From positions 1,032 through 65,031 of the forward strand of contig DATBEI010000059.1 in assembly GCA_036269595.1 (NCBI GenBank): a stretch of 64,000 nucleotides of DNA, written 5' to 3'. The notes below the pieces were generated by a model. That model saw only the letters and a list, made by a program, of their open reading frames with translations. It did no database searches and was not told where the DNA came from. Shown here one piece after another: positions 1 to 64,000 of this stretch. This stretch comes from Candidatus Sulfotelmatobacter sp. GTDB taxonomy: Bacteria > Acidobacteriota > Terriglobia > Terriglobales > Acidobacteriaceae. Position 1 is the first letter of the stretch. Each line of letters begins with the position of its first letter. The position numbers were made by a program, and so were the translations under genes.

Positions 1-1
1 C

Positions 2-2995
2 GACCGCATTGTTAGTGTCACTGAGCGGGCCCTTACCACCACTGTAGATAACATCGAGCACGTCGAATCGCAGTCTCTATACGGGATTGCGGTGGTTAAG
101 GTATTTCTTCAGCCGACTGCGAACATTCAGCAAGGTATCGCCCAGATTGCGGCTATCTCTCAGACCCAACTTAAGCAGTTACCAGCGGGCACAACCCCGC
201 CCCTCATTCTTGCCTACAGCGCATCAAGCGTGCCGGTCCTCCAATTGGCCCTTTCCGGACAATCTCTTTCGGAGCAACAACTCAACGACTATGGGCTGAA
301 TTTCATTCGCACCCAGCTCATCACGGTACCTGGGGCGTCAGTGCCGTATCCCTATGGCGGTAAACAACGTCAGGTGCAAGTTGATCTCAACACAACAGCC
401 CTACAGTCAAAGGGTCTGTCCGCACTGGATGTGGTCAATGCGATCAGCCTGCAAAACCTCATTCTGCCTACAGGAACGTCTAAGATCGGCTCCAGGGAAT
501 ACGACGTATCTATTCCTAACGCAGCGCCGCAAACAATCGCGGACCTGAACCGCATTCCCATAAAGACGATTGGCGGCACTACCATCTACATGAAGGATGT
601 CGCCTGGGTACGCGACGGTTTTCCCCCGCAGACCAACATCGTACGCGTGAACGGCCAGCGTTCAGTATTGCTAACGATCCAGAAAGCGGGGAATGCGTCC
701 ACCCTGAACGTGATCGCAGGCATCAAGGGCCTTTTACCTCAAATTAAAGCCACGGTCCCGCCCCAGTTGAATATAACGCCGCTGGCCGACCAATCAATTT
801 TTGTCCGGGGCGCGATCAGTGGAGTGGTCAGGGAAACGCTGATTGCCGCCTGCCTAACCGCCTTCATGATTCTTACTTTTCTGGGTAGTTGGCGAAGTAC
901 TCTGATCATCGCGACCTCAATCCCCCTGGCCATCCTGACCTCGATCATTGTGCTTAGTGCGATCGGACAAACCATCAACATTATGACTCTCGGTGGGTTG
1001 GCGCTGGCAGTCGGCATCCTGGTCGACGATGCCACCGTTGAAGTCGAGAACATCAATCGCAATCGCGCGGCCGAGCCCGAGAAGGACATGGACGAAGTCG
1101 TCCTGGACAGCGCGTCTCAGATTGCCACGCCGGCGTTCGTCTCTACGCTCTCGATCTGCATTGTGTTTGCTCCCATGTTCTTACTGTCCGGCGTAGCTCG
1201 TTTCCTGTTTGTACCGCTGGCTGAGGCGGTTGTCTTTGCTATGTTAGCGTCGTATTTCCTGTCGAGGACCATCGTTCCGACCATGGCCAAGTACTTACTC
1301 CGGGCAGATAAAACGGAGGAGGAACGGGCTGCCAGCCGCAATCCGTTCGTACGGTTGCAACGGCGTTTTGAGGAGGCCTTTGAAAAGTTCCGTCACAGCT
1401 ATCGCGGCCTGCTCGAAATTTGTCTCCATCACCGGAGTGTATTCCTCATTGCGTTCTTCGCCGTTTGTCTAGGGTCCTTGGCAGTTTTGATTCCTTGGCT
1501 GGGCCGAGACTTCTTCCCCAACGTTGACAGCGGTACTTTCAAGCTTCATATGCGCGCTCCGACTGGTATGCGTATTGAGGAGACCGCCAATCTTTGTGAT
1601 CTAGTCGAACAGTCGATCCGAAAACAAATTCCGGCCAATGAGGTTCACAATGTCATTGATAACATCGGTCTGCCCTATAGCGGCATCAATCTTTCTTACA
1701 GCAATTCGGCCCCGGTGGGCACATCGGATGCGGATATTCTGGTAACGCTGTCGGCCAAACACCAACCCACGGACGATTACATTCATCGGCTTCGTCTGAC
1801 ACTGCCAAAACAGTTTCCTGGCGTTTCATTCGCTTTCTTGCCCGCTGACATGGTCGGGCAGATTCTCAATTTTGGCTTGCCTGCTCCACTCGATATTCAG
1901 GTTGTGGGAAATGATCTGGAGGGGAACAGGCAATACGCGAGCGCACTACTCGCTAAGCTGAGGTACGTCCCAGGAACCGCAGATCTGCGAATCCAGCAAC
2001 CCTTCGATGAGCCCTATTTGAATATGAGGGTCGAACGCACTAAGGCAGAAGAACTTGGATTTACTGCCCACGATATCGCACAGAACCTCCTGGTGTCACT
2101 GAGCGGCAGCTTCCAAACGTCACCGACGTTTTGGGTGGACCCAAAGAATCGTGTCAGCTATCAAATCGCAACTCAGACTCCGCAGTACCGCGCCGATACA
2201 TTACAGGACCTCGTGAATATCCCCGTCACGGGGTCTAACGCGTCCGCTGCCCCCTCGCTCACAGCGAGTCTGGTATCGGTGCAGCGCGGAGCGGGAATGG
2301 CAGTTGTTTCCCACTACAACGTGGCGCCCGTGATCGACATTTTTGGCGCTGCCGCGGGACGCGACCTGGGTGGGGTGGCCGGCGATATCAACAAGATCAT
2401 TGACGCCACGCGCCAGCAATTGCCGCGCGGCTCCCGTGTGGTTATCCGCGGGCAGGTTCAGACCATGCGAGCGTCCTACATCGGCCTCTTGAGTGGGCTC
2501 GTTTTCTCGATCGTGCTCGTATACCTGCTGATCGTGGTCAATTTCCAATCCTGGCTGGATCCTTTCATCATGATTTCCGCGCTGCCCGCGGCGCTCGCCG
2601 GGATTGCGTGGTTCTTGTTCATAACCCACACGACCCTGAGCGTGCCCGCACTCATGGGAGCCATCATGTGCATGGGTGTCGCCACGTCGAACAGCATCCT
2701 CGTGGTGAGCTTTGCCACGGAGAAAATGACGGAAGGAGTGGACTCCATCGGAGCCGCACTAGAGGCAGGCTTCACGCGTTTTCGCCCCGTGCTGATGACT
2801 GCCCTGGCGATGATCATCGGTATGGTGCCGATGGCTCTTGGACTCGGGGATGGTGGTGAGCAGAACGCTCCCCTTGGCCGGGCAGTCATAGGCGGATTGA
2901 TTTTCGCGACGGTTTCAACGCTGTTCTTTGTTCCGGCATTTTTCAGCGTTCTGCAAGGTTCACGCCGGCGTTCAGGCCAGAAACTAGGACACTAG
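2..2995 (+). CDS. RND efflux transporter inner-membrane permease (AcrB/CzcA superfamily), 5' end cut by the window edge
   Basis: The frame is open from base 2 (DRIVSVTERALTTTVDNIEHVESQSLYG precedes the first Met of the 967-aa ORF). It shows RND-type motifs such as GGLALAVGILVDDATVEVENI and a multi-TM/large-loop layout. Adaptor and OMF genes follow it. Confidence 0.9.
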   Translation, partial: DRIVSVTERALTTTVDNIEHVESQSLYGIAVVKVFLQPTANIQQGIAQIAAISQTQLKQLPAGTTPPLILAYSASSVPVLQLALSGQSLSEQQLNDYGLNFIRTQLITVPGASVPYPYGGKQRQVQVDLNTTALQSKGLSALDVVNAISLQNLILPTGTSKIGSREYDVSIPNAAPQTIADLNRIPIKTIGGTTIYMKDVAWVRDGFPPQTNIVRVNGQRSVLLTIQKAGNASTLNVIAGIKGLLPQIKATVPPQLNITPLADQSIFVRGAISGVVRETLIAACLTAFMILTFLGSWRSTLIIATSIPLAILTSIIVLSAIGQTINIMTLGGLALAVGILVDDATVEVENINRNRAAEPEKDMDEVVLDSASQIATPAFVSTLSICIVFAPMFLLSGVARFLFVPLAEAVVFAMLASYFLSRTIVPTMAKYLLRADKTEEERAASRNPFVRLQRRFEEAFEKFRHSYRGLLEICLHHRSVFLIAFFAVCLGSLAVLIPWLGRDFFPNVDSGTFKLHMRAPTGMRIEETANLCDLVEQSIRKQIPANEVHNVIDNIGLPYSGINLSYSNSAPVGTSDADILVTLSAKHQPTDDYIHRLRLTLPKQFPGVSFAFLPADMVGQILNFGLPAPLDIQVVGNDLEGNRQYASALLAKLRYVPGTADLRIQQPFDEPYLNMRVERTKAEELGFTAHDIAQNLLVSLSGSFQTSPTFWVDPKNRVSYQIATQTPQYRADTLQDLVNIPVTGSNASAAPSLTASLVSVQRGAGMAVVSHYNVAPVIDIFGAAAGRDLGGVAGDINKIIDATRQQLPRGSRVVIRGQVQTMRASYIGLLSGLVFSIVLVYLLIVVNFQSWLDPFIMISALPAALAGIAWFLFITHTTLSVPALMGAIMCMGVATSNSILVVSFATEKMTEGVDSIGAALEAGFTRFRPVLMTALAMIIGMVPMALGLGDGGEQNAPLGRAVIGGLIFATVSTLFFVPAFFSVLQGSRRRSGQKLGH

Positions 2996-4240
2996 GTGAG
3001 GAATATGGGGAGCTATTTTATGTTGCCTCAAACTGAAGACCGACGACAAATTGGCGAACCAATACCCCCGCTGAACGATGCGGGAGCTGGGAAGCGATCC
3101 CGCAAGGCGTGGATTGTCCTTGCGATTGCCGTAATGGCGGTTGCCGCCCTGTTGGGTTTGGGAATTTGGTCCCGGGTAAAAGCCGGCGCAACTCTCCGTG
3201 CAGAAACGGTGCAGGCCGCAGTTCCAGCCGTGTCTGTAGTGTCGCCGAAACGAACTGCGCCCGCTGATGAAATCATCCTTCCGGGAAACGTGCAGCCGTA
3301 CATCAGTTCACCTATCTATGCTCGCACGAACGGCTATCTCAAGAAATGGTATTTCGACATTGGTGCGCGCGTTAAAAAAGGGCAACTGCTAGCTGTGATC
3401 GAAACACCGGAAGTCGATCAGCAGCTTCAGCAAGCCCGCAGCAACCTGTTAACCGCGCAGGCAAACCTGGAACTCGCCTCTGTCACCAAGACCCGCTACC
3501 AAGGCCTGCTGAAGAGCAATGCTGTATCACAACAGGACGTGGACAACGCGGTCGGAACCTACAACGCGAATAGGGCGATTGTCGAAGCAGACAAAGCGGC
3601 CGTGGAACAGTATTCGGCACTCGTGTCCTTCGAGAAGGTCTATGCGCCATTCGATGGGGTGATCACGGCACGTAACACGGACATCGGAGATCTCATTAAT
3701 TCCGGCAGCAGCAGCAACGTGAAAACCGATCTCTTTCACATCGCTCAACCGGGAACGCTGCGTGTCTACGTGGACGTCCCGGAGGAATACTCGCGTGGAA
3801 TCAAAGCCGGCATGACGGCGGATCTCGGTCTTGCCGAATTTCCGGACCGCAAGTTTCAGGGAAAAGTGGTGCGCACAGCCGATGCCATCAATATGACTAC
3901 CCGCACTCTGCTGATCGAAATCGATGTGGAAAATCCTACCGGCACGCTGCTCACGGGTTCCTATGCAGAGGTCCACTTGGCGATTCCGACGCTAGCCTCC
4001 ACTTTCTTGATTCCGGTCAATACTCTGTTGTTCCGCACCGAAGGATTACGCGTCGGCGTTGTGAAGGGAGGCAAGGTCGTACTGACTACCGTTACTCCCG
4101 GACACGATTTTGGCAACGAGATTGAGATTGTCGCCGGCCTAAAGGCGGACGATCAAGTCATCATCAACCCGCCTGACTCAATCGTCGCCGGACAGCAGGT
4201 CCAAATTGTGCAGGCAACATTGCCGGGAGATATCAAGTGA
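2996..4240 (+). CDS. RND/HlyD-family periplasmic adaptor (membrane fusion protein)
   Basis: N-terminal TM anchor (WIVLAIAVMAVAALLGLGIW), a coiled-coil segment (QQLQQARSNLLTAQANLELA) and a beta-rich C-terminus. The start is uncertain (GTG 2996, ATG 3005 or ATG 3020). The stop overlaps the next start (GTGA at 4237-4240). Confidence 0.85.
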   Translation: MRNMGSYFMLPQTEDRRQIGEPIPPLNDAGAGKRSRKAWIVLAIAVMAVAALLGLGIWSRVKAGATLRAETVQAAVPAVSVVSPKRTAPADEIILPGNVQPYISSPIYARTNGYLKKWYFDIGARVKKGQLLAVIETPEVDQQLQQARSNLLTAQANLELASVTKTRYQGLLKSNAVSQQDVDNAVGTYNANRAIVEADKAAVEQYSALVSFEKVYAPFDGVITARNTDIGDLINSGSSSNVKTDLFHIAQPGTLRVYVDVPEEYSRGIKAGMTADLGLAEFPDRKFQGKVVRTADAINMTTRTLLIEIDVENPTGTLLTGSYAEVHLAIPTLASTFLIPVNTLLFRTEGLRVGVVKGGKVVLTTVTPGHDFGNEIEIVAGLKADDQVIINPPDSIVAGQQVQIVQATLPGDIK

Positions 4241-5742
4241 AGCTACCTCGAAAACTGATTGTCGGAACTTCACGGAAAATGGCCTGGCGGGCTCTGATGG
4301 CGGTAGCAGCACTCCAGTTGACTGGATGCGTGGTTGGCCCGAAGTATCACGCGCCCGTTGTACAGGCTCCTCCTGCTTATAAAGAAGCGGGGGACTGGAA
4401 GCCCGCCCAACCGAACGATCAGAATCTTGGCGGCTCGTGGTGGACGATGTTCCAGGATCCGCAGCTTAATGTGCTCGAAGACGAAGTCAACGTATCGAAT
4501 CAGAACCTCAAGGCCGCAGAGGCGCAGTTCCGTCAGGCTCGAGCCACTCTACGATACTATCGTGCCGACTATTACCCAACAGTGACGTATGGGCCGTCGG
4601 CAACTCGCGAGCGAATTTCGAGCCGCCGGCCGCCCGCGACTTCGATCTTCGATGGCATAACCTACAACGATTTCGTGCTGCCTTTCAGCGTGTCCTACCA
4701 GGCTGACGTCTGGGGACGAGTTCGAAAGAACGTAGAGTCCTATCGGGAGCAAGCGCAAGCTAGTGCGGCAGACCTGGCCACAGTCAATCTGAGCATGCAT
4801 GCCGATCTGGCCGTTGATTACTTTCAGGCGCGCAGTCTGGATGCTGAGGAACAGCTTCTCAACTCGACGGTCCAGCAATACCAGCAGGCCCTGGAGTTGA
4901 ACGAGAACCGTTTCGCCGGGGGGATTGCTTCGGAAGTGGAAGTGGAACAGGCCAAGACGCAACTGGAGACGACCCGCGCTCAAGCCATCGATGTAGGTGT
5001 TCTGCGGGCGCAGTACGAACATGCGGTTGCGATCCTTATCGGAAAACCTCCCGCGGAATTCAGCCTTCCTCCGCTGCCTCTCACAGCACCGCCTCCCCAC
5101 GTCCCTCTCAGTGTGCCGTCGGAACTGCTAGAACGACGCCCCGATATTGCAGCCGCCGAGAGGCTGGTGGCATCTGCCAACGCGCAGATCGGAGTAGCGA
5201 AGTCGGCCTACTATCCAGTGATCAGCTTAGGCGCTACGGGAGGATTTGAAAGCTCCGCTATCACCACCCTGTTGAATGGGCCCAGCGGCCTATGGTCAGT
5301 TGGGCTGTCGGCGGTTGGAACCGTTTTCGATGTGGGCAGACGCCATGCCCTCAACGATCAGGCGCGCGCCGCGTATGACTATCAAGTCGGCGTGTATCGA
5401 GAGAACGTCTTGACTGGATTCCAGCAGGTCGAGGACAATCTGGCGGCTGTGAGAATTCTGGAGAACGAGGCCAAGGTTCAGAACGAAGCAGTTGGTGCCG
5501 CGCAGCGCTCGCTTGATCTTTCAGTGACCCGTTACAAGGGCGGAGTCACAAGTTATCTCGAGGTGATCACCGCTCAAAGTGCCGCCCTGACTGATGAAGT
5601 CACGGCGGTTAATATCCTAGGACGGCGTATGGCGAACACGGTGTTGCTCATTCAAGCCCTGGGCGGTGGATGGGATCGATCGAGTTTGCCGGAGCGACCG
5701 GAATGCTGCGGTAAGCTCGCGACCAGTTCAGGTTCCAAGTGA
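4237..5742 (+). CDS. Outer-membrane factor lipoprotein, NodT/TolC family
   Basis: Lipobox LQLTGC, ~500 aa, and a duplicated OEP-like helical repeat pattern. Translationally coupled to the adaptor gene. Confidence 0.85.
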   Translation: MKLPRKLIVGTSRKMAWRALMAVAALQLTGCVVGPKYHAPVVQAPPAYKEAGDWKPAQPNDQNLGGSWWTMFQDPQLNVLEDEVNVSNQNLKAAEAQFRQARATLRYYRADYYPTVTYGPSATRERISSRRPPATSIFDGITYNDFVLPFSVSYQADVWGRVRKNVESYREQAQASAADLATVNLSMHADLAVDYFQARSLDAEEQLLNSTVQQYQQALELNENRFAGGIASEVEVEQAKTQLETTRAQAIDVGVLRAQYEHAVAILIGKPPAEFSLPPLPLTAPPPHVPLSVPSELLERRPDIAAAERLVASANAQIGVAKSAYYPVISLGATGGFESSAITTLLNGPSGLWSVGLSAVGTVFDVGRRHALNDQARAAYDYQVGVYRENVLTGFQQVEDNLAAVRILENEAKVQNEAVGAAQRSLDLSVTRYKGGVTSYLEVITAQSAALTDEVTAVNILGRRMANTVLLIQALGGGWDRSSLPERPECCGKLATSSGSK

Positions 5743-5941
5743 CACCTTGGGTGAAAACTATCCGGATATCGGCTTGGTTTTCCGTATTGCAATGGGAGAA
5801 CTCTTAAACAGTTACGGCCGAGATCAAGCGGAATCTTCAAAAAGCACGCCTAACAAAGCCGTGAGTTAAGGTCCGCTGATACGATCCGGGCAGTGTCATC
5901 CTAGAAACTACCGCAGGCCTTGTGCCTGAGGAGGGCAAACT

Positions 5942-6991
5942 ATGCAAATCGGCATGATCGGTCTTGGCAGGATGGGGGCTAACATGGTACGGCGACTGAT
6001 CCGCAAAGGTCACAGTTGCGTGGTGTTCAACCGGTCACCGCAAGCGGTGAACGAGCTTGTCAAGGAAAAGGCGATTGGCGCCGCCTCAGTTGCGGACGTT
6101 GCGAAGAAGCTGGAGAGACCACGAGCGATTTGGCTGATGGTACCGGCGGCTGTTGTCGACGACACCATCGCCAATCTTGCTCCTCACCTGGAGTCCGGCG
6201 ACATTCTCATTGACGGCGGCAACTCTTACTACGTAGACGATCTCCGGCGCGCAAAGGAGCTCTCCCCGAAAAAGGTCCATTATGTGGACGTGGGAACCAG
6301 CGGAGGAGTTTGGGGTCTGGAGCGAGGTTACTGCATGATGATCGGAGGCGAGACCGACGTCATCCAGCGGCTCGATCCAATTTTTTCGTCTCTGGCTCCG
6401 GGAACGGGCGCTGCTCCGCGAACCGCTGGTCGCGAGAAGATTGAAGGTACCGCCGAACACGGCTATTTACACTGTGGCCCGAATGGCGCCGGTCATTTCG
6501 TAAAGATGGTTCACAACGGAATCGAATACGGGATTATGGCGGCATATGCGGAGGGCCTCTCTGTTCTGCGCGGCGCGAACGTCGGCAGGGGAGCAAACAA
6601 TGCAGCTGATGCGGAAACTACGCCATTGCGGGACCCAGAGCACTATCAGTACGACATGAATCTGCGAGATATCGCGGAGGTATGGCGCCGGGGAAGCGTG
6701 ATCGCATCGTGGCTCCTGGATCTGACAGCCGCGGCCCTGCTGCAGGATCCGAATCTTACCAAGTTTGCCGGCCGCGTCTCCGATTCTGGTGAAGGACGCT
6801 GGACAATTAAAGCGGCGATCGACGAAGCGGTTCCAGCGCCAGTTCTCACCACTGCACTTTATGAGCGATTCGGTTCCCGGGGCGAGGCAGAATTTGCCAA
6901 CAAGCTCTTGTCCGCCATGCGGTATGAGTTTGGCGGGCACCTGGAGAAATCCGATGAAAGGTCCAAAGACGAAAGCTCCAAAGTAGCTTAA
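5942..6991 (+). CDS. gnd: 6-phosphogluconate dehydrogenase (decarboxylating), short Gnd/YqeC type
   Basis: Rossmann N-terminus [19 protein letters not shown], plus [14 protein letters not shown] and [13 protein letters not shown] motifs. Confidence 0.9.
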
Positions 6992-7148
6992 GCCGAATCT
7001 TCCTGTCCCGGATGGTTGGGTGAGAAAAAAATATTTCGCTGCGTGACGTGCACGGGCTCTCTGAATCTTCCTAGAGGGCTTTTCATCCAACATTGAATAC
7101 ATCTCAGGTGTACGGATGGCAGTGACGACCCAGCGAGGAAGTTGATAG

Positions 7149-7739
7149 ATGTTTGAAAGTATTCTCTGCCAAATCACGGAATATGACCCCGACGTTCTTG
7201 AGTCTCTAATTGAGCTTGCAGTCGCAATTGCTCGCGAGGGACGCGAGGGAAAACGGGTTGGCACAATATTTATGCTGGGGGATGAGAATGCCGTACTCGC
7301 GAGATCAAGATCGTTGATTTTGGACCCATTGTTGGGCCACCCGGAGTCGGCGCGCCATATCACCGATCTCAATCTTCGAGGAACCATCAAGGAATTGGCG
7401 CAGCTGGATGGTGGGTTTGTGGTCAGTCGTGCTGGAATTGTCCTTTCCGCGTGTCGCTATTTCGACGGCGTCGCAGCGGAAGTGGAAGTTCCGCTCGGAC
7501 TCGGCAGTCGTCACATTGCCGCCGCTAACATGAGTGCAGTCACCAAAGCTGTGGGAATTGTGGTTTCTGAAAGCTCGGTAGTGCGTATTTTTTGCCACGG
7601 ACAACTGGTCGGCGAAATCATTCCGGAACTCTGGATGATCGATCATGCTGCCCACATACGTGGCACGGTGAAAAGGGAACAGGTTGGCGAGCTATCCATT
7701 CTCACACCACGCTTTGGGCAACCCACGGTTGCGGAGTAA
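7149..7739 (+). CDS. DAC (DisA_N) domain protein, diadenylate-cyclase-like with variant catalytic motifs
   Basis: Collinear by eye with the CdaA/DisA DAC domain: VGTIFMLGDEN (GALIVI block), LDGGFVV (DGA block), GSRHIAAA (RHR block), IVVSESS (VSEE block). GAGGAAG Shine-Dalgarno lies upstream of ATG 7149. Confidence 0.7.
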   Translation: MFESILCQITEYDPDVLESLIELAVAIAREGREGKRVGTIFMLGDENAVLARSRSLILDPLLGHPESARHITDLNLRGTIKELAQLDGGFVVSRAGIVLSACRYFDGVAAEVEVPLGLGSRHIAAANMSAVTKAVGIVVSESSVVRIFCHGQLVGEIIPELWMIDHAAHIRGTVKREQVGELSILTPRFGQPTVAE

Positions 7740-7772
7740 TGCTGCCGCCGACTGCGGGAAAAGCGGGAATGA

Positions 7773-8003
7773 ATGACGACCATGCACGAGGTCAGATGTG
7801 AAGTCTGTGGGCTGGTGACGACGAATCCAGTCCACTGGTTCGTCATCCGGTCTGGAGATACAGACCTTACCGTCTACCGCTGGAGTTCTGAAACCGCCAA
7901 TGCGGCAGGCGCTCGTCACTATTGCGGTGAAAGGCACGCTCAGGTTTATATCAGTCGCTGGTTCGAGTCAGTGTGCGCGCCGCCAAAGCCGAATTTCAAG
8001 TAG
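7773..8003 (+). CDS. Small hypothetical protein, possible zinc-ribbon (CEVCG ... HYCGERH)
   Basis: 76-aa ORF 33 nt downstream of the DAC-like gene. It has a C-x2-C plus C-x3-H arrangement. Its 3' end overlaps the convergent ctaG by 58 nt, so one of the two ends may be miscalled. Confidence 0.35.
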   Translation: MTTMHEVRCEVCGLVTTNPVHWFVIRSGDTDLTVYRWSSETANAAGARHYCGERHAQVYISRWFESVCAPPKPNFK

Positions 8004-8911
8004 TTGCCACCATCATCCCCCTCCGCCTCGGCATCCTTCGCCGAACGCCCTGCTGGTTCGGAGGACGTAAGTCGCATCGAACGGTTCGCCCACTGCAAAT
8101 CCGCGGGCGAGAGCAGTTGCATCGTGATCGCCACCGCTGGAATCAGGTATGCGAACGTCACCCATACCCACATCAAGGCGCCCGCGCATTCCTGGTCTGC
8201 CAAGGGAAGTACCTTGAACTGCTGAGGTTTGGACAGGTAGAAGGGGTAAACAAGGCGGTTACAAAACACCAGGAATGCGGAAAGAACGTCACAAGGCAGG
8301 GTGGCAAGAAAGAGGTACAGAGGCATCGACCATCGAGGCGACCTCGCCGCACGCGGGGGAGACTGCACGATAGGCCACCAGAACAAAAGGCCTGCCACCA
8401 GAAACGACAGGTCCTCCAGAATGTGCATTCCGGAAGAACGCATGCCCAACTGAAACGCACCGGGAACATGCCATCCGACCACGGCTACCGTGCCCGCCAG
8501 CCAACACAACATAGGATGTCGAACGCGGCGTTCGAGCCATCGTCCCAGCAAACTGCCGAGTGGAAGATACGTCTGCATGAAGAATCTCGGAAGGCCGCAC
8601 ACCATGGTAAAGATTGGTGCCCCCACTAGAATCAGGGGAGCGGCGACTGTCATCAACAGAAGGTGCTTCAGCATATGAATCGTCAGTAGTTGATGATCGA
8701 GTGTGGCGAGTGGGGAGCCGACAGCGAGCCACACTAAGATGAGGCCACTCAAAAACGCCGCGAGCCGCCAGCCGGCGATCAGGTTTGGGAAGGCACTTTG
8801 AAGAGCGTGCCAACCGCGCAGATAAATCCACGCTACAGCCACCAGCGTCGATGTGGTCGCGAGCAGAAATAGCCACCACAGAATCCGGGTATGGAACTCG
8901 GACATAGCCAT
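7946..8911 (-). CDS. ctaG: Cytochrome c oxidase assembly factor, Caa3_CtaG family membrane protein
   Basis: Polytopic membrane protein with LLTIHMLKHLLLMTVAAPLILVGAP, typical of Caa3_CtaG. Last gene of the oxidase/bc operon, 2 nt after the cytochrome b stop. Confidence 0.75.
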   Translation of the reverse strand: MAMSEFHTRILWWLFLLATTSTLVAVAWIYLRGWHALQSAFPNLIAGWRLAAFLSGLILVWLAVGSPLATLDHQLLTIHMLKHLLLMTVAAPLILVGAPIFTMVCGLPRFFMQTYLPLGSLLGRWLERRVRHPMLCWLAGTVAVVGWHVPGAFQLGMRSSGMHILEDLSFLVAGLLFWWPIVQSPPRAARSPRWSMPLYLFLATLPCDVLSAFLVFCNRLVYPFYLSKPQQFKVLPLADQECAGALMWVWVTFAYLIPAVAITMQLLSPADLQWANRSMRLTSSEPAGRSAKDAEAEGDDGGNYLKFGFGGAHTDSNQRLI

Positions 8912-8913
8912 GT

Positions 8914-10389
8914 TTACCGTGGCGAGACCTCGCTTTCGCCGAGCGTCACGGCTTGAGAAACATTGCGCGCGGGCTTCTGGTTCGCCGGGTGCAGAGTTTC
9001 CAGAAACGCCACAAGCGCGGTTGTTTCCGCTGGGCTGAGGTTTTTTCCATAGGCAGGCATATTTCCTCCGCCCTGGATCACCTGGCGAATCAGTTGATCT
9101 TGGGTAAGTCGGAGAGCAACGGCGTCCAGCGCCGGTCCGCGCTGTCCCCCTTTGTCATTCAGTGAATGACAGTTATGACACTGCTTGGCTTGAAAAACCA
9201 GCGCACCCTCCCGTTCCAAGGCCGTGCGTCCATGCACGTATTGTGGCGGGATCGGCTCGCTGCTCCATGCGTTCATGACGGGACTCCAGGGCGTGTGCTC
9301 AGCTAAGTGAGTCAGAGTGCCGAGTGCCACTGCGACTAGAAAAATTATGAGGACCGCAATTGGCCTGCGCTTCCAGCTCTTCTCACCTTCGCCAGCGACA
9401 AACGGAAGCGCCAGAAGGACAAGGATTCCGATAGCCGGACCAATCAGTAGAATCGGCGTCTCGGCAGCAGGGGGCAGGAACGAAAGCAGAGCATACAACC
9501 ACAGAAAGAAGAAGTCGGGACGTGGTGCGGTTTGAATGATCGTCGGGTCCGGTTGGCCGCCTGGACCAAAGGGACCAAAGTGAATTGCGCAAACCGCAAT
9601 TGCAAGAAGTATGAAGCAGGAGAAGAATATGTCTTTCCATACTGCCTCAGGCACGAACGGGATGCCCTCGTCGTGGGTGAGTTGGTGATATTCCTGCATA
9701 TACGTGGCGCGGCGAACGACACGTCCTGGCATGGGCCACTCGTTGATTCCCAACTTAAGAACCATGAGCAGATGCACACCGACAAAAGTAATCAGCAGTC
9801 CCGGGATGACGAAGACATGCAGGGCGAAGAACCGCGAAAGCGTTGCGCCAGCAATGATCGGGCCGCCGAGCATCAAGTTCACAGCCCAAGGTCCAATCAC
9901 CGGGACGCGGCTTGCGATGGATGCGCCGATGCCTAATCCCCAGTAAGCATCCTGATCGAATCGCAATACCTGACCGGTAAACGCCATTCCAAGGGTCACT
10001 AATAGGAGAAGGACACCCACGATCCAAGTGAGTTCTCTTGGAAATTTATAAGCTCCGAACAGGAATACCTGCACCATATGGATCAGCACAATCGCGACCA
10101 TGAAATTCGAGCCCCATCCATGCAGCGCTCGTATGAACCAGCCCAAAGCGACTCCATGGTTGAGAGTCTGAAGGCTGTTCCACGCCTCTCCCGCGGATGG
10201 GACATAGATCAGCGCAAGCAAAATGCCAGTCACGAGTTGGAGTATGAAACATGTGAGCGCAGCGCTGCCGAAAACATAGAACCAGCTTGCAGTGTCGCGG
10301 GGAACCGGGTGCTTGGCCGTTTCGCGAATCGGCGTTCCAAGCTGGAGACGCAGATCGAACCATTCACCTACTTTTTGGATCAGGCGCAT
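8914..10389 (-). CDS. Cytochrome b (b6 plus subunit-IV-like region) fused to a C-terminal monohaem cytochrome c domain
   Basis: Bis-His helix pairs (ALHGWGSNFMVAIVLIHMVQ; FALHVFVIPGLLITFVGVHLLM), extra C-terminal helices, then a CHNCH haem c site. Overlaps the Rieske gene by 10 nt. Confidence 0.9.
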   Translation of the reverse strand: MRLIQKVGEWFDLRLQLGTPIRETAKHPVPRDTASWFYVFGSAALTCFILQLVTGILLALIYVPSAGEAWNSLQTLNHGVALGWFIRALHGWGSNFMVAIVLIHMVQVFLFGAYKFPRELTWIVGVLLLLVTLGMAFTGQVLRFDQDAYWGLGIGASIASRVPVIGPWAVNLMLGGPIIAGATLSRFFALHVFVIPGLLITFVGVHLLMVLKLGINEWPMPGRVVRRATYMQEYHQLTHDEGIPFVPEAVWKDIFFSCFILLAIAVCAIHFGPFGPGGQPDPTIIQTAPRPDFFFLWLYALLSFLPPAAETPILLIGPAIGILVLLALPFVAGEGEKSWKRRPIAVLIIFLVAVALGTLTHLAEHTPWSPVMNAWSSEPIPPQYVHGRTALEREGALVFQAKQCHNCHSLNDKGGQRGPALDAVALRLTQDQLIRQVIQGGGNMPAYGKNLSPAETTALVAFLETLHPANQKPARNVSQAVTLGESEVSPR

Positions 10390-10925
10390 GTCGGTTTGCC
10401 TCCCGCCCTATTTGCTACGGGCTGACCGGGAGTCGGCATTTCGCCAGCTTTGATCAGAAGTTTCCCATTCTCAATTTTGTAGCGGTACTGGAACAAACCG
10501 CGTTCGGGAGGTCCAGAGGCACGCGATCCGTCTTGGTAATAAGCTCCGCCGTGACAGGGACACATGAAGAGATTTGATTGTGGAAACCATCGAACCGGGC
10601 ATCCCAAATGCGCGCAGTTAATGGCAAAGACCTGGAAAGTCTGATTATCCACCCTACGAACCCAGCACGCGATGCTACCCGTCTCACCATCCCAATCATT
10701 GACCAACGGATTTCGATACGTAGCAAGTCGAGTCTGCCCAGTGGGAAATTGTTCTAGTCCCCCCAGCGAGAGCCACGAGTCATAACCGACCTTCCTTTCC
10801 CGCGTCACAGGCGACAGGAGGTAACGCACGATCGGCACCGCCAAGAAAACACCGATAACGCCGTTAAGAAATACTCCCAGTTTCATAAGAGCTGTGCGTC
10901 TCGAGATTCCGTTCTCCGCGCTCAT
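10380..10925 (-). CDS. Rieske 2Fe-2S subunit of the cytochrome b complex
   Basis: CAHLGCPVRW ... CPCHGGAY cluster-binding boxes and an N-terminal anchor RRTALMKLGVFL. I trimmed the 275-aa ORF to ATG 10925, which overlaps the upstream stop (ATGA 10922-10925). Confidence 0.9.
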   Translation of the reverse strand: MSAENGISRRTALMKLGVFLNGVIGVFLAVPIVRYLLSPVTRERKVGYDSWLSLGGLEQFPTGQTRLATYRNPLVNDWDGETGSIACWVRRVDNQTFQVFAINCAHLGCPVRWFPQSNLFMCPCHGGAYYQDGSRASGPPERGLFQYRYKIENGKLLIKAGEMPTPGQPVANRAGGKPTCA

Positions 10926-11671
10926 CGAGGTTCTCCTTGAGCCGACTTCACCAATTCCGTTGAATAGGGTTGGCCCGGGAACTGAGGTCGTTGGCTGGAA
11001 AGCCAGGCTACGACGTCGGAAATGTCTTGGGCCGACATGGCTCTGCCTTCGACATCGCCGCGCCAGTCGGGTGCGCCTAACTCCGGTCGGCCTGCAATGA
11101 CGACTGTTCGAAGTAGTTGATCGCTTACTAATGCGAGGTATGAACCATCCACAATCGAGCTGGCCTTGTTCCCTCCACGGCCAGCGGCTCCGTGACAGGA
11201 GGAGCAATAAAATCCATACGCGTCCCTTCCGCGTTTCGGATCTCCGGGAGCCCGTGCTGTAAAGGTCGGTGGAGTTGCGTCGAGGAGAGCATCAGGTTTC
11301 TGCCATGATCGAATTCCGTGCACAATCGAGTCGATCTGTTTGTCGGTCAGCATGCCCCCTGCACTCTGTGCAAAGGCGGGCATCGGCGTCCCTGGGACGC
11401 CGTCTGAGCAAATGTGACGAATTACGGTATCGTCTGCAATTGCGAGGAAAACCGGATTCGCGAGAGCAAGGGCGGCACCGCCCTTGCCCTCTACGCCGTG
11501 GCATCCTGCACAGTTCTGTCCATAAATCTGTTTGAAATCGACGATCTCACTCGGAGGCATGACCGCTGGCTCAGTCCGATAGACGCCGGGCAGCCTGCTA
11601 CAGGCGGCGGTGGTAAGCAACATGATGAGCGGAACGATCGCGACACTAACGAGAGCGGGTCGATGCTTCAT
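10922..11671 (-). CDS. Dihaem c-type cytochrome (QcrC-like position)
   Basis: Signal/anchor sequence and two CxxCH sites (CAGCH, CSSCH). 4-nt overlaps with both neighbouring genes. Confidence 0.85.
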   Translation of the reverse strand: MKHRPALVSVAIVPLIMLLTTAACSRLPGVYRTEPAVMPPSEIVDFKQIYGQNCAGCHGVEGKGGAALALANPVFLAIADDTVIRHICSDGVPGTPMPAFAQSAGGMLTDKQIDSIVHGIRSWQKPDALLDATPPTFTARAPGDPKRGRDAYGFYCSSCHGAAGRGGNKASSIVDGSYLALVSDQLLRTVVIAGRPELGAPDWRGDVEGRAMSAQDISDVVAWLSSQRPQFPGQPYSTELVKSAQGEPR

Positions 11672-12561
11672 CGTTCACCTTGGTCGCTGCTCTTTTCACC
11701 ATCCGCTCCTGGTGCTTCAATGCCAGCACGCATCGCAAACGGCAGGTATTGCCATGTGCGTATGCGTTCTTGCCTGGACACGATGATGCCGGCAACGATG
11801 CCGAATCCAATTTGAGAGACGACGAACCAGACCCAGTCAATCCGTTGCTTCAGCGTGGGATCGAGGGCCTCAAGCATGCTGTGGATCAGAGCTGACCACA
11901 GGATAGGAGCGATCAAACCTCCGAATAGAACCGGGTGGCGAGGGAACATGGGAAGTGCCACGCCATAGAGAAGCCCAACCAATGAAGAGCAAATCAAATG
12001 GAGGATTGTTGCAACGATGAATGCGTCCCAATGGAACGCCGCAATTTGCTCCGTGGTCGCTCTTGCCGGAAAGAATCCAGCCGACAAAAGGTTGATCGGA
12101 TACCAAATCCCGTGGCCGCTGAGAATTCCATAGAGCACAGCCATGATGGCCATGGCTACGCTTCCTGCCAGACCACCTTTGATACCCGCCGAAATCGGAT
12201 AGATCTCCAGCGGCAGTCGAGCCCGGTTCAGTTCCCGGGTCTTCCATTCGACGCGAGCAACTTGCGGGTGGCGGGTCTCCGCAATTGGGACTTTCCCCTT
12301 GATCGGCACGGATTCATGTTTCTCGTGGGGCAACACTTCGCGAAACCAGCCCACACAACCGGACAGCGTGAAGATCGCGCCCAGAATGCTGACCGAAGTG
12401 CTGGTCACCAATCCCGCGAAAACCAATGTAAGGCCGAAGGCGAGGATGATCGGCCATGCCGTCGGAGCGGGCAGTTCGATCGTGTTCTGCATCGCTCTTT
12501 CTGTCTTCGGTAGTTCAAGCGTTTCTGAGGGCATCTTCCAGTACCTTTCTTCATCGTCCAA
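11668..12561 (-). CDS. Polytopic membrane protein of unknown function embedded in the oxidase/bc operon
   Basis: Several hydrophobic helices (WPIILAFGLTLVFAGLV, GGLAGSVAMAIMAVLYGIL, VWFVVSQIGFGIVAGIIV). I recognise no family motif; it does not look like CtaA, CtaB or SCO. Overlaps ctaE by 11 nt if the first ATG is used; later starts (MPSETL, MQNTIEL) are possible. Confidence 0.6.
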   Translation of the reverse strand: MDDEERYWKMPSETLELPKTERAMQNTIELPAPTAWPIILAFGLTLVFAGLVTSTSVSILGAIFTLSGCVGWFREVLPHEKHESVPIKGKVPIAETRHPQVARVEWKTRELNRARLPLEIYPISAGIKGGLAGSVAMAIMAVLYGILSGHGIWYPINLLSAGFFPARATTEQIAAFHWDAFIVATILHLICSSLVGLLYGVALPMFPRHPVLFGGLIAPILWSALIHSMLEALDPTLKQRIDWVWFVVSQIGFGIVAGIIVSRQERIRTWQYLPFAMRAGIEAPGADGEKSSDQGER

Positions 12562-13147
12562 TCACGTACACGACCGTGAAAACGACAACCCACACCACGT
12601 CGACGAAGTGCCAGTAGAGCGACAAAACCTCGATCCGTTCAGCGTGTTCCGACCTGACCCTTCCCGTCAGCGTGAAGACCATCACTGTGGAGAGACTCAA
12701 AAGACCGACCACGACGTGAAATCCGTGCAGGCCGACCAACGAGTAATAGGTCGTTCCAAACAGGTTCGTGCCGATCGTGAATCCTTCTTTGTAGATCAGC
12801 CGGTGCCATTCGGTGCCGGTCCCATACAAAAAGGCAGCACCCAGCGTAATGGTTGCGAGCCATAAGACCCCGAAAGTTAGCACGTTACCCCGACGGAGAT
12901 GCTTGGCAGCGAAGTGGATCGTGAGACTGCTGGAAAGCAAACAGACCGTATAGACGATAGGGACACTGAGAACATCCTTCGGCATGGGCCCCGTCAGGCT
13001 TTTGCCGAGATAGAAGACGTAAGCCACCACGAAGATTGTGAAAATCGCAGCTTCGGCCGCGATCAGACACAGCATAGCGACGCGTCCGCGATCGGGAAGG
13101 TTCCACTCAAGCCTCGCTCCGGACACCGTCATTGATGTCGCATTCAT
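12551..13147 (-). CDS. ctaE: Cytochrome c oxidase subunit III
   Basis: ~198 aa, 5 TM helices, C-terminal WHFVDVVWVVVF motif typical of haem-copper oxidase subunit III. Confidence 0.9.
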   Translation of the reverse strand: MNATSMTVSGARLEWNLPDRGRVAMLCLIAAEAAIFTIFVVAYVFYLGKSLTGPMPKDVLSVPIVYTVCLLSSSLTIHFAAKHLRRGNVLTFGVLWLATITLGAAFLYGTGTEWHRLIYKEGFTIGTNLFGTTYYSLVGLHGFHVVVGLLSLSTVMVFTLTGRVRSEHAERIEVLSLYWHFVDVVWVVVFTVVYVIGR

Positions 13148-13162
13148 TCACAGTCTCCCCTG

Positions 13163-14836
13163 CTATTCGTAATTCCAGTCCGGATCGGCCGGATGCTTAA
13201 GGTCCCACAGCGGGCGGCGACTCCTAACGACCGGGCGCGTGGCAAAGTTATAGACGGGAGGTGGCGAATTCGTGGACCATTCAAGGGTCCAGGCGTCCCA
13301 CGGATCGCTTCCGGCGGCGTTACCGCGGAAATACGACCAGATCAGGTTTCCCAAGAAGACCAAAATCCCGACGGCCTGGAAGAAAACTCCGATGGTCACG
13401 ATGAAGTTCCACGTGTCCCAACCACGGCCCGGCTCATAGGTGTAGATCCTCCGCGGCATGCCCAACAATCCTGGGATATGCATGAAGTCGAAGGTAAGGT
13501 GGAAGCCGATTATGAAAACCCAGAAATGCAGCTTACCGAGCGTCTCGTTGTACATTTTCCCCGACATCTTCGGAAACCAGTAATAAAAGGCACCGAAAAG
13601 AGCGAAGAGAATGCCGCCGACAATCACATAGTGAAAATGCGCGACCACGAAATATGAATTTCCCAAGTGCCAAGTGAAGGGGGCGACACTCAACATGACG
13701 CCAGTCAGGCCGGCCGCCAGGAATTGGAAGAGAAATGCGATGCAGAACAGCATCGGAGTCTTAAACTCGATTTTTCCTCCCCACATGGTCGCCAGCCAGT
13801 TGAAGATCTTGATGCCGGTCGGAACGGCAATGGCCATGGTCGAGATCACAAAAAAGGTATTCACATTTGCGCCCATGCCGACTGTGAACATGTGGTGGGC
13901 CCATACGCTCATACTGATGAATCCGATTGCAACCGTTGCCCCCACCATCACCGAATAACCGAAAATCGGCTTGCGCGAGAAGACCGGAATGATCTCGGAG
14001 ACGAAGGCGAAGGCTGGGAGCACCAGGACATACACTTCCGGATGTCCGAAAACCCAGAAGAAATGCATCCAGATGACGGCGGAACCTCCCGCCTGAGTGT
14101 CGAAGAAATGCCCGCCAAGATACCGATCGATCAAGAGCATGATCTGCGCAGCCGTTAGTGGACTGACCGCGAGTATCACCAATCCGGCCATCACCAGGTT
14201 GAGCCAGGCGAACAACGGCATTTTGGCCAGCGTCATTCCTGGGCAGCGCATGCAAAGAACAGTGGCCACAATGTTGATCGCCGTACCGATGCTGCCAAAG
14301 CCGGAGACAAGCAGCGCCAGTGTCCAGAAATCGGTGCTATGGCCAACCGAAAAGGTCTGCGAAGTCAGTGGCGCGTAGGCAAACCACCCGACATCGGGAG
14401 CATTACCCGCTCCATACAGACCGTTGGCTCCTACCAGACTGAAGTAGAGAAGCAGTCCGCCGAAAGCGGTCATCCAGAAGCTGAAAGCATTCAGGCGCGG
14501 AAAGGCCATGTCTCGCGCACCAATCATGAGGGGGATCAGATAGTTTGCGAATCCAAACAGAACAGGCATCACCACGAAGAAAATCATGGTGGTGCCGTGC
14601 ATAGTGAACATTCGATTGAAGACTTGGGGCGAAACAAAATCGTTGTGCGGACGGATCAACTGGATGCGGATAATAATCGCCTCGACTCCAGCGATCAGAA
14701 GAAACACCAAGGCATAAATGATGTATAGGATGCCCAGTCGCTTGTGATCCACGGTCGTAACCCAATCGTGAAGCCTCGCGACGATAGGACGCGATACTAG
14801 TTCCGTTCGTGTCAGTGCGAGTGCGTCAGTCGACAT
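13163..14836 (-). CDS. ctaD: Cytochrome c oxidase subunit I, canonical A1-type
   Basis: GARDMAFPRLN, WVFGHPEVYVLVLP (D-channel Glu present), WAHHMF, VPTGIKIFNW (K-channel Lys present), VVAHFHYV. Confidence 0.95.
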   Translation of the reverse strand: MSTDALALTRTELVSRPIVARLHDWVTTVDHKRLGILYIIYALVFLLIAGVEAIIIRIQLIRPHNDFVSPQVFNRMFTMHGTTMIFFVVMPVLFGFANYLIPLMIGARDMAFPRLNAFSFWMTAFGGLLLYFSLVGANGLYGAGNAPDVGWFAYAPLTSQTFSVGHSTDFWTLALLVSGFGSIGTAINIVATVLCMRCPGMTLAKMPLFAWLNLVMAGLVILAVSPLTAAQIMLLIDRYLGGHFFDTQAGGSAVIWMHFFWVFGHPEVYVLVLPAFAFVSEIIPVFSRKPIFGYSVMVGATVAIGFISMSVWAHHMFTVGMGANVNTFFVISTMAIAVPTGIKIFNWLATMWGGKIEFKTPMLFCIAFLFQFLAAGLTGVMLSVAPFTWHLGNSYFVVAHFHYVIVGGILFALFGAFYYWFPKMSGKMYNETLGKLHFWVFIIGFHLTFDFMHIPGLLGMPRRIYTYEPGRGWDTWNFIVTIGVFFQAVGILVFLGNLIWSYFRGNAAGSDPWDAWTLEWSTNSPPPVYNFATRPVVRSRRPLWDLKHPADPDWNYE

Positions 14837-14869
14837 CAGGCGATCTCCCCGTGGTTTTTAACGAGATGG

Positions 14870-15919
14870 TCATCGAAGGGTCTCCAAATACGCGGTCAAC
14901 GCGTCCAGTTGCTGATCGCTCAACTGCATCGCTGGCATCAAGGAACCGGGCTTGATGGCGTCCGGATTTCGAATCCAGAGCCGGAGATTTTGCGGCGTAT
15001 TAGGGGCTGCGCCGGCCGCGATCGTATCTCGGCTCATCAGGTGCGTGAGGTCCGGACCGAATCGCCCGTTGGCCACTGTGCCCGACACAGTGTGGCAGTT
15101 GATGCAGGCGGTCGTCTCGAATGTCCGTTGTCCCTGTGAAACAGCATCATTTACAAACGCCGGCTGGCGTTGCTGCAGAATCCATCGGTTAAACTCATCC
15201 TTCGACTGGACATAAACACGCAGCAGCATCTTGGCGTGCTGGGTTCCGCAATACTGCGCACATTGGCCGAGATAAACTCCTGTCTGCTGCGGGTCAATCC
15301 ACATCATATTGGGGTGATTGGGGATCAGATCTGTCTTACCTCCCAGCCGTGGGACCCAGAAACTGTGGTCAGTATCGGCGGATAGCAAACGAATGAATGT
15401 CGGTGTCGGATGGGCCGGGTCACTTACGGGCAGATGCAGTTCATTTGCCGTTACCACCCCCAGATCTGGATAACGATACTCCCACCAGAATTGGTGGCCG
15501 ATGGCCGTAACTGCGATCGCATTGCCAGGGGGCGATGTTTTCTGAACGAGGGCAATTACTCGTGCTGTCGCCATGAATAATGCGACCACGATGAGAATCG
15601 GGATGACCGTCCACGCCAATTCCACCTGATTGCTGCCGTACACCTGAGGTGGTTCTCGACCGTCGTCATTTCTCTTCTTCCTAAACCTCACGATGGAGTA
15701 AAGCAGCAAGGCGAAGACCACCAGGAAAATGGCTCCTGTGACCGCCAGTACAAACAGAGATAACCCGAAGATCGATTTTGCTGGAGTCGACGCGGGCGCA
15801 AAAATGTTCGTAGGGCTTGAGGGCTGGCTTGGATCTGCGAAAGCTAACGCGGCCCCGCCGAAACACACGAATATCTGAGAACCTAGTACGCGCCCGCTAA
15901 TTGAGTCACGTGATCGCAA
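14870..15919 (-). CDS. ctaC: Cytochrome c oxidase subunit II with fused C-terminal cytochrome c domain (caa3-type)
   Basis: CuA site HSFWVPRLGGK ... CAQYCGTQHAKM and a C-terminal CINCH haem c site. The TTG start at 15919 is tentative. Confidence 0.9.
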   Translation of the reverse strand: MRSRDSISGRVLGSQIFVCFGGAALAFADPSQPSSPTNIFAPASTPAKSIFGLSLFVLAVTGAIFLVVFALLLYSIVRFRKKRNDDGREPPQVYGSNQVELAWTVIPILIVVALFMATARVIALVQKTSPPGNAIAVTAIGHQFWWEYRYPDLGVVTANELHLPVSDPAHPTPTFIRLLSADTDHSFWVPRLGGKTDLIPNHPNMMWIDPQQTGVYLGQCAQYCGTQHAKMLLRVYVQSKDEFNRWILQQRQPAFVNDAVSQGQRTFETTACINCHTVSGTVANGRFGPDLTHLMSRDTIAAGAAPNTPQNLRLWIRNPDAIKPGSLMPAMQLSDQQLDALTAYLETLR

Positions 15920-16317
15920 CCTGATGCCCTCAGTTCGGTCTGATAGCGCCCATTCTTGGAATTGCAGTCACTTTAACGGTGCAATGCGCTAACCAAACTG
16001 CGGGCCGAAGACGGACGACGGCGGGCGTATCAATTAAGGAGAAACCGAGGCCGGCGAGATAGCTGCCTCGCCATTGCTGCCGCAAAAAATGTCCACAGTC
16101 CGACACGTGTCATTCCGCGGTCACAGCCTCTTTCGACGGCAAGCAAATTGAACGGGCCCACGATAGCCGTTACGATTGCCGCGCAACACACGGGGCTCCC
16201 AGTTTCGGAGCGATGCGAGGGAAGTCCGCGTGAGGAGAGAATGAAATAAAAATCATCCTTGTTACTCTCACGGTTTGCCTTGAGGGATCTCCTCTGGTGT
16301 GCAAGGAGACGACAGAC

Positions 16318-16580
16318 GTGAATAACCTCCATCGCGAACTCGCCCCGATTTCCGATTCGGCATGGGTGCAGATCGGAGAGGAAACATCGCGCACGCTGAA
16401 GCGGCACGTCTGGGGATTCCGCAGCCGCAGGATGGGTTTGATCTTCGGCGACACTCTTCAGAAATGTCGCCGAGGGCACAAAGAACAGATTTATTAAAGA
16501 GCAGCACGCTGAGCGAGGACGGCCGCAACGATTTTACTTTCGGCCGGCTCGGAGAGAACTTCACCGTCGAAAGACTCCCT
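16318..16580 (+). pseudogene. Remnant of a family-1 encapsulin (Linocin_M18) shell gene
   Basis: GTG 16318 sits 9 nt after AAGGAG (16303-16308). It encodes VNNLHRELAPISDSAWVQIGEETSRTLKRH, the characteristic encapsulin N-terminus (compare mycobacterial MNNLYRDLAPVTEAAWAEIELEAARTFKRH). Similarity then collapses and a stop follows at 16495-16497. A weak C-terminal-like string DFTFGRLGENFTV appears in another frame just before a hairpin. Confidence 0.6.
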
Positions 16581-16582
16581 AG

Positions 16583-16620
16583 ACGCAGGCCCTCATGGCT
16601 GGGGGCCTGCGTGTTTCGTT
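16583..16620 (+). terminator. Stem-loop between the convergent encapsulin and Mn-catalase remnants
   Basis: Perfect 10-bp stem ACGCAGGCCC (16583-16592) / GGGCCTGCGT (16603-16612) followed by GTTTCGTT. Confidence 0.55.
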
Positions 16621-16621
16621 G

Positions 16622-17131
16622 CTATGCTGATTTTCGGGTTCTAGATTCCGACGAGATTGTGCGCTGTTTCTTACCGCGCCCGGAATCTTGGCCTTTCGAC
16701 GTTTCCATATTTTCAACACCCTCTTTAAATTCGGAAACCTCGACAATCTGCCAATTGCCCCCCTCGTTCCACGGGCCCCGGGCATCGGTCTCGCCTTCAT
16801 CGCCTTCTCCGGTCGAATCGTTGAAATACTGATCGACCAGCACGGGAGTCGGTGGAATCTGTCCAATTGAAAAAGGCGCCTTTCCGATACTCTCAAGAGC
16901 AGCGGTGAAAGCCTTCATGTGAGTAATCTCTCGCGTCATCAAAAACTGGAGCGCATCTTTCGATCCGGGATCGTCGCAAAAGTTGATTAAGCGCTCATAC
17001 ACAATCTTGGCGCGAGCCTCGGCGGCTATGTTGCTTCTCAGATCTATATCCAGTTCGCCGGTGATTTTGAGGTAGTCGGCCGTCCATGCGTCGCCCATCG
17101 AGTTGAACAAGCTGACGCCACCCCCACCGCC
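16622..17131 (-). pseudogene. Mn-catalase gene fragment lacking roughly the N-terminal 110-120 codons
   Basis: Encodes the Mn-catalase C-terminal half (DLRSNIAAEARAKIVYERL, FLMTREITHMKAF, RGPWNEGGNWQIV). Similarity continues upstream of the TTG as GGGGGVSLFNSMGDAW and is then cut by a stop at 17132-17134. The first metal-binding helix pair is absent and the next gene starts 36 nt away on the other strand. Confidence 0.65.
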
Positions 17132-17169
17132 TTATACACGCTTAGATGATTCGGAAAAGGAGATGCCAG

Positions 17170-17952
17170 ATGCAGTTCAGAATATTCTCACGTACATTCG
17201 TTACTTCCTTAGCATTCGTCGTCTGTGCATTTCCTTCCCTGGCACAGAATCCGCAGGATTGTTCGAAGATCCCGGACTACAACAAGCTCAAAGCGGCGTT
17301 AACGAGCGCTGTGAAAGAGGGCAAAGGGGCGAACGGGGGACTCGGGAATCAGGAATGGGGCGCGGTGGTGAATCGAGATGGCATCGTTTGCGCCGTTGTG
17401 TTTACGGGCCCGAATCGAGGAGCGGAATGGCCGGGAAGTCGCCTGATCTCCGCGGAAAAGGCGAATACAGCAAATGCTTTCAGCACCGACAATTTTGCTC
17501 TTTCCAGCGGCAACGTTTATTCCGCCGCGCAGCCTGGAAACTCTCTTTACAGCATCGTGAGCGGTCCAAACCCAACTTCTGCGTTTGCCGGTGATCCACA
17601 AAAGTTCGGTCAACCCGATGACCCGCTGGTGGGAAAGCCGGTTGGCGGAGTTATCGTTTTCGGCGGGGGACTAGCCCTGTACAATAAAAATGGAAAAATT
17701 GTCGAGGCTCTGGGAGTGAGTGGAGACACGTCCTGCGCCGACCACGTAATCGCCTGGAATACCCGGCAGGCCTTAGGGCTGAACGCCGTGCCGATGGGGG
17801 TCGCCCCGGGCCCGAGTGACAACCTCATCTTCGATATCCAGAATGGCGTGAGTAGTAGTGGCTTCGGACATCCAGCGTGCAAGGGCGGTAACCCGAGTGA
17901 AGGGATCATTAACAAGTTAAACCAAACCCACCCCACCGGTCCCCACCGCTAA
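17170..17952 (+). CDS. Secreted long-form GlcG/DUF336 (haem-degrading-like) domain protein, paralogue 1
   Basis: AAGGAG lies 8 nt upstream of ATG 17170. Signal peptide present. Blocks NRDGIVCAVVF, GSRLISAEKANTANAFS and GGVIVFGGGLALY...GVSGDTSCADH match the GlcG fold pattern. Confidence 0.7.
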   Translation: MQFRIFSRTFVTSLAFVVCAFPSLAQNPQDCSKIPDYNKLKAALTSAVKEGKGANGGLGNQEWGAVVNRDGIVCAVVFTGPNRGAEWPGSRLISAEKANTANAFSTDNFALSSGNVYSAAQPGNSLYSIVSGPNPTSAFAGDPQKFGQPDDPLVGKPVGGVIVFGGGLALYNKNGKIVEALGVSGDTSCADHVIAWNTRQALGLNAVPMGVAPGPSDNLIFDIQNGVSSSGFGHPACKGGNPSEGIINKLNQTHPTGPHR

Positions 17953-18120
17953 TCGCCGGGCAACAGCATAGATCCACCTCTGGGACGGCTGGATCAAACT
18001 TCTTCGGGAGTTGCGGGATGAACAAGAGCTCGGAACCGGAAACTTGGGAATCAGGGGGAGACTGTATCGTTGCCGGTGGCCGATAGCTACTTCAATCCAC
18101 CGAAATGATCGACTCAGCGG

Positions 18121-18639
18121 TCAATGATCATCTCGGCGAGGAAGAAGGGCCTTGGCAAATTGACGGCGCACAGGCTCCCCAGCGACGGCCATAATAACGA
18201 CCGCAATAGCGATGGCTAGAGCATCAAGCCCCGTCTGCATCGATCCCAGCGACACAAGCATGCTTGTTGACAGAGACGCGGGTTGGCTTGCCTTGAGAGC
18301 CAATGTTATGGCTGTAGTAATAACGACCGCCAGAACGACGGCCCAGAGACGAGATGAGGTAATAAAGCCCGCGGACGCAACTTTGGGGGCATGCCAGGCA
18401 CCGAGCAACCATAGGGAAAGAAAACCTGCACCGAGTCCTGCCATGTGTCCCACAATAATGTTGTAGGTCCTGGCGCTTCGTGCGAGAGGTTGCTCGACCA
18501 TTTCATAAGCGGTAGGACCCAGGCTTGCGAAGATCAGCGGTCTGCGCACAACCAGCGCAATCGCGCCTACAAGCAAAATAAGCGCGCCCTCACCAATAGA
18601 AGCGAATAAAAGATTCTTGCCTCTCGTCATCTCTTTCAC
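18121..18639 (-). CDS. HPP-family-like small membrane protein
   Basis: 172 aa, 4-5 TM helices, ASLGPTAYEM and IVGHMAGLGAG blocks resembling the HPP family. The usual HPPAGA motif reads SQPASLS. Confidence 0.5.
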   Translation of the reverse strand: MKEMTRGKNLLFASIGEGALILLVGAIALVVRRPLIFASLGPTAYEMVEQPLARSARTYNIIVGHMAGLGAGFLSLWLLGAWHAPKVASAGFITSSRLWAVVLAVVITTAITLALKASQPASLSTSMLVSLGSMQTGLDALAIAIAVVIMAVAGEPVRRQFAKALLPRRDDH

Positions 18640-18668
18640 TTGAACCTAAAGAATCGAATCTATCTAGA

Positions 18669-18690
18669 CCTGCCAGAATTCATTGGCAGG
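18669..18690 (-). other. Perfect 7-bp hairpin in the GlcG-like/HPP intergenic gap
   Basis: CCTGCCA (18669-18675) / TGGCAGG (18684-18690) around a GAATTCAT loop. Only a weak T-rich tail follows on the transcribed strand. Confidence 0.3.
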
Positions 18691-18731
18691 GCAGGCGTCT
18701 CGAGCAGGGCTCAACAATCTATTTCTCCGCT

Positions 18732-19529
18732 TCAACGTGCTTTCGGACCGGTGGGGTACTTTTTCGAAAGGTCCTTAACGAGTTCGTCTGGAGGATTGCC
18801 CCCTTTACACGTCGGGTGTCCAAAGCCGCTCGGGCTATTGTTGTTCGACCAGTCGAGAATCATGTTGTCGTTGTGATCTGGAGAGGGCCCCATGGGCACT
18901 GCGTCCAGCCGCAATTCATGGCGGACCTTCCACGCGATGATATGGTCTGCGCACGAAGTGTCACCGCTCAGACCGAGACCGCCGACGATTTTTCCCTTGG
19001 AGTCATAAAGGGGCAAGCCGCCCCCAAAGACGATCACTCCGCCAATCGGCTTTCCGACCATAGGGTCGTCGGGCGTGCCAAATGACGTTGCGAGCCCGAA
19101 CACAGCTTGAGCATTGGGAGGGGCGCTGGTCGTGAGACTGTAAAGACTCTGTCCGGGTTGTGCCGCCGCAAAAAGATTGGCAGTGGACAGCGCATAGTCC
19201 GAGGAACTGAGAGCATTTGCTGTATTGGCTTTTTCGGCGGCGATGGCACGACTGCCAGGCCACTGCTGCCCGCGATCGTTACCGCTGAACACGACTGCGC
19301 AGACAATGCCGTCGCGGTTGACCGTGACGGCCCATTCCTGATTTCCCAATCCGCTGTTGCCTGTCGCGCCTTCCTTGATCACAGACTGAAGTACGCTGCG
19401 CAATTTGGAATGATCGGGGAGTGCCGAGCAATCCGGTTTAGATTGCGCGATTCCCGGCAGAGGTAACAGCAACGCGGAGCAGGCAACTAGAATCGTCCGA
19501 AGTTTATGACAGTTGAGAGAAGTTAACAT
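18732..19529 (-). CDS. Secreted long-form GlcG/DUF336 domain protein, paralogue 2
   Basis: Roughly 60% identical by eye to the 17170-17952 product (NRDGIVCAVVFSG, GSRAIAAEKANTANALS, GGVIVFGGGLPLY, SGDTSCADHIIAW). I trimmed the ORF to ATG 19529, 13 nt after the coxII stop. Confidence 0.7.
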   Translation of the reverse strand: MLTSLNCHKLRTILVACSALLLPLPGIAQSKPDCSALPDHSKLRSVLQSVIKEGATGNSGLGNQEWAVTVNRDGIVCAVVFSGNDRGQQWPGSRAIAAEKANTANALSSSDYALSTANLFAAAQPGQSLYSLTTSAPPNAQAVFGLATSFGTPDDPMVGKPIGGVIVFGGGLPLYDSKGKIVGGLGLSGDTSCADHIIAWKVRHELRLDAVPMGPSPDHNDNMILDWSNNNSPSGFGHPTCKGGNPPDELVKDLSKKYPTGPKAR

Positions 19530-19542
19530 GTTGAACCTTTCT

Positions 19543-20547
19543 TCATCGAAGTTGTCGCAGGTAAGCAACCAGATCCCGCAACTGCTGACCGTTGAACTGC
19601 GTGAGGTTAGGCATCGCGGCCCCCGGTTTAAGGGACTGAGCGTGAGTGACCCAGGCCTCGAGGTATGCATCGTTATTCGGGTATGAGTTGGCCGCAATAT
19701 TGATGCGGCTAGCGATATGAGTCAGGTCGGGCGCCACCCGGCCTCCAGCCAGGGTTCCGCGAACCTGGTGACACATGGAACAGGGTCCGGCCATGAAAGT
19801 CTGCTCGCCGCGTCGAGCCTCCTCGGTGGTTGGTTCTGTGGCGGACTGTCTTTGGCCCTGAACCCACGCATCGTAATCGGAAGATTCTTGCGCAACCACC
19901 ACGAGCCTCATGTGCGCGTGCTGCGCGCCACAGTATTCGGCGCACGTCCCGGTGTAGATTCCTGGCTGGTCAGCTTCGATGCGGATGAAGTTCGGATGGT
20001 CCGGAATCAGATCCACCTTGCCATGCAAGGTCGGGACCCAAAAAGAATGGATGACATCCAGCGAACGCAATTCAATATCGACGGGTTGACCAACGGGGAT
20101 GTGGATTTCGTTTGCCGTAGTAAATCGCTGGGCGGGAGCACCGAGATACTGGACCTCCCACCACCACTGCCGGCCAATAATGGCGATCTCTGGATGCAAG
20201 TCATGATGATGAACATCGTGGACGGGAAAACTGGCCATCAATTTCAATCCAAGAATGAACAGAACACAAAGTACGCTTAGAGGGAAGGCGAGACCTCCCC
20301 ACGCAATCCAGCCTTGGCCGCCTCCCACATCGACCGGTTCGTGTTCTGCGAGGGTGCCCCGTCTGCGAGACATGGCCCAAGTAAGCAAAATCCACATGAC
20401 GATGCTGATCGCGAGAAACAGAATCAGCATCAGCCATGACAGGTGAGCGATCTTGTCGGCCGCTGGACCTTTGGGATAAAGCGTAGACTGAGACCGCTGG
20501 CAGCCCGAGAGTAGTAACAACATCGAAATGGACCAGAGGCGCTTCAT
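19543..20547 (-). CDS. Cytochrome c oxidase subunit II (second set) with fused C-terminal cytochrome c domain
   Basis: Lipobox LLLSGC, CuA site HSFWVPTLHGK ... CAEYCGAQHAHM, C-terminal CSMCH. Trimmed to ATG 20547. Confidence 0.9.
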   Translation of the reverse strand: MKRLWSISMLLLLSGCQRSQSTLYPKGPAADKIAHLSWLMLILFLAISIVMWILLTWAMSRRRGTLAEHEPVDVGGGQGWIAWGGLAFPLSVLCVLFILGLKLMASFPVHDVHHHDLHPEIAIIGRQWWWEVQYLGAPAQRFTTANEIHIPVGQPVDIELRSLDVIHSFWVPTLHGKVDLIPDHPNFIRIEADQPGIYTGTCAEYCGAQHAHMRLVVVAQESSDYDAWVQGQRQSATEPTTEEARRGEQTFMAGPCSMCHQVRGTLAGGRVAPDLTHIASRINIAANSYPNNDAYLEAWVTHAQSLKPGAAMPNLTQFNGQQLRDLVAYLRQLR

Positions 20548-20552
20548 CTTTT

Positions 20553-21074
20553 CTAGTCCTTCTGCGCTGAGTGGCCCGGGTGAGTGATCGCGGGTTGCGC
20601 CACTTCTTCGTGCTCGGGCATTCGCGGAGGTTCCGGTTCCTGCGCCGTCCTCATTGACTTGATGTAGGTAACTAATTTCCAAATTTGATCTTCTGGAATT
20701 TTGCTGCCCCACGAAGGCATTCCATGCCCGCGTCCTGCAGCAATCGAATCGAAGATTTGATCGTCGCGTTCCCCGAAAAGCCAGACTTGGTCACGCAGGC
20801 TGGGGCCCATCCCGCCGCCCGCGTGGCCACCGTGACAACCGGAGCAGTTGTACCAATTGAAAAGTTTTCGTCCTTCCTGCAGAGCAACCGGATCGTTGGC
20901 GAAGGGATTGCTGCGGAACTTGACGTTGCTCCCGGCGCCCGGGATCGGACCTACTGCGGTCGGCACAGGCGCGGGACTGCTCTCAGGGGCGGCAGGTGCC
21001 GAATATTCCTGGCATCCTCCGCCAGCCAGTAATAGCGACAATACAATCCCCGCAATAAGATCTTGTACTTGCAT
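20553..21074 (-). CDS. Monohaem c-type cytochrome lipoprotein (XoxG-like position)
   Basis: LLLAGGGC lipobox and an NCSGCHGGHAGGGMGP haem site. The start is ATG 21074 or GTG 21098. Confidence 0.8.
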   Translation of the reverse strand: MQVQDLIAGIVLSLLLAGGGCQEYSAPAAPESSPAPVPTAVGPIPGAGSNVKFRSNPFANDPVALQEGRKLFNWYNCSGCHGGHAGGGMGPSLRDQVWLFGERDDQIFDSIAAGRGHGMPSWGSKIPEDQIWKLVTYIKSMRTAQEPEPPRMPEHEEVAQPAITHPGHSAQKD

Positions 21075-21085
21075 GTTGGAGCACC

Positions 21086-21907
21086 TCATTTTTGGCACTG
21101 CCCCCCCTGAGCGCTCACCAAGGGCACGGAGTACGAGTCGAGCAGGTGCCGAATGTCGGAACGGTGGCGGGCTATGAAACTATTTAGCTTGTCGCGGAGC
21201 GCGTCATTGCCACGCCGCACTCCCATGGAGATATCGAACGAAAGTGGAATCTGCTGATCTAGAGGGGAAGGGCAGACCGGAGTAGCTTCCAAAGGGGCGG
21301 AAGAGCGGTTGGCAAAATAGCCACCCAAGGGTCCCCACACAACCGCAACATCAATTGTCTTGTCAGCAACGGCGCGCACGATATCGCCGGCCGGGTTCTG
21401 TTCCGAAAGCTTGCCAAAGATGTCGTACCCTTCAAGGTTTCCGACAAGACCTCGCTTCAGCAGAGCGGTTGTAGACGGCACACGATCGTCATTCTCTCCG
21501 GTCACATGAACTCCTATGCGGAGACTTTTGAGCTGCGGATCGTCGAAAGAACGAATATGCAGACCTCGATCGCGACGCGACACAAACACGTAGATCGAGC
21601 GGTAATAAGGGACCGTAGTGCTGGCTACGTCAATGCCAGTGGGAACTTCCATCACTACATCGCAAGCGCCCGCGAGTAGAGTGTTGCGAAAGAATTTGTG
21701 GCGCTGAGGGAACCAGAAATACGAAAGGCTCACGCCCAGGTCACGAGCGACCAATTGCGCCAGTTCGTTCTCAAAACCTTGTTGTTGTTGATTCGAGTAA
21801 GGCAGATTGTTGGGGTCGGCACAAACGCGCAGCTCCGCCGTGGCAGCGACCAGCGGTGCAGCACAGCAAAAGAAAAAGGCGAGCAGACTCTTAGTAGCCG
21901 AAGACAT
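21086..21907 (-). CDS. xoxJ: MoxJ/XoxJ-like periplasmic binding protein associated with quinoprotein dehydrogenases
   Basis: ELRVCADPNNLPYSNQQQQGFENELAQLVARDLG matches the N-terminal signature of the quinoprotein-dehydrogenase-associated SBP family. Overlaps the xoxF stop by 17 nt. Confidence 0.8.
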   Translation of the reverse strand: MSSATKSLLAFFFCCAAPLVAATAELRVCADPNNLPYSNQQQQGFENELAQLVARDLGVSLSYFWFPQRHKFFRNTLLAGACDVVMEVPTGIDVASTTVPYYRSIYVFVSRRDRGLHIRSFDDPQLKSLRIGVHVTGENDDRVPSTTALLKRGLVGNLEGYDIFGKLSEQNPAGDIVRAVADKTIDVAVVWGPLGGYFANRSSAPLEATPVCPSPLDQQIPLSFDISMGVRRGNDALRDKLNSFIARHRSDIRHLLDSYSVPLVSAQGGQCQK

Positions 21908-23702
21908 AGAGTGCGCCTCCGGGACTGGTCATCTGTTTAATCTTCTTCATGGCTCCTACCACGCCCAGGGCAGCGTAGTCGTCGTCGGTTGAAACACTGG
22001 GAAGCGCTACCGCTCCCATCCAGCCGCCGATGCCGACATAGATCGCGACGTACTGTTTACCGTCAGGACCGAGAAATGTCATGGGATTGCCGATGATGCC
22101 CGAGCTAAGTTTCATCTGCCACAAAACGTTTCCGCTGCGTGCGTCCAATGCTCGGAAGTAGCCGTCCATCGTCCCGTAAAAGACAACGTCTCCAGCAGTA
22201 GCAAGTACGCCGCTGTAAACAGGCAGGTCGGCCTCTTTGACGCTCCAGACCTTCTTGGCATTTGCGACGTCCCAGGCAATCAACTCGCCCTGGTATCCAC
22301 CGGGACCGGGATACATACGAACACTGGCACCTAGGTAAGGAGTGCCTGCGATGTAATTCACGTCTTCCCCTGAATAATCCATGCACGTGTTGTGCGCAGG
22401 GATATAGAGATAGCCGGTCTTCGGCGAGAAGGACGACGGCACAAACTCTTTACCGCCGGTCGAGGAAGGACAGACCCCTCGGGCGTAGTGATTGGTGTGG
22501 GGACGCTTATCCGGATTCTCGATCGGAAGACCAGTTTTCAGGTCGTAGCCTTTTGCCCACGTAACCGGTTCGAAGTTTTCAGCCGAGAGCACCTCACCGG
22601 TTTCGCGATCGAGCACGAATACGAAGCCGGTGCGACCGGGATGGATGAGCAGTTTTCGAGTCTTGCCTTGCCAAGGCATGTCGACGAGAACGTTCTCCAT
22701 AATCTCGTCGTAGTCCCAGCCATCGTGAGGCTCAATTTGGTAAGCCCATTTCGCGTCACCGGTTTCAGGATTGCGCGCCCAGATAGTAATCGACCATTTG
22801 TTGTCGCCGGGACGCATGTCATCGTTCCAGACGCCGGGATTACCCGTTCCGTAATAGATGAGATTGAGTTCCGGATCGTAGGAAATCCAGCCCCAGATCG
22901 TCCCGCCGCCCAAGCGCCACTGGTCTGGAGTCCACGACGTCACGCCGAGGTCTTTGCCGCGATCTTTCTGATAAAAGGGCTTAAAGTCAGGACCGATGCG
23001 AGCGTCGCTGTCAGGACCACTATTGAAGGCACGCCACAGAATTTTGCCCGACTTAAGATCAAGCGCGGTCAGTTTGCCCCGCACTCCCAACTCTGCGCCA
23101 CTGTCTCCCACTAGAACGACATCCTTGACGACGATGGGAGCCATCGTGATGGTTTCACCTAGGTCGGTATCTCCGACTTTGGTTTTCCACACGAGTTGAC
23201 CGGACTTGGCGTCGACCGCGACCGTATTTGCGTCGAGGGTGTTGTAAATGATTTTTCCATCGGCGTAGCTGGCGCCACGGTTCACCACATCACAACACGC
23301 GATGCCCACTGATCGTTGATCGGGATTCGGTTCGAACTTCCATTTCATCGGATAGCCGGGCTTAGTCAAATCGAGCGCGATCAGGTAATTGGGGAACGGC
23401 GTGACCATATATAAAGTGTTGTCCACAACAAGCGGCCCACCCTCATGGCCGTGGGGGATCCCGTCCGCCATCTCGCCAACTATGTGGAGATTCTTGACGT
23501 TGCCGGTATTGATTTGGGAGAGAGGACTGAAGCGAGTGTTCGCGTAGTCGCCCGCGGGCATTGTCCATTCCCCTGTCGGCAGCGGGCTGACCAGGTGGAT
23601 GCCAGCCTGCGATCCCGGAACTTCAGTCGGACTGGGCGCATTTTGCCCTATCAGCGGGATCACCATACAGAGAATGAAAAGAAAACCGTTAACAATACGC
23701 AT
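21891..23702 (-). CDS. xoxF: PQQ-dependent methanol/ethanol-family dehydrogenase, XoxF-type (lanthanide signature)
   Basis: Signal peptide, vicinal Cys pair (GIACCDVV), SGAELGVRG, WGWISYDPELN, and the WDYDE motif. The DYD codons are gac tac gac at 22707-22715. Confidence 0.9.
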   Translation of the reverse strand: MRIVNGFLFILCMVIPLIGQNAPSPTEVPGSQAGIHLVSPLPTGEWTMPAGDYANTRFSPLSQINTGNVKNLHIVGEMADGIPHGHEGGPLVVDNTLYMVTPFPNYLIALDLTKPGYPMKWKFEPNPDQRSVGIACCDVVNRGASYADGKIIYNTLDANTVAVDAKSGQLVWKTKVGDTDLGETITMAPIVVKDVVLVGDSGAELGVRGKLTALDLKSGKILWRAFNSGPDSDARIGPDFKPFYQKDRGKDLGVTSWTPDQWRLGGGTIWGWISYDPELNLIYYGTGNPGVWNDDMRPGDNKWSITIWARNPETGDAKWAYQIEPHDGWDYDEIMENVLVDMPWQGKTRKLLIHPGRTGFVFVLDRETGEVLSAENFEPVTWAKGYDLKTGLPIENPDKRPHTNHYARGVCPSSTGGKEFVPSSFSPKTGYLYIPAHNTCMDYSGEDVNYIAGTPYLGASVRMYPGPGGYQGELIAWDVANAKKVWSVKEADLPVYSGVLATAGDVVFYGTMDGYFRALDARSGNVLWQMKLSSGIIGNPMTFLGPDGKQYVAIYVGIGGWMGAVALPSVSTDDDYAALGVVGAMKKIKQMTSPGGALYVFGY

Positions 23703-23720
23703 GGCATCGCTCCATCGTGA

Positions 23721-24101
23721 CTAGCGCAGCGTGTATAAATACGCGGCTGCGTCCCTTGCCTGTTTGTTGCTCAAGCCCAACTTCGGCATGGCTGTTCCCG
23801 CTTCCACCGCGGGCGGATTCTCGATCCAATGAATGAGATTGTCGGGAGTATTCGGCAACTCTCCGGCAATCATGGTGCGTCGACTAAAGAAATACAGCGG
23901 CGGTCCGACTACCCCGTTTGCCGCATGAATTCCCGGGATCGTGTGGCACGCGCCGCAACCGTAGGACTCGATTACTTTGCGTCCCTCTCGCGCATCGCCC
24001 CCAGTCGCGACGCTGTAAGGGGACGGCATCCTGCCGCCTGTGCAGGCCGTTAGTAGCAGAACCTGTAAGCCGCAGATGGTCGCCATCAGGCCTGACTTCA
24101 T
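23721..24101 (-). CDS. Small monohaem c-type cytochrome lipoprotein
   Basis: LLLTAC lipobox, CGACH site, distal Met region GTAMPK. 4-nt overlap with the upstream gene. Confidence 0.8.
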   Translation of the reverse strand: MKSGLMATICGLQVLLLTACTGGRMPSPYSVATGGDAREGRKVIESYGCGACHTIPGIHAANGVVGPPLYFFSRRTMIAGELPNTPDNLIHWIENPPAVEAGTAMPKLGLSNKQARDAAAYLYTLR

Positions 24102-24508
24102 CTTGCCCTCACACAGAGATCGATAATGAGCAGGGGCAGACCGAGCCAGATAATCCCAATTCCCAGGGTGGCGCTGATGAAAACGCCTGCCAGCGCCATA
24201 TATTCTTGGCGGCCACGCCCTTCGGCGTTAGAAAGGTCTCTTTCGCGCGAGAGTTCGCGCCAATTGCGAAATGAGATTGCGCCGGCCACTACCGCCGTAA
24301 TCAGGAGAGCAAGAGTAAATATCAAGTAGATGATGCGGAAGCCGGGTTCAATATGGGCCCCGCCGTATTGCTCTTTTCCCAAACATGCCTGCCAAGTAAT
24401 CAGAAGGTCGATAATTCCCAGCGCGATCCACGACGCGGCTGATCCGGCAAAGCCGAACCAGAGACGTCCGGGAGAGATACGTTGGCGGGTGTTGATCTGA
24501 TCGTTCAT
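24098..24508 (-). CDS. Small membrane protein (about 4 TM), possible oxidase accessory/subunit-IV-like
   Basis: 136-aa hydrophobic ORF wedged between subunit III and the cytochrome c gene. No motif recognised. Confidence 0.5.
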   Translation of the reverse strand: MNDQINTRQRISPGRLWFGFAGSAASWIALGIIDLLITWQACLGKEQYGGAHIEPGFRIIYLIFTLALLITAVVAGAISFRNWRELSRERDLSNAEGRGRQEYMALAGVFISATLGIGIIWLGLPLLIIDLCVRAR

Positions 24509-24512
24509 GCTT

Positions 24513-25106
24513 TTAAAAATGCGGTCCTACATAGAGGATCGCGACTACAAAAATCCAGACAACATCGACGAAGTGCCAGTACATCGCAGCGACGTGATAT
24601 GGGCGATAGGGCGATTCGGCGACTGGCGCGTAACGCGGCAGAATCAGCACATAGATCAAAATCAAAAGACCTACGATCACGTGGGCCGCATGAAAACTGG
24701 TGATGGTATAGAAAATCGACCCGTAAGAATCGGTGTACGGGGTTAAGCGCTCCCAATGCTCGCGGTAATCAAATGCCGACAGAGTCAAGAAACCAAGTCC
24801 AATCACGATGGTGAGTGCCAAGGCAATTCGCGCAGATAGATACCTTTCCTTCTTCAGTTGCCGCTCTCCCCAATGCAGCACCAGGCTGCTAACAAGGAGC
24901 ACTGCGAGCATGGGCAGGGCGAAGTGCAACTTCGGCAACTCCTCAATTCTCCATCGATCCTTGTTGCTGCCCAGCATGAAATAACTGACAAATAGCGCGA
25001 GAAAGAGAAACGCCTCCGTCAGAATCGTCAGCATCATCCCGTAGGAGCCGCGCTCGGCTTCCAGTGGAAGAATCAGTCGGCGTGTGGGAACGGCCACCGT
25101 GCTCAT
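24513..25106 (-). CDS. Cytochrome c oxidase subunit III (second set)
   Basis: 197 aa, C-terminal HVAAMYWHFVDVVWIFVV motif. ATGA overlap with subunit I (25103-25106). Confidence 0.9.
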   Translation of the reverse strand: MSTVAVPTRRLILPLEAERGSYGMMLTILTEAFLFLALFVSYFMLGSNKDRWRIEELPKLHFALPMLAVLLVSSLVLHWGERQLKKERYLSARIALALTIVIGLGFLTLSAFDYREHWERLTPYTDSYGSIFYTITSFHAAHVIVGLLILIYVLILPRYAPVAESPYRPYHVAAMYWHFVDVVWIFVVAILYVGPHF

Positions 25107-27010
25107 GCAAATTCTCCCTCTGGTTCAGCCTCGCTCGGTGGAGTCGGTTTCGGCCACAGCCAGTAGTAAGCGGTAAACAAAATGGCCAATACTCCGGCCA
25201 GCGCTACCCACATCCATTGAAAGACAAGTGCGATGAATAACAGCATCAGCGACAACGCGTTGAGTAATGGTGCAATCGTGTCCTCCGGCATCTTCATGAT
25301 CGACTGCGGCTCGGCGTCCAGCCATGAACTGGAAAGGGTCAGCCGGCCCTCATCGAGGACGCGTTCGTTGTTTGGGTCATACTCTTCGTCATGGTCATCC
25401 CAGAGCGGATGGCGCGAGCGGACGGTTGGAATATGGACGGTTGCGTAGGGCGCGGGCGGAGAATCCGTTTCCCATTCCAGTGAATCCGCGTTCCATGGAT
25501 TCTTGCCTGCAATCTTTCCCGTACGGAGGCTTTGAAAGAAGTTAACGATGCTGAGCAAAATACCGGTGCCGAAGATGAATGCGCCGACGGTCGCGGTCAT
25601 ATTCAGCCCATCCAGTCCTAACCCAGCGGGATACGTATAGATGCGGCGCGGCATGCCCCCTAATCCCGCGAGATGCATGGGAAAGAAGGCCAAGTTGAAA
25701 CCCACGAACATGATCCAGAAGCTCCATTTGCCGAGTTGCTCGCTCAACATTCGTCCGGTCATTTTAGGAAGCCAATAATAGAGAGCTGCAAAAACGGGAA
25801 ACACGTTCGCCCCGATCAGCACGTAATGGAGGTGAGCTACCACGAAATAGGTATCGTGCACCTGCCAATCGACCGGAATAATTGCCGTGAAAATTCCGTT
25901 CAGCCCGCCGATCACCAGCAGAGCTATGAATCCCGCCGCGAAGTGCATAGCAGCTGTGGCAACCGGCCGGCCCTTCCAGATGGTAGCAATCCAGCAAAAC
26001 ACTTGTACCGCGCTGAAAATGGAAATGGTCATGCTGCCGGCACTGAAAAAACTCATGGCCATGTCAGTCATTCCAACGGCAAACATGTGGTGAAACCAGA
26101 CCCCAAAACCAACGACACCGGTCAAAACGGTCGAGATGGCGACATAGGGATAGCCCACAATCGGCCGCCGCGAGAACACTGGAATGATCATCGATGCCAT
26201 TCCGGTCGCAGGCAGGAAAATCACATATACCCACGGGTGGCCAAAAAACCAGAACAACTGTTGCCACAGCAACGCGTCCCCACCCCAGCGCGCGTCGAAG
26301 AAGTGAGTGCCCCAGCGCCGGTCCAGTTCGAGGAAGACGCAATCCGCGGTCAATGCAGGCAGTGACATCAGGATCGCGAAGGAGATCGTCAGAGTGCTGT
26401 ATAGGAACAGCGGCATGCGGCTGATCGTCATGCCGGGAGCACGCAGGCGAAAGATGGACACTATGAAATTTATCGCCCCAACAGTTGTTGAGATCGTGAG
26501 GAAAATAAGCGCAAGGGCATAAAAATCCATGCCGTAACCCGGGGAATAGCGAAGATTGGTGTAGGGCACGTAGGCAAACCAGCCACCGTGTGGCGATTGC
26601 CCCATAAAAGCACTGACGTACAACAGGATGCCGGAAAGCAGGAAAGTCCAATAGGAAAATGCGTTCAATCGAGGAAACGCCATGTCCCGTGCGCCGATCA
26701 TCAACGGGATCAAATAATTTGCGAAGCCGGAGAGGATGGGCGAGGCATACCAGAAAATCATGGTCATGCCATGCATCGTGAAAAGCTGGTTGTACGCTTC
26801 GGGCGTTAACCACGACTGATCGGAGCGCGCTAGCTGGATGCGCATGATCAGAGCCTCGACGCCGCCAATGATGAGAAAGATGAAAGCGGTGGCGAGGTAG
26901 CGATGCCCGATTTCCTTGTGGTCGACAGTGGAGAGCCATCCGTAGAGAGTCTTCGGCGTTTCCCAGATTTCTCGCAGCCGCTCCTGAACAGCGGGATTGC
27001 TGACGCTCAT
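25103..27010 (-). CDS. Haem-copper oxidase subunit I (second set), divergent, with a C-terminal 2-TM extension
   Basis: GARDMAFPRLN, FFGHPWVYVIFLP, WFHHMF, VVAHLHYV. Trimmed to ATG 27010 (MSVSNPAVQERL...), giving 635 aa. The extra C-terminal helices are LLNALSLMLLFIALVF and VALAGVLAILFTAYYWL. Confidence 0.9.
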   Translation of the reverse strand: MSVSNPAVQERLREIWETPKTLYGWLSTVDHKEIGHRYLATAFIFLIIGGVEALIMRIQLARSDQSWLTPEAYNQLFTMHGMTMIFWYASPILSGFANYLIPLMIGARDMAFPRLNAFSYWTFLLSGILLYVSAFMGQSPHGGWFAYVPYTNLRYSPGYGMDFYALALIFLTISTTVGAINFIVSIFRLRAPGMTISRMPLFLYSTLTISFAILMSLPALTADCVFLELDRRWGTHFFDARWGGDALLWQQLFWFFGHPWVYVIFLPATGMASMIIPVFSRRPIVGYPYVAISTVLTGVVGFGVWFHHMFAVGMTDMAMSFFSAGSMTISIFSAVQVFCWIATIWKGRPVATAAMHFAAGFIALLVIGGLNGIFTAIIPVDWQVHDTYFVVAHLHYVLIGANVFPVFAALYYWLPKMTGRMLSEQLGKWSFWIMFVGFNLAFFPMHLAGLGGMPRRIYTYPAGLGLDGLNMTATVGAFIFGTGILLSIVNFFQSLRTGKIAGKNPWNADSLEWETDSPPAPYATVHIPTVRSRHPLWDDHDEEYDPNNERVLDEGRLTLSSSWLDAEPQSIMKMPEDTIAPLLNALSLMLLFIALVFQWMWVALAGVLAILFTAYYWLWPKPTPPSEAEPEGEFA

Positions 27011-27487
27011 TGTTCGGTCTCTCGCCTTTCCGTAACAACCAAGCCTTGTCGCGGCAGTTAAGATTATTTGGAACGGAAAAAGGATGCCTTGGATCAGCGG
27101 GCAGCTATTGCTATAGCAAGTCTGATCGGGAGACGGCATTTCCCGTGGCTGGGCCCGGAAATTCTGGCCTGGGATTCGAAGATCTGCATCCAGTGCGCCG
27201 ACTGGCGCAGATATCCGAAGCGACGATCGCCTGTTGGTATCCATTCCATCTCAAAATGGAACAGAAAAAGCAGCGAGACAATACCGTGGCGAGTTCGGCA
27301 GGCGCTTAAAACTGGTCTCTCGCTTTTTGGAGAATGGGCTCGTAGTTTCTATTCTGGAGACGGTCTGGCTCACGCTCCAGAACGAGGTCCGATCGGCTGT
27401 GTCGCGGTTTAATCGAGCGGCGCTCACGCGCGAAGAGGCAGGCGTAGGCTTTGCAGTAAACTCTTTCTGTCTTTCCGGAGGCTCAGT

Positions 27488-28045
27488 TTGACCAGATTCG
27501 CGAGGATATCTCCAGCGCTCAAGAAGCGCGCCAGCCGCATTCGCGTTCTACTGATGGACGTGGACGGCACTATGACAGATGGAAGTGTTACCTTGCTCTC
27601 GCAAATGGATGGAAGCGCGCTTGAGATAAAAACATTTGATGCGCATGACGGTCAGGGGCTTACCTTGGCGCGAACGGCGGGGCTTCGCACTGGATGCATT
27701 ACTGGACGCGAGAGTGCGGCTCTGGCTCGACGGGCCTTAGAAATGAAGATGGAGTTCGTTTATATGAGGCAACCCCTGAAGGTGCCGGCCTACGAAGACA
27801 TCCTCAGAAAGGCGGAAGCTTCCGACTATGAGGTGGCATTCGTGGGAGACGATCTGCCGGACATTCCGTTGATGAAGCGCGCCGGGCTTGCGGTCGCGGT
27901 TGGAGATGCTATGCCAGAGGTAAAAGAAGTCGCGCACTACACCACAAAGGCTCTCGCCGGACACGGAGCAATTCGAGAGGCCGTGGAACTCATTCTACGA
28001 TCCAAAGGCATCTGGGCCGAGATGATCGACAAGGCGCGGGCCTAA
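27488..28045 (+). CDS. kdsC: 3-deoxy-D-manno-octulosonate 8-phosphate phosphatase (HAD-IIIA)
   Basis: LLMDVDGTMTDG, FDAHDGQGL and FVGDDLPDIPLM motifs. ~185 aa, TTG start. Confidence 0.85.
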   Translation: MTRFARISPALKKRASRIRVLLMDVDGTMTDGSVTLLSQMDGSALEIKTFDAHDGQGLTLARTAGLRTGCITGRESAALARRALEMKMEFVYMRQPLKVPAYEDILRKAEASDYEVAFVGDDLPDIPLMKRAGLAVAVGDAMPEVKEVAHYTTKALAGHGAIREAVELILRSKGIWAEMIDKARA

Positions 28046-28126
28046 GGGCTTTTGCAAGTCGTGCTTACCGAAGCGCGCTGAGGCGCGGCCATCGGTCCCA
28101 GGTTCGGGCACGGTTGACGATAGGGA

Positions 28127-29368
28127 TTATTCGTGGCGGAGAGCTTCGATCGGGTCGAGGCGCGCGGCACGGAAGGCGGGAATCATACCGCTGATCAGTC
28201 CCACAGCACCCAGAATGAGAGTGGACGCGATCAGAGTGCCTGGAGCGATAATCAGGCGGATGTCCCCGGCTTCGCCATTTTTCGCGAAGGCGCTGTACAA
28301 GGTGAGCCTGCCTACGGAAAGCGCGACCGCGTAAGCCAGGATTACTCCTAACACTCCGCCGATAAAAGTAATGGTGAGCGCCTCAGCTAAGAACTGTAGC
28401 AAAATGTATCGACGGGGCGCGCCTAGAGCCTTCTGGACACCGATCTCGCGGGTGCGTTGCGTGACCGAGACCAGCATGATATTCATCAAGCCCACGCCGC
28501 CAATGCCGAGCGTGAGCGTGCCGATGAAACCCATCAGAACTTTCAAGCCAAGTGTGATGATTTCAAACTGGTGCACTTGCGTCATCAGGTTGAAAACTTC
28601 CACAGCCTGACGATCGGTTTGGCTGAACTTGTGCTGCGTGCTCAGGACAGTACGGACGGTTTGTTCCAAGCTCTCGTACTCGGGCGTCTGGTAGGTGAAC
28701 CAAATCGTATCGAGATAATGCGTGTTCTTCAGTTCGCTCATTGTGCTGAAGGGAACGTAGACCACACGGTTGATATCGTCATTGCCCTCCTGCATTTTGG
28801 CGCTCAGAACGCCGATGACTTCAAAGCTGAGACCATCGAGTCGAATGTGTTCGCCCAAGGCGTTGCGTCCTGAGAAAAGCTTTTCTTTGGCCTCTGAACC
28901 GATTACCGCAACGTGGGCGCGCTGGATTTCGTCTTCGGGATTGTAGAAGCGGCCCTGCTCGAGTTGGAGCGAGCGAACATCGAACACGTTGGGATAATTT
29001 CCGGTAACCGCCCAAGTGAAGAGCCTTGTGTCGTACTGGACGCTGCACTGCTTGCTGACTTCAGGCGTGATGCGCGAGATTTGCGGAAGGTTGGTGGTGA
29101 GAGTATCGACGTCGTCCAGCGTGAAGCGGACGAGCACACCGGCCTTCTGTCCGCCGGCCTGCATGGATGTACGGCCCGGAACTACGATAACGAGCTTGCT
29201 TCCGAAGTTCGCAAAGATGTTGGCGCAGGCCCGGCCAAAACCATCGCCGTAGGCGAGCAGCATCACAACCGTCGCGATTCCCCAAGCCATCCCCAGCATG
29301 GTGAGGGCAGTGCGGCGGCGATTGTGCCGCATGGCGCCGTAAGCTTCCTGCAGGAGATCGTGAAACAT
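28127..29368 (-). CDS. MacB-like ABC transporter permease (FtsX plus periplasmic core domain), no fused ATPase
   Basis: N-terminal TM (RRRTALTMLGMAWGIATVV), ~220-aa periplasmic domain, C-terminal 3-TM FtsX module with TQRTREIGVQKALGA. Confidence 0.85.
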   Translation of the reverse strand: MFHDLLQEAYGAMRHNRRRTALTMLGMAWGIATVVMLLAYGDGFGRACANIFANFGSKLVIVVPGRTSMQAGGQKAGVLVRFTLDDVDTLTTNLPQISRITPEVSKQCSVQYDTRLFTWAVTGNYPNVFDVRSLQLEQGRFYNPEDEIQRAHVAVIGSEAKEKLFSGRNALGEHIRLDGLSFEVIGVLSAKMQEGNDDINRVVYVPFSTMSELKNTHYLDTIWFTYQTPEYESLEQTVRTVLSTQHKFSQTDRQAVEVFNLMTQVHQFEIITLGLKVLMGFIGTLTLGIGGVGLMNIMLVSVTQRTREIGVQKALGAPRRYILLQFLAEALTITFIGGVLGVILAYAVALSVGRLTLYSAFAKNGEAGDIRLIIAPGTLIASTLILGAVGLISGMIPAFRAARLDPIEALRHE

Positions 29369-29374
29369 CTCAGG

Positions 29375-30622
29375 TCACTCCTGCCGGAGGGCTTCCACCG
29401 GTTGTAATAATGCGGCTTTGCGCGCCGGATAAAGTCCCGCGAAAACTCCGGCTAAGGTGAGGCTGCCGATCGCTAGTACGGCAGACATGGGCACAAGTTT
29501 TGGTGGATCGAAACCGCCCGGCCCCTGCACGTTCCCCATCATCGCCATCAATCCCGTGGCCAAGCCCATGCCAATCAAGCCGCTGGTCAGTGTCAGCAGC
29601 AAGCCTTCCAAAAAAAAGTGAAACAGAATGCTGCGGTTGGTCGCGCCCAGGGCTTTTCGCAGTCCGATCTCGCGCGTGCGTTCGCTGACGGCCACCAGCA
29701 TGATGTTGACCACGCCGATCGCGCCCAGGGCTAGCGTTACCATCCCGACCGCCCCCAGAAACATATTCATCACATCGAAAATCGTTCCTACCATTTTTGA
29801 TTCCTGGATGGAATCCCAGCCGTCAAAGGCAGTTTCGTCGTTGGCATTGAATCCGTGATTCCGGGCGATAATCTTGTGGACGTCATTCTGGGCCAACTTA
29901 TGCTCGGCGGTTGTGAACGGCTGGTATTCAATAAACGAAATGGAATTCTGGTGGTTTTCTCCTTTCAATGGAAAGTTGGTGGCCATCACCGTAAAAGGGA
30001 TGTAGCCTCTCATATTGAGCCAGGTGTTATCGCCGCGCCCAAGGTGAGGCATGCTGCCGATCACTTCGAAGCGAATGCCGTTGAGCAGGACGAAAGCTCC
30101 CACCGCCGGGCGGCCAGGAAATAAAGTTTTGAGTAATTCGTTTCCGAGAACGATTACGTTGCGGCTTTGCGTCTCGTCCATTTCATTCAGCCAGCGGCCT
30201 TCTTTGAGCGGAAGAAAGCTAATCTCATTCAGTTGCGGCTCCGCGCCTAGAATTTCGACTCCAGCAGTGGCGAATTCGCTGATCTGGTGCAGATCGGTTC
30301 GAGAAAGTATGGGACACGCAACGCCCACGTGGGCGGCTTGCGTGCGGATGTCGATGTAATCCTGATAGGTGAGCAAATACGGGCGAGCAGAATTCATGCT
30401 TCCTTGGACGGCGGGCGCACGCCCAGGAAAAATGAACATGATATTCCGGCCAAACTCGGCCAGTTCGCGCTTGTTGCCCGAGCGGAAGCCTTCCCCTATG
30501 CCGACCAAGAGAAGCAAGGATCCGACGCCCCACGCGATTCCGAACATGGTCAAAAACGAGCGCAGCTTATGTGCCCAGAGGTTGCGGAAGATCTGCGCGA
30601 AAATATCGAAAACCGTGCGCAT
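29375..30622 (-). CDS. MacB-like ABC transporter permease (FtsX plus periplasmic core domain), paralogue
   Basis: Same architecture (HKLRSFLTMFGIAWGVGSLL ... SERTREIGLRKALGA). 6 nt upstream of the second permease. Confidence 0.85.
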   Translation of the reverse strand: MRTVFDIFAQIFRNLWAHKLRSFLTMFGIAWGVGSLLLLVGIGEGFRSGNKRELAEFGRNIMFIFPGRAPAVQGSMNSARPYLLTYQDYIDIRTQAAHVGVACPILSRTDLHQISEFATAGVEILGAEPQLNEISFLPLKEGRWLNEMDETQSRNVIVLGNELLKTLFPGRPAVGAFVLLNGIRFEVIGSMPHLGRGDNTWLNMRGYIPFTVMATNFPLKGENHQNSISFIEYQPFTTAEHKLAQNDVHKIIARNHGFNANDETAFDGWDSIQESKMVGTIFDVMNMFLGAVGMVTLALGAIGVVNIMLVAVSERTREIGLRKALGATNRSILFHFFLEGLLLTLTSGLIGMGLATGLMAMMGNVQGPGGFDPPKLVPMSAVLAIGSLTLAGVFAGLYPARKAALLQPVEALRQE

Positions 30623-30684
30623 GATGGGTACTAATTGTACCCCGTCGGCGCCTCAAACGCTGGTCCTGATGTGTTAGAGCGACT

Positions 30685-33600
30685 TCAGGCGATGGCCTCT
30701 TCGGGTTCGCTGAAGACGCCCTCGGAATCGGTGCTTTGTGCATGCACCGGCACTCGAGTCTTAGCCACAAGCATGTAGATGGACGGCACAACGAACAAAG
30801 TGAAGGCCGTGCCAATGATCATGCCGCTCACCAGCATGATGCCAATGCTGTTTCGCGCTCCGGCCCCCGGTCCCTTAGCCAATACCAGAGGGAAGTGACC
30901 GATCACGGTTGCAGCCGTTGTCATCAGGATAGGGCGCAGTCTTGTGCCCGCGGCTTCAATGATCGCGGCTAGTTTGGCGGCACCGCGCTCCTGCAGTTCA
31001 TTGGCAAACTCCACAATCAAGATGCCGTTCTTTGATACCAGACCGACCAGAGTGATCAGGCCCACCTGGCTATAGATGTTCAATGTCGTCAGGCCGAGGA
31101 ACGAGAATAATAGGGCTCCCGAAATCGCCAGCGGCACCGACCCGGCCAGAATGATAAACGGATCGCGGAAGCTCTCGAACTGCGCCGCCAGCACAAGATA
31201 AATCAGGATTCCAGACAGCAGGAATGTCCCGAGAAACTTGCTGCCCTCAACCCGAAGTTGTCGCGACTCGCCGGCGTAATCAACCGTGAAGCCCTGCGGA
31301 AGAATTGTCTTAGCCTCGTCTTCGAGCATGCGCAATGCCTTGTCCAACGGAACGCCTGGCGGTATCACGCCTTGAATGCGCACCGCGTTGAGCTGCTGAA
31401 ATTTCTTCAGATCGCGCGGTTCGGTCGTGGTGCGCAGGCTGGCAAACGTCGACAGCGGCACAAGCTTGTTCTGCGATCCCGTGATGTAGATCTGCGATAG
31501 TTGTTCCGGAGTCAATCGCTCCGCGCGCTTGACCTGCGGAATGACCTTGTAACTGCGTCCCTGAATGCTGAAGCGGTTGACATAGTTTCCGCCGAGCAGC
31601 GTGGAAAGATCCTGTCCCGCCTGGCTGAGATCGACGCCTTGCGAACGAAGCTTGTCGCGATCGAAAACCACTTCGGTCTGCGGCTGGTCGAACTTCAGGT
31701 CCGAGTCGGCATAGATGAACAGGCCGCTGGTCATGGCTTTGCCCACAAGTTGCTTGGCGAATTCGACAAGCTGTTGCGGTTCAGCAGGCGAGGCGATTAC
31801 GAAGTCAACGGGAAAATTCCCGCCGCCGGGCAATGGAGGCGGGGTCAATGGGATCACCCGGATGCCTGCAATTCTCGACAGCGGCGCAGTGGACTCCAAC
31901 AGAAGCTGTTGCGCCGTCTTTTTCCGCTCGCTCCAGGGCTTGGTCACCATGCCTCCGAAACCGCCCGTCGGCGAGGTGATTTGAAAGATGCTCTGGCTTT
32001 CTGGAAACGAATGGTAAACGTCGTACACTTGCTGCGTGTACAGGTTCGTTTGATCGATAGTTGAGTTAGGAGACGCCTGGATCACTCCAAACACCACTCC
32101 CTGATCTTCAGCCGGCGCCAGTTCCCGCTGCGAAAACATGTAGAACGGAACGACCAGCAGAACCACGATCGCCCACAACGTGAGAACGACCGGCCGGTAC
32201 TGGAGGATTCCGGCAAGTTGCCGCGAGTACCACCGGCGCACGCTTTCGAAGTGGCGATTCACCATGCCGGCGAATCCGTGCTCTGTCGCTCCTGCGCGCA
32301 GCAACTTCGATCCCATCATCGGAGACAACGTCAGCGCAACGATTCCTGAAACAATGACGGCTCCGGCGAGGGTGAATGCAAATTCACGGAACAACGCGCC
32401 CGTCAGGCCGCCCTGAATTCCGATCGGCGCATACACGGCGGCGAGAGTGATCGTCATGGAGATGATCGGGCCGACCAACTCGCGGGCAGCATCGATCGCA
32501 GCCTGAAGCGGAGTGCTTCCCATGTGGATGTGACGCTCCACGTTTTCGACCATGACAATCGCGTCATCCACCACGAGTCCAACCGAAAGCACGATCGCGA
32601 GCAGGGTCAGCAAGTTGATGGTGAAGCCCGCGATCAGCATGATGAAAACCGCGCCGATAAGAGAAATCGGAATCGCAACTACCGGAATCAGCACGGAGCG
32701 GAAGGATCCCAGGAAGAGAAAGATCACGACGACGACGATCAAAAGCGTTTCCGTAAGAGTGCTGAGTACCTCGTTGATCGCGTCTTGAATGTACGCCGTC
32801 GAGTCATATGGAATCCCAACCTTCATTCCCGCCGGAAGTTGGGCCTGAATGCCAGGAATCGTTTCGCGCACGCTCTTAATCACTTCCAGCGAGTTAGACG
32901 TCGGAAGAACCCAGACTCCCATGAAGGTTGCGCCTTCGCCGTTGAAACGGACCTCCGAGTCGTAGTCCTGAGCGCCGAGTTGAACGTCGGCAATTTCGCC
33001 TAACCGGACGACGACGCCTTTGTCCTGCTTGACCACGAGTTGGCGGAATTCGTCCGCGGTAGTCAGGTTTGTGTTGGCGACCAGGTTCACCGAAACCATC
33101 GAACCCTTGGTGCTCCCAAGCGCGGAAAGGTAATTGTTTTTCGCCAACGCATCGTGAACCGCGGAGGGGGAGATACCCAGAGCGGCCATCCTGTCGGGCT
33201 TCAGCCAGATTCGCATCGCGAAGGTACGATCGCCAAGGATGTCGGCGCGCTGCACTCCGCTGATGGCGCTCAGTTTGGGCTGGACCACGCGGGTGAGGTA
33301 ATCCGTGATCTGGTTCTGATCGAGATCGCTGGAGGAGAAGCCAAGGTACATGGCGGCGAATTCGTTATCCGCCGTTTCCAAATCAATGACAGGCGCTTGC
33401 GCGTCGGGCGGCAGGTCGTTGCGCACTTGCGCCACCTTCGCCTGAATTTGCGTCAGCGCCGCGTTGGTGTCGTAGTTCAGCTTCAGGTGCACGGTGATTG
33501 TGCTAAGTCCCTGGGCGCTCGACGATTCCATGTAGTCGATGCCGTCCGCGCTGGCAATCACCCGCTCCAGTGGCGTGGTGATGAATCCGCGAACCAGGTC

Positions 33601-33768
33601 GGCATTGGCCCCGACGTAGGTTGTGGAAACCTGGACCACCGCGATGTCGCTGCGCGGATACTGTCGCACGCTCAGCGAGCGTATTGCCTGCAACCCTGCG
33701 ATCAGGATGACAAGGTTGACGACGATCGCGAGGACCGGCCTTTTGATAAACAGGTCAGTGAATTTCAT
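30685..33768 (-). CDS. Multidrug-type RND efflux permease (AcrB/MexB-like)
   Basis: 1027 aa. MKFTDLFIKRPVLAIVVNLVILIAG N-terminus, VGLVVDDAIVMVENVERH, 12-TM pattern. Its start abuts the adaptor stop. Confidence 0.93.
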   Translation of the reverse strand: MKFTDLFIKRPVLAIVVNLVILIAGLQAIRSLSVRQYPRSDIAVVQVSTTYVGANADLVRGFITTPLERVIASADGIDYMESSSAQGLSTITVHLKLNYDTNAALTQIQAKVAQVRNDLPPDAQAPVIDLETADNEFAAMYLGFSSSDLDQNQITDYLTRVVQPKLSAISGVQRADILGDRTFAMRIWLKPDRMAALGISPSAVHDALAKNNYLSALGSTKGSMVSVNLVANTNLTTADEFRQLVVKQDKGVVVRLGEIADVQLGAQDYDSEVRFNGEGATFMGVWVLPTSNSLEVIKSVRETIPGIQAQLPAGMKVGIPYDSTAYIQDAINEVLSTLTETLLIVVVVIFLFLGSFRSVLIPVVAIPISLIGAVFIMLIAGFTINLLTLLAIVLSVGLVVDDAIVMVENVERHIHMGSTPLQAAIDAARELVGPIISMTITLAAVYAPIGIQGGLTGALFREFAFTLAGAVIVSGIVALTLSPMMGSKLLRAGATEHGFAGMVNRHFESVRRWYSRQLAGILQYRPVVLTLWAIVVLLVVPFYMFSQRELAPAEDQGVVFGVIQASPNSTIDQTNLYTQQVYDVYHSFPESQSIFQITSPTGGFGGMVTKPWSERKKTAQQLLLESTAPLSRIAGIRVIPLTPPPLPGGGNFPVDFVIASPAEPQQLVEFAKQLVGKAMTSGLFIYADSDLKFDQPQTEVVFDRDKLRSQGVDLSQAGQDLSTLLGGNYVNRFSIQGRSYKVIPQVKRAERLTPEQLSQIYITGSQNKLVPLSTFASLRTTTEPRDLKKFQQLNAVRIQGVIPPGVPLDKALRMLEDEAKTILPQGFTVDYAGESRQLRVEGSKFLGTFLLSGILIYLVLAAQFESFRDPFIILAGSVPLAISGALLFSFLGLTTLNIYSQVGLITLVGLVSKNGILIVEFANELQERGAAKLAAIIEAAGTRLRPILMTTAATVIGHFPLVLAKGPGAGARNSIGIMLVSGMIIGTAFTLFVVPSIYMLVAKTRVPVHAQSTDSEGVFSEPEEAIA

Positions 33769-34896
33769 TTAGCTGTCCTCAGGCTTGGGAGCCGGATTAT
33801 TACCGGGCTGAACTTTATTGTTGACCGTGACCGCAGCGCCATTGCGCAGTTTGAACACGCCGGAAGTGACCACTTCATCGCCGGGATTTACGCCGGAGAT
33901 TACCGCGACCTGGTCGCCGCGCGAGCCATCAACCTTAACGAACTGTTGCCGCACTCCACGGTAAATTTTGCCCTTCGGATCCTTGAGGTCGGTGAGGACG
34001 AAGACCGAGTTGCCATACGGAGCATAGTTGATTGCTGACGCCGGCAGCGTAATCACCGAGCGGTTGGCGCCCAAGCCCACGTCGACCTGGACGAACATGC
34101 CGGGGCGCAATTTTCCTTCCGGATTGGCAAGGGTCGCCTGCACTTGAATATTGCGGGTGGTCTCGTCAACCACGGAATCGAGGGCCGTGACTTTGCCGGT
34201 GAAAACGTGGCCCGCAATATCTTCCGAAGTGACGTGCAAATTGCCGCCTACTCGCACTTGCCGGGCGGACTGCTGGGGTACGCCGAAGTCCACATAAATC
34301 GGATTCAGCGACTGCAAAGGGACGATAGCGCTACCGGCAGAGAGATATTGCCCGAGATTGACCTTGCGAATGCCGAGAATGCCCGAAAACGGCGCTCGGA
34401 TGGTTTTGCGCTCGATGGTGGCGCGAATCTCCGCCACATTCGCCTCGGTAGCTTTTTGCTGAGCGGTCGCCTGATCGAACTCCATGCGGGAGATGACGCC
34501 TGCATCCACCAGTTGCCGCTCTCGGCCAAAGTTCACGCGCGCGAGTTCACTCTGCGCTTCGAGTGAAGCGAGTTGAGCCCGTTCTTGCCGGGTATCGAGC
34601 ACGACGAGCACATCTCCAGCGTGGACCGACTGGCCCGAATCAAACAAGATTTTCTCGACAACTCCGGGAAGATCCGCGCTGACCGTGACGCCATGCACGG
34701 CCTCCATTGTGCCAATTACTCCCATGGAAGCGGACCACAGCTGGCGTTGCGCCACAATACTCGTCACTGCCTCCGGAGGAGGTTGGTACGAGGCGCCAAC
34801 CTGAATGGCTGTCTCAACCTGTTTGAATTTCATGAAACCCAGGGCGCTGATCACTACAATCATTACGCCCAACATCAGGATCATTCTTTTCGCCAT
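33769..34896 (-). CDS. RND periplasmic adaptor (membrane fusion protein)
   Basis: N-terminal anchor, lipoyl/hairpin/beta-barrel pattern (IRAPFSGILGIRKVNLGQYL). First gene of the operon. Confidence 0.88.
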   Translation of the reverse strand: MAKRMILMLGVMIVVISALGFMKFKQVETAIQVGASYQPPPEAVTSIVAQRQLWSASMGVIGTMEAVHGVTVSADLPGVVEKILFDSGQSVHAGDVLVVLDTRQERAQLASLEAQSELARVNFGRERQLVDAGVISRMEFDQATAQQKATEANVAEIRATIERKTIRAPFSGILGIRKVNLGQYLSAGSAIVPLQSLNPIYVDFGVPQQSARQVRVGGNLHVTSEDIAGHVFTGKVTALDSVVDETTRNIQVQATLANPEGKLRPGMFVQVDVGLGANRSVITLPASAINYAPYGNSVFVLTDLKDPKGKIYRGVRQQFVKVDGSRGDQVAVISGVNPGDEVVTSGVFKLRNGAAVTVNNKVQPGNNPAPKPEDS

Positions 34897-35079
34897 AACT
34901 ACCCCTTTAAGCTAAGACCAGCGTTACGAACCGCCGTGGATGGCGGGTGAACAAGTTTGCGTCGTCGGCATCGCACCGGAGATGCCGCGCTTGAATTGGG
35001 CGATGACTACCAGTTGTTAACGCGACCCCACATCGCGTTTAACGGTCGGCGGGCGATATTCGTTACGCCCCGACTTCAC

Positions 35080-35101
35080 TTACATGAAATTTGCCATGTA
35101 A
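35080..35101. promoter_or_regulatory. Perfect 7-bp inverted repeat TTACATG-N8-CATGTAA in the divergent efflux/malQ intergenic region
   Basis: Read directly from the sequence. Operator-like geometry, with no cognate regulator gene nearby. Confidence 0.3.
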
Positions 35102-35330
35102 ATTGCAGGCTACTTTACAATCCTTGACCGCATTGGATTCAGCCTCTTGGAGAAGGATTCGAGATAATTCGCCCCTTCGCTTCTCCCGACAAAACATCCA
35201 TGCGTTGTTGACGGCACTGCTTTCTCTGTATCTATGTCGAACGAATGCTATCTAAATCGACAGAGCCGCAAGAATTATTTGGGAGCGCACCTATTGCCTG
35301 TCCAAGGCTGGGAAGGATAACGTAAAACAA

Positions 35331-36854
35331 GTGATCTTTCCTCGGTGTAGTGGAATTCTTTTGCACATTTCATCTTTGCCGGGTCGCCATGGCATTGGTG
35401 ATCTGGGAGATTCGGCTCACGAATTTGTCGAATTCCTGGCCTCGTCGGGACAGAAAATCTGGCAGGTATTGCCGGTAAGTCCCACGGGATACGGGGATTC
35501 GCCCTACCAGTGTTTTTCGGCGTTCGCCGGAAACCCCCTGTTCATCGATCTAAAAACACTTCAGGAGCAAGGTGTTTTGACCGCGCAAGATTTAGATGGC
35601 GCGCCCAGTTTTCTTGAAGAACAGGTCGAGTATGCCCGCGTCAACGCCTTCAAAAAGACTCTGCTAGAAAAGGCGGGTCGTACTTTTTTGGCCGACGGTG
35701 GGCACGCGGAGCGTAGTGCGTTTGAGAGTTTTTGCCGAAGCAACCGTGACTGGCTGGACGACTATGCGCTCTTCATGGCGTGCAAGAGTGTCCACAAGGA
35801 TGTTTCGTGGGTATTTTGGGATGCGGGTATTCGGCAACGAAATTCCTCGGCCCTCTTTGAGTGGCAGCAACGACTTTCCTCCGAGATCGAAATCCATAAA
35901 TTTGCCCAGTTCGAATTCTTTCGGCAATGGGAACAGCTCAGGGTGCACTGTGGACGCTGCGGAATAAAAATCATGGGCGATATTCCCATCTACGTTGCGC
36001 ACGACAGCGCCGATGTATGGGCGCATCCTGAATTATTTCGCTTGGATCAGGACGGTAAACCTAGCGCCGTTTCGGGGGTTCCGCCGGATTATTTCAGTGC
36101 CACGGGCCAGCTTTGGGGAAATCCTCTTTATCGCTGGGACGTTTCCGCCGCAAGTGGACATTGCTGGTGGATCGACCGAGTTCGCCAATCGCTCAAGCTT
36201 TTCGACTGGGTACGGCTCGACCATTTCCGCGGGTTCGAAGCGTATTGGGAGGTTCCGGCCGGAGCTACGACGGCGGCGGGTGGAAACTGGGTGAAGGGGC
36301 CCGGCGCGGAACTTTTTCAAGTTTTGCAGAACGCGCTAAAAGAATTGCCCTTCGTTGCCGAAAACCTGGGCGTGATTACGCCTGAGGTAGAAGGATTGCG
36401 GCGCCAGTTCGGCTTTCCCGGCATGAGCTTGCTTCAGTTTGCTTTCGGAAATGATCCCCAGGGGCCAAGCTTTCGCCCACATAATTATTCTCGTGAATTG
36501 GTGGCCTATACGGGCGGGCACGACAATGACACCACGGTCGGTTGGTGGACGAGTGCAGGTGTTGGCGAAAGCACGCGGACCGTGGAAGACATTCGCAAGG
36601 AGCGTGATTTCACGCGCGCATACTTGGGATTTCAGGACCAACCAGTTAATTGGGTATTCATTCGAGCGGTCATGGCGTCGGTGGCGAATGTGGCGATCAT
36701 TCCTTTGCAGGATGTGTTGGGGCTGGGCAGCGAGGCTCGCATGAATTTACCCGGGACACTAAGTGGAAACTGGAAATGGCGTTTCAAGACAGATGCTCTA
36801 ACGAAGGGAATGAGCGATCGTCTGCGGGAATTCACTCTTCTCTACGATCGGTAG
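35331..36854 (+). CDS. malQ: 4-alpha-glucanotransferase (amylomaltase, GH77)
   Basis: SGILLHISSLPG, GDSPYQ, VRLDHFRGFEAYWEVP, VAENLGVITPEV, YTGGHDNDT motifs. Confidence 0.92.
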   Translation: MIFPRCSGILLHISSLPGRHGIGDLGDSAHEFVEFLASSGQKIWQVLPVSPTGYGDSPYQCFSAFAGNPLFIDLKTLQEQGVLTAQDLDGAPSFLEEQVEYARVNAFKKTLLEKAGRTFLADGGHAERSAFESFCRSNRDWLDDYALFMACKSVHKDVSWVFWDAGIRQRNSSALFEWQQRLSSEIEIHKFAQFEFFRQWEQLRVHCGRCGIKIMGDIPIYVAHDSADVWAHPELFRLDQDGKPSAVSGVPPDYFSATGQLWGNPLYRWDVSAASGHCWWIDRVRQSLKLFDWVRLDHFRGFEAYWEVPAGATTAAGGNWVKGPGAELFQVLQNALKELPFVAENLGVITPEVEGLRRQFGFPGMSLLQFAFGNDPQGPSFRPHNYSRELVAYTGGHDNDTTVGWWTSAGVGESTRTVEDIRKERDFTRAYLGFQDQPVNWVFIRAVMASVANVAIIPLQDVLGLGSEARMNLPGTLSGNWKWRFKTDALTKGMSDRLREFTLLYDR

Positions 36855-36972
36855 AGGAGTTTCTGCGCTCTCTGGGGCCTTCTCTGCGCGCTCGGCAGTC
36901 AACAGCGCATACCACTGAGGTCGTTGAGGGGACGTCGAGGTCGCGGAAATCTTCACGTGGTCGATTAGGTGG

Positions 36973-37677
36973 CTAGAGCGGCGATAGTTCGTCCTCATTC
37001 TCTTCTTTCCTGCCACGAACAAATCTCTCCTCCAGAAAACGTTGCGCCAAATTCCGACCGCCAATTCCGAATGCGATTGCCAGCCCAAGCATCAGGGCGC
37101 CGAAAGCTATACCGAAGGCTACCAGCATGGTTTGTTCGGCAATGCCGAGCTCTTCGAAGACCACGGAAAACACAAAAACCACGATAACGGTGCGAACCGC
37201 CATGCTGACAATCCGAGCTGACCGCATGTTCGCGTTCACAGCTGCCAACAAAGCAGCGCGAGAAAAGAAGCTGGCAGCCAGCAGGCCAAAAAACAAAATA
37301 AACATCGCCACGAAAAGACGTGGCAAGAATATAAAGAACCTTCCTACTTGTTCTTGCAGCCCCAAGATGCCGAGCACGCTCACCCCCAGCAAGATGAAGC
37401 CGAGCCAGGTGACCCAGAAGACGAAGCGGCTCAACACCTCGGCGGCAGTAGGCAATGCAGCCTTGGAAAGCAACTGAGAGGCACCGGTGTTCTCAGAAAA
37501 TTTGTCGAACTTGATAAGCCGCAGAATGCTGCGCACCACCACTTTTACGGCGTACGCGATTAGCCAGCCCACAAAAGCGAGGATCAGCATTACGATCAGA
37601 CGAGGAAGGTAATGCGCAAAACCTCGAGCCAACTCGTGCAATGCCTGACTTAGTTCGCTGACAATCATTTCTCGCAT
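36973..37677 (-). CDS. Membrane protein with repeated TM-helix modules (MscS N-terminal-like), function unknown
   Basis: 234 aa, 5-6 TM helices. 7 nt downstream of the glycosyltransferase-like gene. Confidence 0.55.
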   Translation of the reverse strand: MREMIVSELSQALHELARGFAHYLPRLIVMLILAFVGWLIAYAVKVVVRSILRLIKFDKFSENTGASQLLSKAALPTAAEVLSRFVFWVTWLGFILLGVSVLGILGLQEQVGRFFIFLPRLFVAMFILFFGLLAASFFSRAALLAAVNANMRSARIVSMAVRTVIVVFVFSVVFEELGIAEQTMLVAFGIAFGALMLGLAIAFGIGGRNLAQRFLEERFVRGRKEENEDELSPL

Positions 37678-37684
37678 AATCGCC

Positions 37685-38980
37685 TCACTCTCGGGATTTC
37701 CACATTTGCATCAGATACGGTTTCAATCGTTCAAACTCAACGCAGAGCGCCTCAATGTTGACCTCCACTTCGCTCGCAGAAGCGCTGCGATTCTCAATCA
37801 GAAAAGTGACTGCCCTGCCGCGAAAAAGCGGAGCTAGTGCCTGAACAATGTGGTCGCGATTGATCACGGATTTCTGGTATGCAGCGGCAAATTCGTAGAT
37901 CGTTTTCACCCACAATTCGGCGGGGTAGTGAAATGCTTCGTCATCGAGTCTTGCAAGTCGCTGGAGTTCTGCCAGCGTGGAGGACGAAAGAATCAAGTGA
38001 AAGACGGATTCGAGTTCGGCGACGCCGGTGGCGAACATTTCGCGCAGCCGTTTCCGGTTGACTCGGATCGGATCGAGCATCAGTTCGTGGTCGCTTCCAA
38101 TGGTGGGAATCGAGTTCGAACCGGTTACTGTACTCCACACAGGAAAGTCCGCCTCCATCGCGGAGAACAGCGGGCCCACAGTTTGCCGCAATGCCGGAAC
38201 GAGATCTGCGGCACGGCGCTCGGTGTGATCTTTTTCACCTAGAAAAGCCTGGCAGATTCGGGATCCTCCCTTAATTGCCGCAAGCGTGAAGCGAAGTTCG
38301 GTGCCCGTGCCGTTGCGATCGCTCCAGCCGTTGCCCCCCAGAAATTGACTTCCTATCCGGCTTGAGAATCCAAATTCGGGCATGTAAGGCTCACGCAGCC
38401 TAAGTCCATACAGTGCGCGGATCATCGGATACAACAAATTCGTCATCAAGAGACCGTCAAACTTGTGCCTGCGATAGGTGGGCGCGACCAGATCGAAGCC
38501 TTCGCGATAGATGGGGGCGGCAAGGTTGGAAATCCATTCCGGCTGAGTCTTTGCCGACTCCGGGGACATTACGATACAGGCCTTGGCGCGCAGTAGTTCG
38601 GCGGCGGCCAGGATGGTTCGCAAGGCGCCTCCTCCACTCGTGCCATTGGAGTAGGTCGTGCTGATGGAATGGAGGGTGCGAAGAGCGTGGAGGTTGGAGG
38701 CCGGCCGCGCATCATAAATGGACATGCCCGTGATCAGGCCGGGAGTGCCGTCGCGGGAGCCTCCGTCGGCATTGATGATGACGGCGCGCTCGCGAGGAAA
38801 ACTGCGCAAGATGCCGATTCGAATCGCGTCCACTACCGACCCGACCGTTTTTGCGTTATTGTGCGTGGGCAGGCCCACGAGAATGTCCACCTCGCCAACA
38901 TTGATCAGCTGGCGAAGAAAATCATCCGTAAGAAAAGTTTCGTCTTCCAATTTCAACTCGGCGTGAGACGCTCTCGACAT
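37685..38980 (-). CDS. GT-A fold glycosyltransferase homologue (GpgS/GT81-like core) with a ~150-aa C-terminal helical extension
   Basis: DILVGLPTHNNAKTVGSVVDAI ... INADGGSRDGT, LVAPTYRRHKFDG and REPYMPEFGFSSR are collinear by eye with glucosyl-3-phosphoglycerate synthase blocks. The DxD position reads SPE. Confidence 0.55.
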   Translation of the reverse strand: MSRASHAELKLEDETFLTDDFLRQLINVGEVDILVGLPTHNNAKTVGSVVDAIRIGILRSFPRERAVIINADGGSRDGTPGLITGMSIYDARPASNLHALRTLHSISTTYSNGTSGGGALRTILAAAELLRAKACIVMSPESAKTQPEWISNLAAPIYREGFDLVAPTYRRHKFDGLLMTNLLYPMIRALYGLRLREPYMPEFGFSSRIGSQFLGGNGWSDRNGTGTELRFTLAAIKGGSRICQAFLGEKDHTERRAADLVPALRQTVGPLFSAMEADFPVWSTVTGSNSIPTIGSDHELMLDPIRVNRKRLREMFATGVAELESVFHLILSSSTLAELQRLARLDDEAFHYPAELWVKTIYEFAAAYQKSVINRDHIVQALAPLFRGRAVTFLIENRSASASEVEVNIEALCVEFERLKPYLMQMWKSRE

Positions 38981-39002
38981 TATTTCCCATTATCTACATC
39001 GG

Positions 39003-40643
39003 TTACACGCGGCGCAGCCTGAACCAGTAAAATTGGTACGGTCCCAGCGTGAGCAGGTAGGGCAGGTCGCCAACTCGCGGAAAAATATTGTCGCCGAACA
39101 TCTCGATCAGGATGTTTCCTTTGTGGCGGCGGAGATCCAGTTCCACGGCCTGCGCCGTTCCCGAAAGATTATTGACGACCAGTACCGTCTCCCTGCCGAG
39201 CCACCGCAAATAAGCCAGGATTCTGTGGTTGGCGGGATAGAGAAACTCAATTGAACCTCTGCCAAATACGACGTTAGATTTGCGCACCTTGATGATGCGC
39301 TGCATCCAATGCAGGAGCGAGTGTTCACTTTCTCGTTGAGAAAGGACGTTGACGGCAGGATAACCGTACACTGGATCCTGAATCAGCGGAGCATACAAGT
39401 GGGTGGGATCCGAGACTGAAAACCCGGCGTTCCAGCCGCCCGTCCACTGCATGGGAGTTCTGACTCCGTTGCGGTCGCCCAGTAGAATGTTGTCGCCCAT
39501 TCCGATTTCGTCTCCGTAATAGATGATCGGAGTGCCCGGCAATGACATCAGCATGCCGTTCATCAATTCGATACGGCGGCGATCGTTATTCAGCAAAGGA
39601 GCAAGGCGCCTGCGGATTCCCAGATTCAGGCGCATGGTCTTGCTCGCAGCGTACATGTCATACATGTAGTCCCGTTCCATGTCGGTGACCATTTCCAGTG
39701 TCAGTTCGTCATGGTTGCGCAGAAATAAGGACCATTGGCAGGACGGCGGGATTTCCGGGGTCTGCTGCAAAATTTCCGTGATGGGCTTACGATCTTCCAG
39801 CTTCAGCCCCATGAACATTCTCGGCATCAGCGGAAAATGAAACGCCATATGGAACTCATCGCCGTCGCCGAAATAGGGACGAAGGTCGGCGGGCCACTGA
39901 TTGGCCTCCGCGAGCAGCATTCTGCAGTTAAATTGTTCGTCGAGCCTGTGCCGCAGGTCTTTTAGAATGCCGTGTGTCTCGGGTAGATTCTCGCAGTTTG
40001 TACCCTCACGCTCTACCAGGTATGGAACGGCATCCAGCCGGAAAGCATCCACCCCCATGTCCAGCCAGAATCTCATCACATCCCACATCTGCTCGCGAAC
40101 CGCAGGATTGTCGTAATTGAGATCGGGCTGATGACTAAAGAAGCGATGCCAGTAAAACGATTGTGATTCCGGATCCCATGCCCAGTTGGACTTTTCGGTA
40201 TCGAGGAAAATGATGCGAGTGCCTTTGTAGCGATTATCGGTATCGCTCCAGACGTACCAATCCCGACGCGGATTGCCCCGTGAACCGCGCGCCTCTTTAA
40301 ACCATGGATGTTGATCGGAGGTGTGGTTCAACACCATTTCAATGATGACTCGGATTCCGCGCTCGTGGGCGGCGTGAAGAACTTTGCGGAAATCCTCCAG
40401 CGTTCCGTAGCTGGGATGAACCGAGTGGTAGTCCGAAATGTCGTAGCCATCGTCGCGCAGAGGGGAAGGGAAAAACGGCATCAACCAGATCGCATTGACC
40501 CCCAGCTCTTGCAAGTAATCAAGCTTCTGTTCGAGCCCAGGAAAATCGCCGATGCCATCGGCGTTGCTGTCGTAAAAAGTGCGGACGTGCACTTGATAAA
40601 TGATCGCGTCTTTGTACCAGAGGGGGTCCGTGTTGAGTGGCAA
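39003..40643 (-). CDS. treS: Trehalose synthase / maltose alpha-D-glucosyltransferase (GH13), without a maltokinase domain
   Basis: WYKDAIIYQVHVRTFYDSNADGIGDFPGL, LMPFFPSPLRDDGYDISDY, VDAFRLDAVPYL, NHDELTLEMV. Confidence 0.92.
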   Translation of the reverse strand: MPLNTDPLWYKDAIIYQVHVRTFYDSNADGIGDFPGLEQKLDYLQELGVNAIWLMPFFPSPLRDDGYDISDYHSVHPSYGTLEDFRKVLHAAHERGIRVIIEMVLNHTSDQHPWFKEARGSRGNPRRDWYVWSDTDNRYKGTRIIFLDTEKSNWAWDPESQSFYWHRFFSHQPDLNYDNPAVREQMWDVMRFWLDMGVDAFRLDAVPYLVEREGTNCENLPETHGILKDLRHRLDEQFNCRMLLAEANQWPADLRPYFGDGDEFHMAFHFPLMPRMFMGLKLEDRKPITEILQQTPEIPPSCQWSLFLRNHDELTLEMVTDMERDYMYDMYAASKTMRLNLGIRRRLAPLLNNDRRRIELMNGMLMSLPGTPIIYYGDEIGMGDNILLGDRNGVRTPMQWTGGWNAGFSVSDPTHLYAPLIQDPVYGYPAVNVLSQRESEHSLLHWMQRIIKVRKSNVVFGRGSIEFLYPANHRILAYLRWLGRETVLVVNNLSGTAQAVELDLRRHKGNILIEMFGDNIFPRVGDLPYLLTLGPYQFYWFRLRRV

Positions 40644-40833
40644 ACCGCTAACTCCTGGGGAACTGCCGTTACACTCGGCAGGATAGGGGATACGAAAAGT
40701 TTATATGAAGTAAAGATGCTGGCGCACGCTGGAATTCAAGCCAAATGCGAGTGTTGAGTGATCCGCTTGGTTCTAACACTTGCAACCGAGATCCGCAACT
40801 ATGGAAGGACTTTGCGCTGCCCACAAAAGCCGA

Positions 40834-43800
40834 TTACGCGGCGCGCATTTGCGCGACCGGCTTCTCCTGCAATAGAAGCTCCGTAGCCTGCACTCGCCGG
40901 TCTGAATGAAACCATCCCTGCACGACGTCGTTATAAAGAAAGTTCGCCAATGAGAGCAGGCTCATTCCTTGATGGTGAACCATCCAGGACAGCACGAGTT
41001 CGTACCGTGGTCCGAAGCGCTTGTGCGGGCGACTGTAGTCCGCAGCCTCGTAGAATCCGTAAGAGCCGAACCATCCCATCGAATCCATGCGACGCAGATT
41101 CGCCAGCGCACCTTGACGATCCACATTTAAAGCTAGAAATGTTGAGTAGGGCGAAACGATCATGGGCTCTACGCCGGTTTTTCTCAGTGCGAGACCAGGC
41201 ACTCCGAAGGCCTCATAGTGATAGTCTCCGGCATCGTTGCGCTTGGCACAGCCCGATTCCGAAATGCCCCATAAGATGCCTTTGTTGGCGGCATATTCCT
41301 GTTGCGAGCGCACTGCGGCCACGCTTGCCCGGTCCAGCAAGGTGTTCGGATAAACGCGCATCCAGATCGAGGGCATCAGGTACTCGAACATGGTTCCGGT
41401 CCATGACAACAAAACCGTCCGCCCATGGTCGCGCGTGTAGGGCCGGTCAAGCCGGAACCAGCATTCCTGCGGGATGTCTTCTTTGGCAATGGCGATGAAG
41501 ACGGCGGTTCGCGGTTCGGTCGCCAGCAGGTTGTAATTGTAGGGTTGCAATTCCTCGGTCTGAGCGTCGAAACCCACTGACAGCAGCAGTCGTTGCTTGT
41601 CGAGCAGAAAACCGAATTCCATAGCATTCGCCAGACTGCGCGCCTGCTTGCTGGCCTGTTGCAGATCCTCAATCAGACGAAGCACGTTCTTCCGCGCTTC
41701 CGTCAACATAGGCGCGAGACGCTTTGCCGCTTCATTCTCCTTGTTTCCCGATTGGAGGCTGAGATCAACACGCCTCTCGATCTCAAGATTCAGGTCGGGC
41801 AATTGCTGCAAAGGCACATCGTCGATGGACGCTCCCCCAGCCTCAAGTTCGCTTCGCAGGGCAGCGAATTCAGGAAGCTTCCATGGCACGAAGCCAGCTA
41901 CCATTTCGCGGACTTTTTGAACTCGTAAGCGCGCTTGCTCGCGGAACCAGGCAATGTCAGCAGCATGGTCGTTTTCTTGCTTGGTTTTTTTCGGATTTAA
42001 TAAATCTTCTTTGAAGTTCAAAACCGGAGTAAGCCAATCTTCATCCCGAAAACTTGCCTCAAATTTTGATAACGCTCGTTTCGAAAGCGCGTCGAGATTT
42101 ACGAGAGCGCCCAGGTGATCCAGCAAACCGTCCGCCAGGCTTTTTCCAGCGAGCGGCCGGCGCAAAACATCCAGGCAGCCTTGATCTAGCGTCCACAGCG
42201 AAGCGACCAGATTTCCGCTGTCGACAGAGGAAATGAAAAATGGCGGCTTGGTTCTTAGTGTGTGAGTTTCGTACCAGTTCATCAGGTGGCCGCGATATTT
42301 AGGCAGGCGGACCATCGTGCCCAGTGTTTTCTGAGTCAGGTCCAGCATTTCCGGCACGGTGATGTAACCAAATTCGTTCGCCACCTGCCTCGCATTCAGA
42401 AGCAGGCCAACGTTCGTCGGAGAAACACTGTCGGCGATTTTGCGAGGCTTGTCTTCCACGTTGTCCGGCACGAGCCAGTTGTTTTCTTCCGTGGAGAACT
42501 CCGCAAAATATCGCCAGATATGCAAAGCGGACTTCCGCAGCAACCAGGTGTCGCCTCGCGTAGTTTCGGGCACGACTTCGAGTGGAGAGGCGTTGAGCCA
42601 GAGCACTAAGCCCTTACTGCACGCCCAGAGCGTCAGGACCGGAGCAGCAGCCAGCAAAGAATGCGGACGAGCCAGCCAGATGAAGGCTCCGAGGCCGATT
42701 GCCAGCAGCGGCATCCAGTCAAGGTAACGATCGATCTGGGTGCGGCGCTCCCCGAGTTCCGCTTCGGCGGCCGTTTCCCACTCCAGCAAACGCTCCCGCG
42801 TAACCAGGCGCCGGACTAATGCGCGGCCTACGGCGTCGAGTGATAACAGCATCTGGTGCGCCAGAAGTGTCAAAGTCAGCAGGACGGTAAAGTTGGTGGC
42901 AAAAAGATTACTGAGCGCGTCACGAGCGATTCGCGGCTGACCTGCCAGGACCGCGCGGGTCAGTCCGAATCCAAACTCGACCCAGGCCGGAACGAACAAA
43001 ATGCAGATCGCGGCGAGAGTCCACCAGAAAGGGTGGCCCATCACAAACCAGCCGAACAGAAACAACGCAAAGGTTGCGGGCTCCACGAGGCTGCGGCGCA
43101 GGTTGTCGAGAATCTTCCAGCGAGAGACGAGCGATATCGGATTGGGAACGCGCGCACCCGACTCATCGGGAACACGGTCCGTAAGCCACTCCACGATCTG
43201 CCAGTCGCCGCGCAGCCAGCGGTGTTTGCGGCGGCTGTAGGCGCTGTAGTGCGAGGGATAGTCCTCGATCACCACGATGTCGGTCGCCAGACCGGCTCGG
43301 GCGTACGCGCCTTCAATGAGATCGTGGCTGAGCAGTGCATTACGAGGGAAGCGATGGCTGAGAACGCGCGCCATCGTGTCTACTTCGTAAATTCCTTTTC
43401 CGGTAAACGTACCTTCGCCGAAGAGATCCTGATAAACGTCGGAAACGGCGCGAGTATAAGGGTCAAGACCACTCTCTCCGGCGAAAATCGCCGCCAGTCG
43501 CGAGCGAGCCGTGCTTTGCACACTCACATCGACGCGAGGCTGCAAAATACCGTATCCAGCGACCACCACGTTATTAGCCGGATCGATGATTGCCTGGTTC
43601 AGTGGATGCGCAATGGCTCCTACCATGCGTTGAGCAGATCCGCGAGGCAATTCAGTGTCGGAGTCCAGCGTAATCACGTAGCGGATTTTGGGCAGGATCG
43701 ACAGATTGCCGATCTTCACCGGGAAGCTGTCGAACTGCCCGCGCATCAGGCGATTCAGGTCGAGCAATTTGCCGCGCTTGCGCTCCCATCCCATCCACCC

Positions 43801-45282
43801 GCGTTCGCGGGGGTTGTAAACACGATGGCGGTGCAGCAGGAAGAATGAGCCGATATTTTTGGCGGCATAACGTTCGTTGAGTTCGCGAATCAGTTTCGTG
43901 CACAGGTCGACGAGGGCATCGTCTTCGGGCGCGGGCTTGGGCGAATCGGGGAGATCCGACACAAGCGCGAAGTGCAGATTGGGATCGTGGTTGCCAAGAA
44001 AACGCACCTCAAGCTTCTCCACGAGTCCTCGCACCTGCTTTTCATTCAGCAAAAGCGTCGGAATGGCGACGAGCGTTCTGCAATCATCAGGAATTCCGTC
44101 TGAAAAATCGAGCTTGGCGAGCGAAGCTGCGGGCAATAGATTCGTGGTCAAGTAATTCATTACCTGAACCGCTGCCTGAGAACCGGGCAACAACAGAAAC
44201 AGCATCGACAGCATGATGAGGAGCAGCGGAGTGCTGGCGGCCGTTAGCAGCCATACTGCTGCAGTAGTGATAACGAAGGTCAGAACCGCAATTCCCAGCA
44301 GCAAGTATTCCGCCGGATGTTGTCGGAGCAGTAGCCGCACCCGTTCGCCAAACTTGGGATGCGCACCCACCCGCTGGCTGAGGACAACGGAGCCCTCGCT
44401 CACCAGGTAGTAACCAATATGCGATTCCCGCAACTTAATTCTCGGATCTGGGTATCGTCGTTGCTGCGCTTTGCGCGCCAAGGAGAGCGCTTCCTCGGCG
44501 ACTTCCATTTCGGTTCGATCGGAGCGCTGCGCAATCGTAGCCACTTTCTCGCGGTATGTATTGCGGCTTTCGACGTCCATATCGGCATAGCATCCAACCG
44601 GGTCTTGGCGCAGGGTCTTGTCGAAAGGGATGAGTTGCTCGAGGACGTCTTTCCAAGAAGTTTGGCTGACGGTCTCCAGGGTCCGAATGCATTTGGTGAT
44701 GCGTTCGCCGGGCGTGGCCGTCGGATCTGCGACCAGCCGAACGCCGATGGTTGCGATCTTTTCGAGCAAAACCAGTTTTAGGGAGGGGACGAGAGCGCCA
44801 ACTTCGTGAAATTCGAGAGGCACAGCCTCCTCGAAGCCCAGACAAAATTCAGTGAACTTCGATTCTGTAAAAGAAAAGCCGGTTTCATCAAGAAACCCTT
44901 GCGCCATGACCAAGACGCGAGGCAGAAGTTCATCTTTCGTGGAAACGTGAGGGATGCGGGTCAGGGGGCCGAGATCATTGGAAACGGCGCGCATTTCCGA
45001 GGAGATCTGCTGCGCATTGTCCCGCACCCAAAGCAAGTCTTCGGAGTTAGGAGCTTTGGCGAAGGCTGCATCCACTCGTGCGAAAATCTCTTTGAACGTA
45101 GCCGCGAGCTTTCGACAGCGAACCGAAAATGTGTCGGACGAAGCTCCCGGAAGCCAACCTACCCGCGCGGCCAGTTCCAGACCTGCGATGCGTAGCGTAC
45201 CCACCTTTTCTTCGGGGAGGGCGGAAGAATGCAAGAGCTCATCTTCGAGGATCACGCTGCGGATTGGAGCTTTGGGAACCAT
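40834..45282 (-). CDS. Cyclic beta-1,2-glucan synthase-like protein: TM region plus GT84 domain plus cyclisation-domain-like region, no GH94 domain
   Basis: DSDTELP and RKHRWLRGDWQ (GT84 signatures). Then SPTNVGLLLNA, RGHLMNWYETHTL, SSVDSGNL, FEYLMPSIWM, WGISESG, HHQGMSLLSLAN and ELLLQEKP, as in the central region of Cgs/NdvB. The ORF stops right after this, at 1482 aa versus about 2800 in Cgs. Confidence 0.8.
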   Translation of the reverse strand: MVPKAPIRSVILEDELLHSSALPEEKVGTLRIAGLELAARVGWLPGASSDTFSVRCRKLAATFKEIFARVDAAFAKAPNSEDLLWVRDNAQQISSEMRAVSNDLGPLTRIPHVSTKDELLPRVLVMAQGFLDETGFSFTESKFTEFCLGFEEAVPLEFHEVGALVPSLKLVLLEKIATIGVRLVADPTATPGERITKCIRTLETVSQTSWKDVLEQLIPFDKTLRQDPVGCYADMDVESRNTYREKVATIAQRSDRTEMEVAEEALSLARKAQQRRYPDPRIKLRESHIGYYLVSEGSVVLSQRVGAHPKFGERVRLLLRQHPAEYLLLGIAVLTFVITTAAVWLLTAASTPLLLIMLSMLFLLLPGSQAAVQVMNYLTTNLLPAASLAKLDFSDGIPDDCRTLVAIPTLLLNEKQVRGLVEKLEVRFLGNHDPNLHFALVSDLPDSPKPAPEDDALVDLCTKLIRELNERYAAKNIGSFFLLHRHRVYNPRERGWMGWERKRGKLLDLNRLMRGQFDSFPVKIGNLSILPKIRYVITLDSDTELPRGSAQRMVGAIAHPLNQAIIDPANNVVVAGYGILQPRVDVSVQSTARSRLAAIFAGESGLDPYTRAVSDVYQDLFGEGTFTGKGIYEVDTMARVLSHRFPRNALLSHDLIEGAYARAGLATDIVVIEDYPSHYSAYSRRKHRWLRGDWQIVEWLTDRVPDESGARVPNPISLVSRWKILDNLRRSLVEPATFALFLFGWFVMGHPFWWTLAAICILFVPAWVEFGFGLTRAVLAGQPRIARDALSNLFATNFTVLLTLTLLAHQMLLSLDAVGRALVRRLVTRERLLEWETAAEAELGERRTQIDRYLDWMPLLAIGLGAFIWLARPHSLLAAAPVLTLWACSKGLVLWLNASPLEVVPETTRGDTWLLRKSALHIWRYFAEFSTEENNWLVPDNVEDKPRKIADSVSPTNVGLLLNARQVANEFGYITVPEMLDLTQKTLGTMVRLPKYRGHLMNWYETHTLRTKPPFFISSVDSGNLVASLWTLDQGCLDVLRRPLAGKSLADGLLDHLGALVNLDALSKRALSKFEASFRDEDWLTPVLNFKEDLLNPKKTKQENDHAADIAWFREQARLRVQKVREMVAGFVPWKLPEFAALRSELEAGGASIDDVPLQQLPDLNLEIERRVDLSLQSGNKENEAAKRLAPMLTEARKNVLRLIEDLQQASKQARSLANAMEFGFLLDKQRLLLSVGFDAQTEELQPYNYNLLATEPRTAVFIAIAKEDIPQECWFRLDRPYTRDHGRTVLLSWTGTMFEYLMPSIWMRVYPNTLLDRASVAAVRSQQEYAANKGILWGISESGCAKRNDAGDYHYEAFGVPGLALRKTGVEPMIVSPYSTFLALNVDRQGALANLRRMDSMGWFGSYGFYEAADYSRPHKRFGPRYELVLSWMVHHQGMSLLSLANFLYNDVVQGWFHSDRRVQATELLLQEKPVAQMRAA

Positions 45283-45323
45283 TTAAAATCCATTCTTAGT
45301 ACGATGTCGCTCGCCAATCTCTC

Positions 45324-47144
45324 CTAGCGGTAGCTCGCGGCCTGAAGCTCGAACATTTCCGCGTAGCGGCCGCCCAGCTGCGTCAATGCGTCGTGGTCGC
45401 CTTCTTCCGCGATGCGTCCGTTTTCCAGCACCACGATACGATCGGCCATGCGCACTGTCGAGAATCGATGCGATATAAATAACGCCATCTTGCCCGCGGT
45501 CAACTCGGCAAAGCGTTGAAATACCTCATACTCGCTGCGTGCGTCCAGAGCCGAAGTGGGCTCATCAAGAATCAACACCTGCGCGTCGCGCAGGTACGCC
45601 CGAGCCAGGGCGACTTTCTGCCATTCCCCACCAGAGAGATCGACCCCGCCCTCGAAGCGCCGGCCCAGCATCTGCGCATATCCCGAGGGAAGCTTGGCCA
45701 CGACTCCGTCGGCCATACTTTTGAAAGCGGACTGCCGCAGCAGTTCCATGTTTTCGATCTGCTCGATCCGGCCGACCGCAATGTTTTCTCGAGCGGTCAT
45801 CTCGTAACGCATAAAGTCCTGAAAAATAACGCCAATTTCGCGGTACAGATCCTCGAGATCATATTCTCGCAGGTCCACGCCATCGAGCAAGACTTGTCCC
45901 TCGGCAGGGTCGTACAAGCGCGTCAGGAGCTTCACAATAGTGGTCTTGCCTTCACCGTTTTCACCGATCAACGCCACGCGCTCGCCCGGTCGTAGATGGA
46001 AATTGAGTCCATTTAAAACCAGACGAGAACTTCCTGGGTATCGGAAAGAAACATTACGAAACTCGAATCCTTGCTGGATGGGACGCGGCGCCGGCAGCGC
46101 ATTCGGCTTCGATTGGATAGTCGGACGCATCTCGAAAAATGCGATCAGGTCAGTTAAGAATAAGGCCTGGTCGGCAATTGTCGACAGAGTCGAAAACGTT
46201 TGTTGCAAGTTGGAACTGGCGTCGCGAATGGCGTTGGCCAAGAAAACCAACGAGCCTAGGCTGAACACGCCCGTAACCGTCTTCCAGACCGCGAAGATGT
46301 AGGCGGTGTAATAGCCAGCGGTGCCGATGGCGGAAAGAACCGACCCCATTAGCACTTTCTTGCGCGCCAAAGCCACGTCTTCCTTGTAGACCTGGGTCGA
46401 AAGCCCTTCGAAGCGGCGCGTCAGGAAGTCTTTCAGGCCGAAGAGCTTCAACTCTTTTGCTGCTTCTTTACTTCCACCCAGAATGCGAAGGTAATCAAGC
46501 TGGCGCCGCACCGGCGTCTGCCGGAAGTTTTTGGCATAGCCCAGGAACGCAAAGTGCGTCTCGCCCAGGAAGGCCGGAATGACGCCGATGATAAGAAGCA
46601 GCAACAGCCATGGCGAAAACACCATGATCGAAATCGACAAGGTAATGGTGGTAATCACCTGCTGGAGGAGGCGTCCAATCGCCTGGATCATATACAGGCG
46701 GTCTGTGGCTTGAACCCGAGCACGCTCCAAGCGGTCGTAGAAGGCCGGATCCTCATAGGCCAATAGGTCCAAGCCGGCCGCGTGCTCCATAACGCGAACG
46801 CTGACGTGATGCGTGTACTTGCCAGCCAGGAGGGCATCAAGGTAATCGATTACGCGGCCGAGTATGGCCGCGGAGACGGCCAGGGCAAATTCTGCAGCCA
46901 CCAGCCACCACAGGTGCGGTCCTGCATGCCGACCGGTCTTAACGACCTGCACAATGTTGTCGATGATGAGTTTGGAAACCCAGAACAGAGCGGGTGGGAG
47001 GAGAGCCGAAATCACCCTGGAAATCACGCCGAAAACCACGACCGCGCGGCCCGACTCCCAGACAAAACGGAGAACGGCGGGAACGTTGCGCAGCGCTGAG
47101 AAGCGCTCTCGCCAACTTCCCCAAACCTCAGGTTCCCCGTTCAT
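45324..47144 (-). CDS. ABC exporter, fused TMD-NBD half transporter (NdvA/ChvA-like by context)
   Basis: 6-TM N-terminus. Walker A GENGEGKTT, signature LSGGEWQKVALA, Walker B VLILDEPTSALD. 41 nt upstream of the glucan synthase-like gene. Confidence 0.85.
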   Translation of the reverse strand: MNGEPEVWGSWRERFSALRNVPAVLRFVWESGRAVVVFGVISRVISALLPPALFWVSKLIIDNIVQVVKTGRHAGPHLWWLVAAEFALAVSAAILGRVIDYLDALLAGKYTHHVSVRVMEHAAGLDLLAYEDPAFYDRLERARVQATDRLYMIQAIGRLLQQVITTITLSISIMVFSPWLLLLLIIGVIPAFLGETHFAFLGYAKNFRQTPVRRQLDYLRILGGSKEAAKELKLFGLKDFLTRRFEGLSTQVYKEDVALARKKVLMGSVLSAIGTAGYYTAYIFAVWKTVTGVFSLGSLVFLANAIRDASSNLQQTFSTLSTIADQALFLTDLIAFFEMRPTIQSKPNALPAPRPIQQGFEFRNVSFRYPGSSRLVLNGLNFHLRPGERVALIGENGEGKTTIVKLLTRLYDPAEGQVLLDGVDLREYDLEDLYREIGVIFQDFMRYEMTARENIAVGRIEQIENMELLRQSAFKSMADGVVAKLPSGYAQMLGRRFEGGVDLSGGEWQKVALARAYLRDAQVLILDEPTSALDARSEYEVFQRFAELTAGKMALFISHRFSTVRMADRIVVLENGRIAEEGDHDALTQLGGRYAEMFELQAASYR

Positions 47145-47350
47145 AACGCAATCCCCAAGACTCGGCAGCGAGAGGGATTCGCCTTAGCACCGGGGTCGCC
47201 GAGACCCAAGTGTCAGCCGAAGTGGCGAATGCCCTAAACCATTTGGGCACAATAATAGCTGATTAGAGCTCTCAAACGACGTTTTGATGAAGAAACAGCC
47301 CCTGCGGTTGGTCCGTTGAGAAGCGTCCGGGCGTTTCCAGCCGGTCAAAG

Positions 47351-48688
47351 CTAGACTTTATGGAATCCTGCCCGCTCCATTCCACGTTGCGCCTCTGGGG
47401 TCTTCATAAACGTGTCCCAGACGAACCTGGTTCGCAAATTCTCCGCCATTAACAAAATGATTCCGGTATCGATGCCGATAACGTCCGTGTCATACCAGTT
47501 TTTGAGGGGATTGAAGGCATTCAGAAACCCATACTTGGTCCAAGCCGAGGGGTAACGGTTACGGATTGTCTTTAAGACCAGCAAGGTGTCTGCGGGCAGG
47601 AAAGGCAATGAGCCGCCGGCCGCGCTGGGCACGATAGTGCCGTCGATCGGGCCCATGGCGGGAGGACCGCCCCATGCGACGTAGCCATACTGGGAGTCGG
47701 AGGCGGTAATTCCCCATAACTCCGCGCTGTAATCGGGAAATTGTTTACCCAGTTCAATGCAAAAGCGCCGGTGGACCTCCGTCGCCGTCACCGAATTTTG
47801 GAAATAGTCCGCGTATTTGTCCCGCTTGCCGCGAAAATCAAACCATGCCTGCGAGTATTGATGCACGAATAGCGGCGCAAACGAACCGATATAGCGCATG
47901 CCGTCATATTCAAAGGTGACCCGCTTCCATGCATTCCAAGTTTCCTGCGACAGCGGGTGGGCGGATGATCCCATGCCCAGGAGATTGATCATCATCAGCT
48001 CGCTGTAATAATCCCAGCGCGAAGGCAGGAACCCCACCTCGGGTGTCCATCCATGAGTTAGCAGGGAAGTGTCTTCCGAAAGCCAGCTCCAGTCCACGCG
48101 GCTAAAGATCAGATCCACGAGTTGTCCGACCGCCGGGTGACGAAAGTGCTGGCGGCAGGTAAGCAGGCCGCACAAAAGGATGGAGGTGTCTACCGACGAT
48201 ACTTCGGAGTCGAACATTCGCTCGCCGGTTTCGGGATTGGCGAAGTGGTAGAAAAATCCGCGGTGATTAGGGAGTTTCTTCCATAGAAAACGCAGCGTAG
48301 CAAAAACTCGCTGCAGCGCATCGGCTTTGGAAATGAAACCGCGCTGTTCTCCAATGCAGAGGGCGGTCAGGCCGAATCCGGTGGCCGCGATGCTGGCCGC
48401 GCCTCCTTGATTGCTGGTGTGAACATTACAGCGATCTTTCACCATGCCGGTGTTGGGACTGCCCTGCTCCCAGAAAAATAAGAAACTTGCTTTCTCGACC
48501 TCGTCCAGGAACTGATCGTCCTCCGGAGAGAGCGCCGGTGTTTCGCTTGCGCCATCTGCCGTTACTATGGATTGTTCCTGAGTGTTCAGCGCCGCCAAGA
48601 CTCGCGCGAAGGGCAGGCAAAGGCTTGTTCCCAGAACGTCACGCAGAACTTGCCGGCGCGAAAGCAGATTGGTTTCGGCATGGCTCAT
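47351..48688 (-). CDS. Secreted glucoamylase-family / GH144-like (endo-beta-1,2-glucanase-like) protein
   Basis: Tat-like signal SRRQVLRDVLG. FFWEQGSPNTGMVKDR, GAASIAATGFGLTAL, FFYHFANPETGER and SSVDTSILLCGL blocks. Trimmed to ATG 48688. Confidence 0.65.
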   Translation of the reverse strand: MSHAETNLLSRRQVLRDVLGTSLCLPFARVLAALNTQEQSIVTADGASETPALSPEDDQFLDEVEKASFLFFWEQGSPNTGMVKDRCNVHTSNQGGAASIAATGFGLTALCIGEQRGFISKADALQRVFATLRFLWKKLPNHRGFFYHFANPETGERMFDSEVSSVDTSILLCGLLTCRQHFRHPAVGQLVDLIFSRVDWSWLSEDTSLLTHGWTPEVGFLPSRWDYYSELMMINLLGMGSSAHPLSQETWNAWKRVTFEYDGMRYIGSFAPLFVHQYSQAWFDFRGKRDKYADYFQNSVTATEVHRRFCIELGKQFPDYSAELWGITASDSQYGYVAWGGPPAMGPIDGTIVPSAAGGSLPFLPADTLLVLKTIRNRYPSAWTKYGFLNAFNPLKNWYDTDVIGIDTGIILLMAENLRTRFVWDTFMKTPEAQRGMERAGFHKV

Positions 48689-48894
48689 TTTTTGGACTTC
48701 CCCGGATCGTGTTAAATTTTTATGACAGAATCTGCTTGGCACAGTTACGCACAAAGGAAAGGACAGCAATTTCCATTCTTGCGGCATCTACTATTCTTAT
48801 GGTCACGACATTCTTGAAGGATACAAGTGAAGGTTCCGCTGTGGCAACGGCAGATGGCCATCCGTTTCGGTACAGGTAATCTCCAAATGTTCGC

Positions 48895-49875
48895 ATGACG
48901 CGTGCCCATAAAATCGAGGCGTGGATTGCTGTGCTGATCGTCGTCCTGCTGGCGGCGAGCGTGCCCCTAGTCATCCGGTGGCAGAAGCAAAAAGCAATTA
49001 CTCTGCAGGGAGCTGTTCTTATCCAGGATACGGATCCGAGAAAACAGCAGCCCATCGGAGGGGTTTTCGTGTCCGCTGGCGATCTCGGGATATCTCCGGT
49101 CACGACCGACTCCTCCGGATTTTTTGTGTTGAAGCTGCGTAAGCCGATCCGCCGTGGCAATGCTATTGTTCTACGTTTTCGCCAGCCTCAGTATCATCCG
49201 ATGGATCTGAAAGAGTTTGTCGGCAACAAGCTCTACATTGTGCACCTCGTTCCCGTGTCCACCAAAATCGTGGCGCCGAATCAGCCGCAGGTCAAAGTAA
49301 CGAATGTACGGATTCGATATACGATCAAAGCGATGACCGAGTTGAATGTTGGAAGCGCGGTAAAGACTTTTGAAATCGAGAACAAAGGGGATGTGGCCTG
49401 CCAGGGTTCGCACCCCTGCTCTCCGGACGGAAGATGGAAGGCCTCGGTTGGTTCCATCACGTTGGATGCCGGTCGCGGCAATCAATTTCGCAATGCCCGC
49501 GCGTCGTGTATTGCGGGGCCGTGCCCTTTCACCAGAATTGATTCCGATGAACCCTCGCAAAGCGGACAAGTCCTCACCCTCTCCGCTCGTGACTGGTCTG
49601 ACACGGCGACCTTTTTGTTAGAGGCCGAAGTCTTTCGTCCCATGGTCAGCCAGATGGAGCACTGGAGCTATCCGGTAATTTTTGGAGAAAGCCTCTCCTT
49701 TACCCTGCCTTCAGCCGCGGAGAGTGTGAGCATTGAGGCGGACCTCAACGGACAAACCATCATATTTCCGCTAGGGCCTTCGCTTTTCTTAAGCTGGGCC
49801 AGTTGCGACGCGGGCAGCAGCGTCGATCGAGGACGCGTCTATCGCTGCACTCCTAAACCCGGATATTCGTTCTAA
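48895..49875 (+). CDS. Membrane-anchored hypothetical protein with a carboxypeptidase-regulatory-like beta-sandwich N-domain
   Basis: N-terminal TM (WIAVLIVVLLAASVPLVI), then LQGAVLIQDTD...VTTDSSGFFVLKL. No catalytic motif recognised. Confidence 0.5.
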   Translation: MTRAHKIEAWIAVLIVVLLAASVPLVIRWQKQKAITLQGAVLIQDTDPRKQQPIGGVFVSAGDLGISPVTTDSSGFFVLKLRKPIRRGNAIVLRFRQPQYHPMDLKEFVGNKLYIVHLVPVSTKIVAPNQPQVKVTNVRIRYTIKAMTELNVGSAVKTFEIENKGDVACQGSHPCSPDGRWKASVGSITLDAGRGNQFRNARASCIAGPCPFTRIDSDEPSQSGQVLTLSARDWSDTATFLLEAEVFRPMVSQMEHWSYPVIFGESLSFTLPSAAESVSIEADLNGQTIIFPLGPSLFLSWASCDAGSSVDRGRVYRCTPKPGYSF

Positions 49876-49892
49876 AACGTCGTTCCTTGCGC

Positions 49893-51404
49893 CTAACACG
49901 TTCCGCTGGGACGAGTGGGAGTTCCGGATTCCTGACCCGGAAGGCTCTGCGATGCGGGCATCGGATAGGATACCGTTCCCGCCAAAGTCGCCTCACACTG
50001 CGTGATGGCTTGCGAGTCGGCCTGGATCGTGGTCGGCAAACTTGGAATGGACTGGTCAGGCTTCTTGAAATTAAAGGCGCTGGTCAGGTCTCCCACTGTG
50101 GCGCGACGCCAGGCGCTGAGGTTCGGCACTTCTGCTCCAAAGCGAGTCTCGAGGAATCGCAACACCGAAGTGTGGTCGAACAGGTCCGAAGATACAAATC
50201 CTCCGCGACTGAATGGCGAAATGATCAGCATGGGAACGCGAAAACCTAGTCCAATCGGGCCTGTAATCGCTGGACTGCCGATCACGGTCGGGTCCGGAAC
50301 CGCAGAGGCAGTGATGTACTCGCCGGGCGTGCCGGGAGGCGCCGTCACCGGAGGAACGTGATCGAAGAATCCGCCATTCTCGTCGTAGTTCACAAAGAGT
50401 ACGGTCTTCGCCCAGAGAGCGGGGTTTGCCATCAGGGCCGCGACGATGAGAGACAGAGCATTTTCCCCAAACAGGGAAGGTGCCGGGGGATGGTCGGAAG
50501 TCAGCACCGAACCGATTAGCCAGGAAACCTGGGGCAAATTTCCGGATGCGATGTCAGTGAGGAAGTCGACGGGGAACTGTGGCCCGAAGGCATTCTGATA
50601 CAGCGCGGAGGACGGGTCCTGAAAATTCTTGAAGTAGGAGAGAACGTTGTCGGAAAGAATTCCGCCGAGGAGGTTTACATCCGGCGACGAGTAGACCTTC
50701 CACGAAATTCCCTTGGCCTGGAGCTGTTCGGGCATGGTGGTGTAAGTGAGGCGGCCATTCATTGCCGAGCGATCATTGACGATTGTCTGCAAGACCGGGC
50801 CGCCGTTTTTCCCGTCAGGATCGAGCGACGCCGCTATGGTATAGAGACGGTTCGGGTCGGTAGGACCGATTACCGAACAAAAATAGTTGTCGCAAATTGT
50901 GAAAGCATCGGCGAGAGCGTAATAGTATGGAATATCCGCGCGCGTATAGTACCCCATGCTCAATAAGGCGTCGTTGAAATTGATGGGCAGACGCGAACTC
51001 ACAAACCCGTCCATTTTTCCGTTGTCCCAACTCTGGTGTTGCGGTACCCAATCGTGAGTGATGTCATGGGTGCAAGCGGCATTTGAATTGGAAGTGTTCA
51101 GATGGAAGGGCAGGAGAATGCCCGCGGGGGAAACGGTTGTATTCGCCGGATCGGGTTGCTGAAAGGCAGAGCTCTGATCGGAAAATCCGCGAACACCACG
51201 GTAACTGCCAAAGTAATGGTCAAAGGAGCGATTCTCCTGCGTCAAAATCACGACATGTTCAATGTCAGCAATGGTCGAGCAACCGGAACTTACCGGAGGA
51301 ATCAACTTGGAAGCATTGCATCCCTGCAATGCTAAAGAGGCAAACTCCGCGGCAGTTGCCGCAGTTGCGAGTTTGAGCAGTTCTCGGCGGGTCAAATTCT
51401 TCAT
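49893..51404 (-). CDS. Phosphoesterase-family protein (phospholipase C / acid phosphatase AcpA family), Tat-secreted
   Basis: Tat signal TRRELLKLATAATAA. IEHVVILTQENRSFDHYFGSYRGVRGF. 503 aa, without the tandem C-terminal domains of long PlcN-type enzymes. Confidence 0.8.
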   Translation of the reverse strand: MKNLTRRELLKLATAATAAEFASLALQGCNASKLIPPVSSGCSTIADIEHVVILTQENRSFDHYFGSYRGVRGFSDQSSAFQQPDPANTTVSPAGILLPFHLNTSNSNAACTHDITHDWVPQHQSWDNGKMDGFVSSRLPINFNDALLSMGYYTRADIPYYYALADAFTICDNYFCSVIGPTDPNRLYTIAASLDPDGKNGGPVLQTIVNDRSAMNGRLTYTTMPEQLQAKGISWKVYSSPDVNLLGGILSDNVLSYFKNFQDPSSALYQNAFGPQFPVDFLTDIASGNLPQVSWLIGSVLTSDHPPAPSLFGENALSLIVAALMANPALWAKTVLFVNYDENGGFFDHVPPVTAPPGTPGEYITASAVPDPTVIGSPAITGPIGLGFRVPMLIISPFSRGGFVSSDLFDHTSVLRFLETRFGAEVPNLSAWRRATVGDLTSAFNFKKPDQSIPSLPTTIQADSQAITQCEATLAGTVSYPMPASQSLPGQESGTPTRPSGTC

Positions 51405-51566
51405 AGGCCATTCTTAAGATGCGTCCGTCGCTGGGAAGGTGAGAGCGATTCGGGCAGCAATTTGGCACTGCGACTAAAAATGCGGAGGGTCTCGGAACAG
51501 ATGCCATTGCGGCAATGGAAGTCGGTCGCCAGCACGCTCACGCGCTTGACGGAATCGCCTAGATTT

Positions 51567-52031
51567 TCATTTGACTAACGGGGAACTGGCATCTGCAGGC
51601 TTGCCTTCATCGGCATGGATCTTGCCATCGTCTTCTGCGTAGAAATAGCGGTGCTCTGCGTCCGGAGTTTTCGGGGTCATGGTCAGCACGAAGCTATCTT
51701 TCTTTCCCTTAAAGTTCGCCGTGTAGTCTCCCCGGTCGGGGTTAACCATGCGCTTGGTGAACGATCCCGAATGCACCAGTTCGTCCAGCGAGGTCGCAAA
51801 GTGATCGTACTGTTTGTTGAATCTATGTTGAGCTCGGAGCACCACGCGCATATAGGCCAAGGCGCTGGCTTCCGAGTCGGAACGTGCGGGATCGCCGGGG
51901 AATTTAGGCTGGTATGTTGGAGTCTGCGGCGCGCTGGTTGGTGGCGGTGCGCCTGCATCTTGAGCCAACAGCGAGCTTGCCGACAGCAAAATCGAGGTCA
52001 GGACGATCCACGGCAGCGACGATCTTTTCAT
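51567..52031 (-). CDS. Secreted hypothetical protein
   Basis: Signal peptide (WIVLTSILLSASSLLAQ). No recognisable family. Confidence 0.5.
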   Translation of the reverse strand: MKRSSLPWIVLTSILLSASSLLAQDAGAPPPTSAPQTPTYQPKFPGDPARSDSEASALAYMRVVLRAQHRFNKQYDHFATSLDELVHSGSFTKRMVNPDRGDYTANFKGKKDSFVLTMTPKTPDAEHRYFYAEDDGKIHADEGKPADASSPLVK

Positions 52032-52198
52032 GCGAACGGCTTCTCCTTGAGAATCTCACATTCTAAGGCGCTATGCGGCCATCGTTCACGCTTCGCGTGA
52101 GATTCGGCTCCAAATGCCCATTTCCAGCCCACTTTTCTATGTTACTCCCGTAATTTCCTTTCAGTCACCTTTCCTTTGCAATCCGTCGAATTATTACT

Positions 52199-52891
52199 AT
52201 GCTGGATGAAGAATCTAGTCGCACAGGGAAACCTATGAAAGCAGCAGTCGCCAGAAAACCAGTCATCCGAATTGCGGTGGTGGAAAGTGATCCACTGCGC
52301 TTTGTTGGATTCCGCGCCTTGTTCGACTCCGAACCGGAGTTCGAACTTATTTCCGCGGCACTGCCAGAGATCAGCACGCTGCAAGCGATTGATCTCATCC
52401 TGCTTGGCAACCGGAATGGACAAAACCTATTCGACGTGATGGCCAGCCTGAAAGCCACGCGGCCGGACCTAAAAATTATAGTCACCGGTTCCGGTATTGA
52501 CGAGGAAACCATTCTGAAGGCGATTGCTTCCGGAGCCAAAGGCTATGTGGACGAGGCCGCCACGCCCGCGGAATTCGCGCAGGCGATTCGCATCGTCAAT
52601 CAGGGATCGGTTTGGGCTCCGCGAAAAGTGCTCTCCATGTTCATTGAGCGCGTGTCCTCGGCGCCAGGGCGGATTTTCCCCGCCGGCCGGGTCACGTTTA
52701 CCGACCGCGAAAAGGAAGTGCTGGAGATGCTCGTAGCGGGACGCTCCAACAAAGAAATTGGCGGTCAACTCGGCATCGAGGAGCGCACAGTCAAGGCGCA
52801 CGTCGCAAAATTGATGCGCAAAGTGGGCGTGCAGAACCGCATCGCACTGTCGGTGCATGCGATTACACACTCGCTGGTTGTGACCAAGTAA
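52199..52891 (+). CDS. LuxR/NarL-family regulator with a degenerate (pseudo-)receiver domain
   Basis: C-terminal HTH (TDREKEVLEMLVAGRSNKEIGGQLGIEERTVKAHVAKLMRKV). The N-terminal REC fold has the phospho-acceptor position reading IDLILLG (Gly codon ggc at 52406-52408). The start may be a later Met (MKAAV). Confidence 0.8.
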   Translation: MLDEESSRTGKPMKAAVARKPVIRIAVVESDPLRFVGFRALFDSEPEFELISAALPEISTLQAIDLILLGNRNGQNLFDVMASLKATRPDLKIIVTGSGIDEETILKAIASGAKGYVDEAATPAEFAQAIRIVNQGSVWAPRKVLSMFIERVSSAPGRIFPAGRVTFTDREKEVLEMLVAGRSNKEIGGQLGIEERTVKAHVAKLMRKVGVQNRIALSVHAITHSLVVTK

Positions 52892-52935
52892 ACAGCTGAG
52901 GGCGGCCGGTTTCGAGCCGGCGTGAGCTGTTTTTC
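52892..52935 (+). terminator. Rho-independent terminator after the LuxR-type gene
   Basis: ACAGCT...GCCGG TTTCGAG CCGGC...AGCTGT composite stem followed by TTTTT. Confidence 0.6.
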
Positions 52936-53205
52936 GAGGGTACGGGCCCCGAACGCGGTTACTCACGAGCACTTACCTTCGTAATCTTGTGCGGTTTGGC
53001 CACATCTCGCATACTCACTTCACCTACCACAGAACCTGGGAGACGGGGTTGAGAGTGGCGATTAGGGTCACTACTTTCAGCCCCGCATTTTTTTGCCTTC
53101 TATTCCCTTGTTGGGCACACCTGCCGTTCGCTCGCTTTCGAGCAGCCCGTCTTCGTTTACAATCCAAATACTGAATCCCAGTGAATCCAAATGTGGTGAG
53201 GAGCC

Positions 53206-53889
53206 ATGAAAAAAGTAATTCTGTTGACCCTATTGGTAGGTTTTTGCGGCTTAGCGTTTGCCGCTGATAGAGAATCAAAAGCCACGGATCGCGTGCAGGC
53301 AGCGGCTGACGTGCTGAATCAAATCCAGTCAGCGCCCGACTCTGGGATTCCGCAACGCATCCTGAGCAAAGCGGAATGTGTGGCCGTGGTGCCGTCGATG
53401 CTAAATGGAGGATTCATCGTGGGTGCAAAGTACGGCCGCGGACTGGCCAGTTGCCGCACCCCGAAAGGATGGAGCGCGCCCGCATTTTTCCTCACTGAAG
53501 GGGGCAGCGTCGGTTTCCAGATCGGAGGACAGGCGGTCGACCTGGTAATGCTGATTATGAATGACGATGGCATGCAGCACCTGCTTTCGAGCAAGTTTGC
53601 CCTCGGCGCCGACGCCTCCGTGGCCGCAGGTCCTGTGGGCCGCGACGCCGAAGGCAATACCGATTGGAAGATGCGCGCCCAGGTCCTGACCTATTCGCGG
53701 GCGCGAGGTGTATTTGCCGGCGTGAGCTTGGCGGGAGCCGTGGTCAAGCAAGACAAGGATGCGACCCGCGAGTTCTACGGCCACATGGTGACTTTCAAAG
53801 CCGCCTTGACCGGAGAGGTCGAGCCTCCCCCGGCCGCGAATCCCTTCCTGGCTACGCTGGCGAAATGGGCGCAAGAAGCGGCACAGTAA
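53206..53889 (+). CDS. SYLF (Ysc84/DUF500) lipid-binding domain protein, secreted
   Basis: Signal peptide. ECVAVVPSMLNGGFIVGAKYGRGL, FQIGGQAVDLVMLIM and RGVFAGVSLAGAVV blocks. Confidence 0.8.
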   Translation: MKKVILLTLLVGFCGLAFAADRESKATDRVQAAADVLNQIQSAPDSGIPQRILSKAECVAVVPSMLNGGFIVGAKYGRGLASCRTPKGWSAPAFFLTEGGSVGFQIGGQAVDLVMLIMNDDGMQHLLSSKFALGADASVAAGPVGRDAEGNTDWKMRAQVLTYSRARGVFAGVSLAGAVVKQDKDATREFYGHMVTFKAALTGEVEPPPAANPFLATLAKWAQEAAQ

Positions 53890-54100
53890 GCGCCAAGCTT
53901 TCTAACTGGCGTCAGCGGGACGGCCCGCCGCTGGCACCATTGTGCAATTCGCTGCGAGTGCTCGGCGAGGAAAGGCTCGGGCACGGTTTCGCCCGGATTT
54001 CTGTGAGAGTAATCTACAGGATCGCGTCTCCTCCTGATTTCGCCCTGTCTTTCCAGCATTGACAACTAATTTTTCCGGGTGATAGGGTCACGATTCCCTG

Positions 54101-55000
54101 ATGCGGCGGAAACTCGAATACGCGGCAGCGTGGCCGTTCATCAAGATCCTCGGTCTGATGCCGCGTCGAATTTCGCGCGCTTTTGCGATCGCCATCGCCC
54201 AGGTTGTTTATGTTTTGCACTTCCGTTTGCGGCAAGTAGGAATGTGCAACCTTGCCATGGTGTTTCCTGAAAAAAGTTTGGCCGAGCGCAGGCGCATTCT
54301 GCGTGGAGTTTTTACTTCCCTTGGCCGACAACTCGCCGAGCTTTGTCAGTTTCCCAGATACACACCCGAAAATATCGATCAAGTAGTGGTCTACGATGGT
54401 CTGGAAAATTACGAACGCGCCTATGCGCAAGGCAAAGGGGTTCTTTTTCTAACCGCCCATTTTGGTGGATGGGAGCTTTCTGCTTTTACTCATTCCTTGC
54501 ATGGTCACTGGCTGCACATTGTTATGCGGCCCATGGATAACGAATATCTCGACCGGTTGCTGCAAAACTATCGCACCATGCACGGCAACAAGACTGTCAA
54601 TAAAGATGATTTCGTTCGCGGTTTGTTGGCCGCGATGCGGGCGGGTGAAACGGTCGGCATTTTGATGGACACGAATATGACTCCGCCACAGGGGATCTTC
54701 GTGGATTTCTTTGGCATTCCGGCGTGCACCGCGAGTGGATTAGCTCGCATTGCCTTGCGCACAGACGCGGCTGTCGTGCCGGGATTTACGATCTGGGATC
54801 CCGCCTTGCAGAAGTATCGTTTACGCTTCGATCCCTCGCTGGAATTGATCCGCACCGGCCATCTCGAGGCCGACATCGTAGCCAATACCCAGATGTTCAC
54901 CAAAGTGATTGAGAACTACGTACGAAACTACCCCGACCAGTGGCTATGGGTGCATCGCCGCTGGAAGACCCGGCCCGAAGGACAACCGCCGCTTTATTGA
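54101..55000 (+). CDS. Lipid A late acyltransferase family protein (LpxL/HtrB-like)
   Basis: N-terminal anchor, LFLTAHFGGWEL (HX4E/D box), ILMDTN, YPDQWLWVHRRWK C-terminal signature. Confidence 0.8.
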   Translation: MRRKLEYAAAWPFIKILGLMPRRISRAFAIAIAQVVYVLHFRLRQVGMCNLAMVFPEKSLAERRRILRGVFTSLGRQLAELCQFPRYTPENIDQVVVYDGLENYERAYAQGKGVLFLTAHFGGWELSAFTHSLHGHWLHIVMRPMDNEYLDRLLQNYRTMHGNKTVNKDDFVRGLLAAMRAGETVGILMDTNMTPPQGIFVDFFGIPACTASGLARIALRTDAAVVPGFTIWDPALQKYRLRFDPSLELIRTGHLEADIVANTQMFTKVIENYVRNYPDQWLWVHRRWKTRPEGQPPLY

Positions 55001-55155
55001 AGGTATTTCGGGGACCTCACGTCGGCTTGCCTGTAAACTTGGGCGTCATACGCCGCAATAGCAGGCAAGAAACTGGCAAAAAACGGCACTTTAGTAACCT
55101 GACATTCCCTTCGGTAATCTGCGCCATCGCGAGTTTTCATGACAATGTAAGTCGA

Positions 55156-55479
55156 GTGGGAAAATATCAGCAAAATAACGATCCCGGCTGGGACCGCAGC
55201 CGCGAAGGCTATCTGGATTTGCCGCAGAAGCCGGTGTACGCGCCGGTATCGAAGCCTGCCGCCAAATCCAAAGTCCAAGGTTCATTCGTCAGTATTGCCG
55301 GCGAAGAGCGGTTGGGAAGCTTGATCGCCGCGGGTGGAATGATCTGGGGCGCGTATGACGCAACCATACATTTCGCTGGCGTAGTCAGTTTAGATCTGGT
55401 TCCCGCAGGTCCGATTGAAGTCTGCGCGCTCGGAATTCTAGTCTGGCTGCATGCCAAGTGGCGCCGTTCCACCAAGTAA
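55156..55479 (+). CDS. Possible small membrane protein (hypothetical)
   Basis: Only the hydrophobic C-terminal part of the 179-aa ORF looks protein-like. The GTG start at 55156 is a guess. Confidence 0.25.
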   Translation: MGKYQQNNDPGWDRSREGYLDLPQKPVYAPVSKPAAKSKVQGSFVSIAGEERLGSLIAAGGMIWGAYDATIHFAGVVSLDLVPAGPIEVCALGILVWLHAKWRRSTK

Positions 55480-55587
55480 GAACTGATCGGCCATCGCACT
55501 TGTCCCCACCCGCCTTTTCCGCACAAGTTAAACTCCTCGCAATCGAATCCTGCGACCCTCTCCTTTCCGGTAAAATCAAGTCTTCCT

Positions 55588-56793
55588 ATGGATACCTTTG
55601 AACAGATCGCCGAACGTGAGCGGCAGTTTCTGTTGCAGACTTATAGCCGCTATCCCGTCGTCCTCAGTCGTGGCAAAGGAGTCTTTCTTTATGACATCGA
55701 GGGCAAGCGCTACTTGGATTTTGTTTCAGGTCTCGGTGTGAACGCGCTCGGGCACGCGCATCCGCGCATCGTGAAAGCGATCCGCGAACAGGCGGCAAAG
55801 TTGGTGCACGTCTCCAACCTCTATTACCATGAGTACCAGGGACCATTGGCGGAGAAATTGTGTGCCCTTTCAGGATTGAACCGCGCATTCTTCTCCAACA
55901 GCGGAACCGAGGCCATCGAAGGCTCAATTAAACTGGCGCGCCTAGCGGGGCATCGCGCGGGTGGCGAGGCCAAAAGCCGTCTCGTGGCGCTCGAAGGTTC
56001 CTATCACGGACGCACTTTCGGGGCATTGTCGCTCACTGGGCAAGCCAAGCACCGCAAGGGGTTCGAGCCGTTGCTCGAAGACGTGACCTTTGTGAAACAG
56101 AACGACCTGGATGGCTTGCGGGCTGCCGTCAACGACAATACCTGCGCCATTGTGCTGGAGCCCATTTTCGGCGAAGGCGGAATCTACGAATGTTCGGTGG
56201 AGTTTTTGCGTGAATGTCGCGCGTTGGCCGATCGTCACCGGGCCGCGCTCATCTTCGACGAAATTCAGTGCGGCCTGGGACGCACGGGCACGATGTTTGC
56301 CTTCCAGACATTCGGGGTGACTCCAGACATGGTCGCGATTGCCAAGCCGATTGCCGCGGGATTGCCACTTGGGGCTTTCATCGTGAAAGAAGACTTCGCC
56401 ACGGCCATTTCTCCGGGGCAGCACGGCACTACCTTCGGCGGAGGTCCGCTAGCCTGCCGCGTGGCGCTCGAGTTTCTGGCCATTGTCGAGGAAGAAAAAT
56501 TATTGGAGAACGTCAACCGAGTCGGAGCGTATCTGCAGCAGCAGTTAACTGGCTTGGTCGAGAAGCGTGCGGCGGCGACGGGTGTACGCGGCCGGGGCTT
56601 CATCCAGGGAATTCAGCTTGAAATCCCGGCGCGTCCCATCGTCGACGCGGCTCTAGCAGAGGGTGTGCTGTTCAACAGCACGCAGGATACAGTCGTTCGA
56701 TTCCTTCCGCCCTTCCTGATGGAAGAGAAGCACATCGATCGAGGAATACGCGTGCTCAACAAGCTGTTGGGAAAAAGACGCAAGGCGGCCTGA
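55588..56793 (+). CDS. argD: Acetylornithine aminotransferase (class-III PLP aminotransferase)
   Basis: GLGVNALGHAHP, NSGTEAIEGSIKLAR, LIFDEIQCGLGRTG, PDMVAIAKPIAAGLPLG, TFGGGPLAC. Confidence 0.88.
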   Translation: MDTFEQIAERERQFLLQTYSRYPVVLSRGKGVFLYDIEGKRYLDFVSGLGVNALGHAHPRIVKAIREQAAKLVHVSNLYYHEYQGPLAEKLCALSGLNRAFFSNSGTEAIEGSIKLARLAGHRAGGEAKSRLVALEGSYHGRTFGALSLTGQAKHRKGFEPLLEDVTFVKQNDLDGLRAAVNDNTCAIVLEPIFGEGGIYECSVEFLRECRALADRHRAALIFDEIQCGLGRTGTMFAFQTFGVTPDMVAIAKPIAAGLPLGAFIVKEDFATAISPGQHGTTFGGGPLACRVALEFLAIVEEEKLLENVNRVGAYLQQQLTGLVEKRAAATGVRGRGFIQGIQLEIPARPIVDAALAEGVLFNSTQDTVVRFLPPFLMEEKHIDRGIRVLNKLLGKRRKAA

Positions 56794-56828
56794 GAGGGCA
56801 CCAGATTTCTGCGCGGATCAATCTGCGA

Positions 56829-57374
56829 TCAGTGTACGAAGAATGCCGAGCCTGCCGTTACAAGTCCGACGACTCCCAATGAAATCCCCAGGAGCCAGAA
56901 AATTCTGCGCCCCGAAAGCAACGTGATTGACGTGATCACCAGTCCGACTTCGAGGAAAACTTCCGCCAGGTCAAATCTATCGGCCCGATTTCTCTCGTGG
57001 CCAACCTCGGCCTCCATCTCGCGGGCTTTGTCCTCGATTTCTTTTTTTTCGGCCTCGTAGCGCGTTGCCTCTCCCGAATATTTCTCGCGCAGCTTTGCCA
57101 GCGCTGCGGCGTCGGTCGTGGCCTCCACCGAAGTTAGATCGACAAAAAACTCGTCAACGTGCCTCCGAATATTCTTCGCCTGGTAATAAGCCCACTGATC
57201 GGACGACTGCGCCTGCAACACCACCTCTTCGGTGTGTGCGCGATGGCCGAGCAGGCTCACGACCGCTACGAGTACCGCGAGGATCGCCATGGTTACAGAG
57301 ATCGGCGCTAGGGTCGGATCATGTTTCGCATGCTCGGCATGCTCTTGCAGTTCGCTCAGTTCTTCAGACTCCAT
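56829..57374 (-). CDS. DUF4337 family protein
   Basis: Acidic/His N-terminus, TM, QSSDQWAYYQAKNIRRH, coiled coil, two C-terminal TM helices. Confidence 0.7.
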   Translation of the reverse strand: MESEELSELQEHAEHAKHDPTLAPISVTMAILAVLVAVVSLLGHRAHTEEVVLQAQSSDQWAYYQAKNIRRHVDEFFVDLTSVEATTDAAALAKLREKYSGEATRYEAEKKEIEDKAREMEAEVGHERNRADRFDLAEVFLEVGLVITSITLLSGRRIFWLLGISLGVVGLVTAGSAFFVH

Positions 57375-57377
57375 CTC

Positions 57378-57791
57378 TCACTCCCCCATCACCTTTACGA
57401 TGACTCGCTTGTCGCGTTGCCCGTCGAACTCGGCATAGAAGATGCGCTGCCAAGTTCCGAAATCGAGTTTCCCCGCCGTGATGGGCACAATCACTTCGTG
57501 ATGAATGAGCAGCGCCTTCAAGTGAGAGTCGCCATTGTCCTCTCCGGTCTCGTGGTGCTTGTAGCCCTTGCGAAACGGCGCCAGATGCTCCAGCCACTGG
57601 TCGATGTCCTCGATCAGGCCGCTCTCGTTATCGTTCACATAAATACCCGCGGTAATGTGCATGGCCGAAACCAGAACCATTCCTTCTTGCACACCACTCT
57701 TTTCGACGATCTTCTCGACCTGCGGCGTGATGTGCACATACGCCCGATGAGTTTTGGTATGAAACGTCAAATATTCCGTGAGCGTTTTCAT
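57378..57791 (-). CDS. yjbQ: YjbQ/UPF0047 family protein (secondary thiamine-phosphate synthase)
   Basis: 137 aa. [33 protein letters not shown] and [13 protein letters not shown] motifs. Confidence 0.85.
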
Positions 57792-57823
57792 TTCTGAATC
57801 CTGTTGTGGGTGGGTTTTAAACG

Positions 57824-59371
57824 CTAGCGAAGCACGTCCGCGACTTTTCCGCTCGTAATCAGCGAGGCAATGCGGGCGAAGTCAGCATACATGACTCGGT
57901 CTTTTTCCATCGTAGGACAGACGGAGCGAATTGCCGCGTGGGCGGCCTGTCCGCGCTTGGAGGTCTTCAGAGGCGCCAGGAAATCCAGCGCCTGGGCGAC
58001 GGCCATCGCTTCGATCGCTAATACGTTCCGCGTGTTGTCTACGACGCGCCGCAATTTCAGCGCGGCTGTCATGCCCATGGAGACATAGTCTTCCTTGTTG
58101 CCCGACGTCGTAATGGAGTCAACCGATGCCGGATGCGCCAGCACTTTGTTCTCGCTCACCAGGGCCGCGGCCGTCACCTGTGGCATCATGAAGCCGGAGT
58201 TCAGCCCAGCGCCCGCAGCCAGAAATGGCGGCAGGCCCTCGCTGAGCGCGGGATTCACGAGTCTCTCGATCCGCCGCTCGCTGATCCCCGCCAACGCGCT
58301 CAACGCGATCGCCAAAAAATCCAAAGCAAACGCCAACGGTTCACCGTGGAAATTTCCGCCGGAGATCACATCGCCCTCGGTGTTCGTGGCATCGGTGAGG
58401 AAGACCAGCGGATTGTCTACCGCGGAGTTTGCCTCCGTCTCAAATATTTCGCGGCAATGCGCCAGCGTGTCTCGAACTGCGCCGTGAACTTGCGGGATAC
58501 AGCGCAGCGAATAGGCATCCTGCACTCGTCCGCATTGGCGATGCGACTCCCGGATCTGGCTACCCTCCAGCATGCGCCGCAAATTTGCCGCAGACTTTAT
58601 TTGGCCCGCGTGCGGGCGCGCCTTGTGAATGCGCTCGTCAAAAGCCGTGTCGGTCCCTTTCAGCGCATCGCAGCACAGGCCGCCCAGCACATCCGCGGTG
58701 TCTACTAAAGTTTCGGCCGCCAATAAGGCCAGAGTTCCCACCGCGAGCATGGCCTGCGTCCCGTTAATCAGGGAAATCGTTTCCTTGGCCTCGAGAACGA
58801 GAGGCTTAATCTGACCGCGCTTCAACGCCTCGGCGCTGGGAATGCGAACGCCCCTTTCATCGAAGCATTCGCCTTCGCCAATCAGCGCCAACGCAAGATG
58901 GGCCAGCGGAGCCAAGTCACCGCTGGCTCCCACGCTGCCCTGCGACGGCACCACCGGCGTGACACCGCGGTTAAGCATCTCGCAAAGCGTGTCGATGACG
59001 ATCGCCCGCACGCCGGAATGACCTTTGGCCAGAGAATTCGCGCGCAACAGCATCATGGCGCGAGTCTCGGCAATCGGCAGCGGTTCGCCCACGCCGACTG
59101 CATGCGAGCGAACCAGATTGACTTGCAGTTCCCGTATCTGATCGCCGGCAATGCGTACGTCGCTCAGTTTGCCCACGCCAGTCGTGATTGCGTAGGCGAC
59201 TTTGTTGCTGGCGACGATGTCATCGACGACGGAGCGCGCCTGGTTGACTGCGTGCCGCGCATCGGCCGCAAGAAGCACGGCGCGCCGGGTTTCGACGCTC
59301 GCTACCTCGCGAACCGCTTCCAGCGCCAAATCGTTCCCGTTAATGTGAAGTGCGTTCAAGAGAATATTCAA
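57824..59371 (-). CDS. hutH: Histidine ammonia-lyase
   Basis: MIO-forming [15 protein letters not shown]. 515 aa. YGITTGVG-like block [11 protein letters not shown]. Confidence 0.93.
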
Positions 59372-59405
59372 GATTACGCATTCTTATTCTTCCGCCATAG
59401 CGCGC

Positions 59406-59849
59406 TTATTTTCCCATCGCCTCGCGAAAAGCCGTCAAATAGCGCTCTGGCAGTGCCGAAACCTTCATTTGAGAGTCCGTGACGATGTGTGTGGTCTCGC
59501 CCTCCGCCAGGAGCGTGCCGCCCTCAGCGCGCACCAGTTCGTAACTGAATACAACCACCGATTCGCGCACCGCCTTCAGGCGGGTTCTGACCAGCACCTC
59601 TTCGTCGTAAAACACGGGAGCTCGGTAGCGGCACTTCACTTCGGCGACAGCGATGAAGCATCCATCCTCGCGTTCCATATCGCGATATGAGAATCCCATC
59701 TCCCGCATGAGTTCGACCCGCCCGACTTCGAACCAGATCAAATGGTTCGAATGATAGACGACGCCCATCTGATCGGTTTCGGCGTAACGCACGCGCAATC
59801 GCGTTTCATGAAATGCGTGCGGAGTTTTAGACCTCATTTGCCTGTCCAC
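59406..59849 (-). CDS. Acyl-CoA thioesterase, YbgC/4HBT hotdog family
   Basis: RVRYAETDQMGVVYHSNHLIWFEVGR signature. Overlaps the upstream hydratase gene by 16 nt. Confidence 0.85.
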   Translation of the reverse strand: MDRQMRSKTPHAFHETRLRVRYAETDQMGVVYHSNHLIWFEVGRVELMREMGFSYRDMEREDGCFIAVAEVKCRYRAPVFYDEEVLVRTRLKAVRESVVVFSYELVRAEGGTLLAEGETTHIVTDSQMKVSALPERYLTAFREAMGK

Positions 59850-60616
59850 ACAGGTTTGCGCTTTTCGAGAAACGAAGAGATCCCTTCGCGGAAATCCGCA
59901 GTCGAGCGAATCGCCGCATTCTCCCGCACGGCGCCTTCAATCTGGACGTCGAGCTCCTGTCGGGCGTGGTCGGTCAGCAACTGTTTCGTTGCACGCAATG
60001 ATGCCGCACTGTTCTCCATCAGCAATGCGGCCAGTTCGCGGGCGCGCCCCATCAGGTTCTCCGCCGGTACGATTTCGCTGACCAATCCCATCCGCGCCGC
60101 TTCCTCCGCTTCAAAAATTCTTCCCGTCAGCAAAAGGTCGCGCGCTTGCTTTTCTCCCACTTGTCGCAACAGAAAGGTGGAAACAATCGCGGGCACAAAT
60201 CCAATTCGCACTTCTGTGTAGCCAAACTTCGCTTCCGGAACCGCCAGCGTGAAGTCACACAGCAGCGCTAGTCCCGTTCCGCCCGCAATGGCTGCGCCAT
60301 TCACGGCGGCAATCGTCACTTTGGGGAACTCATAAAGTGACCGGAACAACTGGACCATCGTCTGCGAATCCTGCAGGTTCTGCTCGGGCGTTCGGCCCAG
60401 CAGGGACTTCAGATTATCCAAGTCCATGCCGGAGGAAAAAGCTCTGCCCGCTCCGGTAAGGATCAGGACAATAGCCTCTGACTTCGCGACCTCACCGAGC
60501 GCACGGACCAGATCGTCAATCAGTTCGAAACTGATGGCGTTGCGCTTCTCAGGGCGGTTCAGCGTGATCGTCGCCACTCCGCCTTCGTATGCGAGTTGTA
60601 TGGTCTTGTAACTCAT
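59834..60616 (-). CDS. Enoyl-CoA hydratase/isomerase (methylglutaconyl-CoA hydratase by context)
   Basis: ATITLNRPEKRNA, AFSSGMDL, AAVNGAAIAGGTGLALLCD crotonase blocks. Trimmed to ATG 60616 (MSYKTIQL...). Confidence 0.85.
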   Translation of the reverse strand: MSYKTIQLAYEGGVATITLNRPEKRNAISFELIDDLVRALGEVAKSEAIVLILTGAGRAFSSGMDLDNLKSLLGRTPEQNLQDSQTMVQLFRSLYEFPKVTIAAVNGAAIAGGTGLALLCDFTLAVPEAKFGYTEVRIGFVPAIVSTFLLRQVGEKQARDLLLTGRIFEAEEAARMGLVSEIVPAENLMGRARELAALLMENSAASLRATKQLLTDHARQELDVQIEGAVRENAAIRSTADFREGISSFLEKRKPVWTGK

Positions 60617-60632
60617 AAGCAAAGAAAACCTG

Positions 60633-60707
60633 CCGCGGATTTTACGGATTACCACAGATCAAAACCCGGTATTTATCCGTGCAGATCCGTGCAAATCCGT
60701 GGCCGCG
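60633..60707. repeat. Imperfect palindromic intergenic element A: two inverted arms, each three ~10-bp-spaced ACGGAT/ATCCGT heptads
   Basis: Right arm has ATCCGTG at 60675, 60685 and 60695 (exactly 10-bp steps). Left arm has CGCGGAT at 60634, TACGGAT at 60643 and CACAGAT at 60653. Confidence 0.8.
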
Positions 60708-60709
60708 CT

Positions 60710-61588
60710 TCAATCTGCGGCATGCGAACTTGAAAATCTTGCGCCGATTCCTGCCGTTGCCTTCAGCAGCGAATCCAAGGGCTTTAACGGCGGAAAGTGC
60801 GCTCCCCGCCGCCCGAGTGTCTCGATAACGGTCTCGGTCGGGATGTTGCCAACCAACGCGTCCTGCGCAAAAGGACAGCCGCCCAAGCCGCCCAATACCG
60901 AATCAAAGCGGCGGCAACCCGCGTCATACGCCGCGAGAATCTTTTCGGCGGCCTGCTCGGGGCGACTGTGCAAGTGCACGCCAATCTCAAGGTAGTCGTA
61001 CTTCGCCATCGCCGCGCCTACCAGATCGCCGACTTGCTGCGGGGTCGCTACGCCCACCGTGTCGGCCAGAGAAATCATCCGCAAATTATCCACTTCCATC
61101 AGCGAGATCGCCTCAATCACCTCATCGGGATTCCACAAATCACCGTAAGGATTCCCGAACGCCATGGAGATATAGACGACTACATCAAGCCCGGCGTCTT
61201 CAGCTTTGTTCTGAACCTTCTCCAGTTCTTCGAGGGCGTTCTCCGGCGACTGATTCTGATTTTTGCGCAGGAACGTTTCTGAAATCGAATAGGGAAATCC
61301 CAGCGTCGAAACCGCCTTGGTCGCAATCGCTCGTTGCGCGCCGCGTTCATTCACCACGATACCGATAATCTCTACGTCATCGGGAGGATCGAGTTCCTTC
61401 AAAACTTCTTCCGAATCCGCCATCTGCGGCACGGCTTTTGGCGACACGAACGACACCGCGTCGATGTGCTTAAACCCCACACTGATCAAGGCTTTGAGGT
61501 AGTCGGCCTTCAAGTCGGCAGGAATCAATCCTGGCAGCCCTTGCCAGGCATCGCGCGGACATTCAATTAGTTTGACAGTATCGGCCAT
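60710..61588 (-). CDS. Hydroxymethylglutaryl-CoA lyase
   Basis: ECPRDAWQG N-terminus, TIM-barrel DRE-type blocks, GVHLHSRPEQA, GGLGGCPFA. Confidence 0.9.
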   Translation of the reverse strand: MADTVKLIECPRDAWQGLPGLIPADLKADYLKALISVGFKHIDAVSFVSPKAVPQMADSEEVLKELDPPDDVEIIGIVVNERGAQRAIATKAVSTLGFPYSISETFLRKNQNQSPENALEELEKVQNKAEDAGLDVVVYISMAFGNPYGDLWNPDEVIEAISLMEVDNLRMISLADTVGVATPQQVGDLVGAAMAKYDYLEIGVHLHSRPEQAAEKILAAYDAGCRRFDSVLGGLGGCPFAQDALVGNIPTETVIETLGRRGAHFPPLKPLDSLLKATAGIGARFSSSHAAD

Positions 61589-61597
61589 AAGTCCTCA

Positions 61598-61681
61598 GCC
61601 ACGGATCAACACGGATTCGCACAGATCAAAAAATCATGATGATTCTTTTAAAATCCGTGTCCATCCGTACAATCCGTGGCC
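61598..61681. repeat. Imperfect palindromic intergenic element B, same family as element A
   Basis: Left arm has CACGGAT at 61600, CACGGAT at 61610 and CACAGAT at 61620. Right arm has ATCCGTG at 61653, ATCCGTA at 61663 and ATCCGTG at 61672. It shares CACAGATCAAAA with element A and ends 3 nt from the hmgL-type gene's GAGGA Shine-Dalgarno. Confidence 0.8.
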
Positions 61682-61684
61682 AAG

Positions 61685-63394
61685 TTATGTTTGTAGCACT
61701 CCAACCTTAAACTCCGCCACGTCGGGGTTCAGCGCTGCAGCTTCCAGCGCCTGAGTGATTGCGTCCCTAGTTTCGATAGGATCAATAATTTTATCGATCC
61801 ACAAGCGCGCCGCGCCGTACCGTGGATCAGTTTGCTCGTCATAGGTGCGCTTCACCGACTCGTAGAGCTCTTTTCTTTCTTCGGCGCTCAGCTTCGTGCC
61901 GCCGCGCTCGAGTTGTTTTACCTTGATCTCGACCAGCGTGCCTGCCGCCGAATCCCCGCTCATGACCGCGTAGCGCGCCGTAGGCCAAGCAAATACAAAT
62001 CTGGGATCATATGCCTTCCCGCACATCGCATAATGCCCGGCGCCGAAAGATCCGCCCACGATCACTGTAATCTTCGGGACCACGGAATTCGAAACCGCGT
62101 TCACCATCTTCGCGCCCGCTTTGATGATGCCGCTCCACTCCGCGTCCCGTCCCACCATGAAGCCATTCACGTCGTGAAAAAAAATCAGCGGAATGAGATT
62201 CTGATTGCAGTCCATGATGAAGCGCGCAGCCTTCTCGGCTGACTCAGTGTAGATCACACCGCCAAACTCAACCCGTTTGTGGCCTTCGTGATCGGTCTGT
62301 TGCGCGTGTAACTTCTGGTTGGCAACAATGCCTACCGCAAAACCGCCGATGCGCGCGTACCCGCAGATCAGCGTCTTTCCGTATTCTGGTTTGTATTCGT
62401 CGAAGCGGCTGCCATCGATCACGCGCGCCAGCACTTCCTTCATGTCATAGGGTCGCGCCGGCGACGAATCGTAGACTCCATAGATTTCTTCCGCCGCCAG
62501 TTCCGGTTCCACAGGCTTCTTCCGGTCCCACGGAGAGAGCCGGCGGTATCCCCACTTCTCCACAATCGAGCGAATCCGCGCGATGCAAGCCTGGTCGTTG
62601 GCCTCGCGAAAATCGATCGTGCCGCTGATGGCCGAGTGCATGGCCGCGCCCCCCAGTTCTTCCGCAGAAACTTTCTGCCCGATCGCAGCCTGTACCAGTG
62701 CTGGCCCTGCGAGAAAAAGTCCGCTGCCATCAGTCATCAGCACGTGATCGCACATGACCGGCAAATATCCGCCGCCCGCGACGCACATGCCCATGATGGC
62801 GGCGATCTGCGGAATGCCCATCGCCGACATGACGGCGTTATTGCGAAAGACCCGCCCGAAATCGTCAGTGTCGGGAAACACATCTTCCTGGAGCGGCAGA
62901 AAAACACCAGCAGAGTCGACCAGATAAATCGTGGGAATGCGATTCTCGATGGCGATGTTTTGCGCCCGAATCACTTTCTTCGAGGTCATGGGAAAAAACG
63001 CGCCCGCTTTCACGGTGGCGTCGTTGGCGATGATCATCACCATGCGGCTCTCAATGCGAGCCAACCCGGTAATCACGCCCGCGGCAGGTGCGCCGCCCCA
63101 CTCCTCATACATGCCGTAAGCGGTGTAAAGACCCAGCTCGAAAAATGTATCTGGATCGGCGAGAAGGGCAATCCGTTCGCGGGCCGTCAACCGGCCCTTG
63201 GCATGCTGGTTTTCAATCGCATTGGCGCCGCCGCCCTCGCAAATCTTTTCGCCTTCATTGCGCACTTGCGACATCAGGTCCGCCAGAAACCGCATGTTGG
63301 CTTCGTAGCGCGCCGAAGTGGGATCGATCTTCGTGGTCAGTACATTTCCCGGCGCAGACGAGTTATTGGTGGGAGCTTCGTTACGGTTCGCCAT
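61685..63394 (-). CDS. Acyl-CoA carboxylase carboxyltransferase (beta) subunit, methylcrotonyl-CoA carboxylase by context
   Basis: 569 aa. Duplicated crotonase-like CT domains (DATVKAGAFFPMT, GMCVAGGGYLPVM, GGSFGAGHYAMCG). Confidence 0.88.
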   Translation of the reverse strand: MANRNEAPTNNSSAPGNVLTTKIDPTSARYEANMRFLADLMSQVRNEGEKICEGGGANAIENQHAKGRLTARERIALLADPDTFFELGLYTAYGMYEEWGGAPAAGVITGLARIESRMVMIIANDATVKAGAFFPMTSKKVIRAQNIAIENRIPTIYLVDSAGVFLPLQEDVFPDTDDFGRVFRNNAVMSAMGIPQIAAIMGMCVAGGGYLPVMCDHVLMTDGSGLFLAGPALVQAAIGQKVSAEELGGAAMHSAISGTIDFREANDQACIARIRSIVEKWGYRRLSPWDRKKPVEPELAAEEIYGVYDSSPARPYDMKEVLARVIDGSRFDEYKPEYGKTLICGYARIGGFAVGIVANQKLHAQQTDHEGHKRVEFGGVIYTESAEKAARFIMDCNQNLIPLIFFHDVNGFMVGRDAEWSGIIKAGAKMVNAVSNSVVPKITVIVGGSFGAGHYAMCGKAYDPRFVFAWPTARYAVMSGDSAAGTLVEIKVKQLERGGTKLSAEERKELYESVKRTYDEQTDPRYGAARLWIDKIIDPIETRDAITQALEAAALNPDVAEFKVGVLQT

Positions 63395-63493
63395 GGGTCA
63401 ACAAAATGATACGCGGACTGATTACGGTATACCACGCGGGCTTCGGCGCGCAATGCTCGCGAGTCCCTAGTCCAAATAGAAAAACGTTCGATG

Positions 63494-64000
63494 TTACTGG
63501 CGAATGCGTCGTACTGCCTCCGCCACAGGATCAGCAGCGATCGCATCGACTAGCCCGATTCGTAAGGCCTGAGAGGCCGCTATTTTTTCTGCTGCCACAA
63601 ACATTTCCAATGCCCGTCCTTTGCCAATCAGTCGCGGCAAACGCTGCGTACCGCCCCAGCCAGTGATTAGCCCCAGGGCCGCACCACGATGGCCAAACAC
63701 AGCATGTGGCGAGGCAATCCGATGATCGCACGCCAGCGCCAGATCGAGCGCGCCTCCCATACAGTACCCGTCGATGGCTGCATACACAGGAGTAGGGAAG
63801 TGATCGATCGCTTCCATCAATCGCTGGCCCATCTGGGCGAATTCAAACGCATCAGTTCCTTTGAGCCGTGAAATTTCTCTCAAGTCCGCACCCGCAGAGA
63901 AGAAGCGATTGTTCGCGGCAACAATCAGCGGCGCACCGTTCGAAGCCAACTCGCCAATCTCGTCCGCCAACGTTTGCACGCAATCGCGCGTAAGCCGGTT
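63494..64000 (-). CDS. Enoyl-CoA hydratase/isomerase family protein, 5' end beyond the window
   Basis: FFSAGADL, AAIDGYCMGGALDLALACD, GWGGTQRLPRLIG. The frame stays open upstream of the GTG at 63979 to the window edge. Confidence 0.8.
   Translation of the reverse strand, partial: NRLTRDCVQTLADEIGELASNGAPLIVAANNRFFSAGADLREISRLKGTDAFEFAQMGQRLMEAIDHFPTPVYAAIDGYCMGGALDLALACDHRIASPHAVFGHRGAALGLITGWGGTQRLPRLIGKGRALEMFVAAEKIAASQALRIGLVDAIAADPVAEAVRRIRQ

What the first reader, a model, noticed from the sequence alone, without database searches (positions are those of the whole stretch)
18121..27010. XoxF-type alcohol dehydrogenase module placed inside a terminal oxidase operon
Ten co-directional minus-strand genes are packed almost without gaps: coxI, coxIII, a 136-aa membrane protein, cyt c, xoxF, xoxJ, cyt c, coxII with a fused cyt c domain, a secreted GlcG-like protein, and an HPP-like protein. 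Junctions in order are a 4-nt overlap, a 4-nt gap, a 4-nt overlap, an 18-nt gap, a 17-nt overlap, gaps of 11, 5 and 13 nt, and a 92-nt gap before the HPP-like gene. The oxidase subunit II gene is separated from subunits I and III by the whole quinoprotein module, whereas the other oxidase in this window has the usual II-I-III order. On paper the operon encodes a complete periplasm-to-oxygen route (PQQ dehydrogenase, then two monohaem cytochromes c, then the CuA/cyt c subunit II, then haem-copper subunit I). That would form a self-contained alcohol-oxidising respiratory branch. I am not aware of this arrangement being described, but I cannot search.
Basis: partly seen in the sequence, partly recalled or inferred. 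Interest (0 to 1): 0.8.

Follow-up and report, generated by a model that had tools for sequence, protein, structure and literature searches.

The report
Methanol dehydrogenase operon with private oxidase
A soil acidobacterium keeps a lanthanide-type methanol/alcohol dehydrogenase, its cytochromes and a dedicated oxygen-reducing oxidase in one tight operon; this layout is real and widely conserved but already published, and the less expected point is that the oxidase lacks two residues normally thought essential for proton delivery.

Summary
Gene calls, domains and every stated junction check out at 18121-27010 on the minus strand. The reading as an XoxF -> cytochrome c -> oxidase branch is well supported. 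In 79 of 80 species genomes carrying a close XoxF, the same order recurs: coxI-coxIII-tm136-cyt c-xoxF-xoxJ-cyt c-coxII-GlcG-like. The overlaps are the same and purifying selection is strong. The HPP gene is not a conserved member.

The arrangement is not new. Keltjens 2014 (as cited by Voutsinos 2024), Degli Esposti 2014 ("COX operon type a-II", long COX1, 5-helix COX3, often with PQQ dehydrogenases) and Voutsinos 2024 (XoxF3 with CoxI/II/III in 12 Acidobacteria) describe it. None tested it experimentally.

The split coxII is one rotation of an 8-gene cycle; other lineages carry the other rotations.

I found no prior mention of one feature. The linked CoxI keeps all haem/copper ligands and the cross-link tyrosine. 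However, it has Trp at the D-channel glutamate position (GHPWVY) and Gln/Ala/Thr/Ser/Gly at the K-channel lysine position. No sequence has Lys there in 123 examined. The same oxidase type occurs in cultured Methylocella and Burkholderia.

The parts
25103..27010 (-). coxI, haem-copper oxidase subunit I, 635 aa. W-variant: helix VI reads FFGHPWVY and helix VIII reads SAVQVF. It has a C-terminal two-helix extension like QoxB TM13-14.
   Evidence: PF00115; TIGR02891, 689 bits; alignments to 8HCR_F, 9WCX_I, 6KOC_A.
24513..25106 (-). coxIII, short (197 aa, 5-helix type) subunit III. It overlaps coxI by 4 nt.
   Evidence: PF00510 matches profile positions 77-254 of 258.
24098..24508 (-). tm136, a conserved 136-aa protein with three predicted long helices and no known family. 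It is a candidate extra oxidase subunit, in the position of subunit IV in cyo/qox operons.
   Evidence: no family; 95 homologues, all unnamed; AF2 predicts 3 helices, pLDDT 64; no PDB match; dN/dS about 0.09.
23721..24101 (-). cytc126, a monohaem class I cytochrome c with a lipoprotein-type signal (LLLTAC) and one CGACH motif. It overlaps tm136 by 4 nt and travels with the oxidase genes in all gene orders.
   Evidence: (best hit is the cyt c domain of Thermus caa3 subunit II, 2YEV_B, then c2/c552/mitochondrial c).
21891..23702 (-). xoxF, a lanthanide-type PQQ methanol/alcohol dehydrogenase, 603 aa.
   Evidence: 4MAE XoxF 636 bits against about 300 bits for PedH/ExaA; Ln ligands E204, N288, D330, D332 correspond to SolV E172, N256, D299, D301; C136-C137 invariant.
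21086..21907 (-). xoxJ, a periplasmic binding-protein-like accessory protein. It overlaps xoxF by 17 nt.
   Evidence: TIGR03871, 287 bits, cut-off 212; the -17 nt overlap is the median across 76 loci.
20553..21074 (-). cytcG, a monohaem cytochrome c, XoxG/cytochrome c_L-like, with one CSGCH motif.
   Evidence: TIGR03872 MoxG, 50 bits, below cut-off; c_L/c551i structures 2GC4_D, 1MG2_D, 2C8S, 2D0W at E 1e-10 to 1e-8.
19543..20547 (-). coxII with a fused C-terminal cytochrome c domain, a lipoprotein-type signal and an intact CuA site.
   Evidence: TIGR02866, 154.5 bits, cut-off 147.7; motif H...CAEYCGAQHAHM; CSMCH.
18732..19529 (-). Secreted GlcG/HbpS/EfgA-family (DUF336) protein, 265 aa, with four invariant cysteines. 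It is the ninth conserved gene of the cluster.
   Evidence: PF03928; follows coxII in about 59 loci at 67-93% identity; EfgA 6BWS, OrfY 2A2L, PduOC:haem; dN/dS about 0.025.
18121..18639 (-). HPP-family membrane protein. It is co-directional but probably not part of the conserved unit.
   Evidence: PF04982; detected near the cluster in only about 10 of 80 loci and at varying positions; 92-nt gap with a modest hairpin, z -1.26.
27011..27487 (-). Intergenic region upstream of coxI, shared with a divergent HAD-hydrolase gene. It is the presumed promoter region of the operon (inferred).
   Evidence: The sigma-70 motif scan found nothing above chance.

Best explanation
Nine genes (coxI to the GlcG-like gene, 18732-27010, minus strand) form one operon of a 'Candidatus Sulfotelmatobacter' genome. 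The operon encodes a private respiratory branch.

Proposed electron path:
- A periplasmic lanthanide/PQQ dehydrogenase of the XoxF type, helped by XoxJ, oxidises methanol or a similar small alcohol.
- It hands electrons to a c_L-like cytochrome (XoxG-like).
- From there they pass, probably via the lipid-anchored class I cytochrome c encoded with the oxidase genes, to the cytochrome c domain and CuA centre of subunit II.
- They then reach haem a and the haem a3-CuB centre of subunit I, where O2 is reduced.

This route bypasses the Rieske/cytochrome b complex and the canonical caa3 oxidase encoded 3 kb away.

The oxidase belongs to a distinct A-family lineage with a long subunit I, a 5-helix subunit III and an extra 3-helix protein. 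This lineage serves as a partner of periplasmic dehydrogenases in many phyla.

The separation of coxII from coxI/III is a circular permutation of an ancestral xoxF-xoxJ-xoxG-coxII-coxI-coxIII-tm136-cyt c cycle, not an insertion.

What is shown: gene content, ligands, conservation, tight coupling of reading frames and selection. What is inferred: co-transcription, the order of electron carriers, the substrate, O2 as acceptor and energy conservation.
For: Domains and ligands.

Synteny: 58 of 80 species genomes have the identical 9-gene order. Another 21 are consistent but cut by contig ends or lack one small gene. One lacks cox. Carriers include Terriglobales, Bryobacterales, Vicinamibacterales, the cultured Acidobacteria bacterium AB60, Steroidobacter flavus, a Polyangiaceae MAG and a Binatia MAG.

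Junctions: medians across loci are -4, -8, -4, +31, -17, +3, +3 and +22 nt.

Selection: dN/dS is 0.02-0.12 for all nine genes.

Independent scan: a search for the coxI motif alone in metagenomes recovers xoxF next to this oxidase type in 29 loci, in three or four different gene orders.

Cultured example: Methylocella tundrae plasmid p1 has coxB-ctaD-cox3-hyp-cyt c convergent with ctaG-cyt c-xoxJ-PQQ dehydrogenase.

Transcription signals: no promoter- or terminator-like excess inside the block, and no internal gap longer than 18 nt.

Literature: the same linkage is described.

Established knowledge: the classical methanol chain MDH -> cyt c_L -> cyt c_H -> aa3 oxidase has the same component types.
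Against: There is no expression or biochemical data for this organism or for any XoxF3-type enzyme with its oxidase.

In Methylocella silvestris, XoxF3 is barely expressed.

The oxidase lacks the D-channel Glu and the K-channel Lys. In canonical A-type enzymes these residues are required for turnover and pumping, so normal activity cannot be assumed.

The XoxG assignment is weak (50 bits against a cut-off of 148).

The window contains no PQQ-synthesis, lanthanide-uptake or C1-assimilation genes among the ORFs I scanned with Pfam.

This oxidase type also occurs without an adjacent xoxF.
Confidence: 0.7

Rival explanations
1. The electron chain is the same, but the oxidase is a low-coupling or non-electrogenic electron sink. 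Having lost the Glu gate and the Lys, it does not pump, and it may take its chemical protons from the periplasmic side, as nitric oxide reductases do. Its role would then be fast disposal of electrons from alcohol or formaldehyde oxidation (detoxification, or scavenging at trace concentrations) rather than ATP yield.
For: E286 (R. sphaeroides numbering) is Trp in 123 of 123 sequences. K362 is Gln, Ala, Thr, Ser or Gly and never Lys. The variability at that position suggests relaxed constraint. The related Rhizobium enzyme has already lost the Lys but keeps the Glu, which suggests stepwise loss. A canonical caa3 oxidase plus bc complex sits next door for energy conservation.
Against: The D-channel entrance and lower part are strongly conserved: D109 in 120 of 123 (Glu in the other 3), N116 in 123 of 123, and S174-T175-T176 in at least 117 of 123. 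This argues that cytoplasmic proton uptake is still in use. B- and C-family oxidases work and pump without either residue. Strong purifying selection acts on all subunits, including subunit III.
Confidence: 0.2
2. The haem-copper enzyme in this operon does not reduce O2 but another acceptor, such as NO. This would parallel the NOR families that evolved from oxygen reductases.
For: Loss of canonical proton-channel residues is typical of cNOR and qNOR.
Against: The cross-linked tyrosine (Y262) and all three CuB histidines are invariant. Murali et al. 2024 use loss of this tyrosine as the marker of NOR function. CoxI scores above the CtaD equivalog cut-off. No denitrification genes were detected in the immediate flanks examined (17146-17952 and 27488-34896).
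Confidence: 0.04
3. The xox and cox genes are merely neighbours. A quinoprotein cassette was inserted into an oxidase operon and has no functional coupling to it.
For: coxII is separated from coxI/III, which could look like an insertion. This oxidase type also exists without xoxF.
Against: The order is identical in 79 of 80 genomes spanning several phyla. The overlaps are conserved. The same linkage recurs in rotated orders. coxI and xoxF identities fall together across loci.
Confidence: 0.03

Closest known systems
XoxF3 gene clusters of Acidobacteria, Gemmatimonadetes and Verrucomicrobia (Voutsinos et al. 2024, PMC10875860; Keltjens et al. 2014 as cited there)
   Same: XoxF is co-localised with CoxI, CoxII, CoxIII, cytochrome c, XoxG, XoxJ and a small (about 110-130 aa) hypothetical protein after CoxIII. 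It occurs in the same phylum and is likewise untested experimentally.
   Different: The window cluster has no CtaG or NRAMP gene inside it; Caa3_CtaG sits in the other oxidase cluster at 7946-8911. The papers do not comment on gene-order rotation, on the GlcG-like gene, or on the proton-channel residues of the oxidase. I could not place the window XoxF in clade 3 against labelled reference sequences.
'COX operon type a-II' of Alpha- and Betaproteobacteria (Degli Esposti et al. 2014, PMC4013037; renamed 'A1, subtype a' in PMC6431628)
   Same: It has a long COX1 with a C-terminal extension, a 5-helix COX3 and small unrecognised proteins among the COX genes, and it often includes PQQ dehydrogenases related to MxaF. 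Plasmid-borne examples that I inspected in Methylocella, Burkholderia and Rhizobium match this type.
   Different: The proteobacterial versions keep the II-I-III order. That literature files the type under A1, but the window enzyme and the Methylocella and Burkholderia ones lack the A1-defining glutamate. The authors read the extension as a COX4/CtaF fusion. Here it aligns with TM13-14 of the quinol oxidase QoxB.
Classical methanol oxidation chain of Methylobacterium/Paracoccus: MDH -> cytochrome c_L -> cytochrome c_H -> aa3 oxidase (established knowledge, recalled from memory)
   Same: The component types and the presumed order of electron transfer are the same. cytcG resembles c_L and cytc126 resembles small class I c-type donors to oxidases.
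   Different: Here the metal is a lanthanide rather than Ca, there is no MxaI small subunit, and all components, including a dedicated non-canonical oxidase, are in one operon.
rus operon of Acidithiobacillus ferrooxidans (cyc2-cyc1-orf-coxBACD-rus; recalled from memory, not checked here)
   Same: The principle is the same: a substrate-oxidising periplasmic or outer module and its own aa3-type oxidase are encoded in one transcription unit.
   Different: The substrate is Fe(II), the carriers include rusticyanin, and there is no quinoprotein.
A2-, B- and C-type haem-copper oxidases (Sousa et al. 2011, PMC3084760)
   Same: They function without the helix VI glutamate (A2, B, C) and without the K-channel lysine (B, C).
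   Different: The window CoxI is A-family by sequence. It lacks the A2 'YSHPxV' motif. It keeps the A-type D-channel entrance residues that B and C types lack.

Membership tests
XoxF-type (lanthanide-dependent) PQQ methanol/alcohol dehydrogenase | Membership of the PQQ methanol/ethanol dehydrogenase family, and closer to methanol dehydrogenases than to ethanol dehydrogenases | tested here: met
   TIGR03075 scores 627.6 bits (cut-off 480). PDB hits: XoxF 4MAE 636 bits, XoxF 6OC5 573, MxaF about 500-544, PedH/ExaA about 294-308.
XoxF-type (lanthanide-dependent) PQQ methanol/alcohol dehydrogenase | The extra lanthanide-coordinating Asp two residues after the catalytic Asp (D301 in M. fumariolicum XoxF), plus E172, N256 and D299 | tested here: met
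   The alignment to 4MAE (numbering verified on its sequence) gives window E204, N288, D330, D332. All four are invariant in alignment A1.
XoxF-type (lanthanide-dependent) PQQ methanol/alcohol dehydrogenase | Vicinal disulfide Cys-Cys at the active site | tested here: met
   C136-C137 (GIACCDVVNRG) is invariant.
XoxF-type (lanthanide-dependent) PQQ methanol/alcohol dehydrogenase | Placement in clade XoxF3 against labelled reference sequences | not tested
   No labelled XoxF3 sequence could be obtained; the supplement holds names only. The assignment rests on Voutsinos 2024 stating that all cox-linked acidobacterial XoxF are XoxF3.
XoxF-type (lanthanide-dependent) PQQ methanol/alcohol dehydrogenase | Lanthanide-dependent methanol oxidation activity | not testable with these tools
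   Needs purified enzyme.
A-family haem-copper cytochrome c oxidase (aa3/caa3 type) | Six conserved histidines (haem a, haem a3, CuB) and the cross-linked tyrosine in subunit I | tested here: met
   H80, H258, Y262, H307, H308, H393 and H395 are invariant in 123 sequences. TIGR02891 scores 689 bits, cut-off 670.75.
A-family haem-copper cytochrome c oxidase (aa3/caa3 type) | CuA site in subunit II (H, CxExCxxxHxxM), which marks a cytochrome c oxidase rather than a quinol oxidase | tested here: met
   DVIHSFWVP ... CAEYCGAQHAHM, followed by a CSMCH cytochrome c domain.
A-family haem-copper cytochrome c oxidase (aa3/caa3 type) | D-channel terminal glutamate (A1: xGHPEV) or the Tyr-Ser substitute (A2: YSHPxV) | tested here: not met
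   The window has FFGHPWVY. Trp occupies this position in 123 of 123 sequences, including 74 genome loci that were not selected on the motif. Alignment to solved CtaD and QoxB confirms the position.
A-family haem-copper cytochrome c oxidase (aa3/caa3 type) | K-channel lysine (K354 in P. denitrificans, K362 in R. sphaeroides) | tested here: not met
   Gln336 in the window. Across 123 sequences: Q 81, A 28, T 5, S 5, G 4, K 0.
A-family haem-copper cytochrome c oxidase (aa3/caa3 type) | D-channel entrance residues (Asp124, Asn131, Asn113, Ser193 in P. denitrificans numbering) | tested here: met
   D109 (D 120, E 3), N116 (123 of 123), N74 (N 72, D 42), and S174-T175-T176 conserved.
COX operon type a-II (Degli Esposti 2014) | COX1 with a C-terminal extension, 5-helix COX3, and a PQQ dehydrogenase in the cluster | tested here: met
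   CoxI is 635 aa and residues 570-612 align with QoxB TM13-14. CoxIII is 197 aa and matches COX3 profile positions 77-254. xoxF lies inside the cluster.
COX operon type a-II (Degli Esposti 2014) | Subunit order II-I-III | tested here: not met
   The window order is I-III-...-II. Rotated relatives with II-I-III exist.
XoxG / cytochrome c_L | Equivalog-level similarity to MoxG/XoxG | tested here: inconclusive
   TIGR03872 scores 50 bits against a cut-off of 147.8. c_L structures match at E 1e-10 to 1e-8, but CcoP domains score higher. Its position next to xoxJ supports the role.
XoxJ/MoxJ-like periplasmic binding protein | Score above the NCBIfam cut-off | tested here: met
   TIGR03871 scores 287.1 bits, cut-off 212.15.
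Haem-copper nitric oxide reductases (cNOR, qNOR, eNOR, sNOR and others) | Loss of the active-site cross-linked tyrosine | tested here: not met
   Y262 is invariant. The criterion comes from PMC11214002.
Oxidase subunit IV (CyoD/QoxD/CtaF), considered for tm136 | Sequence or fold similarity to a known subunit IV | tested here: inconclusive
   No Pfam or NCBIfam hit. The profile search against PDB gives E > 0.4. The AF2 model has pLDDT 64 and Foldseek gives E > 0.5. Only position and the three predicted helices agree.
DUF336 / GlcG / HbpS / EfgA family | Pfam PF03928 above cut-off and the DUF336 fold | tested here: met
   PF03928 scores 42.3 bits, cut-off 25. Foldseek top hits are 2A2L OrfY, 6BWS EfgA, 5CX7 PduOC:haem and 3FPV HbpS, but on a low-confidence model with pLDDT 56.

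The most novel reading that the evidence does not exclude
The oxidase in these operons may represent an unrecognised subtype of A-family haem-copper oxidase. It is abundant in soil metagenomes and is also present in cultured Methylocella and Burkholderia.

It has lost both residues that textbooks treat as indispensable for proton delivery. The D-channel glutamate is Trp in every sequence examined, and the K-channel lysine is Gln, Ala, Thr, Ser or Gly. Yet it keeps every redox ligand, the cross-link tyrosine and the D-channel entrance, and it is under strong purifying selection.

It would be a specialised private oxidase for periplasmic dehydrogenases such as XoxF. The Burkholderia plasmid, where it sits beside GMC/FAD dehydrogenase genes and their cytochrome c, suggests it may serve that class too. 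It would either use a new proton route or work as a deliberately uncoupled electron sink.

The conserved secreted EfgA/GlcG-family protein in the same operon could be a periplasmic formaldehyde- or haem-handling partner.
Probability: 0.4. Interest if true: 0.7.

Novelty: already known. Interest (0 to 1): 0.42.

Why it matters
As a gene arrangement, this is a confirmed and very widespread instance of a published pattern, so it adds little on its own.

It matters in two ways. First, the survey here shows how conserved the pattern is. The identical 9-gene operon occurs in 58 of 80 species genomes. The other gene orders are rotations of the same cycle. Cultured carriers exist, so an experimentally untouched respiratory branch of abundant soil bacteria is directly testable. 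That branch bears on atmospheric and plant-derived methanol consumption and on lanthanide use in Acidobacteriota.

Second, the associated oxidase is a natural experiment for a long-running question in bioenergetics: which residues are really needed for proton delivery and pumping in A-type oxidases. It naturally carries Glu-to-Trp and Lys-to-Gln replacements that inactivate laboratory enzymes.

Tried and rejected
1. Internal promoters or terminators. The motif scan gave counts at chance level (5 against 5.7 expected; 14 against 12.1 expected). All terminator-like hits lie inside coding sequence.

2. Terminator in the 92-nt gap before HPP. There is only a modest hairpin without a proper U-tract, z -1.26, so this is left open.

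3. tm136 as subunit IV. A profile search against PDB, an AF2 model (pLDDT 64) and Foldseek gave nothing. This is inconclusive, not rejected.

4. A relocated proton-shuttling residue on helix II (Tyr88/Ser90, WYASP) replacing the glutamate. Rejected, because canonical mycobacterial CtaD has the equivalent FYATP.

5. The oxidase as a nitric oxide reductase. Rejected on the invariant tyrosine.

6. Exclusive linkage of the W-variant oxidase to xoxF. Rejected. L098 and L171 lack xoxF within informative flanks on both sides. L090, L095 and L170 lack it downstream but have short upstream flanks. Across these loci the neighbours are Caa3_CtaG, dihaem-size cytochromes c, a GMC oxidoreductase (L170) or a TPP enzyme (L171). 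The Burkholderia plasmid shows the same kind of context.

7. Direct placement in clade XoxF3. No labelled sequences were available. Keltjens 2014 is not held in the library.

8. A better model of the GlcG-like protein. The AF2 model has pLDDT 56, and only family-level fold matches were obtained.

9. Literature search for the motif. No paper in the library contains GHPWVY or HPWVY, and none combines xoxF with D- or K-channel terms. This does not prove absence from subscription journals.

Full report
**1. Observation**

The ORF list shows ten co-directional minus-strand genes between 18121 and 27010.

| Gene | Coordinates |
|---|---|
| coxI | 25103-27010 |
| coxIII | 24513-25106 |
| 136-aa protein (tm136) | 24098-24508 |
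| cytochrome c (cytc126) | 23721-24101 |
| xoxF | 21891-23702 |
| xoxJ | 21086-21907 |
| cytochrome c (cytcG) | 20553-21074 |
| coxII | 19543-20547 |
| GlcG-like | 18732-19529 |
| HPP | 18121-18639 |

From these coordinates the junctions are -4, +4, -4, +18, -17, +11, +5, +13 and +92 nt, exactly as reported.

Pfam and NCBIfam confirm every assignment:
- CtaD (TIGR02891): 689 bits.
- COX3 short form.
- No family for the 136-aa protein.
- Two monohaem cytochromes c.
- PQQ methanol/ethanol dehydrogenase (TIGR03075): 628 bits.
- MoxJ_2 (TIGR03871): 287 bits.
- CoxB (TIGR02866): 154 bits, with a fused cytochrome c domain and an intact CuA motif (CAEYCGAQHAHM).
- An HbpS/GlcG-like protein and an HPP protein.

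The XoxF protein is 100% identical to an NCBI protein of a 'Candidatus Sulfotelmatobacter sp.' MAG on a contig of 77,643 bp. The organism is therefore an acidobacterium of the Terriglobales.

**2. Is the dehydrogenase XoxF-type?**

Yes.
- Against solved structures it scores 636 bits with Methylacidiphilum XoxF (4MAE) and 573 bits with M. extorquens XoxF. It scores about 500-544 bits with MxaF enzymes and only about 300 bits with PedH/ExaA ethanol dehydrogenases.
- I verified the residue numbering on the 4MAE sequence. The four lanthanide ligands E172, N256, D299 and D301 then correspond to window E204, N288, D330 and D332.
- These four residues and the vicinal C136-C137 pair are invariant among relatives.
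- No small-subunit (mxaI) gene is present.
- Clade 3 membership could not be tested against labelled sequences. It is taken from the literature.

**3. Does the bracketing recur?**

A scan of one genome per species with an XoxF alignment returned 80 loci with 67-91% XoxF identity. I ran tblastn with the ten window proteins against these loci.
- 58 loci have the identical order coxI-coxIII-tm136-cytc126-xoxF-xoxJ-cytcG-coxII-GlcG-like.
- 21 more are consistent but are cut by contig ends or lack one small gene or the GlcG-like gene.
- One (L078) has xoxF-xoxJ-GlcG-like without cox.

The carriers span several lineages:
- Acidobacterial orders: Terriglobales, Bryobacterales, Vicinamibacterales and other Acidobacteriota.
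- Cultured isolates: Acidobacteria bacterium AB60 and Steroidobacter flavus.
- MAGs labelled Polyangiaceae and Binatia.

Median junctions across loci are -4, -8, -4, +31, -17, +3, +3 and +22 nt. The frame overlaps are therefore conserved as well.

dN/dS between the window and three relatives is 0.02-0.12 for all nine genes. dS is saturated, so these are rough values. None of the genes is a pseudogene, and tm136 and the GlcG-like gene are real genes.

The HPP gene appears near the cluster in only about ten loci and at different positions. It follows the only sizeable gap, which holds a weak hairpin. I therefore treat the conserved unit as nine genes.

Promoter- and terminator-like motifs inside the block are at chance level.

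One caveat applies. These 80 loci were chosen by XoxF similarity, so the 79 of 80 figure describes this XoxF subclade only.

**4. Prior descriptions**

- Voutsinos et al. [quoted passage not shown] They also state that Keltjens et al. 2014 had already noted cox and ctaG genes in xoxF3 operons.
- Degli Esposti et al. 2014 (PMC4013037) independently defined 'COX operon type a-II'. It has a long COX1 (read by them as a COX1-COX4 fusion) and a 5-helix COX3. [quoted passage not shown]
- The window oxidase has exactly these features. The arrangement is therefore published, although I found no experimental study of it.
- The available expression data concern XoxF3 alone. It is nearly silent in Methylocella silvestris and cerium-induced in Methylosinus trichosporium OB3b.

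**5. Why is coxII separated?**

I scanned metagenome contigs for the DNA encoding the subunit I motif FGHPWVY, independently of xoxF.

Where flanks allow, xoxF lies next to the oxidase in 29 loci, in the following orders:
- Window order: coxI-coxIII-tm136-cytc126-xoxF-xoxJ-cytcG-coxII.
- Second order: xoxF-xoxJ-cytcG-coxII-coxI-coxIII-tm136-cytc126.
- Third order: coxII-coxI-coxIII-(tm136)-(cytc126)-xoxF-..., with the xox genes sometimes as xoxF-cytcG-xoxJ.
- A divergent layout.

The first two orders are exact circular permutations of one 8-gene cycle, and the third nearly so. The cytcG-to-coxII adjacency is kept in the first two.

The 'split' oxidase is thus a rotation, such as tandem duplication followed by loss would give. 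It is not a quinoprotein cassette dropped into an oxidase operon.

cytc126 always travels with coxIII-tm136, and cytcG travels with xoxF/xoxJ. This suggests an oxidase module (II, I, III, tm136, cyt c) and a dehydrogenase module (F, J, G).

**6. The oxidase is not canonical**

The neighbouring oxidase at 12551-15919 has VFGHPEVY and PTGIKIFNW, the canonical A1 signatures. It sits in a cluster with a dihaem cytochrome c, a Rieske protein, cytochrome b and Caa3_CtaG. That cluster is a bc-complex plus caa3 supercluster.

The xox-linked CoxI is 45% identical to it but reads FFGHPWVY and FSAVQVFCW. Alignments to solved CtaD (8HCR, 9WCX) and QoxB (6KOC) place Trp260 at the D-channel glutamate and Gln336 at the K-channel lysine.

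In an alignment of 123 such subunits:
- The glutamate position is Trp in all. This includes 74 of 77 genome loci that were not selected on the motif; the other three are truncated.
- The lysine position is Q 81, A 28, T 5, S 5, G 4 and never K.
- The haem and copper histidines, Tyr262 and the two arginines near the haem propionates are invariant or nearly so.
- The D-channel entrance is strongly conserved: D109, N116, N74 and S174-T175-T176.

The enzyme is therefore neither A1 (xGHPEV) nor A2 (YSHPxV) by the definitions in Sousa et al. 2011. By the tyrosine criterion of Murali et al. 2024 it is not a nitric oxide reductase.

Degli Esposti et al. 2019 file type a-II under A1. No paper in the library contains the motif or combines xoxF with D- or K-channel terms. 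As far as I can see, this feature has not been remarked on.

**7. The oxidase type beyond Acidobacteria**

A protein search of plasmids found long CoxI relatives at about 56% identity in cultured bacteria.
- **Methylocella tundrae T4 plasmid p1.** It carries coxB-ctaD-cox3-hypothetical-cytochrome c, convergent with ctaG-cytochrome c-xoxJ-PQQ dehydrogenase. Its CoxI has GHPWVY and Ala at the lysine position. Its dehydrogenase is 56% identical to the window XoxF and has the D-Y-D motif.
- **Burkholderia sp. THE68 plasmid p2.** It carries the same oxidase module (FAHPWVY, Ala at the lysine position). This module lies next to a GMC oxidoreductase, a gluconate-dehydrogenase subunit 3 and a 424-aa cytochrome c.
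- **Metagenome loci without xoxF.** They show similar contexts.
- **A more distant Rhizobium enzyme (48% identity).** It lies next to an FdhF/YdeP oxidoreductase. It keeps GHPEVY but already has Gln at the lysine position. The lysine was therefore probably lost first.

The lineage looks like a general partner of periplasm-facing dehydrogenases that reduce c-type cytochromes. This last point is inference.

**8. Accessory proteins**

- **cytcG.** It matches cytochrome c_L/c551i structures at E 1e-10 to 1e-8. It is below the MoxG cut-off, so its XoxG role rests mainly on position.
- **cytc126.** It is a class I cytochrome with a lipoprotein-type signal. It is closest to the cytochrome c domain of Thermus caa3 subunit II and to c2/c552. 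This is the kind of carrier that feeds oxidases.
- **tm136.** It has 95 unnamed homologues and three predicted long helices. It shows no detectable relation to any solved protein. Its position after coxIII mirrors cyoD/qoxD.
- **CoxI extension.** The C-terminal extension aligns with QoxB TM13-14.
- **GlcG-like protein.** It is as conserved as XoxF, at 67-93% identity and dN/dS about 0.025. It has four invariant cysteines and belongs to DUF336. Its closest structures are OrfY, the formaldehyde sensor EfgA of M. extorquens, PduOC:haem and HbpS (the model confidence is low). A 58%-identical paralogue lies convergently at 17146-17952. A role in periplasmic formaldehyde or haem handling is a lead only.

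**9. Verdict**

- The mechanistic reading as a dedicated XoxF-to-oxygen branch is well supported by comparative evidence but remains untested experimentally.
- The novelty claim fails, because the arrangement is in the literature.
- The residual interest lies in three things: the non-canonical proton-channel residues of the linked oxidase, the rotation series of gene orders, and the availability of cultured carriers for a decisive test.

Noticed in passing
window 17146-17952 (+): A second secreted GlcG/HbpS-like (DUF336) gene of 268 aa. It is 58% identical to the one in the operon and lies convergent to the HPP gene.
   Followed up: partly
window 7946-15919 (-): A canonical respiratory supercluster: coxII(+cyt c)-coxI(GHPEVY, Lys present)-coxIII-297-aa unknown-dihaem cytochrome c-Rieske-cytochrome b(+cyt c)-Caa3_CtaG. 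This is a bc-complex plus caa3 oxidase in one run. The only CtaG assembly factor in the window is here, not in the xox-linked cluster.
   Followed up: partly
window 16622-17110 (-): An ORF of 162 aa matches only positions 121-247 of the 284-position Mn-catalase profile. It may be a truncated gene or a mis-set start, since overlapping ORFs on both strands exist here.
   Followed up: no
window 92-5742 (+) and 28127-34896 (-): Two RND efflux systems (AcrB-like, HlyD-like, and OEP in the first) and two MacB-type FtsX permeases flank the respiratory region. No PQQ-synthesis, TonB-receptor or NRAMP genes were detected among the ORFs of 1-51404 scanned with Pfam. ORFs of 51567-64000 and the ORFs of 150 aa or more in 1-51404 that I judged to be alternative-frame overlaps were not scanned.
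   Followed up: no
window 35331-48787: A starch/glucan utilisation block: 4-alpha-glucanotransferase, alpha-amylase, a 1482-aa protein and a 478-aa protein with glucoamylase domains, and an ABC transporter ATPase.
   Followed up: no
L025 3901-7500; L103: Tandem duplication of xoxF inside the otherwise identical cluster, with copies at 76% and 67% (L025) and 67% and 72% (L103) identity to the window XoxF. L137 shows tandem coxII-coxI pairs. Such duplications fit the proposed route to rotated gene orders.
   Followed up: no
L202 (Burkholderia sp. THE68 plasmid p2) and L203 (Rhizobium sp. N324 plasmid b): The same long-CoxI oxidase module sits beside non-quinoprotein dehydrogenases. In Burkholderia these are a GMC oxidoreductase, a gluconate-DH subunit 3 and a 424-aa cytochrome c. 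In Rhizobium it is an FdhF/YdeP molybdoenzyme plus cytochrome c. The Rhizobium CoxI keeps the Glu but has Gln at the Lys position.
   Followed up: partly
protein P0216: A 444-aa gene call on a 2.5-kb metagenome contig joins a GlcG-like domain (89% identical to the window protein) to a COX3 domain. It is either a real fusion or a read-through call. If real, it would tie the GlcG-like protein physically to the oxidase.
   Followed up: no
L006, L043, L072 upstream of coxI; L027, L041, L057: Some relatives carry an extra cytc126-like cytochrome gene, or the HPP gene, immediately upstream of coxI. This shows that the cluster edges are variable.
   Followed up: no

What the first reader, a model, noticed from the sequence alone, without database searches (positions are those of the whole stretch)
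25103..27010. Second oxidase subunit I lacks both canonical proton-pathway residues
The subunit I at 13163-14836 has the A1-type motifs GHPEVY and TGIKIF. The paralogue here reads FFGHPWVYVIF (Trp codon at 26231-26233) and SAVQVFCW (Gln codon at 26003-26005). So the D-channel Glu is Trp and the K-channel Lys is Gln. There is no YS pair before HP of the kind A2 enzymes use. The CuB and haem ligands (H...Y of HPWVY, HHMF, HLHY) and the entry Asp (GARDMAFPRLN) are retained. The protein also carries a ~70-aa C-terminal extension with two extra helices. This suggests a non-canonical, possibly non-pumping or differently gated oxidase. It could also have altered substrate chemistry.
Basis: partly seen in the sequence, partly recalled or inferred. 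Interest (0 to 1): 0.7.

Follow-up and report, generated by a model that had tools for sequence, protein, structure and literature searches.

The report
Glu-less, Lys-less oxidase tied to XoxF
This gene encodes the catalytic subunit of a widespread, conserved branch of respiratory oxygen reductases in which the two residues thought indispensable for proton delivery are replaced by Trp and Gln. It sits in one operon with a lanthanide-type methanol dehydrogenase, which makes it a natural test case for how these enzymes move protons.

Summary
A gapless alignment to solved subunit I structures puts Trp260 (TGG, 26231-26233) where the D-channel Glu sits, and Gln336 (CAA, 26003-26005) where the K-channel Lys sits. 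All six His ligands, the cross-link Tyr and the Arg pair are kept.

It is not a decayed paralogue. Trp is present in 79/79 species-level relatives and in 239/239 database homologues. These come from Acidobacteriota, Gemmatimonadota, Verrucomicrobiota, Myxococcota, Steroidobacteraceae and cultured Burkholderia/Paraburkholderia. The lineage is monophyletic (92% NJ bootstrap). It nests in a larger clade that had already replaced Lys by Gln.

The K-channel entry Glu of subunit II is also absent. The lower D-channel residues (Asp, two Asn, Tyr) are invariant. The K-path positions all keep hydrogen-bonding side chains.

In 58 of 69 informative loci the oxidase genes flank an XoxF-type PQQ dehydrogenase with XoxJ- and XoxG-like genes. 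This cluster is published, but I found no mention of the channel substitutions.

Best reading: it is the dedicated O2-reducing terminal oxidase of a periplasmic alcohol-oxidation chain. Its proton paths are uncharged and remodelled, and it probably pumps less or not at all. Pumping could not be tested. The C-terminal helices are ordinary for this branch.

The parts
25103..27010 (-). Subunit I of an A-family haem-copper O2 reductase of the 'HPWVY' lineage (635 aa)
   Evidence: PF00115 E=2e-149. TIGR02891 scores 689 bits against a cut-off of 670.75. PDB alignment. AlphaFold model pTM 0.86, with best fold matches to caa3 (2yev_A), bo3 and aa3-600.
26231..26233 (-). TGG codon for Trp260, at the position of the D-channel Glu (R. 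sphaeroides E286, P. denitrificans E278)
   Evidence: Trp in 79/79 loci.
26003..26005 (-). CAA codon for Gln336, at the position of the K-channel Lys (R. sphaeroides K362, P. denitrificans K354)
   Evidence: Gln in 71 and Thr in 8 of 79 loci.
26855..26857 (-). GAG codon for Glu52, a lineage-specific invariant carboxylate in helix I, at the position of E. coli CyoB Asp75
25106..25378 (-). C-terminal extension (about residues 545-635) with two extra transmembrane helices
   Evidence: Model helices 580-596 and 600-618. Aligns to QoxB 555-620. Fused to subunit III in loci L077, L078, L080 and in the sister clades.
24513..25106 (-). Five-helix subunit III (197 aa); its start overlaps the subunit I stop
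   Evidence: PF00510 E=1e-20, matching model positions 77-254 only. Conserved in 74 loci.
24098..24508 (-). Conserved 136-aa membrane protein with two conserved Cys; no family match
   Evidence: Present in 64 loci. Probably the 'small hypothetical' of PMC10875860.
23721..24101 (-). Monohaem cytochrome c, predicted lipoprotein (conserved Cys, CxxCH, TAMP)
21891..23702 (-). XoxF-type (lanthanide-type) PQQ methanol/alcohol dehydrogenase
   Evidence: TIGR03075 scores 628 bits. Best PDB hit is 4mae_A, the XoxF of M. fumariolicum SolV, E=5e-190. The WDYD motif and the vicinal Cys-Cys are aligned.
21086..21907 (-). XoxJ/MoxJ-like periplasmic binding protein
   Evidence: TIGR03871 scores 287 bits against a cut-off of 212.
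20553..21098 (-). XoxG/MoxG-like monohaem cytochrome c
   Evidence: PF13442; weak matches to TIGR03872 and TIGR04494; conservation.
19543..20550 (-). Subunit II with a complete CuA site and a C-terminal haem c domain; no K-channel entry Glu. The start codon is uncertain (the ORF runs up to 20712).
   Evidence: TIGR02866 scores 155 bits against a cut-off of 147.7. The H...CxExCGxxHxxM motif and CxxCH are conserved in 70 loci. The column of the A1 Glu ('VELAWT') is not acidic.
18732..19535 (-). HbpS-like/GlcG protein that follows the operon in 39 of 80 loci; role unknown
   Evidence: PF03928; synteny.

Best explanation
The gene encodes the catalytic subunit of a cytochrome c:O2 oxidoreductase from a distinct, ancient branch of the A family. 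In this genome it is the dedicated terminal oxidase of a self-contained periplasmic alcohol-oxidation module.

Inferred electron path: alcohol -> Ln/PQQ dehydrogenase (XoxF-like) -> XoxG-like cytochrome c -> lipoprotein cytochrome c -> haem c and CuA of subunit II -> low-spin haem -> high-spin haem/CuB -> O2. The O2 chemistry is canonical: all ligands and the cross-link Tyr are present (shown).

Proton delivery is not canonical. The ionisable relay residues of both channels are gone (Glu286 to Trp, Lys362 to Gln or Thr, and the subunit II Glu is absent). What remains under strict selection is two things. The first is an uncharged, hydrogen-bonding K-path (Tyr262, Ser/Thr333, Gln/Thr336, Thr269, Ser273) that resembles the Lys-less channel of B-type oxidases. 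The second is the lower D-channel (Asp109, Asn116, Asn181, Tyr38, Ser174), which ends in a Thr-rich turn of helix IV.

Inference: chemical protons still come from the cytoplasm along these water- and hydroxyl-lined paths, so the enzyme is electrogenic. The Trp plug, together with the relaxed Mg site, means that pumping is reduced or lost. This would be a B-family-like trade-off.
For: Identity and chemistry.

Fixed state across a monophyletic lineage: (92% bootstrap with the two diagnostic columns removed).

Operon link: the gene order is conserved across phyla, and 58 of 69 informative loci carry the PQQ dehydrogenase. A Gemmatimonadaceae locus has PQQ-DH, cyt c, CoxII and the Trp-type CoxI+III. 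PMC10875860 reports XoxF3 co-localised with CoxI/II/III, XoxG and XoxJ.

XoxF type. Subunit II has CuA and haem c but no entry Glu.

K-path positions are always polar: Ser/Thr333 79/79, Gln/Thr336 79/79, Thr269 77/79, Ser273 79/79. Thr at the Lys position, seen in 8 loci, is the B-type state as defined in PMC3084760.

Lower D-channel: Asp, Asn, Asn and Tyr are invariant in 79/79 although only 18% of columns are invariant. Position 176 is Thr in 72 loci and Glu or Asp in 4.

Mg ligands are relaxed: 61/79 and 38/79.
Against: There are no functional data.

The D-channel Asn at the R. sphaeroides 121 position is Val or Ile in 58% of the clade. This argues against a fully working D-channel.

In the sister Trp clade (Gemmatimonadota, Burkholderia) the Lys position is mostly Ala and the 295 position is Met or Ile. 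A polar K-path therefore cannot be the general solution for all Trp-type enzymes.

Strict conservation of the D-channel entrance could equally mean that pumping is retained.

Nine loci lack the dehydrogenase, so the oxidase is not obligatorily tied to XoxF.
Confidence: 0.55

Rival explanations
1. It is a fully coupled proton pump that uses a relocated relay. Protons enter the conserved D-channel mouth and are passed on by the Thr-rich top of helix IV (Thr172, Ser174, Thr175, Thr176; Glu or Asp at 176 in some species). Alternatively they use a new polar stripe around the low-spin haem (Arg37, Thr41, Glu52, Thr83, Asn402), which is an H-pathway-like route.
For: Asp109, Asn116, Asn181 and Tyr38 are invariant despite the loss of the Glu. 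Position 176 carries Glu or Asp in 4 species. Glu52, Thr83 and Asn402 are invariant and specific to the whole Trp lineage. A2 enzymes show that the Glu can be replaced functionally by another residue (PMC3084760).
Against: Thr cannot store a proton as Glu does. Glu52 sits at the position of the lipid-facing quinol-site Asp75 of bo3, so it may not face the interior. The His of the bovine H-pathway (R. sphaeroides H456) is Ser in 74/79. The Mg-site ligands, part of the exit and water cluster, are relaxed.
Confidence: 0.2
2. It is a non-electrogenic oxidase that takes its substrate protons from the periplasm, as cNOR does. It would act as an electron sink for fast periplasmic alcohol oxidation without conserving energy.
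For: The H-P-W-V-Y motif carries the NOR state at His+2. All solved cNOR and qNOR read H-L-W-V-E, and the NOR motif is H-X-(Arom)-X-E. The ionisable residues of both cytoplasmic channels are missing. Several clade-specific polar residues lie in periplasmic loops (His141, Glu228, Gln251, Asp509, His526).
Against: The cytoplasmic D-channel entrance and the lower K-path Ser273 are invariant, which is hard to explain if they are unused. A module whose only coupling site conserves no energy would be an odd thing to spread across six phyla.
Confidence: 0.12
3. It has a different substrate or role, for example NO reduction, or quinol-linked activity through Glu52 and Gln75.
For: A NOR-like Trp. Glu52 and Gln75 match two of the four bo3 quinol-site residues. 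Subunit I carries TM13-14 and subunit III has five helices, as in quinol oxidases.
Against: The cross-link Tyr and three CuB His are kept, and the NOR Glu ligands are absent. The second NOR motif, HHx(Arom)(Arom)x17E, is not met. The CuA site and haem c are intact. The Arg71 and His98 equivalents are Ile and Ala. QoxB and CyoB models score far below their cut-offs.
Confidence: 0.06
4. It is an artefact: a decaying paralogue or a misalignment.
For: None beyond the unusual residues.
Against: The alignment is gapless. There are hundreds of species-level homologues at 62-92% identity with all ligands kept. The operon is conserved. GC content equals that of the window.
Confidence: 0.01

Closest known systems
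A1-type aa3/caa3 cytochrome c oxidases (P. denitrificans, R. sphaeroides; closest solved chains are M. tuberculosis and M. smegmatis CtaD, 8hcr_F and 6adq_F)
   Same: Overall sequence (about 42% identity; TIGR02891 above its cut-off), 12-helix core, six His, cross-link Tyr, Arg pair, the D-channel entrance Asp/Asn/Asn/Tyr, and a CuA subunit II.
   Different: Glu286 is Trp, Lys362 is Gln, the subunit II entry Glu is absent, Pro358 is Phe, His277 is Gln, Asn121 is variable, and the Mg ligands are relaxed.
A2-type caa3 oxidases (Thermus thermophilus 2yev, Rhodothermus marinus)
   Same: They lack the helix VI Glu. They have a caa3-type subunit II with haem c. 2yev is the best fold match, including the extra helices.
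   Different: A2 enzymes replace the Glu by a Tyr-Ser pair one turn earlier and keep the Lys. Here the sequence is F-G-H-P-W and the Lys is Gln.
B-type ba3 oxidases
   Same: No D-channel Glu. The K-path has no Lys and is built from Thr, Ser and Tyr. Thr sits at the Lys position in 8 of 79 relatives, and Ser at the Thr351 position.
   Different: The sequence is clearly A family. The D-channel entrance residues are retained and invariant. Ser rather than Tyr sits at the Ser291 position.
cNOR/qNOR nitric oxide reductases
   Same: Trp two residues after the first CuB/FeB His (H-L-W-V-E against H-P-W-V-Y), and no ionisable D- or K-channel residues.
   Different: NORs have Glu where this protein keeps the cross-link Tyr, and they have further Glu ligands. 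They lack CuA.
bo3 / aa3-600 quinol oxidases
   Same: TM13-14 on subunit I, a five-helix subunit III, and an acidic residue at the CyoB Asp75 position together with Gln at the Gln101 position.
   Different: Quinol oxidases keep the Glu and the Lys and have lost CuA. Here CuA and haem c are intact, and the Arg71 and His98 equivalents are missing.
XoxF3 gene clusters of Acidobacteria, Gemmatimonadetes and Verrucomicrobia (Voutsinos et al. 2024, PMC10875860)
   Same: The same gene set: XoxF, XoxG, XoxJ, CoxI, CoxII, CoxIII, cytochrome c and a small hypothetical protein.
   Different: That paper treats the Cox genes as ordinary cytochrome oxidase. It does not mention the channel residues or that the oxidase forms its own lineage.

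Membership tests
Haem-copper O2 reductase, A family (subunit I) | Six His ligands for the low-spin haem, the high-spin haem and CuB | tested here: met
   H80, H395, H393, H258, H307 and H308 are aligned to solved structures and present in 79/79 relatives.
Haem-copper O2 reductase, A family (subunit I) | Cross-link Tyr in helix VI (Tyr-I, H-P-x-V-Y) | tested here: met
   Y262, 79/79. The covalent link itself is not testable from sequence.
Haem-copper O2 reductase, A family (subunit I) | Whole-protein similarity above the curated threshold | tested here: met
   TIGR02891 CtaD_CoxA scores 689 bits against a cut-off of 670.75. PF00115 scores 498 bits.
A1 subfamily | D-channel Glu (P. denitrificans E278) in GHPEVY | tested here: not met
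   Trp260.
A1 and A2 subfamilies | K-channel Lys354 with Thr351, Ser291 and Tyr280 (PMC3084760) | tested here: not met
   Gln336. Ser333, Ser273 and Tyr262 are kept.
A1 and A2 subfamilies | D-channel Asp124, Asn199, Asn113, Asn131, Tyr35, Ser134, Ser193 | tested here: inconclusive
   Asp109, Asn181, Asn116 and Tyr38 are invariant, and Ser119 and Thr175 are conservative. Asn98 (= Asn113) is present in the window protein but is Val or Ile in 46 of 79 relatives.
A2 subfamily | Tyr-Ser one turn before His-Pro, replacing the Glu | tested here: not met
   The sequence is W-F-F-G-H-P-W. All 120 close homologues have F/W-G/A before HP.
B family | D-channel residues absent, plus an alternative K-channel (Thr, Ser, Tyr) | tested here: not met
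   The D-channel entrance is present and invariant. The K positions are Gln/Thr, Ser/Thr and Ser. The sequence groups with the A family.
NOR (cNOR/qNOR) | Motifs H-X-(Arom)-X-E and H-H-X-(Arom)-(Arom)-X17-E; no Tyr-I | tested here: not met
   H-P-W-V-Y has the aromatic residue but Tyr instead of Glu. HHMFA fails the second motif.
bo3 / aa3-600 quinol oxidase | Loss of CuA ligands in subunit II; quinol site Arg71, Asp75, His98, Gln101 | tested here: not met
   CuA ligands are complete. The site equivalents are Ile48, Glu52, Ala72 and Gln75. TIGR02882 and TIGR02843 score at about half their cut-offs.
XoxF-type lanthanide PQQ methanol dehydrogenase (neighbouring gene) | Extra Asp two residues after the catalytic Asp (D-Y-D), vicinal Cys-Cys, similarity to solved XoxF | tested here: met
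   WDYDE is aligned to WDYDG of 4mae_A, 'accd' is aligned, E=5e-190. Assignment to the XoxF3 clade rests on PMC10875860 and was not tested here.

The most novel reading that the evidence does not exclude
This is a natural A-family oxidase lineage that reduces O2 and still translocates protons without any of the canonical ionisable relay residues (Glu286, Lys362, subunit II Glu101, His456). It would do so through a relocated relay: the Thr/Glu176 cluster on helix IV, or the Glu52/Thr83/Asn402 stripe beside the low-spin haem. The opposite extreme is also open: an O2 reductase that is fully non-electrogenic, like cNOR. Either outcome would bear directly on the long-running D-pathway versus H-pathway dispute (PMC12901375).
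Probability: 0.25. Interest if true: 0.9.

Novelty: new variant of a known kind. Interest (0 to 1): 0.68.

Why it matters
Glu286 and Lys362 are the two residues on which nearly all mechanistic models of A-type cytochrome oxidase rest, and laboratory mutants at either site are essentially dead. Here nature has fixed Trp and Gln/Thr/Ala at these sites in a lineage found in hundreds of soil species. Culturable, genetically tractable Burkholderia and Paraburkholderia are among them. Measuring H+/e- and solving one structure would show whether an A-type scaffold can work, or even pump, without them. That speaks to the gating role of the Glu and to the D- versus H-pathway debate.

Ecologically, this oxidase is the only coupling site of the XoxF3 module that dominates lanthanide-dependent methanol and alcohol oxidation genes in Acidobacteria and Gemmatimonadetes. 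Its coupling ratio therefore sets the energy yield of that process. It may also bear on how acidobacteria with only 'low-affinity' A-type oxidases respire nanomolar O2 (PMC8407424).

Tried and rejected
1. Register shift of the Glu or Lys by a turn: rejected. The alignment is gapless, and no acidic or basic residue lies nearby in helix VI or VIII.

2. A2-type Tyr-Ser: absent.

3. Pseudogene: rejected.

4. Helix II Tyr88/Ser90 as a relocated relay (Ser90 sits at the R. sphaeroides I112 position): weak. Ser90 is present in only 38/79 relatives, and Tyr88 also occurs in mycobacterial CtaD, which keeps the Glu.

5. Distance geometry on the AlphaFold model: not possible. Coordinates are not exposed to the script environment.

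6. Literature search for I112E/E286 relocation mutants: returned nothing useful. My recollection of the E286A/I112E rescue is therefore not used as evidence.

7. Searches for a published description of a Trp-type A-family oxidase found none. Absence from this library is not proof.

8. Quinol oxidase reading: rejected on CuA.

9. C-terminal extension as a special feature: rejected. It is common to this branch.
Full report
OBSERVATION

The ORF on the minus strand from 27010 to 25103 encodes 635 residues. A longer in-frame ORF reaches 27244, but homologues are about 625 aa and begin at the ATG at 27008-27010.

phmmer against all PDB chains aligns residues 21-540 to mycobacterial CtaD and B. subtilis QoxB, with no gaps near either motif. 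GHPWVY lies over GHPEVY, and SAVQVF lies over TGIKFF. By the published definition of the channels (P. denitrificans E278; K354, T351, S291, Y280; PMC3084760), the D-channel Glu is therefore Trp and the K-channel Lys is Gln. R. sphaeroides numbers used below (E286, K362 and so on) are mapped through these motifs from my own knowledge of that sequence.

There is no Tyr-Ser before His-Pro. No acidic or basic residue lies a turn away. The six His, the cross-link Tyr and the Arg pair are all present. The paralogue at 13163-14836 is a normal A1 enzyme.

IT IS A FIXED STATE OF A LARGE LINEAGE

All 120 best database homologues (70-90% identity) read HPWVY. A scan of one genome per species found 588 relatives. 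In the 79 best loci Trp is present 79/79, and the Lys position is Gln in 71 and Thr in 8.

Most hosts are Acidobacteriota. Others are Verrucomicrobiae, Vicinamibacterales, Polyangia, Steroidobacteraceae, a Burkholderiales MAG, and the cultured Modicisalibacter luteus DSM 23508 and Edaphobacter sp. HDX4.

An exhaustive search of 50%-identity representatives found a sister group about 55% identical. It is a fused subunit I+III of 830-876 aa from Gemmatimonadaceae, Longimicrobiaceae and cultured Paraburkholderia, Caballeronia and Burkholderia multivorans. All 119 sampled members also have HPWVY, but the Lys position is Ala, Ser, Gly or Val.

In a neighbour-joining tree the Trp lineage is monophyletic. 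With the two diagnostic columns removed, its bootstrap support is 92%. It nests, with 83% support, in a clade of about 840-aa subunit I proteins. These come from Pseudomonas mendocina, Stutzerimonas, Aromatoleum, Halomonas, Legionella and Azotobacter. They keep the Glu but already have Gln for the Lys. The likely order is therefore Lys to Gln first, then Glu to Trp. This is an inference from NJ only.

WHAT ELSE CHANGED AND WHAT DID NOT

Only 91 of 509 core columns are invariant across the 80 sequences.

Invariant residues include:
- the D-channel entrance Asp109, Asn116, Asn181 and Tyr38 (R. sphaeroides D132, N139, N207, Y33);
- Ser273 (S299), Tyr262 and Ser326;
- the lineage-specific residues Glu52, Thr83, Thr208, Thr294, Thr297 and Asn402.

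Residues that are not conserved:
- Asn98 (N121) is Asn in 33, Val in 26 and Ile in 20 loci;
- the Mg ligands H411 and D412 are kept in 61/79 and 38/79;
- the His of the bovine H-pathway (R. sphaeroides H456) is Ser in 74.

The K-path positions always carry hydrogen-bonding side chains: Ser/Thr333, Gln/Thr336, Thr269 (F295; 77/79) and Ser273.

Helix IV reads L-T-I-S-T-T, which places four hydroxyls at the top of the D-channel. Position 176 (I202) is Thr in 72 loci, but Glu or Asp in four Bryobacteraceae/Solibacteraceae-type loci.

Subunit II keeps every CuA ligand and a CxxCH haem c domain. It has no acidic residue where the window's A1 subunit II has the entry Glu ('VELAWT').

THE TRP HAS A PRECEDENT IN THE SUPERFAMILY

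All solved cNOR and qNOR chains read H-L-W-V-E at this site (3o0r_B 207-211). This matches the NOR motif H-X-(Arom)-X-E. The window protein, H-P-W-V-Y, combines the NOR residue at His+2 with the oxidase Tyr at His+4. It fails the other NOR criteria.

CONTEXT

The gene heads a tightly packed minus-strand operon, in this order:
- subunit I;
- five-helix subunit III;
- a conserved 136-aa membrane protein;
- a lipoprotein cytochrome c;
- a PQQ dehydrogenase whose best solved relative is the lanthanide XoxF of M. fumariolicum SolV (E=5e-190, D-Y-D and Cys-Cys aligned);
- an XoxJ/MoxJ-like protein;
- an XoxG-like cytochrome c;
- subunit II with haem c.

Among 69 related loci with enough downstream DNA, 58 carry the dehydrogenase inside the oxidase operon. 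Nine have the oxidase genes alone. The Gemmatimonadaceae sister enzyme also follows a PQQ dehydrogenase and a cytochrome c. The B. multivorans enzyme sits with a 544-aa multihaem cytochrome c, next to GMC-type dehydrogenase genes.

The Glu-containing outgroup has no dehydrogenase neighbour.

The XoxF3-Cox cluster is already described for Acidobacteria, Gemmatimonadetes and Verrucomicrobia (PMC10875860). That work makes no comment on the oxidase residues. None of my literature searches found a description of a Trp-type A-family enzyme.

THE C-TERMINAL EXTENSION

The model has two extra helices, 580-596 and 600-618. They align to TM13-14 of QoxB. They are matched in T. thermophilus caa3 and E. 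coli bo3. In three related loci and in both neighbouring clades they continue into subunit III.

Subunit III here matches only the last five helices of the Pfam model. The extension is therefore the usual split-or-fusion variant of this branch, not a novelty.

MECHANISM

Shown: this is an O2-reductase active site fed by CuA and haem c, under strong purifying selection. It lacks every ionisable relay residue of the D and K channels.

Inferred: electrons from periplasmic alcohol oxidation reach it through the two operon cytochromes c.

For protons I commit to the following, at moderate confidence. Uptake from the cytoplasm continues, because the D-channel mouth and the lower K-path are invariant. 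The paths are uncharged and water- or hydroxyl-lined, as in B-type enzymes. Trp fills the cavity from which the Glu normally feeds the pump site, and the Mg/water-cluster ligands are relaxed, so pumping is reduced or lost.

The main rival is that a relocated relay keeps full pumping. Candidates are Thr/Glu176, or the Glu52/Thr83/Asn402 stripe beside the low-spin haem. A third rival is cNOR-like proton uptake from the periplasm.

Against my reading, Asn121 is lost in 58% of the clade, and the sister clade has Ala at the Lys position.

Glu52 and Gln75 occupy the positions of CyoB Asp75 and Gln101. This remains unexplained.

VERDICT

This is a real, conserved, non-canonical variant of a known enzyme kind. 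It lies in a published gene cluster, but I found no description of its peculiarity in the searchable literature. It offers tractable organisms for a decisive test of proton-pathway models.

Noticed in passing
window 7946-15919 (-): A complete bc1-A1 caa3 'superoperon': CoxII with haem c, canonical CoxI (GHPEVY/TGIKIF), CoxIII, a 297-aa membrane protein with no family match, a dihaem cytochrome c, Rieske, a cytochrome b fused to a cytochrome c domain, and Caa3_CtaG. The arrangement matches what PMC8407424 reports for acidobacteria.
   Followed up: partly
window 17146-17952 (+) and 18732-19535 (-): Two HbpS-like/GlcG (PF03928) paralogues. The second directly follows the Trp-oxidase operon, and a homologue holds that place in 39 of 80 related loci. 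Its role in the module is unknown.
   Followed up: partly
window 24098-24508 (-): A conserved 136-aa membrane protein between subunit III and the lipoprotein cytochrome c. It has two conserved Cys and a conserved Asp in the first helix, and no Pfam or NCBIfam match. It may be an extra oxidase subunit or a copper-handling factor.
   Followed up: partly
window 26855-26857 (Glu52) and 26786-26788 (Gln75): An invariant membrane Glu in helix I and a Gln before helix II sit at the positions of the E. coli bo3 quinol-site residues Asp75 and Gln101. Yet the enzyme has a full CuA/haem c subunit II.
   Followed up: partly
P0128, L084, L085 (outgroup clade): About 840-aa subunit I proteins of Pseudomonas mendocina, Aromatoleum aromaticum EbN1, Halomonas, Legionella and Azotobacter. 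They keep the Glu but have Gln for the K-channel Lys, Glu at the R. sphaeroides G198 and N207 positions, and a weakly conserved D-channel entrance. Their operon is CoxII, CoxI, a small ORF, then Caa3_CtaG. This is a second non-canonical A-type group.
   Followed up: partly
L081 (Burkholderia multivorans, GCA_019040505.1): A cultured pathogen-group bacterium carries a fused I+III HPWVY oxidase with Ala at the Lys position. It is followed by a 133-aa ORF and a 544-aa multihaem cytochrome c, and lies beside GMC-oxidoreductase and gluconate-2-dehydrogenase subunit 3 genes.
   Followed up: no
window 16622-17110 (-): A 162-aa ORF that matches only positions 121-247 of the 284-position Mn-catalase model. 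It may be a truncated or frameshifted gene.
   Followed up: no
window 28127-34896 (-): Two adjacent MacB/FtsX-type permease paralogues, an AcrB-type RND transporter and an HlyD-type membrane-fusion protein lie upstream of the oxidase operon on the same strand. They are separated from it by a plus-strand HAD-family hydrolase gene at 27488-28045.
   Followed up: no
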